DNA from: a virus
Taxonomy: Duplodnaviria; Caudoviricetes
DNA length: 64,000 bases
Direction: 5' to 3' (one strand)
Virus record (IMG/VR): IMGVR_UViG_3300025723_000013
Below, piece after piece: positions 1 to 64,000 of the stretch; within the stretch, counting starts at the first letter, position 1; each line of letters begins with the position of its first letter. Below the pieces are notes generated by a model. The model was not told where the DNA came from and ran no database searches. It worked only from the letters and a program-made list of their open reading frames with translations. Both the position numbers and the translations under genes were made by a program.

Positions 1-7772: not shown

Positions 7773-8848
7773 TTTTCTATGGTTCCTGTCTTATCTTTTT
7801 TGAAATCTGATTCCCATACCACTAATACTTCATAGCCTTGATCAAAGGCGACCTTTAATTTTATACGGTCGATCTCCCATCTGTCAATGGCTTTGATTTT
7901 TGTTCTTGGATTTATATGTTCTGATGAATATTTCTTTGGGTTACTGTGCCAAAAATCGCCATTATATTCAATAATTTTTTTGCCAACATTTATGTCATAG
8001 ACATATTGCTTTTTATCTGACTTATTCAATGTGAATTGATGTTCTACTGATGGAAATATTTTCTTTACTTCAGCAAGGATTATTTTTTCAGCAGCAGAGA
8101 CAGTGATTCCTTTTGATAATTTCAATCGATTAATTCTAGCTTTCTCTTCTGGTAATTTAGCACTTAATGTTGCTTGCCACTTATCCTGTCTCGCTTGCCA
8201 AATTGATATTCCGTTTTCTTCTCCATATTTTTGTACACAGATATCTTTGGAAAAATATTTTTGATTCTCTGATACCAGCTCTTTTGCTTCATCAATGGAA
8301 TATCCTCTAGCAGTGTAGTATTCTTCACATCTTTTCGATGTTGCTCTTCGGATATGTTTATCCATCCCAATTTTAGCACCTTTTTTATTATTTTTTTGTT
8401 TGGTATCCGATGCTAACTGTGCGGCATCTATTTCAGAGTAACCCTGTTTGATCCAATACTCTGCTCTAATGGGTCTACGACTATTACGTTCAAAATCTGC
8501 TTCATCTACCGTATAGTTTGTTCCAGTGACTGGATTGATTTTTTCCAACCAAGTTTTGCGACTGTACACACTTTTACAGTTTTTTTGTTTGTTTTCTTTG
8601 GATTTGATGTGAGATTCTGCATCAGTCCATCCTCGAGACAGCCAGTATACTTTGGTATGTTTTGATAGTGTTGTGGTTAGATTCAATTTGCTTCTCAAAA
8701 ACTTTTCAATGATCTTTTTATTATTTTCAATATTAGATTCTAATAGTTCGTGTAGAAGATTCTGATACAGATCAGATTTGAGATTTTTAATAGTATTATT
8801 CAAGATATCTTTGCAGTTATTTTCTAGACTGTTGTTCCAACGCGGCAT
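7748..8848 (-). CDS. Free-standing Vsr/DUF559-like homing endonuclease nested between the split intein halves
   Basis: C-terminal YDINVGKKIIEYNGDFWH...D..K...GYEVLVVWESD, three YW/YYxxxGY/W repeats and KYGEENG. Own GGGAG SD; different frame from both intein halves. Confidence 0.8.
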   Translation of the reverse strand: MPRWNNSLENNCKDILNNTIKNLKSDLYQNLLHELLESNIENNKKIIEKFLRSKLNLTTTLSKHTKVYWLSRGWTDAESHIKSKENKQKNCKSVYSRKTWLEKINPVTGTNYTVDEADFERNSRRPIRAEYWIKQGYSEIDAAQLASDTKQKNNKKGAKIGMDKHIRRATSKRCEEYYTARGYSIDEAKELVSENQKYFSKDICVQKYGEENGISIWQARQDKWQATLSAKLPEEKARINRLKLSKGITVSAAEKIILAEVKKIFPSVEHQFTLNKSDKKQYVYDINVGKKIIEYNGDFWHSNPKKYSSEHINPRTKIKAIDRWEIDRIKLKVAFDQGYEVLVVWESDFKKDKTGTIEKCIQFLTQ

Positions 8849-9089
8849 TGTATAATTCTCCCATGGTCAGTTGGGTTATTTCACCAGTTACAGTGTTCCT
8901 AACCTTTACTAATGTATTTATACAAACACACTTGCCAGTGCCATTCCTGCTGCCGGTATCGTCGCCGCCTAGATCGAGATTGGCACCCAGCACCAAGGTC
9001 AGCATTTCTTTGCTGAAATCCACAGCCTGAGTCTGTTGACCCACGCTCATAAAATTCTTTACAGTCAAATTTTTGATTTTCAAGGTCAT
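8817..9089 (-). CDS. gp46: gp46 N-terminal gene: 53-aa N-extein plus intein N-fragment
   Basis: LKIKNLTVKNFMSVG...GSRNGTGK is the SbcC/gp46 N-terminus; follows gp47 with ATGA overlap. Confidence 0.9.
   Translation of the reverse strand: MTLKIKNLTVKNFMSVGQQTQAVDFSKEMLTLVLGANLDLGGDDTGSRNGTGKCVCINTLVKVRNTVTGEITQLTMGELYNAALEQQSRK
8820..8930 (-). mobile_element. Split intein N-fragment (IntN, 37 aa)
   Basis: CVCINTLVKVRNTVTGEITQLTMGELY... starts with Cys1 immediately after Walker A GTGK and ends at a stop codon. Confidence 0.85.
8915..8922 (-). promoter_or_regulatory. Perfect TATAAATA late promoter embedded in IntN, upstream of the nested endonuclease
   Basis: Codons TGT ATA AAT ACA spell TATAAATA, ending 67 nt before ATG 8848. 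Confidence 0.55.
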
Positions 9090-10099
9090 AGGCTGTTGTA
9101 AATTTCCAATAAAAGTTTTTGATTAAACTGTTCACTTTCAATATTGACCAATCCTTGAGATACAATTTGATCAACACTTTCAAATCCGGAACCAACGTTT
9201 TCGTTCACTATTTCGTCTAGTGATATCTTTTCCTGTATCATGCTGAATTCACGTATGTCATGCTCATTCACAAAAGTTTCCTTGATAAAAGTGGCTTCTT
9301 CGTAGCTGACATCAATATCTAAATTGACTTTGAGATACATTTTTGACTTGAGAATGGATTCCTTGTTGTCTATCAATTGACTGAGATTCAGCGTTCTATA
9401 TTTGGGAGCATCGGGCCATGCTGCAAATTGAGGTTTACCGCCCCATTCCAATGTCATCATGCCGCGTTCATCATCGCCGGCATCGGCATAATTATGCGGA
9501 AATGCGTTGCCAATGTACCAAATCTTGTTTTGATTCTGTCTTTTATGGAAATGGCCTGAAAACACATAATCTTGATGATGAAAATGCGATGCCTGCAGCT
9601 CTCCGTGATCCGGCATTTGTATCATGGCGTTCATGTAAAATGAAGGTAATTCCAAATGCCCAAAAATATACTTGCTTTTAATTTTACTGATGTTTTTCCA
9701 TTCATCACCAATCAACCAAGGGATCAATGTCACATCATCAATTGTGGTCACATGATCAATCACAGTGACACCCGGAATGTACTTTCCAAAGATTGAACTG
9801 TGTACATCACGTTTGTCTTTGTAAAACAAATCATGATTTCCAGGAAACCAGATAAATTTTTCAAACGCCGACCCTAATTTCTCCAGACACCTAATGCTGG
9901 TGTCTAGAGTGATTAGATTGATGGAATTACGATGGTGATGCCAATCGCCTAGGAAAATCCCAGTGTCACAATTTTGTTGTTTGGCCTGCTCTATAAACCA
10001 ATCAACAAAATCCTCGCAATCTTTAAGATGAGCGAGGCTGTTACTTTTGAGGCCAAAGTGTATGTCGGTCATGCACGCTACTTTCTTAAACAGTGGCAT
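9086..10099 (-). CDS. gp47: gp47/SbcD-Mre11 recombination nuclease
   Basis: Metallophosphoesterase motifs DIHFG, GDWHH, GNHD and SGHFH; adjacent to gp46. Confidence 0.92.
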   Translation of the reverse strand: MPLFKKVACMTDIHFGLKSNSLAHLKDCEDFVDWFIEQAKQQNCDTGIFLGDWHHHRNSINLITLDTSIRCLEKLGSAFEKFIWFPGNHDLFYKDKRDVHSSIFGKYIPGVTVIDHVTTIDDVTLIPWLIGDEWKNISKIKSKYIFGHLELPSFYMNAMIQMPDHGELQASHFHHQDYVFSGHFHKRQNQNKIWYIGNAFPHNYADAGDDERGMMTLEWGGKPQFAAWPDAPKYRTLNLSQLIDNKESILKSKMYLKVNLDIDVSYEEATFIKETFVNEHDIREFSMIQEKISLDEIVNENVGSGFESVDQIVSQGLVNIESEQFNQKLLLEIYNSL

Positions 10100-10144
10100 A
10101 TTGTAATTCTCCTTGCCTTATATTAGCAAAGGACTGTGGACAAG

Positions 10145-11056
10145 TCAACTTTCTTCTTCATCAACAGGAGCATAGTCGCCTTCTTGGCTTTTTGGCATCC
10201 GAGTATTTTTGTAGATTTCAGCCTGTTTGGCCACTTCTTCGGCAAACTCCTGTTGAGTTTGTCTGGTCATGCTTGGAGTCAATCCGTTGACTTCGAGCAA
10301 ATCATCTCTGATAGTTTGATTCTTCTTTTCAATATTGAGCACTCTGGTAAACGAATTGGTTACCGCGGCGGTGTAATAGGCAAATGGATTTTCTGACTTT
10401 GATTCATCAAACTGTAGTCCAATTTGGCTCAATTGAAGTATGGCCTGTCCTCGCATTTCATCAACGTAGGTATATCCTCTCCAGTTGCTGCGTTGTGCAT
10501 ATCTTTCGCTGAGTTTAATGAACATTTTGCCTAGATTTTCTGTGATCCTGCCGTGATCTTTACAAAACTTGCCTTTTAAAATATCACCCTTCCAGTGACT
10601 TAATCCCACACATTCCAATTGGTCTTTTTCGTTAAATTTGTAATGCTGAAAAGGTGGAAAATTTACCTTTTCGTGAGAGTCGGCCACTGTTTTAGTTGTC
10701 TTTTTCCTTCCAGGCGCTAACGGAATATGATCAAATGTCATCACACGTATGATGATATCTTGTTTGTTTATGGTTTTATAATCTGGCGTACATTCGGCCA
10801 ATTTAATTTTTTTATCACCAGTTGATCTTGCCTCAACAAAGGCGTTTAATCCTAGTCTTTTAGCTCTGGTTCTTTTGGCATCCGCAATTGTGCGAATATT
10901 GATCTTGTCCAAACCGGTTAATATTATGTCGTATTGTCCATATTCGGGTTTTAAAAAACTAGAATATGAACATTTGCTTTTGTGTATTTCTGCTAGTAAA
11001 TCTCTATTGTTTAAATATTTTACTTTTCTTCCTGTTGCATTTATTGTTGTTGTCAT
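10145..11056 (-). CDS. gp55: Late-transcription sigma factor, T4 gp55-like
   Basis: KYLNNRDLL N-terminus and NPFAYYTAAVTNSFTRVLNIEKKNQ; gene order 55-47-46 as in T4-like phages. Start at ATG 11056 with AGGAG SD. Confidence 0.75.
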   Translation of the reverse strand: MTTTINATGRKVKYLNNRDLLAEIHKSKCSYSSFLKPEYGQYDIILTGLDKINIRTIADAKRTRAKRLGLNAFVEARSTGDKKIKLAECTPDYKTINKQDIIIRVMTFDHIPLAPGRKKTTKTVADSHEKVNFPPFQHYKFNEKDQLECVGLSHWKGDILKGKFCKDHGRITENLGKMFIKLSERYAQRSNWRGYTYVDEMRGQAILQLSQIGLQFDESKSENPFAYYTAAVTNSFTRVLNIEKKNQTIRDDLLEVNGLTPSMTRQTQQEFAEEVAKQAEIYKNTRMPKSQEGDYAPVDEEES

Positions 11057-11080
11057 TGGCCCAGGTCTCCTATTATTTTT

Positions 11081-11109
11081 AATATAACAAAAATACAATT
11101 AAATGTCAA
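11081..11109 (-). promoter_or_regulatory. Sigma70-type promoter for the late sigma gene
   Basis: TTGACA-17 nt-TATATT. Confidence 0.65.
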
Positions 11110-11137
11110 GCATTTAAGTGCGTATATTATTTATTGG

Positions 11138-11144
11138 TTAAATA
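11138..11144 (+). promoter_or_regulatory. Late promoter variant TTAAATA for the baseplate operon
   Basis: 20 nt upstream of ATG 11165, which has an AGGAG SD. A divergent ATAAATA sits at 11128-11134. Confidence 0.45.
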
Positions 11145-11164
11145 CGTTACAGGAGCATTGATAC

Positions 11165-12085
11165 ATGGCAACTCAATCATCAATTGAGACATTTTTAAAT
11201 GGTGGAACCAAAACTACAGGAGCAGACGGGATAACCTACTCGAGTGTTTTGGCCAGTAGCACAGATAATATTGTAAATCCTAGTAATTCAGATGCCATAA
11301 CGCTTAAAAAATACGCCAAAGCTACCTTGGTAAATTCCAAAGATCCGCTTGTTAATTCTCCCACCAGCACGGTAAAGTCACCAACTTCCACTGCAGACAT
11401 CAATGACAATGGAAAACCAACTGCGGTTCCTGATAAGGTAACCCCGGCCAGAGCAAGATTCATGGATTCATCTGATCAAAGGGTTAGATTAATTGTGCCC
11501 AATTATTACATACAATCAGGCACACTGGCCGCAGGACCAGATGATATTTTAAAGAAAAATTTAGGAATATTGTTTCCTTATACTCCCAGTATCAAGATTG
11601 AATATACTGCAAATTATAAAACAACCAATGTTGTACACTCAAATTACGCACTGAATTTTTATCAACATTCTCAAATAGGCGACATTGTGATCGAAGGACC
11701 AATAACAGTTCAGAATGATCAAGATGCTCAAATTTGGCTTGCAATGCAACATCTTTTGCGAGCATTGATCAAAATGCCCTTTGGAGACGACCAGTATGCA
11801 GGAAGTCCTCCGCCAGTATGTAGATTATATGCTCGAGGTGATTACATGTTTAATCAAACCCCGGTCGCTGTAAAATCGTTTAGTTTTGACTTACCAGACT
11901 CAGTGGATTACTACACAGTTCCGTCATCCATGGACGGTTCTAACTCCAATTTTGGCATAAGTTCGGTTCCGGTATATTCTAAATTATCAATTACCTTGGT
12001 ACCAATATACAGTAGATCCGAAATGTTATCCGGAACAGTGCAGGGATGGCTTACTGGCGGTCAAAGATTTGATGGATATCTATAA
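11165..12085 (+). CDS. Baseplate/tail-tube initiator-like protein (gp48/gp54-like fold)
   Basis: LFPYTPSI...VHSNY...FTV-like ITVQN...GSPPPVCRLYARGDYMF..PVAVKSFSFDLPDSVDY; first gene of the baseplate operon. Confidence 0.5.
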   Translation: MATQSSIETFLNGGTKTTGADGITYSSVLASSTDNIVNPSNSDAITLKKYAKATLVNSKDPLVNSPTSTVKSPTSTADINDNGKPTAVPDKVTPARARFMDSSDQRVRLIVPNYYIQSGTLAAGPDDILKKNLGILFPYTPSIKIEYTANYKTTNVVHSNYALNFYQHSQIGDIVIEGPITVQNDQDAQIWLAMQHLLRALIKMPFGDDQYAGSPPPVCRLYARGDYMFNQTPVAVKSFSFDLPDSVDYYTVPSSMDGSNSNFGISSVPVYSKLSITLVPIYSRSEMLSGTVQGWLTGGQRFDGYL

Positions 12086-12414
12086 TGTCAGCAGTATATT
12101 CCAAAGACAGTCCATACTATACAACTCCGATTAAGGGATCCTATCTTGACATCATTAATTTTAGAAATATTCCCAATGTTACCAATGATGTTCAATTTCG
12201 AGTGACCACACAGTATGCAAACAGACCGGATCTATTGGCTCATGACCTATATGGAAATTCCAATCTATGGTGGGTTTTCGCTGTCAGGAATAAGGATATT
12301 ATTCAGGATCCAATCTATGATATGTATGCCGGACAAACTATATATCTTCCTCAACCGTCTACGATACAAACATTAATAGGTCAAAATTTAGGTCAAAACC
12401 TATCAGGATCCTAA
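12085..12414 (+). CDS. gp53: Baseplate wedge subunit, gp53-like
   Basis: RPDLLAHDLYGNSNLWWVFA LysM-like signature. Confidence 0.75.
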   Translation: MSAVYSKDSPYYTTPIKGSYLDIINFRNIPNVTNDVQFRVTTQYANRPDLLAHDLYGNSNLWWVFAVRNKDIIQDPIYDMYAGQTIYLPQPSTIQTLIGQNLGQNLSGS

Positions 12415-12417
12415 AAT

Positions 12418-15400
12418 ATGGCAGCACGTAAGTTTCCAACATCTGATCCGACCCGAGTATCTGGTTCAAAAGATATCCAAGATAAAACTCCTAGTCCTGA
12501 AAAAATGCAGGCAAAAAAACAAACAGTCAACCAGTTTCGTAGACAGGCCAAAACAAATGTTCTCAACAACTACAGATCCTATAATTATATTTTTACTCTG
12601 GCAGCGTTGGAAAAAAACGCATTAAATGATTCTTCACAATATAAAAATTCATCCAATTACTACGTGGTAGCCAAATCAGGAGGAAAAGGAACCAAAGGCA
12701 TAACGAATACGCAACGCCCTAGTCCTACAGAATTAACCAAAGAAGAAAAAGCATTAAATCCACTGGAAAAAAATCTCGCTAGTCTGCGTAATAGAGTAAA
12801 GGATTCCGGTGTCTACCAGTTAAACAATCAATTGGTAGCTCAGTTTAATTCACAAAGTCCTGGAGCCAAAGATTTTTTTATTAACAATGTCAAAATAGAC
12901 ACAGTTATGGGCGGAAGCAAAAATACCAGCATGTCTATTGCAACCAATTTTGATTTTGATATACTTGAGCCCTATAGCATGACCGGTTTTTTAGAGGCAT
13001 TACATGTTTCGGCTGTGGCTGCAGGATATGCCAGTTATGCAGAGGCCTGTTTTCTATTTAAAATAGAATTTGTAGGATATCCAGATGGAGATGGTTTGCC
13101 CGATCCAGTGTCAATACCCAATTCCAGCCGATATTTTGTAATAAGAATAACCGGAGTTGATATTACTGTAACAGAATCAGGAGCTTTATACAAATGCAAG
13201 GCTGTGTCAGTTGAACAAATTGCATTTGGCGAGGCCAATCAACTCAAAGATGATATTAAAATGTCGGGTACAAAGGTAGGAGACATATTATCTAATTTTA
13301 TTAACGGAATAAACAATTCAAAAATAGATGATGCACAAACCACCAATCAGGACGAAGATAAGAATTTACATGACACCTACGAGATTTATTTTCCTCTAGT
13401 GACCGATACGGGTATAGATACTGCCTATCTTCAAAATCCATCGGGGTATGAGAAAAATGAAATTGCATCAAAAGAATTAACAACACTATTAAAAAGTAAT
13501 GAAAATTACGCATTTGCCACACCTGATAATAGCACTAGCACAACTGTGGTATCATACTCTCCCACGTCCAATGCAGTAAGTTTTTCAAAAGGACAAAATA
13601 TACATGAATGTATAATTTCGGTAGTGAGAGATAGCAATTATACCAAAGATATTTTAAAAGGACTCAATGAGGGTAAGATTGCCGACTCCAAAGGCATGAT
13701 CAAATATTTTATGGTACATGTAGAATTGGAATTTACCGGAAAATATAACAAAAATACAAATAGTCCGGTTTATAAATACCGATATCTTGTAATTCCTTAT
13801 CAAATACATCTAACAAGAATAAAGCCTAAACCTGATGGTATTATTGATACCACACAGTTAAAACTAAGTGCTCATCGTATCTATAATTATATATACACGG
13901 GAAAAAACGTTGATATATTAAATTTTCAATTACGTTTTAATAATTTATACTTCCAGGCCATTGCTAAGGTATTAGGAGATCAAACAACTTCTCCGGCCGC
14001 CGACAAATCTGTTCAACCTAGTAATCCAATATCTTCAAAATTTGGCCAAGGAACCACTGCCGCCCAAGCAAATAATTATACTTTTGGAATTTCAAGAAAA
14101 ATAACACCGGTAGATATAACCAAGCCTGTAGTGGATGGAACTCCAAACGCTGGTGTTCCTCAAGTTGATCCTTATGCAAGATTGAGCAAAAACATGCATG
14201 AATCAATACTGGAAAATACAGATCAGTGCACAGCCGAAGTTGAAATCATTGGCGATCCTTACTACTTGGTCACAGGCGGGTCAGGCAATCAAAAATTAAA
14301 ATTAAATTCGGACGGAACAGCCGGGGACGGCGAGGCTCCATACACAACATCGGATGTCAGTGTTGTGATGTTTTTTAAAAACCCAGTTGATATAGATCCT
14401 GTTACTGGATTTGCCAATTTCAATAATGCCGTAGCAGAATACAGCGGAGTTTTTCAGGTAACTCAAGTTGAAAGCAAATTTAATGATGGACTTTTTACGC
14501 AAAAAATCAATTTAGTTAGAATTCCTGGGCAGGTAGAGGATGTTGATACAAGTAGCACGCCTTATGATCCAAATAACCCTGCTGTTTCGTCGCTTACTCC
14601 TGCATTTGTTCCGGTTCCGGATCCTTCAAAGGCCGCAGTTGAGCCCACAATTATTCCCGAAGCGACATCTCCTGCCGTACAAGAAAACTCGTCTAGAGCC
14701 AGTTATAATGCCTTGCTTGCATCTATCGCTAATGGTCTTCCTATAACAGGATTACCTGGCGATCTTTCAAATCTTGTTCCGGGATTTAATAATAATTTAG
14801 GATCTTTAAGCAATCTTGCGTCAATTGGTTCTTTAATAAATTCTGTAAAATCAAATATTGCAGGAGCTACCAATGCAGCAGGCGCATTAATTAATCAAGT
14901 GACCGGAAGTGCTGCACAAGGACTGAGTAATATCAGCACTGTGCTTAGATTGGCCAAATCTGGATTATCTGGCATATCAATTAATTACAATAGTGCAGGT
15001 GGAAGTGTGGCTCAATTGAGCTTGTTGGGAAAATCAATAGGATTTTCCAATTCCACGCCTGATAATTTAGCAAGATCGATATTATCATCAGGAGCCAAAT
15101 TATCAAATGAAATTGGTTACACTGCTATGTCTGCTGTTAACAGACTTGAATCAAATTCAGCAGGCTTAATAAATGGAATATCTGCCAAGATTGGCAATCT
15201 TCATGGTAACAGTGCCGCTTTGGGAATACAATTAGGAATCAATCCCAGTGTTTTAAGTGGATTGAGCATTAATTTACAATCCTCAATTTTGCATCGAATT
15301 TCGTCATTGGCCGCTACTGTTCCTAGAAATGTTGACTTAAACAACGAAATTAAAAATGGAATACTAATCGATAATCTTCCTCCTTCGGCGTTGGCAAATT

Positions 15401-15825
15401 TGCCTGCTACTCAACCTTTTGCAGTAGCTCCGCCCCCGTCTATCAATTTATCAGACGTGCAATTCAATGTTTCTCAGGGAGTTCCTTTATCAACCATGCC
15501 AGGCATTTATTCTGTATACAAACTAGATACAATTTTATCAAACAATGTTTCTTCCGACTTAAATAATCCAGCCTCGCTGTTGACCAATGGCGGATTAGAT
15601 TATAGATCAGTGGCCAATAAATTTTCCACCTTACAAGCAGGAATCGTGAATATTACAGGCAACGGTTTAAGTATTGAGGCAAGTTTAAATAATGTAAACA
15701 ATGTGGTCCCATCCGGTCTTCCTTATACCGCAAACATTTCGGCCTCGGTAATAGCAAAATTTGGAAGCAAGAGTGGATCAGCATCTAGTCCGTTGACAGT
15801 TTTAATACAAGGTAATACAGGTTAA
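12418..15825 (+). CDS. Baseplate hub protein (gp27-like) with long Ser/Asn/Gly-rich C-terminal extension
   Basis: Sits between gp53 and gp5-like genes. EVEIIGDPYYL...YSGVFQVTQVESKFNDGLFTQKINLVR is typical of hub C-termini. Confidence 0.6.
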   Translation: MAARKFPTSDPTRVSGSKDIQDKTPSPEKMQAKKQTVNQFRRQAKTNVLNNYRSYNYIFTLAALEKNALNDSSQYKNSSNYYVVAKSGGKGTKGITNTQRPSPTELTKEEKALNPLEKNLASLRNRVKDSGVYQLNNQLVAQFNSQSPGAKDFFINNVKIDTVMGGSKNTSMSIATNFDFDILEPYSMTGFLEALHVSAVAAGYASYAEACFLFKIEFVGYPDGDGLPDPVSIPNSSRYFVIRITGVDITVTESGALYKCKAVSVEQIAFGEANQLKDDIKMSGTKVGDILSNFINGINNSKIDDAQTTNQDEDKNLHDTYEIYFPLVTDTGIDTAYLQNPSGYEKNEIASKELTTLLKSNENYAFATPDNSTSTTVVSYSPTSNAVSFSKGQNIHECIISVVRDSNYTKDILKGLNEGKIADSKGMIKYFMVHVELEFTGKYNKNTNSPVYKYRYLVIPYQIHLTRIKPKPDGIIDTTQLKLSAHRIYNYIYTGKNVDILNFQLRFNNLYFQAIAKVLGDQTTSPAADKSVQPSNPISSKFGQGTTAAQANNYTFGISRKITPVDITKPVVDGTPNAGVPQVDPYARLSKNMHESILENTDQCTAEVEIIGDPYYLVTGGSGNQKLKLNSDGTAGDGEAPYTTSDVSVVMFFKNPVDIDPVTGFANFNNAVAEYSGVFQVTQVESKFNDGLFTQKINLVRIPGQVEDVDTSSTPYDPNNPAVSSLTPAFVPVPDPSKAAVEPTIIPEATSPAVQENSSRASYNALLASIANGLPITGLPGDLSNLVPGFNNNLGSLSNLASIGSLINSVKSNIAGATNAAGALINQVTGSAAQGLSNISTVLRLAKSGLSGISINYNSAGGSVAQLSLLGKSIGFSNSTPDNLARSILSSGAKLSNEIGYTAMSAVNRLESNSAGLINGISAKIGNLHGNSAALGIQLGINPSVLSGLSINLQSSILHRISSLAATVPRNVDLNNEIKNGILIDNLPPSALANLPATQPFAVAPPPSINLSDVQFNVSQGVPLSTMPGIYSVYKLDTILSNNVSSDLNNPASLLTNGGLDYRSVANKFSTLQAGIVNITGNGLSIEASLNNVNNVVPSGLPYTANISASVIAKFGSKSGSASSPLTVLIQGNTG

Positions 15826-15827
15826 TC

Positions 15828-18176
15828 ATGCCAATAGAGACCAGAATAAGTGGAAAATATAAATCCTTTGATTCTCCGGGTCCCTACATAGGAAGAATTA
15901 CCAATTTGCTTGATACCACGTATATGGGTGGACTAGAAGTTGTTCTTGAAAAAGGACATCCGGGTAATACTCAAATACAAGAACAAACATATATAGTACA
16001 GTACCTTACACCATTTTATGGAGTTACCGATGTTCGAACTGAAGGTAATGATCCTGCTAATTTTAATGATGTTCAAAAAAGTTACGGTTTTTGGATGGTT
16101 CCTCCTGATATAGGAACCAAGGTTCTTTGTATTTTTATTGATGGGGACCCAAATCAGGGCTACTGGATAGGATGCATAGCGGATCGTTTCCAAAATCAAA
16201 TGATTCCAGGCATAGCAGCTAGCCAAAACGTGCTGCTCACAGACGCACAGCTCAAAAAATATGGAGAAGTCACTAATCTTCCAGTAGCTGAATTTTTAAA
16301 GAGAACTATCAAACCGCTTATCAGCCCAAATGCGCAGTTAAAACCAGTACATCCGTTCGCTGATAGATTACTAGAACAAGGATTGCTGGCAGATAATATT
16401 CGAGGAGTTACTTCTAGCTCTGCAAGACGTGAGGTTCCCAGTTCGGTATTTGGCATAAGCACCCCGGGTCCGTTGGATCCAACCGGAAAGACAACCTTGA
16501 TAGGGTACGGAAAAACCAATCAAAAATCCCAACGTATCAGTAGATTAGGCGGAACCCAATTTGTCATGGACGACGGAGATGCAGCGGGTCAAAACGAATT
16601 AGTAAGACTAAGAACCAGAACCGGTCATCAGATTCTCATGCACAACAGCAGCGACTTGATTTATATAGCTAATAGCAAAGGAACTGCATGGATTGAATTG
16701 ACATCCAACGGCAAGATAGATGTCTACGCCAATGATAGCGTCAGTATTCATTCTGAAGCAGATTTTAATTTCAGAGCTGATCGAGATATAAATCTTGAAG
16801 CTGGAAGAAACATTCACATGGCTGCTGGGTCAAACATGGAAACCAATGTTGGAGGATTTTATAATCTTGTAATTTCCGATTATGCTAAAATATCTATAGC
16901 CAACGACAAAGATGAAACAGTTGGAGGCAGTTCAAGATTTACTGCAGGAGATTCTATCAATCAGTCGGCAACTCGTAATATAATCGCCACTGCTGGCTCA
17001 GGAATGAGCTTGTCGGCGGGCGGAAATTTAAATCTTACTACCGATGTAAACTTGAATCTCTCAGCTACTGGAGATATACTGCAAACTGGATATCAAATAT
17101 TCCTAAATGGACCTCCGGCCGAAGAGGCAGAAAAAGCTGACGATGCCAATCCGGCTCCTGCCTTGCCTTTTTACCATCTACCTAATAGAGTTTACAGCGC
17201 TGGATGGTCAAAAGGTAATTTCTATCAAGGTCCGCCTATCGCTAGTATCATGCAACGTGTTCCTACCCATGAGCCGTGGGATCAACATGAAAATATTAAT
17301 CCTGATCTATTCAGTCCTGCACGGACAGATGTAACCTTGATAGATAGATCTGCAAGCGGTATTCCGGCAAACACCAGCGGAGCAGCCCCGTCTAACAGTG
17401 CTGATGTTATACCTGGAACATGCGATCCTGTTTATGCCAAACAAATTTCAGAACCCGCGAGCCAGGCAGGAATTTCCGCTCTCAAAGAAGCATGCAAGCA
17501 ATTAAATATCACTTCGCCGGTGGCAATCGCCTCTCTTTTAGGTATTGCAGGTGGCGAAAGTAGATGGAAAACGGTACAGGAAGGATTTAATTACAGCGCG
17601 GCCAGATTGTTGCAGGTATTTCCAAGTGTGTTTAAAGGGGATCAAGCGTTGGCACAACAATATGCTGGCAATCCCAATAACAGTTTACCAGAATTTTTAT
17701 ATGGGTATCAAACCGCTAAAGGAAAAGGACTAGGCAATACACAGCCAGGCGATGGAGCTAAATTTATCGGTAGAGGCTATATACAATTAACTGGTAGAGC
17801 AAATTATGCACGATATGGTCAAATACTTTATCAAAAACAAGCATTAAACTCGCCGACTGCATTAGTTGATGATCCTACTCTATTGTTAGATCCAAAAATC
17901 GCAGCACTGGCTAGTGCGGCCTACATGTTGGATAGATGTAAAACTTCTGTGACCGATCCAGGATATTTTGAAGCAGCAGTCCGTTCGGTTGGCTTTTGTA
18001 CTCCGGACATACACACCACAAAACTTGGTTTTTATCAGTGTTTTATTGGACAACTGCAAGGAAATTCTTCAAACATTCAAGCTCCTACTCCTCAAACCAA
18101 CAGCGCAGGTCAACCAATAACTTCAACTGTGCCTCCAACCACCCAGTCAACTACCGGACCCAATCCTACTACATAA
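15828..18176 (+). CDS. gp5: Baseplate spike (gp5/VgrG-like) fused to a C-terminal GH19 lysozyme domain
   Basis: OB-fold region YGFWMVPPDIGTKVLCIF...GYWIGC, RLRTRTGHQILM beta-helix and PTHEPW; then GES...GNTQPGDGAKFIGRGYIQLTGRANY (GH19). Confidence 0.8.
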   Translation: MPIETRISGKYKSFDSPGPYIGRITNLLDTTYMGGLEVVLEKGHPGNTQIQEQTYIVQYLTPFYGVTDVRTEGNDPANFNDVQKSYGFWMVPPDIGTKVLCIFIDGDPNQGYWIGCIADRFQNQMIPGIAASQNVLLTDAQLKKYGEVTNLPVAEFLKRTIKPLISPNAQLKPVHPFADRLLEQGLLADNIRGVTSSSARREVPSSVFGISTPGPLDPTGKTTLIGYGKTNQKSQRISRLGGTQFVMDDGDAAGQNELVRLRTRTGHQILMHNSSDLIYIANSKGTAWIELTSNGKIDVYANDSVSIHSEADFNFRADRDINLEAGRNIHMAAGSNMETNVGGFYNLVISDYAKISIANDKDETVGGSSRFTAGDSINQSATRNIIATAGSGMSLSAGGNLNLTTDVNLNLSATGDILQTGYQIFLNGPPAEEAEKADDANPAPALPFYHLPNRVYSAGWSKGNFYQGPPIASIMQRVPTHEPWDQHENINPDLFSPARTDVTLIDRSASGIPANTSGAAPSNSADVIPGTCDPVYAKQISEPASQAGISALKEACKQLNITSPVAIASLLGIAGGESRWKTVQEGFNYSAARLLQVFPSVFKGDQALAQQYAGNPNNSLPEFLYGYQTAKGKGLGNTQPGDGAKFIGRGYIQLTGRANYARYGQILYQKQALNSPTALVDDPTLLLDPKIAALASAAYMLDRCKTSVTDPGYFEAAVRSVGFCTPDIHTTKLGFYQCFIGQLQGNSSNIQAPTPQTNSAGQPITSTVPPTTQSTTGPNPTT

Positions 18177-18179
18177 ATA
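18173..18179 (+). promoter_or_regulatory. Late promoter ATAAATA, 5 nt before the gp25 ATG
   Basis: CATAAATATTCATATG with no SD. Confidence 0.55.
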
Positions 18180-18184
18180 TTCAT

Positions 18185-18625
18185 ATGCCATATAAAAATC
18201 TTGAACTTAATCCACCGCAATTTAGCGCTGCTTTGCAAAATAAACAAAGCCAGTTTTATATTGGATATAGCAGTGTGAATGTAGGAACCTTAGGAACCAC
18301 TAAATTATATGATTTTAATCTTATAAAGCAGGATCTATTGAATCAGTTTAATACAAAACAGGGCGAAAGAGTGATGAATCCCTCATTTGGAACAATTATT
18401 TGGGGATTGATGTTTGAACCTTTCACGGATGATGTCAAGCAAGCTATCACTAATGATATCAATCGCATCTGCAATTTTGATCCAAGAATTGTTCCTATAC
18501 AAATAGATATCACTGAACAAGAATATGGAATGATTTTAGAACTTACTCTTCAATATGTAGGAACGGATCAAAGTCTCAATTTAAGATTGAATTTTGATCG
18601 AGAAGTTGGAATATTGCCGCAGTAA
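18185..18625 (+). CDS. gp25: Baseplate wedge subunit gp25
   Basis: DLLNQFNTKQGERVMNPSFGTIIWGLMFEP GPW/gp25 signature. Start reassigned to ATG 18185; the track's upstream extension overlaps gp5. Confidence 0.85.
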   Translation: MPYKNLELNPPQFSAALQNKQSQFYIGYSSVNVGTLGTTKLYDFNLIKQDLLNQFNTKQGERVMNPSFGTIIWGLMFEPFTDDVKQAITNDINRICNFDPRIVPIQIDITEQEYGMILELTLQYVGTDQSLNLRLNFDREVGILPQ

Positions 18626-18681
18626 TAATATACCAATTTAATTAAAACAATAAATATCGGTATCAACGAGATAGATAAAGT

Positions 18682-21600
18682 ATGATACCGTCAACAACAA
18701 ATAAATATCTGGTCGCCGAGAACTGGACAAAAATTTATCAAAGTTTTAAAAACGCAGAATTTCAAAGTTATGATTTTGAAACGCTGCGTCGTACAATGAT
18801 TACCTATCTCCAGCAGAATTATCCCGAAGATTTCAATGATTATATTGACAGCAGCGAATTTATAGCATTAGTTGATCTTATTGCATTTTTGGGACAAAAT
18901 CTCAGTTTTCGTATTGATTTAAATGCTCGTGAAAATTTCATAGAAACTGCCGAACGTCGAGACAGTATTCTTCGTTTGGCCTACTTGATTAATTATAATC
19001 CATCCAGAAATATTTCCGCTAATGGATTCTTAAAAGTATCATCGGTATTTACAACAGAAAACATCTATGACTCTAATGGCATTAATCTTGCCAATAACAT
19101 TATTGGTTGGAATGATCCAACAAACCCTAATTGGTACCAACAGTTTATTACTGTTATGAACGCTGCTATTTCGTCACCAAATGCATTTGGAAATCCGGCA
19201 GCCAGCAAAGTAATAAATGGTATACAAACAGATCAGTATAAAATTAATTCAAGCGGAAATGGACTTCCGGTTTTTGGTTTCAATGCAAATATTGCAGGAA
19301 CTTCCATGCCATTTGAATTGGTATCCTCGAGTTTTGCCAATAAAAATTACATTTATGAAGAACCCCCGCGTCCAGGCAATCAGTTGGGTATCATATTTCA
19401 AAATGATAATCAAGGAAGCGGTAGTGCCAATACAGGATTTTTTGTTCAATTCAAACAAGGAGCTTTGGCATCCAGTACTTTTAGTATTGATAGCCCGGTT
19501 CCAAACGAATTAATCGGTGTCAATGTAAGCAATATTAACAATACAGATGTGTGGTTATGGCAATTGTCATCAAACGGATCAACTCCCAACACATTATGGA
19601 CTCAAGTTCCTGCAGTGACAGGTAACAATGTAATTTACAACAGTATCAGCTTAGGCAATCGTAATTTTTACGCAGTTATAAGTCGAGCCAACGATCAAAT
19701 TGACCTTTCTTTTGCAGATGGCAGTTTTGGTAATCTGCCTAATGGTAGTTTTATTTTATATTATAGACAAAGCAATGGACAAACTTATTCTGTTACTCCA
19801 CAGCAGATGAATAATATATCAGTACAGATTCCTTACACCAACAAATCGGGACAATCTCAAAATCTTACCTTGGTTTTGAGTTTACAATATACAGTATCTA
19901 ATGCCGCTGCAAGTCAATCCAATAGTGATATAGTATTAAAGGCTCCGCAAACCTATTATACTCAAAATAGAATGATCACCGGGGAGGATTATAATATTGC
20001 TCCTTTGAATGTTGATCCTGATATCATCAAGGTAAAAAGTATAAATCGTGTTAGCAGCGGTATAAGCAAATATTACGAATTAACTGACATAAGCGGAGCG
20101 TACAGTTCAACGGATATTTTTGCCAGCGACGGCATTTTATATAAAGAAACAAATCTCAATAACTTTGAATTTTCTTTTACTACCAGAAATCAAATTTTTT
20201 CCACTATATCAACTCGTTTGGCCTCTGTAATAGATTCTCCAAGTTTTTATGCATTTTATTTAGATAGCAATAATTATCCAAGGATTAATTTGCAATCGTA
20301 TAATCTCAAATGGACGCAGTCCACCACTGCCAATAATGATCAATCTACTGGATATTTTAGTGCATTGTCCGTATCAAGTTTTACCCCGGTCAGCATAGGA
20401 TCATTTGGAAGTAATAATTTAGCTTATCTTGTTCCAGGAACATTAATTAAGTTTATACCCCCAACTCCTGGACAATATTTTTTGCCAAATGGCAAATTGA
20501 CCACTGTTGCTGATGATACTACAGTATCTTATATATGGATACAGATAGCAAATGTAATCGGCGATGGATCCAATACCGGACTAGGAACTCTCAATAACGG
20601 GACAGGCCCTGTTATATTGTCCGGAGTGGTACCAACTGGATCTATACCTACAGAAGTAATTCCTCCTTTCCAAACAATTCTACCGTATGGATTAGAAGTA
20701 GAAATAGCGAATCTTTCTTTGGCCAAAAGAAATTTTGGGTTAAGCTTCAGTGTTTCATCCATGACCTGGTTAATAATCGAAGACACCAATCTCAATTTAA
20801 CAAGTCCTTTTAGTTTATCTAATCAAGGAAATGTAAGTAATTCAAATTTAGATTCCAGCTGGATGGTAGCATTTCAATGGACAGGTCAGCAATACACAGT
20901 AATGTATCGAGTGGTAGAATATATATTTGAAAGTCAAGGACAAACTGCTTTTTTTGTTGATTCATCAACAAAAAATTATGATTTTACAACCGACACGGTT
21001 ATAAAAGATAGAGTAGATGTGCTTTCAAATAACAGTGTACCTAACAATTCAAATGTTTCGTCAACCACATACAAAGATGTCAATGTAATTGTGTCTCCAA
21101 ATGGATCCGTAACAATAGTGTCAAGTGACACTAATCAGCCGCTTGCTATTTTAAATTCTGCCGGATTAGGAATAAATTATTCTTGGCAAATTAACAGCGC
21201 TGTGGTTGAATCCGACGGATATGTCAATCCACAAAAGGTTTTGGTAAGTTTTTATGATAGTAATAATAATGGACAAATACAGGATCCTGATATGTTTGAT
21301 ATTATTGTTGGAACCTCCACCATAAATGCACAAACAGGATTTAACGATAAATTTGTCTATTTCCAATATTCGTCCGATGGTTCCACATACAGTTTATACA
21401 ATGGAACAATTTATGCGTATCCTTCGTTTGATTATGTTCCTAGTTCCATGCGTATAGACGGACAACTATATTATTTTTATGTGCCCAACATTATCTCGTC
21501 TTATTCGGTTATTACAAATTCCTTTTCAATACAAACATTTGCTAATTCAAATAATCCATTGTATTTTGCCTATCCTGGTAGGAAGGGTTTGAAATTTCAT

Positions 21601-22218
21601 TATGTACATAACAGCGGATCACAACGAAGATTAGACCCTAGTAAAATGAACATTGTTGATGTCTATTTGCTCAGCAGCAGCTATGACATCGCTTATAGAA
21701 ATTGGTTAAGTAGCGGAACAGGAACACCTCCTTTGCCGCCTACTACACAAAGTCTAGAAAATACTTATTCTGCTACATTAGAACCAATAAAAGCAATCAG
21801 TGACGAGATAATATATCATCCTGCAAGATATAAGGTATTGTTTGGAAGTCAAGCAGCCCCGGCACTGCAAGCAACATTCAAGGCCGTGCAAAGTGCTTCA
21901 AGTACAGCAAATACCACGGAATTACAAACTAAAATACTCAATGCAATAAATCAATTCTTTTCAATTGAAAATTGGGATTTTGGTCAAACCTTTAATTTTG
22001 GAGAATTATTAACGTATGTTATGAATATTATGACCCCCGATATTGTAAATTTTGTGATAGTTCCAAATTCGTCAGATAGCGTGTTTGGAAATCTTTTTCA
22101 AATCACTTGCGAAAGCAATGAGATATTTGTTAGCGGAGCAACTGTTAATAATATACAAATTATCAATAATTTAACAGCGTCTTCGCTGAACGCATCTTCT
22201 CTAGTGACCAGTAGCTAA
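18682..22218 (+). CDS. gp6: Baseplate wedge subunit gp6
   Basis: DFETLR...YPEDFNDYIDSSEFIALVDLIAFLGQNLSFRIDLNARENF..TAERRDS and QNRMITGEDY motifs. Confidence 0.88.
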   Translation: MIPSTTNKYLVAENWTKIYQSFKNAEFQSYDFETLRRTMITYLQQNYPEDFNDYIDSSEFIALVDLIAFLGQNLSFRIDLNARENFIETAERRDSILRLAYLINYNPSRNISANGFLKVSSVFTTENIYDSNGINLANNIIGWNDPTNPNWYQQFITVMNAAISSPNAFGNPAASKVINGIQTDQYKINSSGNGLPVFGFNANIAGTSMPFELVSSSFANKNYIYEEPPRPGNQLGIIFQNDNQGSGSANTGFFVQFKQGALASSTFSIDSPVPNELIGVNVSNINNTDVWLWQLSSNGSTPNTLWTQVPAVTGNNVIYNSISLGNRNFYAVISRANDQIDLSFADGSFGNLPNGSFILYYRQSNGQTYSVTPQQMNNISVQIPYTNKSGQSQNLTLVLSLQYTVSNAAASQSNSDIVLKAPQTYYTQNRMITGEDYNIAPLNVDPDIIKVKSINRVSSGISKYYELTDISGAYSSTDIFASDGILYKETNLNNFEFSFTTRNQIFSTISTRLASVIDSPSFYAFYLDSNNYPRINLQSYNLKWTQSTTANNDQSTGYFSALSVSSFTPVSIGSFGSNNLAYLVPGTLIKFIPPTPGQYFLPNGKLTTVADDTTVSYIWIQIANVIGDGSNTGLGTLNNGTGPVILSGVVPTGSIPTEVIPPFQTILPYGLEVEIANLSLAKRNFGLSFSVSSMTWLIIEDTNLNLTSPFSLSNQGNVSNSNLDSSWMVAFQWTGQQYTVMYRVVEYIFESQGQTAFFVDSSTKNYDFTTDTVIKDRVDVLSNNSVPNNSNVSSTTYKDVNVIVSPNGSVTIVSSDTNQPLAILNSAGLGINYSWQINSAVVESDGYVNPQKVLVSFYDSNNNGQIQDPDMFDIIVGTSTINAQTGFNDKFVYFQYSSDGSTYSLYNGTIYAYPSFDYVPSSMRIDGQLYYFYVPNIISSYSVITNSFSIQTFANSNNPLYFAYPGRKGLKFHYVHNSGSQRRLDPSKMNIVDVYLLSSSYDIAYRNWLSSGTGTPPLPPTTQSLENTYSATLEPIKAISDEIIYHPARYKVLFGSQAAPALQATFKAVQSASSTANTTELQTKILNAINQFFSIENWDFGQTFNFGELLTYVMNIMTPDIVNFVIVPNSSDSVFGNLFQITCESNEIFVSGATVNNIQIINNLTASSLNASSLVTSS

Positions 22219-22231
22219 GGAATTTTATTAA

Positions 22232-25200
22232 ATGGCCAATACATCGACTACTATTAGAAAATCAGTTAATTTACTTCCTACCTATTTTCAAACTAACGTA
22301 AATTCTAAATTTCTTGCTAGTACTATTGATCCTTTAATTTCTGTCCCGGAATTGGTTCGTATCAGCGGGTTTGTAGGGAGCAAACTAGATGTAACCTACA
22401 ATTCATTAACAGATGTTTACATCTCAGATTCAAATTCATCTAATGCCACTAGTCTAAGACAAAAATATCAATTGCAGCCGGCGTTAACCATGTCCGATGT
22501 TGATCAAAATATCACAAAGGCTTATGGGTTTGACGATTTAGTAAATCAATTAGGCGTATACGGAGCCAATACCAAAAATTTCAACAAGTTATTTTCTCCA
22601 GAAGTCAATGCCTACGATCCACATATTGATTGGGATAAATTTGCCAATTTTAATCAATATTATTGGCTTCCGGTAGGACCTGATCCTATTTCTATTTCTG
22701 GACAGCAGCAAAATACAATTAGCACATATGCCGTAACCGATTCCCCGGATGGTCATTATTTTATTTTTTCACCCGACGGAGTTACAGAAGATCCGTTAAC
22801 TACACTTTATAAAGGTGTAACTTATGTTTTTAACGTAAATTCACAAAATACGTTTTACATAAAAGCAAACAATCAATCCGGCGATTATGCAGCACTTACA
22901 TCCCAGGATGGAGTGATTAATAACGGTACCAGCACCGGACAGATAATTTTTACGGTAGGAGATACGCTACCTGGAACATTATTTTATGGATCAAGTAATA
23001 ATGATGTAGTTGTAGGCACTTTCTTGATACGACCCATACAGGATAATTCTTCAATTGATGTTGATCAAGACATTGTAGGCAAAGTTACTTACAAAACAGC
23101 CAACGGAATTCAATTTATCAATGGTTTGAAAATTCAATTTGTGGGAAATGTTACTCCTTCTTCGTATCTCAATAAAACGTTTATTGTAGAGGGTGTTGGT
23201 AAATCAATTACCCTGGTGGATTTTTCTACGTTGGTGACTCCGGAAATGGTTGGAACAATATTTGATGAAAATTTTGACGCCACAAATTTTGATGACTATC
23301 CGTTTGATGGAAATAAAACACTACCTTTAACTCCGGACTATATCACAATAAATCGTGCTAGCAGAGATCTAAATCCATGGACAAGATATAATCGATGGTT
23401 TCATGCAGATGTAATTACAACTACCGCGTTGGCCAACGGAAATATTCCAGTTCTTCCATCAACAGGCAGAGCTCAACGACCCATCATTGAATTTGAACCA
23501 AACATTCAGTTATACAATTTTGGAACAAATGCTATAATTCCGGTTGACATCATTGATCAAACTAGTGCTGATGTTTTCTCTACGATCGAAGGATCAACTG
23601 GCTATACAGTCGACGGAGTTGCTCTAACTTCGGGACAGCGCATTATATTTCTAGCAGATACTGATTCATTGGTATATGGAAATGTTTTTGAGGTTACATT
23701 TGTTTCTATAAACGGACAATATGTTATTAATTTGGTAGAAACGTATTCTCCTGTCACAGGCGACGGTGTCAGTATCACACAAGGTGATATAGGACAAGGA
23801 ACCCAATGGTGGTTTAATGGATCACAATGGAATTCTGCTCAAGCAAGATCAAAATTAAATAGTCCTCCTTTATTTGATTTATTTGACGGATCAGGTAACA
23901 GTTTTAGTGATAAGACATATTATGATTCAATTTTTTATGGTAATCAAATTTTTGGATATTCTATTGGTAAAGGTGCCGATGATCTGATATTGGGATTTCC
24001 ATTAAATTATTACCAAAACATTGGAATTGAAGGTTCCTATCTATTTGAGAATTATTTTAATAACGGATCATTGTCCTTATTAAACGGTAATCAAATTACT
24101 ACTATTCAAACCTCACAAACTTTTTTACGTGTCAATCAAGGATCAGCTGGATATTCTTATGAAAATGTTTGGACTGCTGGCGCTCCTTACCAGTTAGCTG
24201 TTCAGCAATTCCAAGTAGCTCCGGCAGGAACTTCAACTATTCCGGTTACCGTATTTGATAATTCCAGTTTAATAACCGATTTAAAAATTTCCATATTTTT
24301 AGATACAATTAAATTAAACACCGATGCTTACACACTCACGACAGCCAGTAATGGATTATCATTGAATGTTAATTTTGTTAACACGTTAACAACTGTGACA
24401 AATGTATTGTTCAATTGTTACACCAGCTCTAATCCTAATGAAAAAGGCACATATGAAGTTCCTTTAAATTTAACAAATAATCCGCTAAATGGTCAGATCG
24501 AACAGTTCACTCTTAGCGAACTATCAAATCATGTTCAAACAATGACTCAAAATGATCCTGATTTTTTGGGATTATTTCCTGGAGAAAGTAATTTAAAGAG
24601 TTTGCCGACTGCAAATAGATACGGCACAAGATTGATTAGTAACAATAATCCGCTGTCTTTTGCGCAGATATTCTTGACAGACATTGAACATAGTCTTATT
24701 AATGCAACCAGAGCAGCAGCTTCCGATTATTATCAATTTAAATTAAATTTACTTAAATTAATTTCACAGTCCGATCAGTTTGTAACGCCAGGCGGAATAC
24801 TTGATCAAGCTATTGGTTTGTTGATCAAGAATAAAAATTATACATTTCCTTATTCATTGAGCGATATGATTCCATATGGGGATAATTATGTTTCAAAATC
24901 GTATACTGTCAAGGATATTAGAAATATAAAATATCCTTTGCCGTCTGTTTTTGATATAACAAAATTATCAAATAGAGCCGTTTTAATTTATCAAAATGGA
25001 AATTTACTTACATATGGAATTGATTATATATTTGATCCTGATAATCCCAGTGTAACAATAATTGCATCTCTGAAAAAAGGAGATACAATCAACATTGTAG
25101 ATTACGTCAGTACTGTAGGGTCATATGTTCCGCCTACACCTACAAAATTAGGACTTTATCCTAGTTATGCTCCTTTGATGTATTTGGATAGCAGTTACGT

Positions 25201-28200
25201 AAATGGTCCTGTTGTGGTCATACAAGGTCACGACGGAAGTCTCACTGTAGCTTATACAAAAGTTGCAGATTATAACAATAAAAATATTGATTTTCGAGAT
25301 CTGGCATTATTGGAGTATGAAAAACGAGTTTTTAATAATCTTAAAACTCAATACGATCCTGATCTTCTAAATATAAACACTGTTTTGCCAGGAGTATTTA
25401 GAAACAACGATTATTCTTACAATGAAATTTATAAATTAATTGAAGGAGATTTTATTAATTGGACTTCTGCCTACAACATAAATTTCATTGATAATGCAGC
25501 TTATAATCCTGATTACTCTAAGACTTACAACTTTAAATCTGCCACTGATTATATCTTTAATAGTGTGATTCCGGGAAACTGGAGAGGCATGTACAAGTAT
25601 TATTTTGATACCGAACGTCCTGATACATGCCCTTGGGAGATGTTAGGATTCACGATCAAACCCATTTGGTGGGAAACTGAATACGGGCCCGGACCTTATA
25701 CTTCCGGAAACTTGAACTTATGGCAAGACCTTGAAGCAGGATTAATACGACAAGGTAACAGAGCCGGTGTAGATATGACGTATGTGCGTCCAGGTCTTAG
25801 TAAAATAATTCCAGTTGACGCCAGTGGTAATACCGTGGACATTAGACAATGGGCGAGTCTTGGTCAGAATGGATATATTAATAATCCGGATCAAGATTGG
25901 GCGTTTGGTGATAATGGGCCTGCAGAAAATGCATGGAGACGTAGTAGCTTGTGGCCTTTTGCTGTTCAGATTGCTTGTGCATTGGCCAAACCTGCCGATT
26001 ATGCGGCCAAAATGTTTGATCCAAGTCGATTGAGGAAAGATGTCACCGGGCAATACAAATATGGCCCTAACAGTTTATTTTTAAGTCCTAGCAATGTCAG
26101 TTTGTTCACCGATGTAGACAGTTCAGGAAACACAATTCTATCAGCTGGATACAGCGTCTGGGTAATAGAACATGGTAAAAAACGATCAGCAACTTATCTA
26201 TCATCTCTAAAGCAGGATTTATCATTTTTAGACTTTAATCTATTTTACAAAATAGGAGGATTTACTGATAAAAATCAATTGGAGATCGTGATTGATTCTG
26301 TAAGTCCTAATACCGTGGCGCCTGGGGTATTATTTCCAGGGAATGATTATACTTTATTTTTTAATGTCAGTAATCCAATCAGATCGGTATCTATTTCTGG
26401 AATTATTATTGAAAAGAAAAATGGGCAATTTTTAATCAAAGGATATGATAAGCAAAATCCATTTTTTACAATCAATGCGCCAATACATCAAACTAATGAT
26501 ACAATTGTCTCAGTTGGGGGGAAATCCCCGCCATTTTTAAATTGGGCTGAAAACACATTATATATTGCAGGACAATATATAAAATATAATAACACATTTT
26601 ACACAGTATCAAACACCATTAATTCGGGCACAGCCTTCAATCCGACCGATTATATAAAACTTTCTCAGTTGCCCACTATTGGAGGAGCTACTGTATTAGG
26701 TACATTTAATTACAGTTTCAATGATACAATTATACCATATGGAACATATTTTAGCACTCTGCAAGAAGTGTATGATCTTATAGTAGGATACGGACAATAT
26801 CTTGTTAGACAAGGATTTGTGTTCAACGAATACAATTCTAATTTAGGAGTTACGCTAGATTGGTTTTTTTCTGGAAAAGAATTCCTATATTGGACCACAC
26901 AAAACTGGGCAGATGGTTCCGTAATTACTGTAAGTCCTTTTGCTGACAAAATACAGTACAAGTTCACCAATGCTGCGGTTGATAGTGTGCTTGATAGTTT
27001 TTACAATTACAGTTTATTGAACGCTAGCGGAAACGCATTTCCTTACCAAAATATAGGTGTCAGTAGAGAAGATGGAATATGTTCAATTTCTACAGTGAAT
27101 ACTACCGACGGATTATATTTTGCTAGATTAAATTTGGTACAGAAAGAACATACCATTGTTATGAAAAACAAAAGTATGTTTGGCGATATTGTTTATGATA
27201 TTGAGACAGGGTATCGTCAGGCAAGAATACTATTGTCCGGATTTGTAACTGGAAAATGGAATGGCAACTATCTAAGTCCTGGTTTTGTCTACGACGATGT
27301 TTCCGTTTCTAATTGGAAGGCCTATATTGATTACAGAGTTTCAGACGTTGTAAAATACAATGGGCAATTTTATTCTGCCAATCAAAATATTACAGGATCA
27401 TCTACATTTGTTCTAACACAATGGGATGTATTAGGATCCGCTCCAGTAGCACAGTTATTGCCGAATTTTGAATATCAAATTAATCAATTCCAGGATTTTT
27501 ACAGTTTAGATGTCAATAACTTCAATGCTACACAACAACAGTTGGCGCAACATCTCACAGGGTATACTCCAAGACAATATCTTACAAATATCTTTATTGA
27601 TCCAGTAGCACAATATAAATTTTATCAAGGATTTATTAGAGAAAAAGGAACTTATAATTCTATCGAAAAATTGGCCAAGGCCAGCATACATAATCTACAA
27701 GGACAGATCAAGTATGACGAAGAATGGGCGTTTAGAGTAGGATCATATGGCAATTACTTGTCATATGACCAACTGGAATTTCCTTTAGATGAAGCAAATT
27801 TTGTAGAAAATTCACAAATAATACAATTTGTTGATACGGTTCCTGTGGTTCCATTTGATCCTATCTCCTATATAACACCTGCACAGGTGAGTATCAAGCC
27901 AAACAATTATTCCTCAAATAATGTTTTTGCCACTATAAATTCATCCACCTACACAAATACAAATTTTGTTTTACCAGTGGCAGGATATGTAAGAACAGAC
28001 GATGTAACTGCAACTGCTTACAATATTGGCAGTTTGTTAGATATAGCAAATAATAATTTGCTGAATGATGGCAATACAATTTGGATAGGATTTACCAGCA
28101 ATAGCGATTGGGATGTTTTTAGATACACCAAACAAATGGCCAAAGTAATTGGGACACAAATATCTATCCCAGCAACGTCATTACTTTTCATAACAGATTC

Positions 28201-31200
28201 ATTCCATAATTTAGTGGTGGGTGATATTGTTTCCATTAGAGGATTGGACAATGGAACCGATGGTGTTTATAAAGTTCTAGGAATTCCGTCACCAACTTCA
28301 TTTACAATCAGTTCTACACTGGTGCAGGTGCAGACTCCTACTGTGAGCGCACTGCTATATAAATTTATCAGTGTGAGAATCAATAGCTTTGATGATGTAT
28401 CTTTATTACAACAGTATGTAGATTTTAAAGATGGAGATAAAGTATGGGCTGACAGAGGAGATGCCTCAACTCCGTGGGCAGGATGGGAGGTATATCAAAA
28501 AACGTATAATTATTCTACCGCTAGCGATATCTCAGTTGGCGGAGTTGCGATTGGACAGCAATTTGCATATCAGATGGCAACTAGATATAATAACAATACA
28601 CTGGTGATATCTGCGCCCAGCTATTACGGAACAGCGGGTGCTAATGGAAACATTTATGTTCTTGATATTTCTAATATAAATCAGCCAATCACGGTAGCAA
28701 ATTTTTCTCTGTATCCCACATCAACAAATCCTAATTTGGAAACAGCATTAGGATTGGGTGCATCTTTGGCCTATGATGCAGAGCATGATATTGTACTGGC
28801 AGGAGCTCCTAATCAAAGTATTGTGCAATTTACAGGCATCAACAGATCTATAAACGCTAATACATCTACCGTTCAACTGTTTGATCTAACCAGTAAATCT
28901 GGATTTGGTAGATTTGGCAGCACTATTTTCCTGGCAGAAAATGGTGACCAATTTGGAAATAAAATTTTATTGGTTGCATCACCGGATGAACAAGGTGGAC
29001 CAATCTATGTATATGGGTTTAATGCAGCAAACAATACAGCTACTTTTGCATATACATTTACTCCTTTGAATGTGTTTCCTTATCATACAAGAGATTATGT
29101 AATCGCAGGCAATAGTAATGGAAGTACCATTGCAGTCGCCACTCTTGATCATACTTCTGGAAATAACGGTGTTGGAATTTACAACAGTGTAACTGGATTT
29201 CAGTATGCCACGCAGATATTAGATTCAGTATCTGGAGGATTTGGATCTGCGATGGCCATGTCATCCGATGGTATGTATTTGGTTGTATCAGCTCCATATA
29301 ACAATAATGGAATGGTGTTAGTTTACAAACTTCAAAATCATCAATATACAAAAGTTCAGGAAATATTAAATCCATCCATGGATAAAAATTTGTATTTTGG
29401 TACTGCAATTACCATTGACAATAGCGCAAATAAATTAATTATTTCATCAAGCGGAAAACAAAAATTCCAATTAACATTTGACAAAAATGGAACCACTTTT
29501 GATAATACCTCATTAACATTTTATGATTATATTGAAAATTCCGGCGTAGTTTCCATATACGAACGTAAAAATATCAATTTTGTTTTTTCCACAGAACTAA
29601 AAATTAATATAGATGCTGTCAATTCTTTAGGTGCCGGAAATAATTTTGGAAAATCGCTTGCAATTAACTCAAATAATATATTTGTAGGCGCTCCGGGGAT
29701 TAATGCATATAGCAGCGTTGGCAATGTGTATGCATTTACGGAATTGAATCCGCCTTCGTTGGGTTGGAAAACTTTAAGGCAGCAAGACTCATTAGTTGAT
29801 GTATCCAAGATAAATCGTGCAATTACCATTGATACTACAATTGATCAAGTGCAAAATTATTTAGATGTGATTGATCCTATCAAAGGCAGAATAGCAGGTA
29901 TTGCAGAACAAGAATTAACATATAAAACCCTGTATGATCCTGCAGTTTACAGCGTTGGAACACAACAGGTAGTTGTTGATACCAATACCAGTTGGATTGA
30001 AGATCACGTGGGCGAGCTTTGGTGGGATTTATCTACAGTAAAATACATTTGGTATGAACAAAGCGATTTAGAATATAGAAAAAATTCTTGGGGAAAAATC
30101 TTTCCAGGAGCAAGCGTAGATGTATATGAATGGGTCACTAGCAGTTATCTTCCTAGTCAGTGGAGTGCTCTTGCAGATACTCCTGATGGACTAGCCAAAG
30201 GAATAAGTGGACAACCCAAATATCCAGATAACAGTGTTGTGAGTGTCAAACAATACTATAATGGAGCCACTGGCGCGACTTCAAACATTTATTATTATTG
30301 GGTAAAAAATACAGTTGTTCTTCCTGCGCAGATTAATAGACGATTGTCTGCCAATGATGTTGCAAGTGCAATTTTTAATCCTGCAGGATATGGATTAGAA
30401 TTTGTTTCTATACTTTCTCCTAACGCACTTGCTGTTACAAATTTAATTTCAAATTTAATAGGAGACACTGTCAATCTAAATATTTCTCAAAATCTTATTA
30501 ATAATGATATCAAGAGACATACGGAATGGATACTGCTGGGCGAAGGAGTGGCTGCTGATCAGCCTACTACTCTTTTAAATAAAAAACTGATTGACAGTTT
30601 GGTTGGTCAGGATAGCCTGGGTAATCAAATACCTGATCCATTGCTCAGTGATAGACAAAAATACGGAATTGAAATACGTCCACGACAGAGTTTATTTGTT
30701 GATAGAAAAGCAGCCCTCAGAAACGCTATTGAATATGTCAATACCGTTACATCTCAGTACTTAATTACAGATATGATTGATTTTACACTGCTTAATTCCA
30801 AGCAAGAAATACCTGCGGTCTATCTAAATGAATACGATCAATTGGTAGACGTTTACGATGATTTGTTAGAAATAAAAACCAGTCTATTTTCGCCAGCAAT
30901 TCTGACCTGTAGCATCAGTACAGGTACTGGCACTGTTGGAACTATTTCTTCAGTGAATATAATTAATCCTGGATCATATTATGGAACATTGGTTCCTATA
31001 TATAGTTCAACAGGATCAATCTTAGCATATCAAGGTCCTACTGTACAAATTTATTCATCGGCAAATTCATTAGATATAAGCGGAGCTGTAATTACCACAC
31101 AGGTAAATGCTGCAGGTAGCATTATAACCGCAACAATTGTGAATCCTGGAAATAATTTTACAGTCAGTCCTATTCTCGCAGTGAGACCTTTCACAATTAT

Positions 31201-34200
31201 TGTTCAAAATGATGTTAATAGTGATAATCTCTGGGCCAAATATCAGTTGATAAACGGTACATTGAATAAAACTTTTACGCAAAGTTTTGATACTACAAAA
31301 TATTGGAATTACGTTAATTGGGTCAGTGCCGATTATGATCCAGTTAAACCATTAGCGGCAACCGTGGCCGAAACTTATCTACTTGCTTCTTTATCACTAA
31401 CACTTGGTGATTACGTTAAAGTTAATAATCAAGGAAATGGAAATTATATAATTTTGCAATATGTTGCTAGAAATGGAACGTTCAGTGATAATTTCAATCT
31501 GGTTTGCAGCGAAAATGGCACCATTAGATTCAGCGATGACTTATGGAACAGCGTAAACAATGAATATAATTTTGATTATCATTTTACTTACGATCAAACT
31601 TTATATGATCAAACGCCTGTTACAGAATTAATCAATATATTAAATGCTATAAAAAATAATATTTTTATAGGTGAATTATTAGTCTATTGGAATTATTTTT
31701 TCTTCAAGGCAGTCAAGTACGCCATGAGCGAACAATTATTTTTGGACTGGGCTTTTAAAACATCATTTATAAATGTTACAAATCTTGCCGGTTCCTTGGA
31801 TCAACGTCCGGTTTATAAATTTCAAAACAGTCAATATTATCAAGAATATATCCAAGAGGTAAAGCCATATCATACCAAGATAAGGAATTATCAAGTGGAA
31901 TATAGCGTGATAGATCCTAGTCAGACATACACTACTGATTTTGATCTGCCGTCTTTTTATAATACACTAACTCAGAAATTCACAGTTGCCAATCCAGGTG
32001 ATAGCATATTGAATTCCTATCCTTGGAAGGGATGGGCAAGTAATTACACTTTAAGCGTTGATAGTATTATTGTTGAAAATCCAGGAAGTGGATATACTTC
32101 TGTACCAACTGTTCAAATTATTCCTGCAATGGGTGATACCGGCGCTGGAGCAACTGCAGAAGCATCTATTTCTTTAGGAAAAGTGGTAGGTATAACTGTA
32201 ACCAATGGCGGAAGCGGGTATACCTCTACGCCTACAGTTTTAGTCGTAGGAGGCGGCTCAACTAATTTAACTTTGGCTTCTGCATATCCTGTAATGATTA
32301 ATAAAAAAGTAAGGAATGTTACCACAGAAATTAAATTTGATCGTGTTTCAGGAATTTCTGAAATCAGCACTTCTTCAGTGACTGATGTATTTTACTGTGA
32401 TGGAAACACATTGAAATTTCCTTTATCCTGGGCTGCTGAAAACAAAAAATCTAATATATCAATTAATGTTAATGGGCTTAGAGTATTGGCCACTGAATAT
32501 AATATAGTTACTTACAAACAATTAACTAACGGATATCAAAAGCTGTATTCAACCTTGATTTTAAATGTTGCTCCTCCTAACGCACATATATTAACAATAA
32601 CTTATAATAAAAATGTTGATTTGTATTACGCTGCTGACAGAATATCAGCATTTTATAGTCCTACTCCTGGAATGCCGGCAAATAATATTGCACTACTAAT
32701 GTCAGGAGTTGAATTTCCAGGAACGCAAATACAAGGTCTACCATTTTCTTATACAACAAACTGGGATGAAGCGCCGTTTGGTCAAACATTATATGGTGAT
32801 GATTCCGATTATTATATCACTAGCGGAGTTGCTGTAACTGCTTCTTCAGGAACATATCAATTGCAGGTAAACAGTATTGCTGGAATAACGCCGGGACTAT
32901 ATGTCAACACAGTTGCATTGACCACTTCAACGTTAAATGACAATAAATTTGGAATCAATAATGTCACTGTGATATCTGTCAATACAGCCGCATCAATAGT
33001 GACTTTTAGCACCTCCACTATTGAAACAATTATTGCCGGAACCGTAATGTTAGAATTCTGGGATTTTAACAAAACTTCAGGAATACTTGACACCGTTTTA
33101 GATGGCGGAGATCTAGGTTATACAACTGCTACCGGTACTGGGACTGCTGATATAATAGTTGACGCAGATAAATTTATCTCTGCTAATGTAAGCAACAGTC
33201 CTGAAGAACTAATCAATGGCAGTGTAAGTGACACATTGGGAATCAGTATTTTTACTAGAGATAATCCTGGAGTACCGTTAGTTACACAAACCTTCGATCA
33301 AATTAATCAGATAACGTCTACTTCTATTTTTAATTTGATAACACTTCCTCCCAATACTTCTTCGGTACTTGTTTCGTTTAATAATCGAGTATTAAACTAC
33401 GGCAATGATTACACTATTAATTTTAATAATCAAACATTAATTATTAATACACAAACCACCACCGGGTTGGTAGGTATTACTGCAATAAGTGCAGGAGGAA
33501 ATGGATATATTAATTTTAATTACATAGAGGCATCTAACACCAACACAATTAGTCTCAGTATTGGAATACCCAGCGAAATTGGCAGTTTATATGTTAGCCT
33601 AAACGGCGTGACATTAACTTCTTCGCAATATAGCTTAAATTCTCAAGGAGAGATAGTTGTAACAGGCCTGGATCCTGCGTCAGTTAATGTATTGCAGGCC
33701 TATGCGTTCTTGGGATCCTCATACAGTGTGGTGCATCAACAAACACATATTTTTAACGGTAGAGATACTGCGTTTGCAGTTTTGGCCTATCCAGGAAATA
33801 CATGGTCTCCAAATTCTCAGGCTATCGTGGAATATAATAACAGTATAATTCTAACTCCTCCTAATACTGTATACTATTCAATTAACAGTAATCAAACAAT
33901 ATTTTTAATTGACCCAAATAACAATTATCCTTCAGGCGCTTTTAGCTTAGGATCGCTCGAGGTATATGTAAATGGAGTTCAACTTAGAAACGGAATAGAT
34001 TTTATATTGAATCAAAGCGCCGATAGTATTCAGTTTAATAATGGATTTTTGCATACCGGTGATGTAATGGCCATCACTAACTATTCGTTTAGTGATTATT
34101 ATTTCAAATATGGAGGAATTGACATTACCAATCCTGCATATCACGGATATGGTAGTCAAATTAAAGTTGTTACATTTACAGATGCCACAGGATCATTGAT

Positions 34201-35335
34201 TAGAACAGAGGTATTTAAGAGCCATTCTTCTAGGCAATATAAAATAAGCAGAATCGCACTTAATCAAAATTATCTTTGGGTAACTATCGGCGGCTATCCT
34301 TTGATAAATGGGGTAGATTTTTATGTGGGTACTGATAATCAAACGATTATTATTAGAGATACATATCCGTTTGATGGTTCTCAAATGGTTTCTATAATGA
34401 GTATGGCCAATGTCACAGACACAGTGTCTTTAGGATATAGAGTTTTTACTGATCTACTGAATAAAACGCAATACAAGAGATTGAGTCAAAATAACACAAC
34501 GCAATTGGCACAAGATTTACAAATTACAGCAACTAATATTGTTGTACAGAATATATCTGGTTTAACTCCGCCAAATCCTGCACTAAGAACCAGTGGACTG
34601 ATATTAATTGAGGGAGAATTAATACAGTTTAATGGAATTTCTGGCAATACATTAACTGGAATCACTAGAGGAAGTTTTGGAACAGGATCTAAATCTATAT
34701 ACTATGCTGGAACTACTGTTTTAGATCAAGGATATAGGCAAAATCTTCCATATTCAGAATCCATTGTTCGCCAAGTGCTAACAGCTACAAATACCACATC
34801 TTACAGTATAAATGGGATATTGTTAACTACCGCTACTTCTATTAATCAGGTATCCATTTATTATGGAGGACAGTTGTTAAACAAGCAAGGGTATTATCAA
34901 CAAGATGCATCAGTTTGTTATGACGCTATTACTTCAAACATTATCGGTACAGTATCTACTTCAACCCTTCTTCCAGCTACCACTGTGCTAGGAACAGCTT
35001 ATCTAGTTTCGGGATCAAATCAAGTTTGGACCTATACTGCATCTAAACTTGCATCAGCTACGACCACAAATGGATATGTTTATAGCGGACTTATGTACGT
35101 TAATCCGCAATTTACAATCACAAATGTTATATCAAATGGAACAATCAGTACCGCGACTTTGATATTGAATCTTCCATCAATAACTCCAGGAATTTCAATA
35201 TCTGTTGTACAACGAACGGCAATTAATAATTTTTATGCCTCAACTACTACCTCATTACTAAATGATACCGGAATCGTAGCTAAAATTTTACAACTAAGTC
35301 CGGCCTTGTTGCCTGATAAATATTACTATGAATAA
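22232..35335 (+). CDS. Giant (4367 aa) baseplate/tail structural protein (gp7-like position), with propeller-type repeats
   Basis: Uninterrupted ORF after gp6; FG-GAP-like repeats ([36 protein letters not shown]) and (N/G)PGSGYTSxPTV repeats. Confidence 0.7.
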
Positions 35336-35996
35336 TAATGAGAAAAATAAAATGACGGAAAACATGCAAAAAAATCCTAAAACTGCTGACAAACCTAATG
35401 AATTGGGGTCAATCAGAGTGCAAGGACACATTAAAATCTTTGATCCAGAAACCAAAGAAATATACGTAGATAAAAGAAACGCTATCAACTACGAAAATTT
35501 CTCAATAGCTTTGGCCAACGGCGTTGCGAATTTGAATCAAAGTTTTATCTCGGAAATGGCTTTTGGTAATGGAGGATCACGTATTGATCCTACTGGAATT
35601 ATTACCTATTTAACTCCAAACACAGTTGGATCTAATGCGGCACTTTATAATCAAACTTATTTCAAGGTAATTGATGCCAGTAACCCATTTGATATAGATC
35701 CGGCAAGAAATTTTATGGAAGTAAGACATACTCCCGGAACCTATTATTCTGATGTAATTGTAAGTTGTCTTTTAGATTTTGGAGAACCAAACGGTCAGTC
35801 AGCGTTTGACACAGCAGCCAATCAAAGTAGTCCTTATGTTTTTGACGAATTAGGACTTAGGGGTTACGGACCAAATGGGCAAAATACCGGTCCTTTATTA
35901 ACGCATGTAATTTTCCATCCAGTGCAAAAAGCATTAAACAGATTGATACAAATAGATTATACTGTCAGAATACAAAGTCTGACTAGCGGAAGTTAA
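35328..35996 (+). CDS. Conserved structural protein (baseplate/fibre attachment region)
   Basis: GHIKIFDP...KRNAINYEN...FDELGL...[26 protein letters not shown]; ATAAATA at 35316-35322. Confidence 0.6.
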
Positions 35997-35998
35997 TT

Positions 35999-36775
35999 AT
36001 GCCATACGTTGTGAACAGATCAACATCCACTAATCCCCCAATCATCATTCCTGATGGAACTGCCAATGTTGCCGACACTAGTTTAACTTTGGTAGGTAGA
36101 AATTATCCAAATTATGGGCAGGCTTTTGCTCAAAATTTTGTTTATCTACTTGAAAATTTTGCAAGCCCTAACGCTCCTACAGATGCAATACAAGGACAAC
36201 TGTGGTATGATTCTGCACATGCAAAGTTAAGATATTTTGACGGATTGCTGTGGAATCCGGTTAATGTTGCTTATGTAACTACGTCAGCTGGGCGCGATGC
36301 ATCAATACCTAACCCTCAGTATGGCGATCTTGCTGTGCTATATGATACTGCTCAAATACAAGTTTTTACCAATTCCGGACCATACGGTAGTTGGCAGTCG
36401 CCGTCAACTGCTTTAAATGCCGGATCAATTACTTCGTTAAATCCTGAAAATGTTACCACTCAATTATCGGGTTTAATTCCTGTTGTAGATTTTGGTGGTC
36501 AAATTTTTAATACAACAAAATTAAATTTTTTAGGTGATGTTTATCCATCGCTGGTACAAACCGGTATGATAGTATTATGGCCAATGGCTATAAGTACGGT
36601 GCCGTCGGGATGGTTGCCTTGCAATGGATTATCATATCCATTTTCAAGTTACCTAAATTTGTACAATGTCATAGGAACAACGTATGGAAATCCGTATCCT
36701 AATTATTTCTCCGTTCCTAATTTAATCGGACCAACAACTGGTACCAACACTTTACTTTACATAATCAAGACCTAA
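35999..36775 (+). CDS. Short tail fibre protein with tail-collar domain (paralog 1)
   Basis: Shared N-module TSLTLVGRNYPNYG...LLENFA...GQLWYD; C-terminal WP...VPSGWLPCNG...LYNVIGTTYG...FSVPNL collar. Confidence 0.75.
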   Translation: MPYVVNRSTSTNPPIIIPDGTANVADTSLTLVGRNYPNYGQAFAQNFVYLLENFASPNAPTDAIQGQLWYDSAHAKLRYFDGLLWNPVNVAYVTTSAGRDASIPNPQYGDLAVLYDTAQIQVFTNSGPYGSWQSPSTALNAGSITSLNPENVTTQLSGLIPVVDFGGQIFNTTKLNFLGDVYPSLVQTGMIVLWPMAISTVPSGWLPCNGLSYPFSSYLNLYNVIGTTYGNPYPNYFSVPNLIGPTTGTNTLLYIIKT

Positions 36776-36779
36776 CACT

Positions 36780-38705
36780 ATGTCATATACAATAATTAAT
36801 TCAGATGGTACAGTTTTATTAACACTTGCTGATGGAACAATAGATCAGAACGCTACAAGTTTAACGTTGATTGGAAAAAATGTTAATTCTTATGGACAGT
36901 ATTACAATGATAATCTTGTGGCCATGCTTGAAAATTTTGCTACCAATGGAATACAACCTAGAAGTCCTTTAGTTGGTCAGCTGTGGTATAATAAGAGTAA
37001 TGGTCGACTCTATGCCTATACTCCTTTTAATACATTTAATCCGGTTGGCATCCCTGCTGTTTCCCCTAGTCAGCCTGTGGCTCCTAGTATTGGGGATTTT
37101 TGGATTGATAGCATAAACAAACAATTGTATTTTACAACAGATGGCTTAAATTTTACCTTGGCCGGACCACCTAATTCAATTAATTCAGCAACCATTAGGA
37201 ATGGATGGTATGTTGATTCAATTATAGACAATGCCAGTAATTCTAGGTTAGTGGCCAGTTTATACAACAATAACAGTTTATTAGCAGTAGCATCATCTGC
37301 AACATTTACCTTTGGCACAAATTTTAATGGGATGAATTCTACCAATGTGGGCATAACATTAAATCCCGCCATTCAAGGCAATATGTTTAATGGTATGGCT
37401 AGCAGTGCGCTTACTGCTAATACCGTGAACACAGTGAGTCAAAGTTATGTATTGCTGTCATCAAACAGTATAAATCAAACTATAACCGGCCCACTGACTC
37501 TTCAAGGACGACTGCAGGCTTTAGATTCTAACGGAATTAGTGCAGGAACCAGCGGCGAAATTTCGATCACTACGCTGCCAAATGGATATGCCTATCTAAG
37601 CAGCAACGCACAAGATAATCTATTATATGTTAGAGTCACTAGCAGTTTAGTAGGCGGATATATTAATGCCATGGTCGTTAATCCCAACGATAACTCTGCA
37701 AATACTGCCACAATTACATTTTTTCCAGGATCAAATAGTTCGCAAGTGACATTTGCAGGAAATGCAGTAGTTTCTGCAAATCTAACAGTAAATGGGACCT
37801 TGACCAATCTTAATTCCACAAATGTCAACATAAAAAGTAAAATACTATCGCTGGCCACAGGTCAATCGGTTCCTAGTGATAATTTTGCCAATGGTGGAGG
37901 AATTACGCTAGTTGGATCAACCAACCATACTATATCCTGGACCACTTCTTCCGGAAAAGCCTGGCAAGTGTCAGATAATTTTAATTTGATATCGTCAACC
38001 GGAACTTATCTAGTAGGCGGAAATCCGGTATTAACATCTTCAACATTAGCATCGGGGGTTTCTTCCGCTCCTGGGTTAACAAGTTTAGGAACACTAAAAT
38101 ATCTTACTGTAACAAATATAACCATTACCTCTAGCACCATCTCAACAACTTCGTCCGGTGCGGCGGCAAATTTGTATCTAAGTCCTGTAAATGGCGGAAC
38201 GGTTGATGTTTTAGGTAATAAAATAACTACCTTATCGACTTGTACCAATCCGTCTGATGCTGCCAATAAGTACTACGTTGATAATATTTTTGCCAAGGTA
38301 GGAGCCAGAGGATATGCATTTAGCATGGATATCACTGCCATGTCCAATCCGCCAAGAAATATCATAGGATATCTAAATGCTGTGTTGCCTATAACCAATA
38401 GTGATTCAACCTATAATTTAACCACAGGAACTTTTGCCAATGTCCTGTGTTCAACTAGTACTGCATATATTCCTAGTCAACCTATAACGGTAAATCAAAC
38501 CGGGGCAGTTACAGTGTTTGATACTAACGGAGTACAACAATCTGTATTAACTGGGGTAGGAGCAACTCTTCCTGCCATTAGTTCAACACAACAAAATCCA
38601 ATTATTACCATAGCATATAGTGTTTTAAAATTCCAAATTCTTGCAGGCCCGTCAGGATTGGCATGGACCTATCAGGGAGTAGTACCTGTAGTGCCAACAA
38701 ATTAA
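36780..38705 (+). CDS. Tail fibre protein (paralog 2)
   Basis: Same N-module (TSLTLIGKN...MLENFA...GQLWYN); DAANKYYVD fibre motif. Confidence 0.7.
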   Translation: MSYTIINSDGTVLLTLADGTIDQNATSLTLIGKNVNSYGQYYNDNLVAMLENFATNGIQPRSPLVGQLWYNKSNGRLYAYTPFNTFNPVGIPAVSPSQPVAPSIGDFWIDSINKQLYFTTDGLNFTLAGPPNSINSATIRNGWYVDSIIDNASNSRLVASLYNNNSLLAVASSATFTFGTNFNGMNSTNVGITLNPAIQGNMFNGMASSALTANTVNTVSQSYVLLSSNSINQTITGPLTLQGRLQALDSNGISAGTSGEISITTLPNGYAYLSSNAQDNLLYVRVTSSLVGGYINAMVVNPNDNSANTATITFFPGSNSSQVTFAGNAVVSANLTVNGTLTNLNSTNVNIKSKILSLATGQSVPSDNFANGGGITLVGSTNHTISWTTSSGKAWQVSDNFNLISSTGTYLVGGNPVLTSSTLASGVSSAPGLTSLGTLKYLTVTNITITSSTISTTSSGAAANLYLSPVNGGTVDVLGNKITTLSTCTNPSDAANKYYVDNIFAKVGARGYAFSMDITAMSNPPRNIIGYLNAVLPITNSDSTYNLTTGTFANVLCSTSTAYIPSQPITVNQTGAVTVFDTNGVQQSVLTGVGATLPAISSTQQNPIITIAYSVLKFQILAGPSGLAWTYQGVVPVVPTN

Positions 38706-38723
38706 TATTAAAAGGAATTCAAC

Positions 38724-40136
38724 ATGCCATATACAATTACTTTAACCGACGGAGCGACACTTACAACAATTCCTGACGGACATTATGATAACACTACAAG
38801 TTTGACTCTTCCTGGAAAAAATCTTTCAGGGTATGGGCAAATACAAAATGAAAATTTTATATATTTGCTAGAAAATTTTGCAAATACCTCTGCACCGGCG
38901 GGTCAATTACTAACTGGACAACTTTGGTTTAATAAAACTACCAATTCCTTAAACGTATACAATAACAGCAACTGGCAGCCGTTGTCGGTGATATCGACCA
39001 ATCAATCTGTTGCTTCAAACTTTGGAAATTTTTGGTATGATACTGTAAATAATCAATTGTCAATCAATACAGGATCTGGTTTTACCGTAATTGGGCCGGA
39101 ACAAGTTCCTGGCTACGGAACAACACGATTGATTTCAACACAATTAACCGATATCAATAATAATAATTATGCTGTTATTGAATGTTTGGTTAATAATGTT
39201 GTTGTTGCCATTATTAGTCAACGCGCATTTACACTTAGTAATGCAGTTAATCCTATCGCAGGTTTCGCCAATATCTCAAATGGCATCACCTTATCGGCTA
39301 CTTCCATACTATCAGGATTGAGTTCGTCGGCTACCAATGCGTCTTTACTATTAAGTTCGGATCAAACTCAATACATTCCTGCATCAACTATAGCATATAG
39401 TAATACTATTGTACAAAGAGATACGCAAGGTAATATTTCAATAAATGGATTGGCTACAAACGCTACCAACGGCATTATATATGGATCCTGGCAGGCTGAT
39501 ACCGGAATATCTCCCACTGTAAATGGAGGATCTAATTTAGGATCATCTTCTTTACAATGGGGATCCGTTTACGCTCAAGCCGTTAATTCTACAGTTGTTA
39601 CTGCTGGAACAGTCAATGTAGGTACTGTTAATTTTTCAGCGTTGATTGATCAATTTTCTACTCTTGTGAATAAATTTGATAAAGATAAAACTCTTTCGGC
39701 AAATTCTGATGTAAATGTTCCTACACAAAAAGCAGTAAAAAATTATGTTGACACTCAAATCAGCCAGGTCAGCTTGCAACAAGGACCTACTGGATATACT
39801 GGATCAGTTGGTCAACCCGGAAATACTGGATATACACAAAGTTTATCTCCAAATGGATACACTAAACTTCCTAATGGTATGATTATGCAATGGGGCACCG
39901 CCAATAATTTATCCAATCCTATATTAGGAAATAGCAATTATGGTCCTTTTACTTTTTATACTCCGTTTACTACAGCTTGTGTTCATGTAGGCGTAAGTTT
40001 GCTGTTGAGCAATGGAAAACCTGCACAAATCGCAGCCAGTGCATCTGCTTTTGGTACAAATCAATTTTATGTTGCTACAGGAACAGGCAGTGGAGCAAAT
40101 GCAAATGGGTATACCTACTTTGCAATTGGATACTAA
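38724..40136 (+). CDS. Tail fibre protein (paralog 3)
   Basis: Same N-module; PTQKAVKNYVD, six Gly-X-Y triplets and C-terminal GYTKLPNGMIMQWG fibre-tip domain. Confidence 0.75.
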   Translation: MPYTITLTDGATLTTIPDGHYDNTTSLTLPGKNLSGYGQIQNENFIYLLENFANTSAPAGQLLTGQLWFNKTTNSLNVYNNSNWQPLSVISTNQSVASNFGNFWYDTVNNQLSINTGSGFTVIGPEQVPGYGTTRLISTQLTDINNNNYAVIECLVNNVVVAIISQRAFTLSNAVNPIAGFANISNGITLSATSILSGLSSSATNASLLLSSDQTQYIPASTIAYSNTIVQRDTQGNISINGLATNATNGIIYGSWQADTGISPTVNGGSNLGSSSLQWGSVYAQAVNSTVVTAGTVNVGTVNFSALIDQFSTLVNKFDKDKTLSANSDVNVPTQKAVKNYVDTQISQVSLQQGPTGYTGSVGQPGNTGYTQSLSPNGYTKLPNGMIMQWGTANNLSNPILGNSNYGPFTFYTPFTTACVHVGVSLLLSNGKPAQIAASASAFGTNQFYVATGTGSGANANGYTYFAIGY

Positions 40137-40154
40137 AAGGAGTAAATATAGCTA

Positions 40155-41675
40155 ATGCCTTATATATTAAAAAATTCAAACGGAACTACGTTGACTACGG
40201 TTGCTGATGGATCAGTAAACAATAGTACCTCATTGACGTTTGTGGGCAGAAATTATGCAGGATATGGTCAAATTTTAGATCAAAATCTTCTATACCTATT
40301 ACAAAATTTTTCAAATAATACCAGCCCTAATAATCCCATACAAGGTCAGTTATGGTTTAATTCGTCTGCTGCTAATGAAAATCTAAATGTTTACGATGGC
40401 AGCAAATTTAGACAAATTCCAATAATTGATTTGCAACCGGGTACAAATGCCATTGGCAATTTTTATTTCAATACTGCTACCAATACCTTAAATATTATAG
40501 ATCCAGGCGGTTTGTCTCAGACTATTCAATATGCGGCTTCAAGCGGAAATATTGGATCGGCAGTAGTCACAATATCAGATAGCGCAAATACAGTTCATTC
40601 GGTTTTAGCAACACAATTTAATGGATTAATTGTGTCTGTACAATCCGCTAATTCATTTTTAGTTAACACCTCTGATCCTTTATATGCGGCTTTTCCTTAC
40701 GTTACTTCTGGAATTACCTTAGCAAACGCACCCTTGGCTTCTAATTTAGGAATTATGATTCCTTATTCAGGAAATCTCATTTGGGGATCAGCATCAAATT
40801 CAATTACTGCTAATAAATTGCAAGTTACCTCAAACGGCGCGATATCATATCTATCAGCATCAGTAAACACATCAACCAACAGTATTGCAGCCAGAGACAG
40901 TAGTGGTAATTTATATGCTAACACATTCGTTGGAAATTTAATAGGAACAGTAATAAATGGTCAAGGCGGTGTAGCTGCCAATTCCGTACAAAACGGAGTA
41001 AATTCAATGATCTTTAATTGGGTGGGTGGAACTAATGGCAGCCCATCATACATATGGGGATCAAATACCAGCACATCTGCATATGCCTGGCCGGCTGGTA
41101 ATACCACAGTTGGTTTTGCAAATACAGCTTCGTATGCACTTTCAGTCAATCAAAATGCAAGTAACAGTTGGGCTGCTCCGCAGATATTTTACAACTCTGC
41201 AAATTTTATATCAGCAGTAACTTTTCAAAATTCTTCAAATGTTGCATTTACAGGGCAAACAATTTTTAGCAATCAAACACAGTTTGCTCCAAGTAAATTT
41301 ACGCTTATCAACGATGGAGCTGCCACGAATCCCACATACTACGGAATAGGATTTAAAGAAATTCCTCAGAATGTAAAATTAAATAATTATTCAACTGTGT
41401 CAAGCGATTCTGGAAAACATCTTCTTTTCTCCGCAAACATCGCAGCGACATTTACTATAGACGATGCAACAGTGAATTATAATTTTGGCACAGTGATTAC
41501 ATTTGTTAATATGGGTACCGCTAATCTTACCATTGTGTTAAATGGTACCGGATCTGCTCTTTATCTAACCGGTGCAGGCACGCCAGGATCAAGAACTCTT
41601 GCGCCATATGGTGTAGCTACCGCTATGAAAATTGGCACACTTCAATGGATCATGTCTGGATCAGGATTGAGTTAA
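40155..41675 (+). CDS. Tail fibre protein (paralog 4)
   Basis: Same N-module; SIAARDSSGNLYA fibre motif; distinct C-terminal domain. Confidence 0.7.
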   Translation: MPYILKNSNGTTLTTVADGSVNNSTSLTFVGRNYAGYGQILDQNLLYLLQNFSNNTSPNNPIQGQLWFNSSAANENLNVYDGSKFRQIPIIDLQPGTNAIGNFYFNTATNTLNIIDPGGLSQTIQYAASSGNIGSAVVTISDSANTVHSVLATQFNGLIVSVQSANSFLVNTSDPLYAAFPYVTSGITLANAPLASNLGIMIPYSGNLIWGSASNSITANKLQVTSNGAISYLSASVNTSTNSIAARDSSGNLYANTFVGNLIGTVINGQGGVAANSVQNGVNSMIFNWVGGTNGSPSYIWGSNTSTSAYAWPAGNTTVGFANTASYALSVNQNASNSWAAPQIFYNSANFISAVTFQNSSNVAFTGQTIFSNQTQFAPSKFTLINDGAATNPTYYGIGFKEIPQNVKLNNYSTVSSDSGKHLLFSANIAATFTIDDATVNYNFGTVITFVNMGTANLTIVLNGTGSALYLTGAGTPGSRTLAPYGVATAMKIGTLQWIMSGSGLS

Positions 41676-42106
41676 TGGCCGGAATCTTAAATGCAGGATT
41701 TTTTGGATCTTTTAATCCCATAAAATTAAATAATCATACTTTAAGTAATCGACTAAGTGTTGGCTATTCTCTACTCAATACCGGACAGGCGGTAGGACTC
41801 ATCGGTGCTCAAGGAGGTCAAACATCACAATTTTATCCAGGAGAATGGTTAGTGGCAGGAAATGCTGCAAATTATGATGTCTATGCCACGTTCTCGTTAA
41901 ATCCTCCAACTAGCGGAATAACAAATACATGGCTAAATTTAGGCACTTCACAAACGTGGACCAATTACGGCAGTGGAATCGGCGGTGAAGTTATCTGCGT
42001 GCTGTCGATCAAAATCGCGGCTACCAATAATCATTCAAAAATTTTATCTACTGCAACCATAACATTAGACAACCTTGGTGTAGGAGCCGGCAATATATTC
42101 CGTTAA
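41675..42106 (+). CDS. Small fibre-associated protein
   Basis: TAATG overlap with the previous stop; last gene of the + strand operon. Confidence 0.55.
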   Translation: MAGILNAGFFGSFNPIKLNNHTLSNRLSVGYSLLNTGQAVGLIGAQGGQTSQFYPGEWLVAGNAANYDVYATFSLNPPTSGITNTWLNLGTSQTWTNYGSGIGGEVICVLSIKIAATNNHSKILSTATITLDNLGVGAGNIFR

Positions 42107-42975
42107 ACTGACATTGGGGCTGGAATGATTTCGTAGCAATTATATCCAATTAGTTCAATATCCAACATTGTAAAATCTGTTATTACATCGATATCTTGAT
42201 TAAGTTGAATCCGAGGCAAGTCAAACGGTTTACGACCTAGCTGTTCTTTCACTTGTGCCACATGATTGTTGTAGATATGGGCATCACCCAATGTCAATAT
42301 CAATTCACCTACTTCTAGATTACAAACCTGTGCAATCATGTGTGTAAATAATGCATAACTGGCAATATTGAAAGGCACTCCTAAAAACATATCTGCAGAT
42401 CTTTGGTATGTCTGGCAACTTAGTTTGCCATTATTGACATAAAATTGACTCATCATATGGCAAGGAGGCAAAGCCATGAGATCTAATTCTCCAGGATTCC
42501 AAGCAGTTATAATATGTCTACGGCTGTAAGGATCTTGCTTGATACCATTGATCAATTCAATCAATTGATCATGATTTTGTAAAATAACCTTGTTTACTCG
42601 AACCAGTGGTTTACGCCATTTGCGCCATTGTACGCCATAGATACGCCCCAAATCACCTGCATGGCGTTTCATGCGCTTTTCAACCCAATACTCAGCATTG
42701 GCATTATCTGTCCAGATAGTTTTTTTATCGCTGTATCTATGACCATGTAAAATTTCTTTTAGTCTATTTTCATCTCCGCTGCCCTCAATAAACCAAAGTA
42801 ATTCGCTCACCACTGCCCGCCATGCTAGTTTTTTGGTAGTTATCGCAGGAAATCCTTCGGCAAGATCAAATCTCATTTGTAAACCAAATTTACTAATGGT
42901 ACCTGTTCCGGTTCGATCTGGACGCTGCTCACCATTTTCTAAAACATCACGAAGCGCGGATAGATATTGTTTCAT
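42103..42975 (-). CDS. thyA: Thymidylate synthase ThyA
   Basis: DRTGTGT, MALPPCH catalytic Cys, QRSADMFLGVPFNIASY. Confidence 0.97.
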   Translation of the reverse strand: MKQYLSALRDVLENGEQRPDRTGTGTISKFGLQMRFDLAEGFPAITTKKLAWRAVVSELLWFIEGSGDENRLKEILHGHRYSDKKTIWTDNANAEYWVEKRMKRHAGDLGRIYGVQWRKWRKPLVRVNKVILQNHDQLIELINGIKQDPYSRRHIITAWNPGELDLMALPPCHMMSQFYVNNGKLSCQTYQRSADMFLGVPFNIASYALFTHMIAQVCNLEVGELILTLGDAHIYNNHVAQVKEQLGRKPFDLPRIQLNQDIDVITDFTMLDIELIGYNCYEIIPAPMSV

Positions 42976-43115
42976 TTTTTTAATATTCTTTTATTTTGTA
43001 TTTGTGAGTGGTTTTTCTTGAACCATGATAGATCTTCTTTGAAGGTTGGCCAAGGCATTGAATCATTAAATCCAACACCTTGGCTTTTGTCAACAGCAAC
43101 AATACATGAGATCAT
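42972..43115 (-). pseudogene. frd: Truncated dihydrofolate reductase (47 aa, N-terminus only)
   Basis: Hand translation: MISCIVAVDKSQGVGFNDSMPWPTFKEDLSWFKK then non-homologous tail and stop. ATGA overlaps at both ends. Not in the ORF track. Confidence 0.8.
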
Positions 43116-43699
43116 TCAACTTCGATCTGCGGAACTTTTTTCTTAGATTTTGGAGGATCTAATTTATCTGCTTCCTTGCGTAAATGGGTAGCCTCTGTGT
43201 AAAGTGCATCAGCTCTAGCTCGCATCTCTTCTGGTGTCAAGTCAAACTTAGCTTTATCGCTTGATACCGATTCGTTAACAGGGCTTTTCTTCTTATTACG
43301 TGAAGGCTTTTCCGCATTTTCGTCTTTGACTGCTAAATCTTCAACGCTAACGCCTTTTTGTTGAGCAATAATCTTGTTGAGCTCATCCAAAGGAATTTGA
43401 GATTGGCTGTCAGGAGTCATAAGAACCATGTGGGTAGGTACTTTTTTTAAATGACCCTGACTATGCAAATATCCTAACATAACACTGCCGTCTGGAAATC
43501 TCCTAGTGGCCAAAACATCGGCCAGTTCGTTAGACTGCTGAGCAGTTTCACTTTCAATCAAACTCATCAAGCTGTCATGAAATGCATCTGCCAATCCCTG
43601 AGTACCCACTACCAGAGCAGAAGTTGCATCTCCTGGTAGAGTTCTATAAACCACAGCTAATCTCGCTGAGTTATTTTTCATTTTACCAACATGTTTCAT
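43112..43699 (-). CDS. Hypothetical protein
   Basis: 195-aa ORF with AGGA SD. Confidence 0.7.
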   Translation of the reverse strand: MKHVGKMKNNSARLAVVYRTLPGDATSALVVGTQGLADAFHDSLMSLIESETAQQSNELADVLATRRFPDGSVMLGYLHSQGHLKKVPTHMVLMTPDSQSQIPLDELNKIIAQQKGVSVEDLAVKDENAEKPSRNKKKSPVNESVSSDKAKFDLTPEEMRARADALYTEATHLRKEADKLDPPKSKKKVPQIEVE

Positions 43700-43711
43700 A
43701 TAATATCCTTA

Positions 43712-43924
43712 TTAAGCTACTGATTTTTCAGTTGTAGCTGTCTCAAGAGCATTAACAAATGTATCTAATTTTGAGAAAACTGTGCCAACTGCCAACATTT
43801 CCGATGCAGCAAACGCGCCTCGACGAGACGCCATATCAACCACGGCGCGAAGGTTCTTTAAATCGCTCAATTCCAACGAAACTGGCGTCTGCTGTTGTGA
43901 AACATTTTCTGTATTCTCTGTCAT
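43712..43924 (-). CDS. Hypothetical small acidic protein
   Basis: AAGGAG SD; GTAAATA at 43981-43987. Confidence 0.65.
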   Translation of the reverse strand: MTENTENVSQQQTPVSLELSDLKNLRAVVDMASRRGAFAASEMLAVGTVFSKLDTFVNALETATTEKSVA

Positions 43925-44014
43925 AATATCTCCTTTATTTTTGTAATGTGTATAGACTACGGTTAATTTTATACCTATATTATTTACGCCAATTTAGTCG
44001 CTTGGCTAAATTTT

Positions 44015-44299
44015 TTAATCTCTTTTATTTAAATAAGGACACGCTAAACTAAACATAGTAAGTTCTCTCGGATCTTCCAATCCAATTTCACATACATCTA
44101 CTGTTTTTCGCTTTTCATCAAGTCCGTGTACAATGCTAACGCAATATCTACTATTTAGATTAAAATAAATCCACTGATCAATTTTTTCAACTTCTTGAAT
44201 CGATGAGATTTTTATAATTTCAAAATGAATAGGAATGTAGGGCAATCTTCTTTGCCCTACAATGTTAAGTGGATTCACAGTTCCTTTTATTAGAGACAT
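44015..44299 (-). CDS. Hypothetical protein
   Basis: ATG directly abuts the upstream stop codon. Confidence 0.6.
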   Translation of the reverse strand: MSLIKGTVNPLNIVGQRRLPYIPIHFEIIKISSIQEVEKIDQWIYFNLNSRYCVSIVHGLDEKRKTVDVCEIGLEDPRELTMFSLACPYLNKRD

Positions 44300-45547
44300 T
44301 TACTTGTAATGCGCGGTTTGACCAAATGGAGCAGTAATAGAATCACTGCCGTGAATGATGAATAAAGTTTCGCAATAATCTTCATCACCCCACCCGCCGC
44401 CGGGTTGACCGTCGGTAAACATGATAAAACGTTTGGGTTCGATTCCATGTTCTTTCATAAATTCCCAATTGGCTTCAAACAAAGTACCGCCGCCGCCTTT
44501 GACTTCATACTCTAAAATTTCATCAGCATTATCACCAGTAAATTTGGCATAATTATAAACTCGTGTATCAAAACACCATAGATCCAATTTAAAATCAACG
44601 TATTCGTCCATGATGCCTTTGACTTCGCTAATCATTTCTTTGGCCTGAGTGTTGGTAATACTGCCACTCATATCAAAAGCCACTGCAACATCGATTGTTT
44701 CTTCGTTCATCATACCGGGCAATATTGCACCACTGTGCTGACTTTTACGATTGGGTCGAGAAAAACTGAAATTATTTTTTATGATGCTTTGAATATTCAT
44801 GCGCAACATCTGCCGCCAATCCATTTTAGGTTCAGTAAAATCTGAAATCATGCGACGTATACCTTCGGGAATCTTACCAGCACCCGCACTTTGCGCAGCG
44901 GCTACCATGGCTTCTTTAATTTCATCTCGAATTTGTTTACGTTCTTCGGCGGTTAGTTTAGGACGACCTCCGGATCCATCTGTACTACCGTCATCGCCGC
45001 CGCCACTATTTTCACCATCTAGATGTTCATCTAATAGCTCGCCCAATTGTTCAAAATCAATCTTTGGAGCTTTTTGATATAATTCATCATAGACCTGTTC
45101 ATAACTCCAGCCTCTATATTTGTTATCTTGGAAAATTTTGATAAAAGAAGGTACTTCGCCAATACGTTCATCTTTGCAGATTTGATTAACAGTATAATCT
45201 GCTGCGATGTTTGAAAGTACCGGATCTCGACTACTTCGTCGACCAAGATGATCAAATACATTATGCAGTACTTCATGAGCAAAACAAAATTCTGCTTCTT
45301 TTGGTTTGATTTTATTAACAAATTCATTGTTGTAATAAAACTTACGTCCATCCGTGGCCACAGTTGACAGCCATTCGCTGGCATCAATCAGTGTAAGACG
45401 GGTGGCCATATTGCCAAAGAATGGATGTCTTAGCAATAGACCGATACGTGCAGTTACAAGTTTTTCAACGATTTTATTTTTTTCTGCATTGGAAAATTCT
45501 CTCGTCTTGGTTTTTTTAACCTTTTCTTGTTTCATAATAGTGGTCAT
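44300..45547 (-). CDS. Metallopeptidase-like (HEXXH) plus VWA domain protein (DUF2201-like)
   Basis: TVATDG, AHEVLH, DMSGS MIDAS, GGGGT and FTDG motifs. Confidence 0.85.
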   Translation of the reverse strand: MTTIMKQEKVKKTKTREFSNAEKNKIVEKLVTARIGLLLRHPFFGNMATRLTLIDASEWLSTVATDGRKFYYNNEFVNKIKPKEAEFCFAHEVLHNVFDHLGRRSSRDPVLSNIAADYTVNQICKDERIGEVPSFIKIFQDNKYRGWSYEQVYDELYQKAPKIDFEQLGELLDEHLDGENSGGGDDGSTDGSGGRPKLTAEERKQIRDEIKEAMVAAAQSAGAGKIPEGIRRMISDFTEPKMDWRQMLRMNIQSIIKNNFSFSRPNRKSQHSGAILPGMMNEETIDVAVAFDMSGSITNTQAKEMISEVKGIMDEYVDFKLDLWCFDTRVYNYAKFTGDNADEILEYEVKGGGGTLFEANWEFMKEHGIEPKRFIMFTDGQPGGGWGDEDYCETLFIIHGSDSITAPFGQTAHYK

Positions 45548-45582
45548 AAAATTACCTATTCTTGTTTATAAAGTTATTAATG

Positions 45583-45607
45583 ATAAAAGGGGCTTTGCCC
45601 CTTTTAT
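45583..45607 (-). terminator. Rho-independent terminator-like hairpin between the ATPase and VWA genes
   Basis: ATAAAAGGGGC-3 nt-GCCCCTTTTAT perfect inverted repeat. Confidence 0.65.
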
Positions 45608-45608
45608 C

Positions 45609-46691
45609 TTATCCTTCCATTGCTTGGATAATAAATTTTCCATATTTGGCATGAAACTCATCAAAGTTTTTAAGTTTACTGGCATCAAACGGCAAGTTAT
45701 AATTGGTCAATGCAATTTTTGCGCCCATCACTGTTAATTCGGTTGGAAAATTGTCCATCATAAAACGAAAGAAATTATCGGCCATTACATCCCAATTTTT
45801 TACTTTCTTTTTATCGGATTCTTGCAGTTCATAGCACATGCTGATATTCAAAGAATACATAGCAGATACTTCTTTGATAGAGCATTTTTGCACCTTGCCT
45901 AATAAAATATCTGTTGGATTAGGCATCTGTTTAGCAACTTTTCGATGTGCCATAAATTTAACAGCAAGTCCTTCGCCCACTGCTCCTGCAATCAAATCAG
46001 TTAGTGTGCCTTCGTCAAGATCGTCATCCTCGAGAAGATTGCTCACAAAAGTCCAACTACGCGGAGTTGCAAATGCTCGACTTGCACTTTTTGGTTCAAA
46101 ATCATAAAGATCCTGTTTGGCAAAGCTGAGATATCCAACCACTTGCTCGTGAATCTTGTTATTGGTCGCCCAATTGAGATAATCCTCAAAATCAGTACGA
46201 AGTTCCACGTGCAAGAAACGATTTGCCAACGGAGCCGGCATACGATATGTAACACCTTTATCAGTTTCTCGATTACCAGCAGCAACAATGCTAACACCGT
46301 CGGGTAACTTATAGGTACCAACACGGCGGTTAAGAATTAATTGATAAGCAGCAGCCTGTGTGGCAGGAGCTGCAGAGTTCAGCTCGTCTAAAAATAAAAT
46401 TGCTGTACTATCAGGATCTGTAGGAAGTTCTACAGGTGGAGCCCAACACATCGTGCCTAGTTTGGAATTAAAGTAAGGAATTCCTTTAACATCAGTGGGT
46501 TCCCACAGACTCAAACGAACATCAATCACTTCTCGACCTTGTTCTTCGCCTACCTGTTGAACAATTTCGCTTTTACCGATACCAGGAGGTCCCCATAAAA
46601 ATACTGGACGTTTGATTTTGATACATTTACGAATGCTTTTTTTAGCTTCGTTAGGGCTAACTGTGCGATTTGCGGAAATTTTTTCTGCCAT
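45609..46691 (-). CDS. MoxR/dynein-related AAA+ ATPase
   Basis: GPPGIGKS Walker A, LFLDE Walker B, AAGN sensor, PLANRF arginine finger. Confidence 0.88.
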   Translation of the reverse strand: MAEKISANRTVSPNEAKKSIRKCIKIKRPVFLWGPPGIGKSEIVQQVGEEQGREVIDVRLSLWEPTDVKGIPYFNSKLGTMCWAPPVELPTDPDSTAILFLDELNSAAPATQAAAYQLILNRRVGTYKLPDGVSIVAAGNRETDKGVTYRMPAPLANRFLHVELRTDFEDYLNWATNNKIHEQVVGYLSFAKQDLYDFEPKSASRAFATPRSWTFVSNLLEDDDLDEGTLTDLIAGAVGEGLAVKFMAHRKVAKQMPNPTDILLGKVQKCSIKEVSAMYSLNISMCYELQESDKKKVKNWDVMADNFFRFMMDNFPTELTVMGAKIALTNYNLPFDASKLKNFDEFHAKYGKFIIQAMEG

Positions 46692-46739
46692 GTGACACCT
46701 TTGAAATGAGTTTCGATTAAAAATTACTACTGAAGCGTT

Positions 46740-46768
46740 ATTTTATTAGATTTTTAATTCAGTGTCAA
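46740..46768 (-). promoter_or_regulatory. Sigma70-type early promoter
   Basis: TTGACA-17 nt-TAAAAT upstream of the ATPase gene. Confidence 0.7.
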
Positions 46769-47145
46769 TGAATTTTTGAAAGAGTATTTTTGGATTTACC
46801 AAATTTGTATAAATCGCCGCCAAACAATATCATTTGTACCGCTACTTTTTCTCGAGAAACATAGATGGCAGTTTTATTAATATACCATGGACAATCTATA
46901 AACTTATCTAGCCAAATAACCAATTGACTTGTCCAAACTGTATTTCCTGGTAAATCAATTTTATAAAATTTTAAAAAGTTACTGAATGATTTAAATCCTT
47001 CCGAGGTTAAACGCAGACTTCTTTCACCATTTGTTCTTATATTAAACCACCAAGATTTATAGTTTTTTCGTATCAAGACATCGTCGGGTGTTTGGCCCAA
47101 GGAATCTTTTAATGTTTCCAAGGTTAATTTATATTTGGTATCCAT
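46765..47145 (-). CDS. Hypothetical protein
   Basis: 126-aa ORF in operon context. Confidence 0.65.
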   Translation of the reverse strand: MDTKYKLTLETLKDSLGQTPDDVLIRKNYKSWWFNIRTNGERSLRLTSEGFKSFSNFLKFYKIDLPGNTVWTSQLVIWLDKFIDCPWYINKTAIYVSREKVAVQMILFGGDLYKFGKSKNTLSKIH

Positions 47146-47157
47146 GATGCATTGTAC

Positions 47158-47442
47158 TTATGCGACCTTTTGGCCGGTTACTAATTTATAAACAGAAAAA
47201 TCATTGGTATTGAATAATTTGTTTAATTTTTCTGACAAATTTAATGCGTGACCAACATTGGAAAAGGATACCTTTTTGTATTTAGGTCCTACTTGTTGTG
47301 CAACAATTGAGTTGGTTTTAAGATTAATAGGGCTATCTTTATAAAAAACTGCCCAAATTGCCTCGGCTTCTAACACCTGTTCGGTTTTAAAATTTTTTTT
47401 ATTAGTGATTTCTAATAAAATATTAGGTTTTGGACGTGACAT
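47158..47442 (-). CDS. Hypothetical protein (MSRPKPNILLE...)
   Basis: AGGGA SD; ATAAATA at 47470-47476. Confidence 0.7.
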   Translation of the reverse strand: MSRPKPNILLEITNKKNFKTEQVLEAEAIWAVFYKDSPINLKTNSIVAQQVGPKYKKVSFSNVGHALNLSEKLNKLFNTNDFSVYKLVTGQKVA

Positions 47443-47487
47443 AGTGTGTTCCCTATTGAATTACACACTTATTTATTCAAACTTTTT

Positions 47488-47715
47488 TTAAAACAGCCCT
47501 CCGTCCATTTTTATGGACAATGATGCAGGCTGATTTTGTGAATTTTGTAATTTTTCGTCTAATTCACCTGCAAGCCTAGTCATTACTACAGCTAGACTGT
47601 CTGACAACATTTGCACATCTTTTATATCTAAAATTAATTTTTTTTGATTATTTTTGATAGCGATTCTTGCCTTTTCGAGATAATTTTCAATAGGTAATGT
47701 ATTGAGTTGATTCAT
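47488..47715 (-). CDS. Hypothetical protein
   Basis: ATGA-coupled ORF. Confidence 0.6.
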   Translation of the reverse strand: MNQLNTLPIENYLEKARIAIKNNQKKLILDIKDVQMLSDSLAVVMTRLAGELDEKLQNSQNQPASLSIKMDGGLF

Positions 47716-48194
47716 TGTTTATTGACCACATTTAATTGAATTTTCATTTCTTGTTCGGTCTTAAATGGTCCTTGATAAGGATATCGTTCTAGTGTAATCA
47801 ATTTTGGACAAAAACTTTTTGCCCACCTTTTACGGAATTTAATTATATAATATCCTGCGCAGTATAAACTTTTACTTTTTGAATTCTTAGAATAAATTGG
47901 TAATTTTTTCTTTATATTGTACACAGAATTAAATGGACGACAGCTACAAGGAAAGTCATAGATTGAGTTAATATCATTATTTTTCAAGTTTGACTTGATA
48001 TTATTGAGACTTTCTTTAAAAAGTTCTTCGCCAAATTTTGATTTTACCGCAGATATGTCTTTTAACTCTATTTTCTTTCCTTTGGTAAAAAATGCATATC
48101 CTTTTTCTTGTTTATTTAGAGTTCCAAGTTTACTTCCATGTTCTTCTAAAATCCATGCTTTATTAGGAATTAATACTTTTGCGTTGGTATTCAT
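47712..48194 (-). CDS. Hypothetical protein
   Basis: 160-aa ORF; C-terminal CAGYY...CPKLITLERYPYQGPFKT. Confidence 0.65.
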   Translation of the reverse strand: MNTNAKVLIPNKAWILEEHGSKLGTLNKQEKGYAFFTKGKKIELKDISAVKSKFGEELFKESLNNIKSNLKNNDINSIYDFPCSCRPFNSVYNIKKKLPIYSKNSKSKSLYCAGYYIIKFRKRWAKSFCPKLITLERYPYQGPFKTEQEMKIQLNVVNKQ

Positions 48195-48212
48195 ATATAT
48201 CTTCTTTATTAT

Positions 48213-49202
48213 TTAATATGATTGATATTTGGCATTTAATGCTTCAACATAGCTGTCAATTTGCTCTGTTATTTTTACTAAACTATAAGAATTACAAAAC
48301 TTCAATAATCGTATTCCTACCTGACCAACATTTTTATTTTGATTTCGAGCATTATCTATTGTCTCTTTGATAACTGCTTTAATTTCTTCGGGCTGTGCGG
48401 TTAGATCGCACAATTGAACATTTCTTTGATAATCTTTAATCACCTGATGCTCAACTCCTTCGTGATCAGTCCAGCGTTGGAGCATTAAATTATTCCAATT
48501 GTATCCTTTAGAATTCCTATCTGCATACGCCTCTTGCAATCCAACTTTATTTTTAGTGCCTTTGGTTCTTACGCCGGGATATGCGCTAAAGATATTGTCG
48601 CTGGTGTCTCCGCGCATGCATTTTTCAAAAAGTAACCACTCTGGATCCGGCGCTGTTTTTTCCGCATTGGTTTTCTTATCTACAACGGGCTTGCCTTTTT
48701 CGTCAAAATAACCTTCATGAGTAATAGTTACTCCGCTTATTCCGTTATACTGACGAACATTAGGCGCCACTAATTGTGCAAAATCACCATCGGTACTAAT
48801 GATAACATGATCCTTGTCTGGATGTGACTGTATCCATCCAGCAATGAGATCATCGGCTTCCAATTGTGGATGCTGTAACACAGTACAATTCGTTTTATCT
48901 TTAACAAAGTCTTTAAATTGATCAAATGTTTCCCAAAAAATACGATCTTCTTCGGCTTCTTTGGGACTTTGTGCGGCACGCGCTTCGGTACGCTGTCTTT
49001 TATAAGGCGGGTAAATATCTTTACGCCAAGATCTTCCTTCTAGACAAAAAACCACATGACTTCCATTAAAATCTTTCCAACTTTTCCTAATACTGGTCAA
49101 GATGGTGTGTATGCTCATGCCAACTTTGTCATCCAAACTTCCCCATGTGGCGTGTCTGGCGCGAAAGAATGTGTTAGCTGTATCTACAAGAATATATGTC
49201 AT
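48213..49202 (-). CDS. rnh: T4 RNase H-like 5'-3' exonuclease (FEN/PIN fold)
   Basis: ILVD..N, SWRKDIYPPYKRQR, LEADDLIA, ISTDGDFAQL, GDTSDNI. Confidence 0.88.
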   Translation of the reverse strand: MTYILVDTANTFFRARHATWGSLDDKVGMSIHTILTSIRKSWKDFNGSHVVFCLEGRSWRKDIYPPYKRQRTEARAAQSPKEAEEDRIFWETFDQFKDFVKDKTNCTVLQHPQLEADDLIAGWIQSHPDKDHVIISTDGDFAQLVAPNVRQYNGISGVTITHEGYFDEKGKPVVDKKTNAEKTAPDPEWLLFEKCMRGDTSDNIFSAYPGVRTKGTKNKVGLQEAYADRNSKGYNWNNLMLQRWTDHEGVEHQVIKDYQRNVQLCDLTAQPEEIKAVIKETIDNARNQNKNVGQVGIRLLKFCNSYSLVKITEQIDSYVEALNAKYQSY

Positions 49203-49681
49203 TAGCTGATTTCTGACCTTCCGTCCCCTAGATTTTGGACGTTAATGTAACCACTGCCTCTACGGTCCATTTCAACTCCGGTTTCTGATGCCACATTTTT
49301 ACAGATTTCTCTAAACCATGCATCAACCACTTCTTCGTCACTGTCGCCGTAGTACCCTTCAGCCTTCAATTGTACAACAAAATGATCATTCCAGTCAAGC
49401 TCAAAGAACCCGTTGCGGATATTTTGATCATTGATGTGAGTTTGCAGCACATTGATATAGGGTTCTTTTTTGGAATTGGCGATTTCTTTAGGAGTCATCC
49501 TAGCAAATGCTTCGGATACCCGACGCTCTTCGTCGGCACGCGCAGCAGCAGCCGTGGCTTCTTCGGCTTTTTGAAATGCCTGTTGTGTTAAACTGTCTAG
49601 TTTTTCTTTAAGTTGTTTTGCTGTTTCTACCTCAGCTTCGATCTTGTCAATACCAAATAACTTTTTAATAAATTTTTTCAT
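49202..49681 (-). CDS. Hypothetical protein
   Basis: Start at ATG 49681 with AGGA SD; GFFELDWN motif. Confidence 0.65.
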   Translation of the reverse strand: MKKFIKKLFGIDKIEAEVETAKQLKEKLDSLTQQAFQKAEEATAAAARADEERRVSEAFARMTPKEIANSKKEPYINVLQTHINDQNIRNGFFELDWNDHFVVQLKAEGYYGDSDEEVVDAWFREICKNVASETGVEMDRRGSGYINVQNLGDGRSEIS

Positions 49682-49688
49682 AAATTTC

Positions 49689-49940
49689 CTATCGATGAAA
49701 TCGACCTTTGCTATGATCAACCATTTTGTGCACTTCAGGACCCTGACTCACAAAGTCCATGCCGGCAGATCTACCTTCATAAATCCTGCCATTCCACGTC
49801 ATGGGTAATTTAATAGTGTTATTGATAATAACCGTCATCTTATCTTGATGTTTAAAAAAGATAACTTCTGCATCAACAGCTTTTCCGTTCTTTTCCTGAG
49901 TAACTTTACAATTTTTGTCGTGCCGATAAGAATCCATCAT
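49689..49940 (-). CDS. Hypothetical protein
   Basis: ATG overlaps the queE stop. Confidence 0.55.
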   Translation of the reverse strand: MMDSYRHDKNCKVTQEKNGKAVDAEVIFFKHQDKMTVIINNTIKLPMTWNGRIYEGRSAGMDFVSQGPEVHKMVDHSKGRFHR

Positions 49941-50809
49941 GTTCCCCAAGCATTTCCAAATAGATCGCATTGCAGTCTTGGACTATAACGCCAGCCTTGA
50001 CTCATGGCATATTCTGCCACTTGACGATTATTCATTTCATATGTTTCCACAGTTCCGCCTACTGGCATCAAGTAGACTGGGCACAAAACATCAGCTTGGC
50101 GATAAGCTTCCACAGCACGATTAACATCGACCAAATCATCAGTATTGGCAACAACAAACTTAAGATACAGATTGCTACCACCATTAATAGATAAATCATA
50201 GTAAGATTTAACAACGTAAGGCTGAATCGCTTCCTCCCAATTCTCACCGCTAACCGTGAGTTTCGGGCTGCAGGACCAGGTGATGTGTAAATTGTTTCTT
50301 TGTTGTAGATAATCGGAAAAATCCTTGTGAAGCTTTTGAGTTGCATTTGTTTCAAATGTGAGATTTTTTAGATCTCGCATGCCTTCGTGTTCTAATAGGT
50401 CAATATAACTGCGTTGCCAGCCCAATAAAGGTTCGCCTCCGGTTATAACCAAGTGTATATCTTGACCGTTTGGTTGTGTCCACTGATTATTTGGTATCAA
50501 TTGTAATAAGCGTTCTACAATGGCGTCCGTATCATTTTTAATTGCAAATTTTTTAAATTCTGAATATACACTTGAATATGAATCACATCCGGTTTTAACT
50601 AGCGGAAGATCATCAAATGTTTTATATTGATCAATATTTTCAATTATTTTCTCAACTTCAGGATTTTTATCTTGGATAACTTTTGAAGAACGACCAAATG
50701 ATTTACATTTAAAATTGCAACCAAAGGTTCTAAAAAAAACACTAGGAATACCGGTCCATACTCCTTCACCTTGCAATGAATAAAATGTCTCTGTATAATG
50801 TATTTTCAT
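49937..50809 (-). CDS. queE: 7-carboxy-7-deazaguanine synthase QueE (radical SAM)
   Basis: ETFYSLQGEG..TGIPSVFFRTFGCN, TGCDS, LVITGGEPLL, FETN, SCSPKL, LMP, YSPRLQ; same cluster as folE and queD. Confidence 0.85.
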   Translation of the reverse strand: MKIHYTETFYSLQGEGVWTGIPSVFFRTFGCNFKCKSFGRSSKVIQDKNPEVEKIIENIDQYKTFDDLPLVKTGCDSYSSVYSEFKKFAIKNDTDAIVERLLQLIPNNQWTQPNGQDIHLVITGGEPLLGWQRSYIDLLEHEGMRDLKNLTFETNATQKLHKDFSDYLQQRNNLHITWSCSPKLTVSGENWEEAIQPYVVKSYYDLSINGGSNLYLKFVVANTDDLVDVNRAVEAYRQADVLCPVYLMPVGGTVETYEMNNRQVAEYAMSQGWRYSPRLQCDLFGNAWGT

Positions 50810-50813
50810 TTTT

Positions 50814-51587
50814 TTACCTTTTAACTGTTTTAATTCCGTATTCTTCAAAAGTTAGTCCGACAAAATCTGTAAATTCTGGATGAATTAATACAAATATTTT
50901 ACTAATTATAGCATTTCTATTAATTACAATCAACGTATTTTTTGAAAATGTCGGATATAATTTTAACAAATCTATACTTCCTTCGCAGTATCCTTTTGGA
51001 GTTTCATATGCGTATTTTGATGCTGCTAAACTCCTAATTCTTGATCCTTTTTTAACATTTCTTTTTTTCCGAGCAGCAAGTGTTTTTTTTAATTTTGTTT
51101 CGATAGAATCTTTTCTTCCCTTTGCAATTGCTGCATAAAGCACACCGTTATATTTTTCAAATAGTTTTTTAGGTATTCTTGCAACTTCTTCTGTGATTAA
51201 ATGTTTTGCTACTACTGTATTTTTACTATATTGGCTAACTATTTTTGAGTGTTTTTCTCTGATATAGGAGTACACTCTATTAGTAATTTTATAATTTCTT
51301 CCAGAATGAATAGAATAAATCATTTTATGCAATGCCTTTATCATTTTAGGATTATTGGTAGCTTTTGCTAATAAAAGATGTGCGATAAAATGATGTCTAG
51401 CACTTAATTTAATTAAATTAGTTCCTTCTGTTCCTCCAATAGATCGAGGAACAATATGATGCATTTCGGTATATCCGGAAAAATTAATAGTTTTACAGAT
51501 TTCTATGAATTTAATATATCGTTCAATTAAAAGTATTTTAGGATTATGAGAATATTTTAACAAATATATTTTAAGGTCGTTAGACAT
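50814..51587 (-). CDS. Free-standing HNH homing endonuclease-like protein
   Basis: YTEMHHIVPRSIGG...NLIKLSARHHFIAHLLL; GGAG SD; very AT-rich insert within the metabolic cluster. Confidence 0.8.
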   Translation of the reverse strand: MSNDLKIYLLKYSHNPKILLIERYIKFIEICKTINFSGYTEMHHIVPRSIGGTEGTNLIKLSARHHFIAHLLLAKATNNPKMIKALHKMIYSIHSGRNYKITNRVYSYIREKHSKIVSQYSKNTVVAKHLITEEVARIPKKLFEKYNGVLYAAIAKGRKDSIETKLKKTLAARKKRNVKKGSRIRSLAASKYAYETPKGYCEGSIDLLKLYPTFSKNTLIVINRNAIISKIFVLIHPEFTDFVGLTFEEYGIKTVKR

Positions 51588-51604
51588 TAGATTTTACTCC
51601 AGTA

Positions 51605-51671
51605 AAGTAGTAGAAGGCTATCTGTGTTACTGGTACAGAAGGATGATCAGTCCTTTCGCCTTCTACCACTT
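51605..51671 (-). promoter_or_regulatory. Three-way-junction RNA structure and adjacent late promoter upstream of the HNH gene
   Basis: 14-bp outer stem (one G-U on the - strand) enclosing AGGA/UCCU and UCUGU/ACAGA hairpins; ATAAATA at 51671-51677. Confidence 0.55.
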
Positions 51672-52088
51672 ATTTATTTTAACATTATCTAAATTTGGAT
51701 CATGATAATTTCCTTTTCCTGGGATAACGTGCCTTACTCCACCTCTAGGATTGTCTACATCGCCAAATTTCCTTGGAATAAGATGCACATGCGGCCACAT
51801 CACAGTTTGTCCTGCAGCCTCGCCATAATTAATTCCTATATTGAATCCATCCCATACTTGATTTGTTACTTGATCTTTTCCATAACGAACAGCATCTTCA
51901 AATGCGTCATTTAGAATGTAGATACTATTATATCTTGGAACAAAAAGCAAATGTCCTTCACTTACCGGAAATTTATCTCGATATATGATCACATGAAAAT
52001 CTTCACGGAAAACATCTTTCCAAGGAACGTTTGCATCCTCAATCACTGCTGGTCCATCAAAAATCCTATCTACATCGATATTTGTCAT
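51663..52088 (-). CDS. HIT family nucleotide hydrolase
   Basis: FPVSEGHLLFVP, GFNIGINYGEAAGQTVMWPHVHLIPR. Confidence 0.85.
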   Translation of the reverse strand: MTNIDVDRIFDGPAVIEDANVPWKDVFREDFHVIIYRDKFPVSEGHLLFVPRYNSIYILNDAFEDAVRYGKDQVTNQVWDGFNIGINYGEAAGQTVMWPHVHLIPRKFGDVDNPRGGVRHVIPGKGNYHDPNLDNVKINKW

Positions 52089-52089
52089 G

Positions 52090-52620
52090 CTATTTCCACC
52101 ATACTTCGTAAGGAAATTCAATCCAAACATTGTCGTTGGATTTGTTGATCTCCATTCCCACAAAATCCATACTTACTTTACATTTGCTATCAAGATTATC
52201 TACTATCACTGCAAATTTAACATTGTTATTCCAAATATTATCCCATCGCTCAACAGAGCATATTCCCGTCTGCCAGTCGTTTATAATCCAATTAAACGTA
52301 GCACCACTATCGTTAATGTCATCCACGATCAGCATGTTTTTTGGAGCATCCATGTCGTAGCCATATGCGTCCTCGGCCATGGCACCATGACTGACACAGA
52401 TTCCTCCGTCGCGCAAACTGACTTCTAGAGGCTGCATAGGGATATCAAAATAATGACTGATCATGGTAGCGGCCATTAGTCCTCCGCGGCTGATTCCTAC
52501 CACGTAGTCAGGACGCCAACTGCTGTTTACAATTTGCCGGCATAGATCCGATACCAAATTTTCATATTGATCGTAAGTTAATCTTAATTTTTTAGTATTA
52601 GCCGACGACATTTTAGCCAT
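52090..52620 (-). CDS. Type I phosphoribosyltransferase (purine PRT-like)
   Basis: VVGISRGGL and PRPP-binding LIVDDINDSGAT. Confidence 0.85.
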   Translation of the reverse strand: MAKMSSANTKKLRLTYDQYENLVSDLCRQIVNSSWRPDYVVGISRGGLMAATMISHYFDIPMQPLEVSLRDGGICVSHGAMAEDAYGYDMDAPKNMLIVDDINDSGATFNWIINDWQTGICSVERWDNIWNNNVKFAVIVDNLDSKCKVSMDFVGMEINKSNDNVWIEFPYEVWWK

Positions 52621-53305
52621 GTCCTTTCATGGAAAGACAAATATCATAAAATTCTTTTTTCAATGCAGGATCACTGTTAAACGCACCCAACATGATAGCA
52701 GTAGTCATGTCGCTTTCATGTTCTCGAACTCCTCGCTGTGTCATGCAGTGATGTTCTGCCTTTACTACCACTGCAATATGCTCTGTCTTGGCATACTCTC
52801 GCAACGCATCTGCGATTTGTGTAGTCATTTCTTCTTGTATCTGCGGACGTTCACAGATATGATGCACCAGTCTATTGAATTTACTGAGACCAATAACATC
52901 ATCTTGTGGAACAATGCCAACCCAACATTTTCCAACGATATTTTGAAAATGATGCGCACATGTTGAACGGATGCTGATAGGACCAGTGGTATATAAACTT
53001 TTGTAACCCATGTTGGGAAAAGCAGTGATTTTAGGAACTGCTCGATAACGTCCGCTAAAAGTTTCCTTGATAAACATTTTGGCCACACGACGCGCAGTGT
53101 CTTTGGTATTATGATCATTGTCAATGTCGATCACCAAAGATTTTAACACGCCCTGCATCTTTTCTGCCACTTCTTTTACTAATTGTTCAAGTTCTTCGTC
53201 GTCCTTGATAAACTCAGAAATGTTATCATTGCTGTGATAACGAGCGCCAGAGAGTTCAACTCGATTTCTAATAATATCGCTTATGTTTTGCATTTTTTCC
53301 TCCAT
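52613..53305 (-). CDS. folE: GTP cyclohydrolase I
   Basis: TARRVAKMF, STCAHHFQNIVG, GLSKFNR, QIQEEMT, AEHHCMTQRG. Confidence 0.95.
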   Translation of the reverse strand: MEEKMQNISDIIRNRVELSGARYHSNDNISEFIKDDEELEQLVKEVAEKMQGVLKSLVIDIDNDHNTKDTARRVAKMFIKETFSGRYRAVPKITAFPNMGYKSLYTTGPISIRSTCAHHFQNIVGKCWVGIVPQDDVIGLSKFNRLVHHICERPQIQEEMTTQIADALREYAKTEHIAVVVKAEHHCMTQRGVREHESDMTTAIMLGAFNSDPALKKEFYDICLSMKGHG

Positions 53306-53310
53306 TGCCT

Positions 53311-53352
53311 ATAATAGCAAAGATATTTAGGCAAAGTCAAATCTGCCTAAAT
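53311..53352 (-). promoter_or_regulatory. Sigma70-like promoter for folE overlapped by a 9-bp inverted repeat
   Basis: TTGACT-18 nt-TATTAT; ATTTAGGCA (53325-53333) / TGCCTAAAT (53344-53352). Confidence 0.45.
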
Positions 53353-53360
53353 AAATTGTG

Positions 53361-54548
53361 TTAAAATTTGTGTTCTCTATTATGTTTACGATAATCGGTA
53401 GACATGCGTAACCACTGTTCGCCGTTGCCTTCAATGATATCAACAATTCGATCAATGGTTTTATCAGTCCAATCGCTAATCTTGCCCATACCGGTGTGAG
53501 GATTTTGCAGCAGGATTTTTAATTTATCAATTGCGTCATCAATGGACCAGGGCGTGTACAAACGTGTATAATCATTGGAAAAAGTTTCTGGAAAACTGCG
53601 ATAAGCAGGATACAGCACATTGCATCCTAGGGTATCTGCTTCAGATACAGTATTAGATACCCAATCTTGCAACGCACAATTAAATAGAACACGAGTATCA
53701 TTGAGCAAATCATAGTAAGAATTCTTTTCTAAGTCCTCGTAAACAGTGAGCAAGTTTCGCTGTTGCAATTCGCGTGTGCGAGACATATAACTTTCATTAT
53801 TAGATCTAAGTTTAGAACCAGAAAAAACTGCAAACTCTACACTAGGCAAACTCATTGAATGCCATTTTTCAATCAAATCCATATAGAAGTCTGGCTGTTT
53901 TTCTTGATCCCAACGGGCAGCAAATCCAACTCGCATGGTTCGCTCATGGAAAGGTTTGATTTGATTGTTGACTCTTTCAAGCACCTCTGTTTTACCAAAA
54001 GCCAGTCCTGAAATGTTATAGATTGGAGCCGTCCATCCTGCAACCTTCATGTGCATGACCATTTCTTCGTTGGATGCAAGGACCGCTCCTTTGGAAATGC
54101 TAACAATTTCGTTAACCATGCGCTCGTAATCGCCCATCCATTTCTGCAATCCCCAGACATGAACAAAATCATCAGGATCAATTGATTGCGCAAGACAACG
54201 TACAAAAATACGAGGACGCATATTTTCAGGAATTTGGTTGATAATATATCCCAAACTTTCAAAGCCGGGTTGAAACATATCTTCAAAGTAAATAACATCG
54301 TCGCTGTTAACTTCACCCTGCTGCATCAGTCGTACAAGATTCATCATTTGACTCATACTAAAATAAGATCGACCGTGTGCATCAAGCACTTGCCCGACAA
54401 CGATTTTTTGACTGCTATCCAGGGTAAGACCCGGAACATATGACACAGTAAGTCCGCGTCGGTTAAAAACTCTGGTGTTCCATTCACTTAATTGTAAAGT
54501 ATAACGGGCTTGATAGGATTCAAGCCCCATATAATATAATTGTCTCAT
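53361..54548 (-). CDS. GT-B fold glycosyltransferase within the 7-deazaguanine cluster
   Basis: RVGFAARWDQEKQP, YDLLNDTRVLFNCALQDWVSNTVSEADTLGCNVLYP..RSFPE resemble the GT4-type donor-binding domain. Confidence 0.7.
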   Translation of the reverse strand: MRQLYYMGLESYQARYTLQLSEWNTRVFNRRGLTVSYVPGLTLDSSQKIVVGQVLDAHGRSYFSMSQMMNLVRLMQQGEVNSDDVIYFEDMFQPGFESLGYIINQIPENMRPRIFVRCLAQSIDPDDFVHVWGLQKWMGDYERMVNEIVSISKGAVLASNEEMVMHMKVAGWTAPIYNISGLAFGKTEVLERVNNQIKPFHERTMRVGFAARWDQEKQPDFYMDLIEKWHSMSLPSVEFAVFSGSKLRSNNESYMSRTRELQQRNLLTVYEDLEKNSYYDLLNDTRVLFNCALQDWVSNTVSEADTLGCNVLYPAYRSFPETFSNDYTRLYTPWSIDDAIDKLKILLQNPHTGMGKISDWTDKTIDRIVDIIEGNGEQWLRMSTDYRKHNREHKF

Positions 54549-54550
54549 TG

Positions 54551-54832
54551 TTAATTCTTCTTGATATAAGATTTACGATCTTGATTATTGGAAAACTTTG
54601 CATCTGAACGATCCTTATTGTGAGATCGATCTCGATAATCTCTATTTGATTTTCCAGACTGAGATTTTTGAAAGTAACGGTATTCCTTGGATCTATATAA
54701 ATCCGAAGGATTGAATGGAAGTAGATTAAATCTACAGTGATCATGCCATGCTTCGAGATCTTCGAAGATCCTGGTTACTTCCGGTTTCATACGCGAAGAT
54801 TTATAGTTATTGTTGTAATTGCTGTTTGACAT
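54551..54832 (-). CDS. Hypothetical small protein
   Basis: AAGGAG SD; basic C-terminus. Confidence 0.65.
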   Translation of the reverse strand: MSNSNYNNNYKSSRMKPEVTRIFEDLEAWHDHCRFNLLPFNPSDLYRSKEYRYFQKSQSGKSNRDYRDRSHNKDRSDAKFSNNQDRKSYIKKN

Positions 54833-54855
54833 TTTTACTTCCTTATTTTTAAGGT

Positions 54856-55227
54856 TTATAGATGTGTTGGAAATTGAATGAAGCAGCCATTCTCGCCATC
54901 TTCACTCACGGAAATCCAAACCTCACGGATTGGATATCGTGCGTTAATTGTGTGATAAAGATCACGTGCAATCATTTCGCAGGATTTATAGTTAAGCTCA
55001 AGTGTGCCATTGGAGTAGCAGCTCTCAAGCCAACGTTTAAACTGGATAAATTCTAAGTCTCGATCATCATGATACACCTCAATCCATACCTTGAAATGAA
55101 AGATATGACGATGTGGATAACTTAGAAAACTAACATCCTCTAATTCCGGGGAGGTAGCCGCGCCGGGATATCGATGTATACCTTCTTTTTGGAAGGTTAC
55201 CCAAATCATTGATTTTTCTTTATTCAT
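54856..55227 (-). CDS. queD: QueD-like 6-carboxytetrahydropterin synthase (T-fold)
   Basis: HRHIFH metal His cluster, SCE, and C-terminal VSEDGENG. Confidence 0.7.
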   Translation of the reverse strand: MNKEKSMIWVTFQKEGIHRYPGAATSPELEDVSFLSYPHRHIFHFKVWIEVYHDDRDLEFIQFKRWLESCYSNGTLELNYKSCEMIARDLYHTINARYPIREVWISVSEDGENGCFIQFPTHL

Positions 55228-55732
55228 TGACTGTTTCTCGCAAAGTGTCTGAAATATAAAAACTTAATTCTTCGTAGTTAAAAGCGGTATCAAAATTATT
55301 TAAAATTAAATTTTTAAGATACGGGTATGCAATTTTTTCTCCAGGAATATTGAGTGTACAACATTTGCTGTTCGGCGATGAATACTTTTCTGGCAATTTA
55401 ATTTTTTTAATTTTCAGTTTGTATTCTGAAATAATAGCATTTACTATGACAACTATATGACTTTCGGATATATTATATAATTCTGTGGCACTACTTCCTA
55501 ATAAAAATTTTGCCGATCTTGTGTATGCAAAATTTTTAAAAACTCTTTCAAGCATTGTTATATCAGTAAATTCGCCAAAGTAAAGATGACTCAAATAAAA
55601 ATATTTTGATGTATATTTTTGCCTGGCTCTTACCACCGAGTGAGGAGTTATTCCTACTCCTATTTTATTCCACGACGTGTCCCCTGCCATATCCGGATGG
55701 ATATAGAAAAAGGGACTTACATTCTTTTTCAT
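55220..55732 (-). CDS. Hypothetical protein, possibly a degenerate GIY-YIG/T5orf172-like nuclease
   Basis: FFYI...NKIGVG...R..Q...LER..K...TELY pattern; AT-rich. Confidence 0.4.
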   Translation of the reverse strand: MKKNVSPFFYIHPDMAGDTSWNKIGVGITPHSVVRARQKYTSKYFYLSHLYFGEFTDITMLERVFKNFAYTRSAKFLLGSSATELYNISESHIVVIVNAIISEYKLKIKKIKLPEKYSSPNSKCCTLNIPGEKIAYPYLKNLILNNFDTAFNYEELSFYISDTLRETVNE

Positions 55733-56253
55733 TTAATTACCTCATCGTTTTTATATTGAAACCAATTGGTGAATGTATCTCTGCTCATCAAACTCTGCAG
55801 ACTGTGTGTCCAAACGCCGGGATTTGTAGAATCAAAATCTTTATCATCAATTTTGATCATGGTATTATAATTCCACAGCTTGAGATAAGGTATTGGAATA
55901 CGAATTTGTGGAATAAAATTATTATAGTTGTTTAACCCGCCGTCGTTGAATTCTTCTACAGCCGACAGTGGGATATCTAAAGTGCACCAAAAATCTTTTT
56001 CAAGAAAGGCAGAAATCATTTTCTCCCATGCACGCCATTCGTCGGCATTGTTATAGGCAGGATTAAAACTGTGATTGGCACCAAAGAAAATATGCTTGCA
56101 GCCATTGAATAGTGTTTTTTCATATATGGATTCAAATGAATGTAACCCTACTACAAACAATGTTTTCATTCCGTAGGCAGGAGTTTTTTCAACTTCTATT
56201 CCTACAAAAAACATCACGTCATCGGATTCGCCGGATTCATAATATCTTTTCAT
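55729..56253 (-). CDS. Hypothetical protein associated with the deazaguanine cluster
   Basis: 174 aa; FFVGIEVEKTPAYGMKTLFVVG, HIFFGANHSF, KIDDKDF..TNPGVW. Confidence 0.7.
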   Translation of the reverse strand: MKRYYESGESDDVMFFVGIEVEKTPAYGMKTLFVVGLHSFESIYEKTLFNGCKHIFFGANHSFNPAYNNADEWRAWEKMISAFLEKDFWCTLDIPLSAVEEFNDGGLNNYNNFIPQIRIPIPYLKLWNYNTMIKIDDKDFDSTNPGVWTHSLQSLMSRDTFTNWFQYKNDEVIK

Positions 56254-56258
56254 TATTT

Positions 56259-56287
56259 AATATACTATCTTTAATATTAATTGTCAA
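56259..56287 (-). promoter_or_regulatory. Sigma70-type promoter positioned for a leaderless mRNA
   Basis: TTGACA-17 nt-TATATT, then 5 nt to ATG 56253; no SD. Confidence 0.55.
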
Positions 56288-57833
56288 CACTATTTTCCAA
56301 GGCTCTCAAGGCGTCATCCTCGGGATTATTTAAATCTATTTCTTCAACCTTGGTAACTTCGTCGATTTGAAATAAATTGCTAAAAGCATTATCACTTTTT
56401 CCGTCTGTAGTGTTTCTTGCACCTGCTAGATTAATTAAAAATGCCTTAGCAGTGGGATGTTCCAGCATTTCCATAGCCTCACTTAAATTTTTAGTTGCAA
56501 ATAATTCTTCTACAAAACGATCAAAATAAAGAATGTTTCTTGGAACCCATTCGCTATATTGATCACTGGAAAGATCTTTATCCTTTAATTTTTTCCAATG
56601 ACGCCAATCGGGACGGAATCTAGCGCGTTCAATATCCATCAATTGATTGGCACGTTGGACCGCAGCTATATGACAATAAACGTTGTGTCCCATCATTAGT
56701 GCATAGGAAAAACTATCCCATGACGTTTTTCCTTCTTTGCCAATTTTATTCAGCATCCCTGGGGCGTAATGACAAATATCTCCAATAGTTAATCTGCGTC
56801 CAAATTCGCTTTCAAAAGGAAAAGGAATATCAGATTTTGACAATGCTTTGTTATCAGGAGCTTTATCCATTACTACTCCAAATTTCTTGGCAGTATGGCG
56901 TGCGTTTGTATAAACCAGTCCGTGTGCGGTAGCTACAAAGGGACTGGCACAGTCAAAACTAATTGTGAGATTTTCATTGACAGTCTGTCTAATCTGTCTT
57001 TGTATAGAAGTTAAAAAACAAGCCCAGTCTAGCTGTGCTGTACCTAGGCAGTGTATCCAATTTTTATCTTGTAAAAATCCTTCTTCTCTCATGATCATCA
57101 AGCGTTTGAGAGTAATGTCCATTTTGCTCATATTAACACCGCCAAATGCCCACCCTTCGGCAGCACGATCTCCCCAAACTTTTGGATCACTGAATTCTTT
57201 TACTCCTTCGTACCAAGTTTGTGCACTGATCCAGTCACTGCCTTGTAGTACATTGAGCCATTTTGTTTTACCCGATGAATTTTTTAAAAAATATTCATTG
57301 TTGTATCTTGTTTTTTCCAAGCAATCCTGTGGACTTGTTAGCCCGGTTCTGGCAGTATTGTTTTTATCACATGCCCAAATAGGTACATCCAACATCATGG
57401 ACCAATCGGCGGTAAGCTCTAACCATGCGATAATATCATCTCTTACTTTATTGGCAGCAGGACCCTGGAAATTTAACCAATCAAATTTTAGAATTCCTTT
57501 TCCAATTTGATATCCGCCAGAGTCTCCTAGGATCATGGTGTTATTACGATCTCGTTTCTGTATCATGGATTCCTGGACTAGGCTTTTTTTGAGATCCAAT
57601 TGAGCATGCCCTGCAGAATATAATGCATACTTGTAGGTAAAATAGCCTTCTTCTGGATTGAGAAAATTCATGCCTTCAATTCCTCGATCAAAATCCTTAG
57701 GAATACGATCTAGAGGCACAAATTCCTCCAAACGCTGCTTGGCAATATATGTGCTATAAAAACTACTAATTGCTGGAAGATATACAGAATAGTCTTTTTG
57801 TAGTGGTGTTAAATCTACTGGTGGTCTTTTCAT
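56277..57833 (-). CDS. tRNA-guanine transglycosylase (TGT)/DpdA-like guanine exchange enzyme
   Basis: ILGDSGGYQ, MLDVP, NVLQG, GWAFGG, WIHCLG and FDCASP follow the order of TGT-barrel motifs; same cluster as folE, queD and queE. Confidence 0.75.
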   Translation of the reverse strand: MKRPPVDLTPLQKDYSVYLPAISSFYSTYIAKQRLEEFVPLDRIPKDFDRGIEGMNFLNPEEGYFTYKYALYSAGHAQLDLKKSLVQESMIQKRDRNNTMILGDSGGYQIGKGILKFDWLNFQGPAANKVRDDIIAWLELTADWSMMLDVPIWACDKNNTARTGLTSPQDCLEKTRYNNEYFLKNSSGKTKWLNVLQGSDWISAQTWYEGVKEFSDPKVWGDRAAEGWAFGGVNMSKMDITLKRLMIMREEGFLQDKNWIHCLGTAQLDWACFLTSIQRQIRQTVNENLTISFDCASPFVATAHGLVYTNARHTAKKFGVVMDKAPDNKALSKSDIPFPFESEFGRRLTIGDICHYAPGMLNKIGKEGKTSWDSFSYALMMGHNVYCHIAAVQRANQLMDIERARFRPDWRHWKKLKDKDLSSDQYSEWVPRNILYFDRFVEELFATKNLSEAMEMLEHPTAKAFLINLAGARNTTDGKSDNAFSNLFQIDEVTKVEEIDLNNPEDDALRALENSVDN

Positions 57834-57835
57834 TT

Positions 57836-58570
57836 TTACGCCTGTGCTGGAATAATATATTTGTAAGTTGCTAAACCGCTATCCATTGTGATCTGCAAAG
57901 CCCCGGCATCGCTGATGCTTAATTTACAGTTATTGACATCGGCAATTTTTAACACGCTTAGGATGGCAGCAATTGGCCATGTGTGAGAACGTGACAGCTT
58001 TCCTGTAACGTTGTTTGCAAATACAAACTCACCGCCGTGTGTGCTATGATCGCCAAAAATAAATTTTAAGTTATTTCCTTCAATTTTAGGAAGAAATGTT
58101 GTATGCTCGCTATTAGCACCGGCCTGAAAGCTAAACCGCTGCACGGATTGCAAGGTAGGAGTTACTTCAACATCCCAATTAGCTCCGCGGAATTTTACTG
58201 TTTTTAATTTTTCATTAATAATTTCGGTATTCATAAATCGATAGTCATTTTTAAAATCGCCATTTTTATTTTCAAAATGAATGCCAACAGGCACTTTTAC
58301 TCCATTACGATTGTCTGTAATAATATCAAGTTTGGCATCTTCTTTATATTCATCGCCGTCAAGCAGATATTTAAGTTTGTTAAGTTGAGGCATACCAAAC
58401 ACACCAATCATTTCCGGATATGGATTGTTGGTTTCTCCATACATGATAAGAGATCTGTCGTCGCTCATGGCATCGATCTTGGTAGATGTTTTATCTCCAG
58501 TAATTTTTACAATGTTTAAAAAACCTAAACTATGAGTATGACTCACGATATCTTGTAGAATTTCTTTCAT
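57836..58570 (-). CDS. gp45: DNA polymerase sliding clamp (gp45-like)
   Basis: 244 aa, directly downstream of PolB; size and C-terminal G.LQITMDSGLATYKYIIPA are consistent with a clamp. Confidence 0.6.
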   Translation of the reverse strand: MKEILQDIVSHTHSLGFLNIVKITGDKTSTKIDAMSDDRSLIMYGETNNPYPEMIGVFGMPQLNKLKYLLDGDEYKEDAKLDIITDNRNGVKVPVGIHFENKNGDFKNDYRFMNTEIINEKLKTVKFRGANWDVEVTPTLQSVQRFSFQAGANSEHTTFLPKIEGNNLKFIFGDHSTHGGEFVFANNVTGKLSRSHTWPIAAILSVLKIADVNNCKLSISDAGALQITMDSGLATYKYIIPAQA

Positions 58571-58588
58571 TTTATTATCCTTTTTTTA

Positions 58589-58617
58589 ATTATATTTAGA
58601 AAACTTTTTTTTGTCAA
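58589..58617 (-). promoter_or_regulatory. Consensus sigma70 promoter
   Basis: TTGACA-17 nt-TATAAT, exact consensus, upstream of the clamp and TGT-like genes. Confidence 0.8.
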
Positions 58618-58624
58618 TAATTTT

Positions 58625-61327
58625 TTATTCAAAGCTAAACAAACTGCTAAACGTATTTTCTTGAGTGGTAGATTCTAGATCCCAATCCAGTACACCGATC
58701 AAATTGTCTAGTTTATTATTAATGATAGCCGATTCCATGGCAGAATGATCAAATGGCAGTTCTTGAAACCACTTGGGTAATCTCAATTCGTCAACCGGAT
58801 ACGCAACGCTGGTAAAGCCAATGGGATTATCTTTAAGTTTGCAAACAATCACCTTCATTCCGTCCACGATTTGCATTGAATACTTGTCGCCATTCATGCG
58901 TCTTAGCGTATTCCAATTGATAGATGCTCTAACATGTCCGGGCATGTTTGCTTTACCTGCTTTTTCTTCCTTGATTTGATATTCAGCAATGTTGTTGGCA
59001 CGTTTAGGACTACCTTTTTCCCAACCCGGGCGTGCCTTGAACTCTGTGCGAAATTCTGAAATCATGTCTAAGATTTCTTTTTCTCCAGAACCGTTCAATA
59101 CTTTATTTAGAATTTCACTAAGGAAGTTTTGCATAAATTCTGGAGTGTCACTTCTTTTAAGATCCAACCCCATGGCTTTGATCTTGCCAGGTTTTCCATC
59201 AATGTCTTGACGTTTTCCGTCTTTGTCATAATAAAGCACAGCATATCTTTTCTTGGTAATGAATAGCCCTTTAATAGCAACGATTTCTCTGCCTGCCCGT
59301 ATAACATCTCCTCGCTTTTTGGGTGTATGAAAGGCATCCAACATCATTTGCGGAAATGTTGAATTAACTTCTTCAGCCACTGTATTATACAGTTGTATCA
59401 CCGTGTCCTTATCCCAAGGCAACAGTCCTTTTTGTATTTCATTTTTTAAGGTAGTGTAGGCAGTAAAATAGGCACTGTCAGTGTCGCCGTAAATAATAGC
59501 CTTGCCAACATGATCATATTCACCGGTGATTATTTCGTTGATCTTGGCCGCCATGTGTTTTGCGATTCTACGACCCGTGAGCGTGGTAGATTGTCCGATC
59601 CTGTTATCAAAAAATCTGCATCCAGCATTGAGAATAGCTCCGTATAGGCTGTTGAGATTGATCTTTTTCACTAGCTGACGTTTATCCCAATATTCCTCTT
59701 GGATTTTATTTCCAGCATCAATGGCTTCTTTGAGCTTTTTCTGCATTTCTTTACGTTCTTTATACCAACGCGCAAGCAAGCCTGGAATAATTCCTTCTTT
59801 TTCAAACGTAAAAATAGTGCCGTTAGCACTTAGTACCCAGGGGTTATTGCTTTCAAAAATCAATTCGTAAATTTGTGCGCCACTCAGCATGTCATGCCGC
59901 CCATCTTCCCAGTCGATGATGATTTCTTTTACTCGATCCTTGGACATGACCAGTTCATATTCATTGCTGCCGAATTTTCCTTCCCAAGCCAGAGCAAATT
60001 TACCACCATTTTTTGCCATCTTGGTTTCAATTTCTAACTTGGTATACTGTTGTCGCAATTGGCCTATAATGGTTTCTGGGCCCATGTTTAATGCGCGAAT
60101 TACGGAAGGATATAGACTGTTGATGTCCATGGATCCAATCCAATCATGTAATCCTTTTTTAGGATAGGCTACATATGCGCCCGCAGCTTTATCATCTGTT
60201 GAACTATTTTCTTCGTCATCATCGATAGATTCTTTGTCTTTTTTTGCTCGACTTGGGACGATTAATCCCAAGTGATGTGCTTCGTTGATAATTGCCTGTT
60301 CGGTCACTGCCACGGCGCCCATGGTAGTTTTGAGTAGCACAGTGTTTTCGTGAGCAATGCTGTTGGCCAAATCAATAAATTTTAATTTTTTATCTAGTTT
60401 ATCTAGCAGTGCGCAGTCTTGCCTATTATATTCAATAAATTTGCGAAAATCATTATTATAAAGTTGATCAAGTGTACCTTCATAGACCGTTTTAGTTTCA
60501 CCTAATTCATAGTCTGCAATGGCATCGAGACGATAACTGTGACGTTCTTCGTATGTGTACTTTCTATAAAGCTCTAGGCTGTCCAGATGTACCCGGCCTA
60601 CCAAATCATATGTCATGGCTGCCTTGCCGTATTTTTCATATTCTCGCTTTTTAGGCATTTGATCCCATAGACAAAATCTACGTGTATCTTCTTTACTAAG
60701 TACCTTGATTACTCGATTAACGGTATAAGGTATATCAAACCCTTCGCTGTTCCATCCGCTGAGTACATCAGCATCGTCGATGAGATTTAAAAACGTGTCC
60801 AACATTTCATATTCTGTTTCAAACAGCATGGTGTTAGGAAATTCTTTTACCTGCTCTTCGGCCTCTGCCATGGTTAATGTTTTAGGCGGTACAGCAAGAC
60901 ATACCAGAGTATCCAACCATTGTAAATGCACAGCGATCGCGGTGATTGGCATAAATGCATCGCTTGGACTAGCATATCCACGTTCTGGATCAAAATCTAC
61001 CTCAATATCAAAGAACGCTACGTTAAGTTTTGGAGCATCTTTTCCTAGATAGTTTTCTTCAAGACATCGAAAAATGGGATTCATATCGCTTTCAAAAAGT
61101 TTGCGATTTCCATGTATGCGTTGTTCCTTGGTATGCTCTTTCCAACTCTTAGATACAACCTTGACCAATGACTGACCAAAGATACTTGTGTATTTGCCTT
61201 TGGGATCTGGATAATAGAAAAGATATCTTGCTGGATATGTTTGATATATTCGACCTTTGATAGGATCACGTTCAACGACATTGACAATATCGCTGTCACG
61301 ATCCCATAAGGAATCTACGTAACTCAT
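58625..61327 (-). CDS. gp43: Family B DNA polymerase (gp43-like)
   Basis: ExoI FDIE, ExoII GWNSEGFD, ExoIII YNRQD; polymerase motifs DINSLYPS, KINLNSLYG and YGDTDS. Confidence 0.97.
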   Translation of the reverse strand: MSYVDSLWDRDSDIVNVVERDPIKGRIYQTYPARYLFYYPDPKGKYTSIFGQSLVKVVSKSWKEHTKEQRIHGNRKLFESDMNPIFRCLEENYLGKDAPKLNVAFFDIEVDFDPERGYASPSDAFMPITAIAVHLQWLDTLVCLAVPPKTLTMAEAEEQVKEFPNTMLFETEYEMLDTFLNLIDDADVLSGWNSEGFDIPYTVNRVIKVLSKEDTRRFCLWDQMPKKREYEKYGKAAMTYDLVGRVHLDSLELYRKYTYEERHSYRLDAIADYELGETKTVYEGTLDQLYNNDFRKFIEYNRQDCALLDKLDKKLKFIDLANSIAHENTVLLKTTMGAVAVTEQAIINEAHHLGLIVPSRAKKDKESIDDDEENSSTDDKAAGAYVAYPKKGLHDWIGSMDINSLYPSVIRALNMGPETIIGQLRQQYTKLEIETKMAKNGGKFALAWEGKFGSNEYELVMSKDRVKEIIIDWEDGRHDMLSGAQIYELIFESNNPWVLSANGTIFTFEKEGIIPGLLARWYKERKEMQKKLKEAIDAGNKIQEEYWDKRQLVKKINLNSLYGAILNAGCRFFDNRIGQSTTLTGRRIAKHMAAKINEIITGEYDHVGKAIIYGDTDSAYFTAYTTLKNEIQKGLLPWDKDTVIQLYNTVAEEVNSTFPQMMLDAFHTPKKRGDVIRAGREIVAIKGLFITKKRYAVLYYDKDGKRQDIDGKPGKIKAMGLDLKRSDTPEFMQNFLSEILNKVLNGSGEKEILDMISEFRTEFKARPGWEKGSPKRANNIAEYQIKEEKAGKANMPGHVRASINWNTLRRMNGDKYSMQIVDGMKVIVCKLKDNPIGFTSVAYPVDELRLPKWFQELPFDHSAMESAIINNKLDNLIGVLDWDLESTTQENTFSSLFSFE

Positions 61328-61339
61328 TTTATTCTCCCT

Positions 61340-61409
61340 GTGATTTATGGCTCACGTACCTTGATGCGATCATTTGTGGCTGATCAAACCTTTCTCTTGG
61401 TATATTTAT
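61340..61409 (-). promoter_or_regulatory. PolB leader: ATAAATA promoter-like motif and twin hairpins with GCCAYAAA loops next to the SD
   Basis: GAUCA-GCCACAAA-UGAUC (61368-61385) and GUGA-GCCAUAAA-UCAC (61340-61355), followed by A-GGGAG; TATTTAT at 61403-61409. Confidence 0.6.
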
Positions 61410-61411
61410 TT

Positions 61412-61681
61412 TTATTCGTCGCGTCGTGCAGCATGCCCGGTAATATCAAGGATAGTTTCCAATGTATCAAAACTATTCCAAACTTTATCCCAGTTGCCTT
61501 TTAATGCGATGTTGATGGCTTTTTTGATATCTGCGGCAGAAATATCTAGTTCTTCTGCGATAGCTTTGATCGTATCGTTAAGTCCTTCGTTGAGAACTTG
61601 AATTTCTTGTTTAACTGTCACACCTTCGGATACGATCTGTTTAAGTTTTGCCTTTTCCGGTTCGCCAAATACTTTACTCAT
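61412..61681 (-). CDS. Small dsDNA-binding protein, T4 DsbA/GapR-like
   Basis: 89 aa; E.....LNEGLNDTIKAIAEELDISAADIKKAINIA pattern; AAGGAG SD. Confidence 0.55.
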   Translation of the reverse strand: MSKVFGEPEKAKLKQIVSEGVTVKQEIQVLNEGLNDTIKAIAEELDISAADIKKAINIALKGNWDKVWNSFDTLETILDITGHAARRDE

Positions 61682-61705
61682 TGTAATTATTCTCCTTGTA
61701 GAGAT

Positions 61706-61734
61706 AATATACTGTATTTGTCATTAACAGTCAA
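61706..61734 (-). promoter_or_regulatory. Sigma70-type promoter
   Basis: TTGACT-17 nt-TATATT upstream of ATG 61681. Confidence 0.6.
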
Positions 61735-62243
61735 CGATGGTTTCGGTTGATTGATTCTCTTGTGTGATGGATTTCGCCTTCTTCATGATTGCTAATTATA
61801 TAATCAACCACATTTACCAACATTCCTTTGGCTTGCGCGATTTTTTCAATTACCCATACCGGAAGTTTTTCATTTGGCTCTAGTGTATCACTTAACTCGG
61901 TTGAAACTCTCACAATGGTGTCAAGATCATTATGTATCATGCCAACTTCGTCATCGTATTCGCCATCATAATTATCTCTTTGATGCATTAGATCATCCAA
62001 TGCTTCTGATAATCCATTAATTTTTTTGGTAAGATGTGAAATTTCATCACGATAAACATTATTTTTTTCTTCCTGTAGTTTCTGATTCAAAGAAACTTCT
62101 AGATGTTCAGCAAAACTGAGAGAATTTTTATACTTGGATTCTCCTCTTTTTTCAGCTGCTTTTTTATCTTTATGCGGTCCAGATCCTGACGATCTTGAAT
62201 TTTTAGCTACAGGATTGTTTTTAGTTGGTGTTTTCTTTTTCAT
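61731..62243 (-). CDS. Hypothetical protein (basic N-terminus, acidic C-terminus), probable head-associated
   Basis: NPVAKN...GPHKDKK, then DDEVGM...LPVWVIEKIA. Confidence 0.65.
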   Translation of the reverse strand: MKKKTPTKNNPVAKNSRSSGSGPHKDKKAAEKRGESKYKNSLSFAEHLEVSLNQKLQEEKNNVYRDEISHLTKKINGLSEALDDLMHQRDNYDGEYDDEVGMIHNDLDTIVRVSTELSDTLEPNEKLPVWVIEKIAQAKGMLVNVVDYIISNHEEGEIHHTRESINRNHR

Positions 62244-62249
62244 AATTTT

Positions 62250-62750
62250 TTATCTCTTTATTGGAGCGCCAAAAATACTGCCCTTCATATCTAATCCATT
62301 TTTCGCAGTTCCATCTTTGTTTTTGGGTTGAATCGCTTTGGGCTGCGGAGGCGCTTTGGTTCCGCTATGTCCCGGAGTTCCTGTGTAGGATTTCTTACCT
62401 CTAGCGGAGCCAGGACTCAGTTGAGGATTTGGTACACTGGCAATACTGCCGGAGCTGGTAGCGCCAGCTGTGGCTGATTCGGTAACCGTATGCTCGTAGT
62501 TTTGTAACCAATTTTTAAATTGTTCAAAATTAAATTTACCACTTTGTATCAATCGAAAAATTTCTTCAAGACTCAATGCGGATTGATCCTCATTGCCTGA
62601 TCCTGATGCCCAGGCAGGAGTTCTTCTTGAAGGATAAGAATCTGTGCCATGATTGACTTTGGTTCCTAAACCAGTTCCGGGACCAGCAAGACTGTTGGCG
62701 TTGTATAATTCCGTTAACTCTGCACGGCTGATGATATTTTCAATCTTCAT
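62250..62750 (-). CDS. Hypothetical protein (MKIENII..E; TESATAGATSSGSIASV)
   Basis: Start reassigned to ATG 62750, which overlaps the end of the upstream gene. Confidence 0.65.
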   Translation of the reverse strand: MKIENIISRAELTELYNANSLAGPGTGLGTKVNHGTDSYPSRRTPAWASGSGNEDQSALSLEEIFRLIQSGKFNFEQFKNWLQNYEHTVTESATAGATSSGSIASVPNPQLSPGSARGKKSYTGTPGHSGTKAPPQPKAIQPKNKDGTAKNGLDMKGSIFGAPIKR

Positions 62751-63105
62751 TTTTATTCCATTGATTAACAGGACTGACTTTATGTACATCGCCGGCTTCT
62801 TTGCTGCCTTTATTAGACAATGTTTTTTGTTTGTAACCAAATTTCTTAATACTTTTATCAATAATTACATTATCGGCCGGAGAATATCCTACCATGACCA
62901 TGTCATCAACAAATTGACCGGTTGGAGGATAATCAAATTCGTCATCCGGAGCTCCTGCCATCATCACTCCTAATCTATATTTGTGATAATAGTTGTGAGG
63001 TCCATTGGGATCGGCCGGAACTCCCACGCTTGATACATTGGGGATGGCTTCTTTTTGATCCGATGCCCATGTTTGAGATTCTGTTAAAAGTTCGGAGATT
63101 TTCAT
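62740..63105 (-). CDS. Hypothetical protein, paralog of 63102-63527
   Basis: MKISELLTE; YRLG..MAGA...YS...S.E...VH..SPVNQWN. Confidence 0.7.
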   Translation of the reverse strand: MKISELLTESQTWASDQKEAIPNVSSVGVPADPNGPHNYYHKYRLGVMMAGAPDDEFDYPPTGQFVDDMVMVGYSPADNVIIDKSIKKFGYKQKTLSNKGSKEAGDVHKVSPVNQWNKNED

Positions 63106-63527
63106 TTCTTTTTCTTTTTAACTGTATTTTTAGGTAGGCCCGGATTCCAATTATTTACAGGACTTTTGGTATGCACCTGTTTATGTTCGGAGCTTTTATT
63201 AGCAGTCACATTGATCATGCGCCCGGCTCCTACCATGTCAGCTGCATTTTTAACCATGCCTACTTCGTGATCCGAGTAGGTGGTTATCATGGGATCACCT
63301 GCCATGGCACTTGCCGGCGGAGTAGGATAACTTTTATTTTTATCGCTGTGCGCTCCTGCCAGAGCCAAACCAAATCGATATTGAGTGTATGCACTGCCGC
63401 TGCTATTGTTCATGCTGATATCGGGCAAACTAATGTACCCTTTAATGGCAGTTTCGTGACCCGGAGGTAATGTCTTGGCGCTTGCTGTAGTATCTTTTAT
63501 CTCGTTTATAAATTCTCTGGCTCGCAT
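63102..63527 (-). CDS. Hypothetical protein, paralog of 62740-63105
   Basis: MRAREFINE; YRFG..LAGA...YS...SSE...VH..SPVNNWN. Confidence 0.7.
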   Translation of the reverse strand: MRAREFINEIKDTTASAKTLPPGHETAIKGYISLPDISMNNSSGSAYTQYRFGLALAGAHSDKNKSYPTPPASAMAGDPMITTYSDHEVGMVKNAADMVGAGRMINVTANKSSEHKQVHTKSPVNNWNPGLPKNTVKKKKK

Positions 63528-63530
63528 AAT

Positions 63531-63971
63531 TTATCCTTGTTTAATACTGCTTCTCAAGAACCATTCGTGTTTGAGATGAGCGTTTATTCTTTCAGCAAGG
63601 AAATTGCTTAATCCATGTTCACCTGCAGCCTCTGCGGCATCATAATTTTTCTTTAATATAATCTGCATTTTTTGACTGTCCAAAACAAGTTCTTCAACCA
63701 TTTCTTCCTTGCTAGGAACACGTCCTTCGTCATCAATTTTTGTCAATATATTCATATTGTAATAATTAGCAGGTACATAAGCACCTAATTTGCGGATGTT
63801 TTCGGCATAGGGATCTACAGCTTCATACACTTCTTCATATATTTTTTGGAAAAGTTTGTGAAATTCATAAAAATCAGGTCCTTCCACATTCCAATGAAAT
63901 CCGTGAACTTTTGTATAAAAATTAAAAGTAGCAGCAAGCCCAATACGGGTCAATTGAATAAGTTCGTTCAT
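63531..63971 (-). CDS. dps: Dps/ferritin-like DNA-protecting protein
   Basis: KVHGFHWNVEGPDFYEFHKLFQKIYEEV..AVDPYAENIRKLG; C-terminal HLKHEWFL. Confidence 0.9.
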   Translation of the reverse strand: MNELIQLTRIGLAATFNFYTKVHGFHWNVEGPDFYEFHKLFQKIYEEVYEAVDPYAENIRKLGAYVPANYYNMNILTKIDDEGRVPSKEEMVEELVLDSQKMQIILKKNYDAAEAAGEHGLSNFLAERINAHLKHEWFLRSSIKQG

Positions 63972-64000
63972 ATTAGGTCTCTTTATCTATAGGTTTTTCA

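Follow-up and report, generated by a model that had tools for sequence, protein, structure and literature searches.

A probable 7-deazaguanine DNA-modification operon with a linked glycosyltransferase in an uncultured jumbo phage

Introduction

Why would a phage keep a glycosyltransferase gene among genes for 7-deazaguanine synthesis, and could the enzyme put a sugar on a modified base of the phage DNA? This question is raised by a window of 64,000 nucleotides from an 88-kb contig (IMG/VR record IMGVR_UViG_3300025723_000013). A sequence-only reading had suggested that the glycosyltransferase (GT) acts on a deazaguanine such as 7-carboxy-7-deazaguanine (CDG). We combined profile searches, structure models and comparison with related loci to follow this up.

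Results

All genes of the locus lie on the minus strand. A family B DNA polymerase (PolB; 58625..61327; Pfam DNA_pol_B, E 2e-37, and DNA_pol_B_exo1, E 1e-17) and a sliding clamp (57836..58570; phrog_12062, E 2e-37; 36-38% identity to the proteins annotated as PCNA/sliding clamp in PAC2 and Phosso) lie upstream, followed by genes for a TGT-fold, DpdA-like enzyme, a 174-aa protein, DpdL, a 93-aa protein, the GT, FolE, a phosphoribosyltransferase (PRTase), a HIT protein and QueE. This order was found again in 80/80 related IMG/VR loci, and the DpdA-like, DpdL, GT and QueE genes are present in all 38 relatives that span the whole cluster. The arrangement is far beyond chance. ORFs and profile matches bear out the co-oriented genes listed in the sequence-only reading, and its TGT/DpdA-like, GT-B, folE, PRTase, HIT and queE calls were right according to motifs, Foldseek, Pfam and phrog/NCBIfam matches; it had passed over an HNH endonuclease gene and an ORF of 170 aa.

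The first gene after the clamp encodes a long base-exchange enzyme of 518 aa (56277..57833, minus strand) that has no Pfam match, neither to TGT nor to DpdA at E 0.01. Its motifs DSGGYQ (104-109), LDVP (148-151), QG (197-198), HxLG (261-264) and FDC (293-295), which in TGT include the aspartates for catalysis and base binding, are invariant across 15 homologous sequences. With an AlphaFold model of moderate quality (pLDDT 65.5), Foldseek returned DpdA (7UI4) as the best match and TGTs next (E about 1e-4), VIA-align gave Z 13-14 over about 275 aligned residues for both, and the Atlas features are likewise TGT/DpdA. The protein thus shares the TIM-barrel TGT fold and the DSGGxQ, LDxP, QG, LG and FDC motifs with bacterial DpdA and Z. 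mobilis TGT but carries about 150 extra residues and a C-terminal tail. In this tail lies NAFSNLF, a motif found elsewhere only at the C-terminal end of PolB (...QENTFSSLFSFE); among 181 ORFs the pattern [NQ]xFxx[LFM]F occurs in these two proteins only, which supports a DNA target at the replication fork. No DpdB-like partner was found in the window.

The gene read earlier as queD-like is not QueD. Its 123-aa product (54856..55227, minus strand; phrog_17812, E 2e-34) contains L-SYP-HRHIF, matching the signature LxxxHRHxF that defines DpdL (PMC10516641), and is 56% identical to DpdL of ACP17, 54% to that of PA5oct/PAC2 and 35% to that of phiST. DpdL is a QueD paralogue and a proposed CDG decarboxylase; the activity is a proposal only and failed in E. 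coli (PMC10516641). The likely base is therefore 7-deazaguanine rather than CDG, and the presence of DpdL also explains why QueC is absent. The earlier finding of no queC in the window extends to the whole 88-kb contig, which has no Pfam match to QueC, PTPS or TGT, and to a 100%-complete 352-kb relative, which has no QueC above cut-off; both fit the branch that leads through DpdL to 7-deazaguanine, as PMC10516641 describes it.

Two other pathway enzymes were recognized. GTP cyclohydrolase I (FolE; 52613..53305, minus strand) matches Pfam (E 2e-46), phrog_2197 (E 4e-52) and NCBIfam FolE. The QueE-like radical-SAM CDG synthase (49937..50848, minus strand; phrog_2076, E 1e-46) has five NCBIfam QueE models as best matches, each below its cut-off, shows an unusual cysteine spacing (GCNFKCKSF...TGCDS) and is 42% identical to the annotated QueE of BUCT-ZZ01. 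A canonical QueD was not found in the 88-kb contig. In 36/38 full-length relatives QueD lies between FolE/PRT/HIT and QueE; here that slot is held by an HNH homing endonuclease (50814..51587, minus strand; phrog_655, E 2e-34), an arrangement identical in four samples. The second inserted selfish gene of the cluster is probably the 170-aa basic ORF (55220..55732, minus strand), which has no family match, is carried by 0/80 relatives, recurs in the same phage from other samples and would stand outside the pathway.

The 174-aa protein, PRTase and HIT protein are accessory. The first of these (55729..56253, minus strand) has no match in Pfam, PHROG, NCBIfam, PDB profiles or the Atlas; it is a recurrent cluster member with homologues in ACP17 (adjoining FolE/DpdA), PA5oct and one metagenome locus (L105), and its gene, present in 31/80 relatives, is mutually exclusive with a second GT. 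Between DpdL and GT, a basic low-complexity protein of 93 aa (54551..54832, minus strand; pI 9.8) matches no family in Pfam, PHROG or NCBIfam and recurs at the same position in 54/80 relatives. The purine-type PRTase (52090..52620, minus strand; Pfam Pribosyltran, E 4e-11) has xanthine PRTase as best NCBIfam match, below its cut-off, and occurs in 15/80 relatives as well as in PA5oct and BUCT-ZZ01. The HIT-family nucleotide hydrolase/transferase (51663..52163, minus strand; Pfam HIT, E 2e-9), for which gene callers place the start at about 52088 (141 aa), occurs in 10/80.

The 395-aa GT (53361..54548, minus strand) is of the GT4 type (GT-B, retaining-type). Its AlphaFold model (pLDDT 95, pTM 0.93) is most similar in Foldseek to BshA, MshA, PimA and SenB (E about 1e-11), and PF00534 is matched by 57/98 family members. 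Within the family alignment R212, K217, D295 and E303 are invariant or nearly so, corresponding to a conserved R/K phosphate-binding pair and DX7E motif; one homologue contains an intein inside the latter. Based on motifs and model we propose that the GT is a real, active enzyme. The family is acidic (median pI 5.8), giving no sign of a DNA-binding surface. The parallel drawn earlier to T4-like phages turned out to be loose, as the 50 best fold matches do not include T4 beta-GT.

The GT family, comprising 771 clusters at 50% identity, is confined to deazaguanine gene sets. Wherever the context is readable, its members stand beside DpdL, QueE or DpdA: in the 80 relatives, in six unrelated metagenome contigs and in six cultured phage lineages (PA5oct-like, ACP17, BUDD/X1, BCSR5, BUCT-ZZ01 and Phosso). 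The GT lies between DpdL and FolE in 80/80 relatives. In a collection of 50,697 phage records all family matches fall among the 28 DpdL-positive ones, where the gene usually adjoins or overlaps DpdA or DpdL and is often translationally coupled to one of them. Phages of the DpdA3 type, such as phiST, never carried a member. Six distant representatives (30-39% identity) from the unrelated metagenome contigs adjoin DpdL, PTPS, radical-SAM, FolE or DpdA genes, and some clusters carry a second GT or an epimerase-domain gene. These neighborhoods strongly support the GT as a functional part of the deazaguanine pathway. The sequence-only reading had suggested looking for co-occurrence of GT and dpdA across phages; the linkage of the family to deazaguanine clusters in many unrelated phages is new.

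Several known systems share features with the locus. Like Cellulophaga phage phiST (Cui, Hutinet et al., NAR 2023, PMC10516641), in which 7-deazaguanine was measured as DNA base, it has FolE, QueE and DpdL next to replication genes but no QueC, and the purpose in common would be replacement of G to escape restriction. Unlike the locus here, phiST has a short DpdA3 (259 aa) without BLAST similarity to the 518-aa protein, and no GT; here we find a long DSGGxQ-type transglycosylase, the additional GT4, 174-aa protein, PRTase and HIT, and QueD is missing. The gene order is shared with the Pseudomonas jumbo phage PA5oct/vB_Pa-PAC2 (Wroclawvirus), which has PolB, clamp, a long DpdA-like protein (41% identity) that adjoins the GT, GT4, DpdL, PRTase, QueE and RNase H, although its GT is just about 23% identical, an epimerase-domain gene is present, FolE lies outside the cluster and the 174-aa homolog is encoded elsewhere. 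In experiments the DNA of PA5oct resisted restriction enzymes whose sites contain G, the modification being chemically unidentified (PMC12191111); this resistance supports the explanation given below. The T-even DNA glucosyltransferases and 5hmC-glycan GTs (T4 alpha/beta-GT; bioRxiv 10.1101/2023.12.21.572611) are also phage GT-B enzymes within DNA base-modification gene sets, expected to mark the major groove against restriction, but they resemble T4 beta-GT and act on the hydroxyl of hydroxymethyl-pyrimidines, whereas this GT4 is linked to a pathway for a purine, deazaguanine. Genes for hydroxymethyl-pyrimidines were not seen, and ThyA of the window looks canonical. QTMAN (GTDC1, tRNA-queuosine mannosyltransferase) shares the GT4 fold and an acceptor that is a 7-deazaguanine derivative within nucleic acid; it differs in that its sugar goes onto the cyclopentenediol hydroxyl of tRNA queuosine, while our locus lacks the queuosine side chain.

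Discussion

The best explanation of the locus is an operon for 7-deazaguanine modification of DNA, linked to replication, in an uncultured jumbo phage (about 300-350 kb). FolE and QueE, together with QueD from elsewhere (host or unsampled genome), would convert GTP to CDG, from which DpdL would strip the carboxyl to give 7-deazaguanine. The DpdA-like enzyme, probably held at the fork via its polymerase-like putative clamp-binding peptide, would exchange guanine in DNA for this base, and the PRTase would probably salvage the released guanine. The GT4 enzyme would most likely move a sugar from a nucleotide sugar to the deazaguanine, either as free base before insertion or in DNA, so that virion DNA would bear glycosylated 7-deazaguanine in the major groove. 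What we show are the identities of the genes, their folds, the conserved motifs and the exclusive neighborhoods; the chemistry of every step, the atom that accepts the sugar (a C-glycoside at C7/C8 or an N-glycoside), the sugar itself, the timing and the arrival of the sugar in DNA are inferred. Of the earlier proposal, the place of the GT in the pathway stood; CDG as the base is less likely. We consider a sugar on the deazaguanine the best reading, at roughly even odds. Against it speak that 7-deazaguanine has no hydroxyl, so that a C- or N-nucleophile would be required, a reaction without established precedent among GT4 enzymes, that the nearest GT structures use small molecules or lipids, that the family is acidic, and that QueD is missing from the contig.

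Those same features of the GT agree with plain 2'-deoxy-7-deazaguanosine in DNA, as in phiST, the GT having another target, such as a phage or host protein, the cell envelope or queuosine-type tRNA bases, and merely co-traveling with replication and modification genes. DpdL-type phages without a GT do carry plain 7-deazaguanine (phiST, PMC10516641; VP1, bioRxiv 10.1101/2025.10.29.685425), reaching full replacement, so the pathway is complete without it. Queuosine in tRNA is a known acceptor of one GT4-family enzyme, and an Atlas feature search listed a QTMAN cluster at rank 56; no alignment member, however, matched the QTMAN_N Pfam family among the families listed. Nor does a co-traveling enzyme account for the confinement of the family to DpdL, QueE and DpdA in hosts from cyanobacteria to Pseudomonas and in unrelated metagenome contigs, or for its frequent translational coupling. 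We regard this explanation as unlikely, if a serious one.

That linkage, with overlapping reading frames, would also suit a GT that works within biosynthesis and leaves no sugar in DNA, forming a transient glycosylated or activated deazapurine base or nucleotide, or serving as a DpdA partner subunit like QTRT2/DpdB. BshA, MshA, SenB and LmbT, its nearest structures, glycosylate small metabolites. The conserved donor-binding and catalytic motifs run contrary to a purely structural role, no sugar-removing phosphorylase or hydrolase is evident in the cluster, and phiST produces 7-deazaguanine DNA without a GT, which leaves this a rather improbable account. The purine PRTase and HIT protein inside the cluster point to yet another, in which the PRTase makes a deazaguanine nucleotide, PolB incorporates it and HIT edits the pool, with the TGT-like enzyme and GT serving tRNA or repair instead of bulk DNA modification. 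In toyocamycin-type pathways a PRTase acts on preQ0, and the PRTase recurs in the PA5oct and BUCT-ZZ01 clusters. Yet PRTase and HIT occur in just 12/38 and 4/38 cluster-spanning relatives, compared with 38/38 for the core genes, and the TGT-like enzyme retains all catalytic motifs and the PolB-like C-terminal motif. The published view is moreover that DpdA inserts all known phage deazaguanines post-replication (PMC10516641). We regard replacement at the nucleotide level as very improbable.

A sugar on deazaguanine in DNA remains the reading we prefer. We found no report of a glycosylated deazaguanine in the literature searched; if the reading is true, a deazaguanine with an attached sugar, not described so far, may occur in the DNA of the phage.

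Gene order and genomic context

The source virus is a jumbo phage, since its largest relatives reach 352 kb and the 88-kb contig that contains the window is about 25% complete according to CheckV. All genes of the cluster are encoded on the (-) strand, closely packed, downstream of PolB (58625-61327 (-)) and a sliding clamp (57836-58570 (-)). Reading from the clamp, the order is a 518-aa DpdA-like protein, a 174-aa protein, a 170-aa ORF, a 123-aa ORF, a 93-aa basic ORF and a 395-aa glycosyltransferase (GT), followed by FolE, a purine-type PRTase, a HIT protein, an HNH endonuclease, a QueE-like radical-SAM protein and, later, a 5'-3' exonuclease of the RNase H type. Outside the cluster, the window holds a single 4367-aa ORF amid large structural-looking genes (22232-35335 (+)) and an SMC_N/Rad50-like ORF (5781-7772), the N-terminus of which has a weak match to an intein-splicing domain.

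The cluster encodes a predicted route to 7-deazaguanine

The known phage 7-deazaguanine system consists of FolE, QueD and QueE together with DpdA. Here FolE (52613-53305 (-); PF01227, E 2e-46) and QueE (49937-50848 (-); phrog_2076, E 1e-46) are encoded beside a TGT-fold enzyme, but QueD was not found in the contig. The best NCBIfam matches of QueE are QueE models, all under the cut-off, and its cysteine pattern is odd: GCNFKCKSF is without the third Cys found as a rule, and the following one comes about 39 residues further on, in TGCDS. For canonical QueD (PF01242, CxxxHGH) we obtained no PTPS match at E 1 in the 88-kb contig, which represents about 25% of the genome, and tblastn of the contig with the QueD of relatives gave no match. 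We compared the cluster with 80 related IMG/VR loci, 38 of which span it completely. In 36 of these 38, QueD lies between FolE/PRTase/HIT and QueE, a slot that is occupied here by the HNH homing endonuclease (50814-51587 (-)). The QueD-less arrangement is common to four independent samples, one of them a 284-kb contig, and two other relatives lack both FolE and QueD in the cluster. The FolE and QueD steps could evidently be supplied by host enzymes or distant gene copies.

The 123-aa ORF (54856-55227 (-)) had been read from the sequence alone as queD-like. It is DpdL instead, a QueD paralogue, as it carries the signature LxxxHRHxF (FLSYPHRHIFHF), defined for DpdL in PMC10516641, in place of the QueD motif CxxxHGH. 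The signature is kept in 11 aligned DpdL sequences, and the ORF is 56% identical to DpdL of phage ACP17 (E 6e-45) and 35% identical to that of Cellulophaga phage phiST (E 3e-15). DpdL is proposed to decarboxylate 7-carboxy-7-deazaguanine (CDG) to 7-deazaguanine. In phiST DNA, all G is replaced by 7-deazaguanine. In the contig, DpdL co-occurs with FolE, QueE and a DpdA without QueC, and this absence would be explained because the DpdL route ends in 7-deazaguanine. The sequence-only reading had recognized no queC in the window, and the gene is indeed missing from the whole 88-kb contig. A 100%-complete relative has no QueC above the cut-off; a 76%-complete relative encodes a 233-aa QueC-family PP-loop ORF (39 bits) at 239.5-240.1 kb, far from the cluster. 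Never lost in the 38 cluster-spanning relatives are the DpdA-like protein, DpdL, GT and QueE.

The 518-aa protein is a putative clamp-tethered transglycosylase

The 518-aa protein (56277-57833 (-)) has no sequence match in Pfam, PHROG, NCBIfam or the PDB. Aligned with its counterparts in PA5oct-like phages, Phosso, ACP17, BUDD, BCSR5 and BUCT-ZZ01, it shares the invariant motifs DSGGxQ (here DSGGYQ), M..D.P, G198, H..LG and D294 of FDC, which would correspond in Z. mobilis TGT to the positions for catalysis and base binding. The AlphaFold model is only of moderate confidence (pLDDT 65.5). Its leading Foldseek matches are all DpdA (7UI4) and TGTs, VIA-align covers the whole TGT domain with Z 13-14 over about 275 residues, and an Atlas feature search also indicates TGT and DpdA. 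Since the profile of the long-DpdA family reaches TGT among PDB sequences only at E 0.95, membership rests on fold and motifs. Together these data characterize the protein as a predicted TGT-fold transglycosylase with the catalytic aspartates in place, and bear out its earlier description as TGT/DpdA-like. Membership in the DpdA3 subfamily was rejected, as there is no BLAST similarity to DpdA3 of phiST (CGPG_00065, 259 aa) at E 1.

When the ORFs of all six frames of the contig are counted (181), the motif [NQ]xFxx[LFM]F has just two occurrences, one at the extreme C-terminal end of PolB (QENTFSSLFSFE), the other in the DpdA-like enzyme, within its C-terminal tail (SDNAFSNLFQ). The PA5oct homologue of this enzyme retains it. 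The motif may be a clamp-binding peptide, and its distribution would fit DNA at the fork rather than tRNA as the substrate of the enzyme.

The glycosyltransferase is a predicted active GT4 enzyme

The sequence-only reading had named the 395-aa protein (53361-54548 (-)) a GT-B glycosyltransferase, and structure prediction agrees. The AlphaFold model (pLDDT 95, pTM 0.93) displays a GT-B fold with two Rossmann-like domains and an interdomain cleft. Its nearest solved structures are the retaining GT4 transferases BshA, MshA, PimA, SenB and LmbT (Foldseek, E about 1e-11); matches to BshA, MshA, PimA and the GT4 enzyme BA1558 range from E 1e-11 to 1e-9, and a fold search against Swiss-Prot models agrees with these neighbors. 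That search gave no support for a special kinship to QTMAN, which was rejected. Among viral models, the nearest are an ACP17 protein and a 370-aa viral protein, probably that of BCSR5 (TM 0.72-0.87).

By sequence, the GT itself has no Pfam match at E 0.01 and none in PHROG, NCBIfam or the PDB. An exhaustive profile search places it in a family of 771 clusters at 50% identity, and 57 of the 98 aligned members match Pfam Glycos_transf_1. In the alignment, R212 and K217 are invariant, and D295 and E303, within QDWVSxTLLEA (DX7E), are at least 90% conserved; we presume that these residues form the phosphate- and donor-binding signature of GT4 (EX7E-type). The homologue P0377 carries an intein inside the conserved FNC|ALQD motif. 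From the fold, the GT4 neighbors, the family size, the Glycos_transf_1 matches, the kept motifs and the intein-bearing homologue, we therefore infer that the GT is an active sugar transferase and not a relic. The protein is acidic. At a distance of about 50 kb, a second, unrelated ORF with a weak Glycos_transf_1 match neighbors a gene for a class I methyltransferase (3571-4527 and 4537-5307).

The GT is so far known only from DpdL/QueE/DpdA gene sets

The GT is located between DpdL and FolE in all 80 IMG/VR relatives. DpdL was detected in 28 of 50,697 phage records, and every record with a GT-family member falls within those 28: eleven PA5oct-like phages, BUCT-ZZ01, BUDD, X1, ACP17 (two records), BCSR5 and Phosso. 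In each of them the GT adjoins, or is a few kb from, DpdL and/or a DSG-type DpdA. In the ten remaining records with DpdL, from the Cellulophaga phages, RHph_I1_18, Bakedbeans, Ahp1, D479 and MA9V-3, there is no GT within 9 kb. These GT-less phages use DpdA3 where the enzyme is recognizable, and DpdA3 relatives were found only there. Seven distant GT representatives (30-39% identity) were also examined, and at all six loci with readable neighbors the GT lies beside DpdL, PTPS, radical-SAM, FolE or a phrog_887 DpdA. A stricter rule, under which the long DSGGxQ DpdA would be the sole partner of the GT, was rejected, as three unrelated metagenome loci (L105, L108 and L109) have the short DSGAHS DpdA (phrog_887). 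The co-occurrence of GT and dpdA across phages, which had been put forward as a check, thus holds in the form that survives: the GT accompanies DpdL together with a DSG-type DpdA, never DpdA3. Gene sets with the GT and the DpdA-like protein are very abundant in metagenomes, with thousands of 90%-identity clusters for these two proteins.

Some of the distant loci have features of their own. In unrelated metagenome clusters (L109 4334-5008; L106), a gene for a ParB_N protein, reminiscent of bacterial DpdB, comes after that of the GT. One GC-rich locus, with its resolvase and RES domain, resembles a bacterial mobile element rather than a phage. A PRTase-FolE fusion in L105 was dropped, its only basis being a PRPP-loop-like motif (Pfam E 0.33).

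Accessory and inserted genes

PRTase and HIT are optional members, present in 12 and 4 of the 38 cluster-spanning relatives, respectively; the PRTase could plausibly salvage guanine, returning GTP to FolE. The 174-aa (55729-56253 (-)), 170-aa and 93-aa proteins have no sequence match in Pfam, PHROG, NCBIfam or the PDB. Members of the 174-aa family recur in ACP17, in PA5oct and in one metagenome cluster unrelated to this one. Many relatives, as well as BUCT-ZZ01, encode a second GT-like gene, a homologue of the 447-aa protein of BUCT-ZZ01. Among the related loci L011-L090, 13 have only the 174-aa gene, 24 only the second GT, one has both and none has neither. As these loci share ancestry, the near-exclusivity is a lead and not a statistic, and it hints that the two may be alternative second-step enzymes. 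PA5oct-like phages add an epimerase-domain gene. The 170-aa basic ORF (55220-55732 (-)), between the 174-aa gene and DpdL, is probably a second inserted selfish gene, because it is missing from all 80 relatives.

Proposed role of the GT

Since a predicted active GT has the DpdL/QueE/DpdA set as its sole known genomic home, it would act on a molecule of this pathway. In the simplest reading, a deazaguanine receives a sugar, either as the free base before insertion or in DNA. The pockets of TGT-type enzymes accept bulky groups at position 7. In the most novel version of this reading, the sugar would be placed on the carbon or nitrogen that DpdL unmasks, for instance as a C7 C-glycoside made before insertion, which a specialized, clamp-tethered DpdA would then put into DNA. 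That DpdL and DpdA of ACP17 failed by themselves in E. coli, where the authors suspected "other unknown enzymes" (PMC10516641), would fit a missing GT. The restriction data for PA5oct (PMC12191111), which are indirect, fit a modified G of a chemically unidentified kind.

Several observations speak against a sugar on the base. 7-Deazaguanine offers no hydroxyl, and for this family a C-glycoside at the electron-rich pyrrole carbon exposed by decarboxylation would be new chemistry, as would an N-glycoside. The GT is acidic, and in its modeled structure it is nearer to GT4 enzymes for small molecules than to T4 beta-GT, which is not among its first 50 PDB matches. Phages of the phiST type, with the short DpdA3 (259 aa), manage without a GT, whereas the present cluster combines the long DSGGxQ enzyme with one. 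As to a relation to the T4-type DNA glucosyltransferases, which act on 5-hydroxymethylcytosine, a 'DNA alpha-GT' of a cyanophage comes no higher than rank 44 in the library of viral structures, and the thymidylate-synthase homologue in the window looks canonical (345 bits), in a genome of which a quarter is seen. We give roughly even chances to a sugar-modified deazaguanine as the product of the GT, and slightly lower ones to its presence in virion DNA. The remainder is shared by another target of the GT, a transient biosynthetic role, and replacement of guanine via a nucleotide-level route. By extension, and just as tentatively, at least seven phage lineages, including the therapy candidate PA5oct, might swap guanine for a sugar-bearing 7-deazaguanine made by a dedicated GT4 enzyme.

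The DpdL/DpdA3 work (PMC10516641), the PA5oct restriction data and cytosine-linked DNA glycosyltransferases have already been published. The main text of the first makes no mention of glycosyl, and our literature search returned no GT tied to deazaguanine and no glycosylated or hexose-bearing deazaguanine or glycosylated deazapurine in DNA. We consider the prediction of a sugar-modified deazaguanine well-founded and directly testable. To our knowledge, all known glycosylated DNA bases are pyrimidines.

If true, a sugar-bearing 7-deazaguanine would be the first purine known to be glycosylated in any DNA, and would add to the DNA hypermodifications a class of its own, made by new GT chemistry on a hydroxyl-free substrate. 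It would also account for the G modification of PA5oct-like therapy phages and explain why ACP17 DpdL and DpdA did not work alone in E. coli. Given the abundance of these gene sets in metagenomes, it would therefore bear on escape from restriction and CRISPR, on modification-sensing defenses such as END nucleases and Dag glycosylases, and on how far sequencing is biased against genomes of this kind.

Follow-up and report, generated by a model that had tools for sequence, protein, structure and literature searches.

What is the folded RNA that precedes the DNA polymerase gene of this phage, and does it govern that gene in the way the gene 43 operator of T4 does? To our knowledge, T4-type phages offer the only known case of a DNA polymerase that controls its own translation, and there the control relies on one simple hairpin. 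An earlier note on the 64,000-nt stretch of DNA analysed here (hereafter the window) had pointed to two stem-loops with different stems and nearly identical 8-nt loops in the leader of polB, the second ending 1 nt before a GGGAG Shine-Dalgarno sequence (SD), and had proposed a duplicated autogenous translational operator with a new loop sequence. In the minus-strand readout, both stem-loops (UGAUCA/UGAUCG with loop GCCACAAA, GUGA/UCAC with loop GCCAUAAA) and the 1-nt distance from the second of them to the SD were base-exact.

The phage belongs to an uncultivated jumbo-phage clade, for which IMG/VR holds hundreds of relatives with PolB sequences 69–85% identical. The nearest named phages by PolB are Sinorhizobium phage Phosso, CBB, GAP32 and PBECO4, with 44–50% identity. 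When PolB was compared with solved structures, RB69 gp43 was the best match (E 1e-56 over residues 45–845), and T4 gp43 was also matched. The intergenic leader between polB and the preceding 89-aa gene measures 84 nt, and the twin element occupies the positions 12–66 nt upstream of the polB AUG (Table 1). Its two units are separated by the spacer CAUCAA (minus strand), and the outermost pair of the unit 1 hairpin is U-G. The 89-aa gene itself is present in 187 of the 192 related loci having enough upstream DNA.

Table 1. Features of the polB locus in the window, listed in the direction of polB transcription
Feature	Position	Strand	Remarks
sigma-70-like promoter	61734-61706		upstream of the 89-aa gene
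upstream 89-aa gene	61412..61681	-	phrog_12534 / phrog_639 'transcriptional regulator'; same strand as polB
stop codon UAA of the 89-aa gene	61414-61412	-
promoter-like box AAUAAAUA	61403..61410	-	core TAAATA; overlaps the end of the upstream 89-aa gene
unit 1, S1 5' strand GGU	61388..61390	-	pairs with loop nt 1-3; then 1-nt linker U61387
unit 1 hairpin	61367..61386	-	UGAUCA (61386-61381), loop GCCACAAA (61380-61373), UGAUCG (61372-61367)
unit 2, S1 5' strand GGU	61358..61360	-	then linker AC
unit 2 hairpin	61340..61355	-	GUGA (61355-61352), loop GCCAUAAA (61351-61344), UCAC (61343-61340)
Shine-Dalgarno GGGAG	61334..61338	-	1 nt (A) past unit 2; then AAUAAA, AUG (61327)
polB, 900-aa family B DNA polymerase, T4/RB69 type	58625..61327	-	PF00136 + PF03104; phrog_262 at 6e-193
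244-aa gene after polB (clamp homologue)	57836-58570	-	phrog_12062, no Pfam match; 38% identity to the annotated sliding clamp of Phosso
tightly packed same-strand cluster	49937-57833	-	after polB and the clamp gene

By thermodynamics alone, the leader region does not stand out. The fold of a 111-nt segment gave z = -0.82, and its minimum free energy (MFE) structure omits hairpin 2. The isolated hairpins are weak (-4.6 kcal/mol for the first and -2.4 kcal/mol for the second), the mean hairpin energies being -4.3 and -4.5 kcal/mol, respectively. Two hairpins of the type GCCNNAAR were observed, both in the polB leader, against a mean of 1.5 in the shuffled 88-kb contig of the phage. The octamer GCCAYAAA occurs four times in the window, below chance expectation, and only the two copies in the polB leader sit in hairpins. 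The MFE structure offers a long-range stem of its own, which encloses the SD and joins UACGUGA with UUACGUA of codons 2–4; it was rejected, being 60% paired in 61 leaders, equal to the shuffle mean, and showing no covariation.

Comparison across related phages was decisive, and argues that the twin element is not a product of chance. Both units were present in all 135 distinct polB leaders parsed from related IMG/VR phages; of about 12 further loci that went unparsed, some have a stem of 3 bp or are closed by a U-U pair, and others are non-polB loci. Among the 135 leaders, unit 1 occurs with 12 distinct core stems and unit 2 with 15. In 61 aligned leaders, the core pairs are 98–100% paired, and overall pairing amounts to 86%, against 65% in shuffled and 23–41% in slid controls. 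Covariation across polB leaders, which the earlier note had named as a check, is strong in both stems: 177 doubly changed cells were counted in the same alignment versus 66 in shuffles, with 0 of 500 shuffles as high. Loss of loop conservation, which would have counted against the operator, was not seen either, the loop consensus being kept in the 135 leaders. Since the core pairs include 21 G-U and no A-C combinations, the fold belongs to the sense-strand RNA; 14 G-U were found at one pair of unit 2.

The structure extends beyond two hairpins. A triplet GGY is located 1–3 nt 5' of each hairpin and is complementary to loop nucleotides 1–3 (GCC). For unit 1, the combinations of upstream triplet and loop nucleotides were GGU/GCC (110), GGC/GCC (16) and AGU/GCU (7 of 7), with one U-U exception; for unit 2, they were GGU/GCC (127), GGU/ACC (7) and GGC/GCC (2). 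A GCU loop is accompanied by AGU in seven out of seven distinct leaders, and no true GCU loop was found with GGU; likewise, GGC appears only with G at loop position 1, and ACC loops only with GGU. The third pair of this helix (S1) is seen as C-G, U-G and U-A, apart from the U-U exception. The S1 helix is 96% paired in alignment A2, where its first pair (4-16) is GC in 52 rows and AU in 4, a change from G-C to A-U in 4 of 59 rows. Leaders with AGU/GCU fall in at least two separate places on the PolB tree. Given AGU upstream of every GCU loop, each unit is best described as a mini H-type pseudoknot with an A-rich third loop, in which the hairpin loop pairs with a flanking strand and the pairing is backed by covariation. 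It should be noted that S1 comprises only 3 bp, and that its covariation, as read from the alignments, consists of one pair (G-C to A-U) plus wobble-compatible changes. The layout common to the units is S1 (GGY:GCC, 3 bp), L1 of 1–3 nt, a freely covarying S2 of 4–7 bp, no L2, and L3 with the sequence NNAAD. An L1 of 1–3 nt together with an L3 of 5 nt is sterically plausible by pseudoknot geometry. Of the two hairpins originally described, the stems and the 8-nt loops therefore stand, and their reading as plain hairpins gives way to that of small H-type pseudoknots (GGY:GCC).

The loops of the two units are conserved to different extents. Over the 135 leaders, the consensus of unit 1 is G-C-C-A-Y-A-A-(A/G/U), with C2, A4, A6 and A7 invariant, and that of unit 2 is G-C-C-N-N-A-A-(A/G/U), with C2, C3, A6 and A7 invariant. 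Unit 1 thus keeps A4 in 100% and a pyrimidine at position 5 in 96% of cases, whereas positions 4–5 vary in unit 2. Position 8 is never C in the 135 leaders, so that a competing G1-C8 pair is avoided. The invariant A6 and A7 are what would be expected if L3 made contacts to the minor groove of S1. Mimicry of an anticodon loop (CAU) or of a CCA end by the loop was also considered and dropped, because the C of CAU is engaged in S1 pairing and positions 4–5 are free to vary in unit 2.

Two models of the motif, one for the twin unit (R1) and one for the single unit (R2), were searched against the phage's 88-kb contig and against relatives of 353 kb (99% complete), 328 kb (92% complete), 327 kb and 230 kb, and matched the polB leader only. 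None of these records shows the multiple target sites expected of a RegA-like regulon operator; each holds one twin site. The next-best R2 match (E 0.036) is a lone hairpin, GCCG-GCCAUAAA-CGGC, at G001:C1:144702-144727 (L267:153-178), which has no upstream GGY and is probably a chance match. Outside the clade, the leaders of Phosso, CBB, PBECO4, XbC2 and T4 are without the motif, and no named phage was matched by the leader region in blastn. A cmscan search of positions 61200–61500 against Rfam 15, at E values up to 10, returned only five chance-level matches to unrelated families, and no covariance-model match was obtained with Rfam 15 families including preQ1-I/II/III, SAM-II, SAM/SAH and guanidine-II/III. 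The literature searched contained no description of a twin-pseudoknot polB leader. The element is an uncatalogued RNA family, represented by 135 distinct sequences and a single site per genome. Where the locus is rearranged (L114, L166, L168 and the sister clades), it stays with the SD that comes first on the polB message: in L114 and L166 the motif lies 122 nt further upstream, before a 41-codon ORF, and in L168, where polB is split, the twin motif stays ahead of the first polB piece. L114 and L166 had been candidates for exceptions, and were discarded as such, the motif being present ahead of the inserted ORF. The uniqueness in near-complete genomes and the persistence through a small-ORF insertion and a split polB are new.

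Divergent forms of the element were found in sister clades. In sister group A (L276 and L297; PolB 61% identical), AGU goes with GCU in both units. Sister group B (PolB 62–65% identical) has a unit-2-like pseudoknot only, for example GGC-N3-CCG-GCCAUAAA-CGG followed directly by AG, in which the GG of the SD (GGAG) forms the end of S2. The first hairpin of group B is a different one, covarying and with the loop ACGUYAC or CGUAA; it may be a second, distinct operator module. In L313, L314, L324–L326, L336 and L346, at about 1420–1470, hairpin stems GCUC/GAGC, GCCC/GGGC, GUUC/GAAC and GCUCC/GGAGC are observed, preceded by AGUC. An origin of the two units by duplication, as the earlier note had it, is plausible; it is unproven because group B combines a unit-2-like element with a different first hairpin. 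The sister clades also carry an extra gene of roughly 1 kb between polB and the clamp gene. Other sister phages, with PolB 60–63% identical, have no leader element, and their polB is coupled to an upstream ORF. In L281–L312 and L298–L301, the polB ATG overlaps the end of an upstream ORF or comes immediately after it; this ORF ends in ...ID(S/T)(V/I)GL(I/V)RM..., and the same coding motif is seen just 5' of the TAAATA box in many main-clade leaders. With this C-terminal coding motif shared at the junction, an insertion or a loss of the leader seems to have taken place there.

The T4 late-promoter consensus is TATAAATA, and the box at the 5' edge of the leader, AAUAAAUA, matches it in seven of eight positions. 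Its TAAAT is conserved to at least 90% in 61 leaders, and TAAATA occurs at most 110 nt upstream of 27 of the 74 crude gene calls in the phage's own contig. More broadly, an (A/T)ATAAATA box is found 20–100 nt 5' of many genes of the contig, and is conserved before polB in relatives. From this sequence pattern, the TAAATA box may act as a promoter; a late-type promoter before a DNA polymerase gene would be odd, if the box is one. The intergenic region upstream of polB contains neither a sigma-70-like promoter nor a terminator. As no terminator intervenes, read-through into polB from the sigma-70-like promoter upstream of the 89-aa gene is likely.

How close, then, is the element to the operator of T4? 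The real T4 leader has AGCCU-AAUAACUC-GGGCU, then 7 nt, then AAGGA, and model R2 does not match the gene 43 operator. The operators of T4, RB69 and RB49 gene 43 resemble the present element in their location in the 5' leader of a T4/RB69-type family B polymerase gene, where they reach the ribosome-binding site (RBS), and in having a hairpin with an 8-nt loop and one site per genome. In contrast, the T4 operator is a single hairpin with a 5-bp stem and no pseudoknot, followed by 7 nt of single strand before the SD, whereas here there are two pseudoknot units, the second abutting the SD. There is no sequence or model similarity, and the phages described here form a different, uncultivated jumbo-phage clade. 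The gene 43 loops carry UAAC (T4, RB69) or UAAA (RB49) versus AUAA(A) here; with T4, only the loop length (8 nt) and an AUAA tetramer are shared. T4 gp43 has been described as binding the hairpin upstream of the start codon along with a stretch that overlaps the RBS; for binding, UAAC or UAAA in the loop is important, as are the 3' AC/AA loop bases, the T4 operator is reported to be without a pseudoknot, and some T4-related polymerases do not autoregulate (PMC3014915). Lacking a pseudoknot, having another loop and giving no R2 match, the T4 operator is related to the element by analogy, not homology.

Other small RNA elements offer partial parallels. The T4 gene 32 pseudoknot, which serves autogenous control by gp32, is located well upstream, where it nucleates the cooperative coating of an AU-rich region that is unstructured. 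Guanidine-II riboswitches (two hairpins with identical loops) and glycine switches consist of tandem like units, and the preQ1-I and SAM/SAH riboswitches are built as small H-type pseudoknots that have an A-rich L3 and sequester the adjacent SD. The present element differs from the leaders of gene 32 and of the ribosomal protein genes for S15 and L20 in gene, sequence and geometry, both of its units being compact and the second touching the SD. It has in common with them a small leader pseudoknot, which in those systems is the specific recognition element for autogenous repression (PMC3014915; for L20, PMC1888825). With preQ1-I and SAM/SAH (PMC7367207), it shares the order S1, short L1, S2 and A-rich L3, a size of about 25–30 nt per unit and the position at the SD, and with guanidine-II the tandem arrangement of like units. 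Unlike these riboswitches, it gives no covariance-model match and has no L2 and no conserved ligand-pairing C; compared with preQ1-I, moreover, the conserved and the variable helix are swapped.

The placement of unit 2 suggests how the element might work. In the 135 leaders, the start of an SD-like tetramer falls between -2 and +4 nt relative to the end of the unit-2 3' arm, and the SD is thus often partly within the extended unit-2 stem; the AUG mostly follows 9–13 nt beyond this arm. With such spacing, a folded unit 2 sits inside the 30S footprint. We propose that the 5' leader of the polB mRNA would fold into two tandem mini H-type pseudoknots and that unit 2, once stabilised, would keep the 30S subunit off the SD; the element would then be a gene-specific translational operator at the first cistron of the polB transcript, with polB as the regulated cistron. 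Because the isolated hairpins are marginally stable, occupancy is probably set by a bound stabilising factor. One site per genome, always at polB, implies a gene-specific regulator, for which the product of polB is the simplest candidate. The most likely bound factor would thus be free PolB, repressing its own synthesis as in T4, RB69 and RB49 gene 43, and unit 1 may serve as a second or nucleating site. Sequence comparison bears out the two helices, the S1 pairing, the sense-strand RNA, the uniqueness to polB and the adjacency to the SD, whereas translational repression, and PolB as its effector, we infer by analogy with T4. On that analogy, a translational operator through which PolB represses its own synthesis is our preferred reading, held tentatively and somewhat short of even confidence; more generally, the twin pseudoknots probably set the amount of polymerase made, as T4 does with a simpler hairpin. 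The operator reading of the earlier note is upheld as far as a conserved, structured and gene-specific RNA in a T4/RB69-type polB leader, with unit 2 at the SD and one site per genome, and stays at the level of analogy for the repressor. Against PolB, the polymerase is monomeric, without an obvious need for two sites, and sister phages with 60–63% identical PolB manage without the element.

Not every reading of the leader involves a binding partner. The invariants of unit 2 (GG, CC, A6 and A7) can be accounted for by S1 and presumed A-minor contacts, that is, by the fold alone, so that conservation does not strictly require a trans factor. The element could therefore be a purely structural one that constitutively dampens or tunes polB translation, or that, as a barrier at the 5' end, shields the transcript from 5'-end-dependent decay. 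It always abuts the SD, and unit 1 would be within about 10–15 nt of the 5' end if the TAAATA box is a promoter. However, A4 (100%) and the position-5 pyrimidine (96%) of unit 1 are not required by the fold and are not kept in unit 2, hairpins of about -4.4 kcal/mol are poor constitutive blocks, and polB can also be read from the upstream promoter with no terminator between, so that the element would not always be 5'-terminal. We regard such an effector-less role as somewhat unlikely. If a protein does bind, it need not be PolB: a phage RNA-binding repressor, the clamp, the 89-aa protein, the DpdA-like enzyme encoded downstream or host ribosomal protein S1 are conceivable. Two near-identical sites would suit a binder that is dimeric or cooperative, most relatives have polB flanked by the 89-aa gene and the clamp homologue, and E. 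coli L20 provides a precedent, being a repressor that recognises two places on its mRNA, of which one is a pseudoknot (PMC1888825). Against this, a general repressor should have several targets and one site per genome is seen, polB is the only constant neighbour across the clades, and no RNA-binding domain was detected in the neighbours; an operator for another protein is accordingly unlikely. Hardly credible is an action at the DNA level, as a protein operator, replication origin or single-stranded DNA hairpin. A transcription-factor operator could take the form of inverted repeats placed between a promoter-like box and a gene, but here the arms vary freely and the spacer is conserved, which is the opposite of a DNA operator, and the 21:0 ratio of G-U to A-C in the core pairs, the S1 pairing and the fixed place relative to the SD all fit mRNA.

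The genes downstream of polB raise the question of a small-molecule ligand. The clamp homologue follows polB in 86 of the 86 relatives having enough downstream DNA, and the cluster behind it encodes a DpdA-like protein of 518 aa (no Pfam match; TGT-fold), FolE (PF01227, 2e-46), a phosphoribosyltransferase-domain protein and a QueE-like radical-SAM protein. The DpdA-like gene downstream of polB is conserved in relatives. With polB at the head of this same-strand cluster, the leader might be a new tandem riboswitch class, in which each mini-pseudoknot would bind a small molecule (a 7-deazaguanine precursor such as preQ0, or a nucleotide) and a ligand-folded unit 2 would hide the SD. The architecture shared with preQ1-I and SAM/SAH, with its small H-type pseudoknot and A-rich L3 on the SD side, and the tandem like units recalling the guanidine-II and glycine switches would agree with this. 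Yet no Rfam match was obtained even at E up to 10, L2 is 0 nt long, neither an unpaired C nor L1 is conserved, and just two unpaired bases of unit 2 are invariant. Furthermore, the DpdA-like and FolE genes do not track the motif. Both are present in all five near-complete relatives tested, including a Phosso-like 480-kb genome; G002, G003 and G005 carry the motif, and G006 and G007 lack it. L298–L301 have DpdA after the clamp, yet no leader. No phyletic link between the motif and the 7-deazaguanine genes, of the kind expected of a preQ1-type riboswitch, was found. Finally, polB and the clamp gene are uncoupled and 54 nt apart, so a switch acting on the polB SD would leave the distal genes unaffected. 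A riboswitch is consequently quite unlikely; were it real, polymerase synthesis would be tied to small-molecule supply, with replication starting only once modified bases or their precursors are available, and a bound ligand would define a new riboswitch class controlling replication. This negative 7-deazaguanine test is new, as are the divergent sister-clade forms with covariation in S1 of unit 2 and the direct comparison with the real T4 operator.

Should PolB bind, as in the operator that we favour, polymerase autoregulation would be a recurrent, independently evolved solution, and the leader would provide a compact two-site RNA for studying RNA recognition by family B polymerases. At about 65 nt, the element is testable and is a candidate for a new Rfam family. 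A large uncultivated clade with genomes of about 330–350 kb carries, at the place of the T4 operator, an unrelated and much better supported RNA.

The rearranged loci have features of their own. In L168 (665-4269), the first 122 codons of polB form an ORF at 665-1057 and the remainder begins at about 1930, the interruption containing a 243-aa ORF (1104-1835) with a weak, sub-threshold HNH match; no DpdA-like gene is present within 3.8 kb downstream. This split polB resembles a homing-endonuclease insertion, an intron or a polymerase in two pieces. The 41-codon ORF of L114 (8939-9064, minus strand) and L166 (2651-2776, minus strand) is Cys-rich, with the pattern CxxC...C...C, and has no Pfam match. 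Its TGA overlaps the polB ATG (ATGA), and polB is therefore probably translationally coupled to it.
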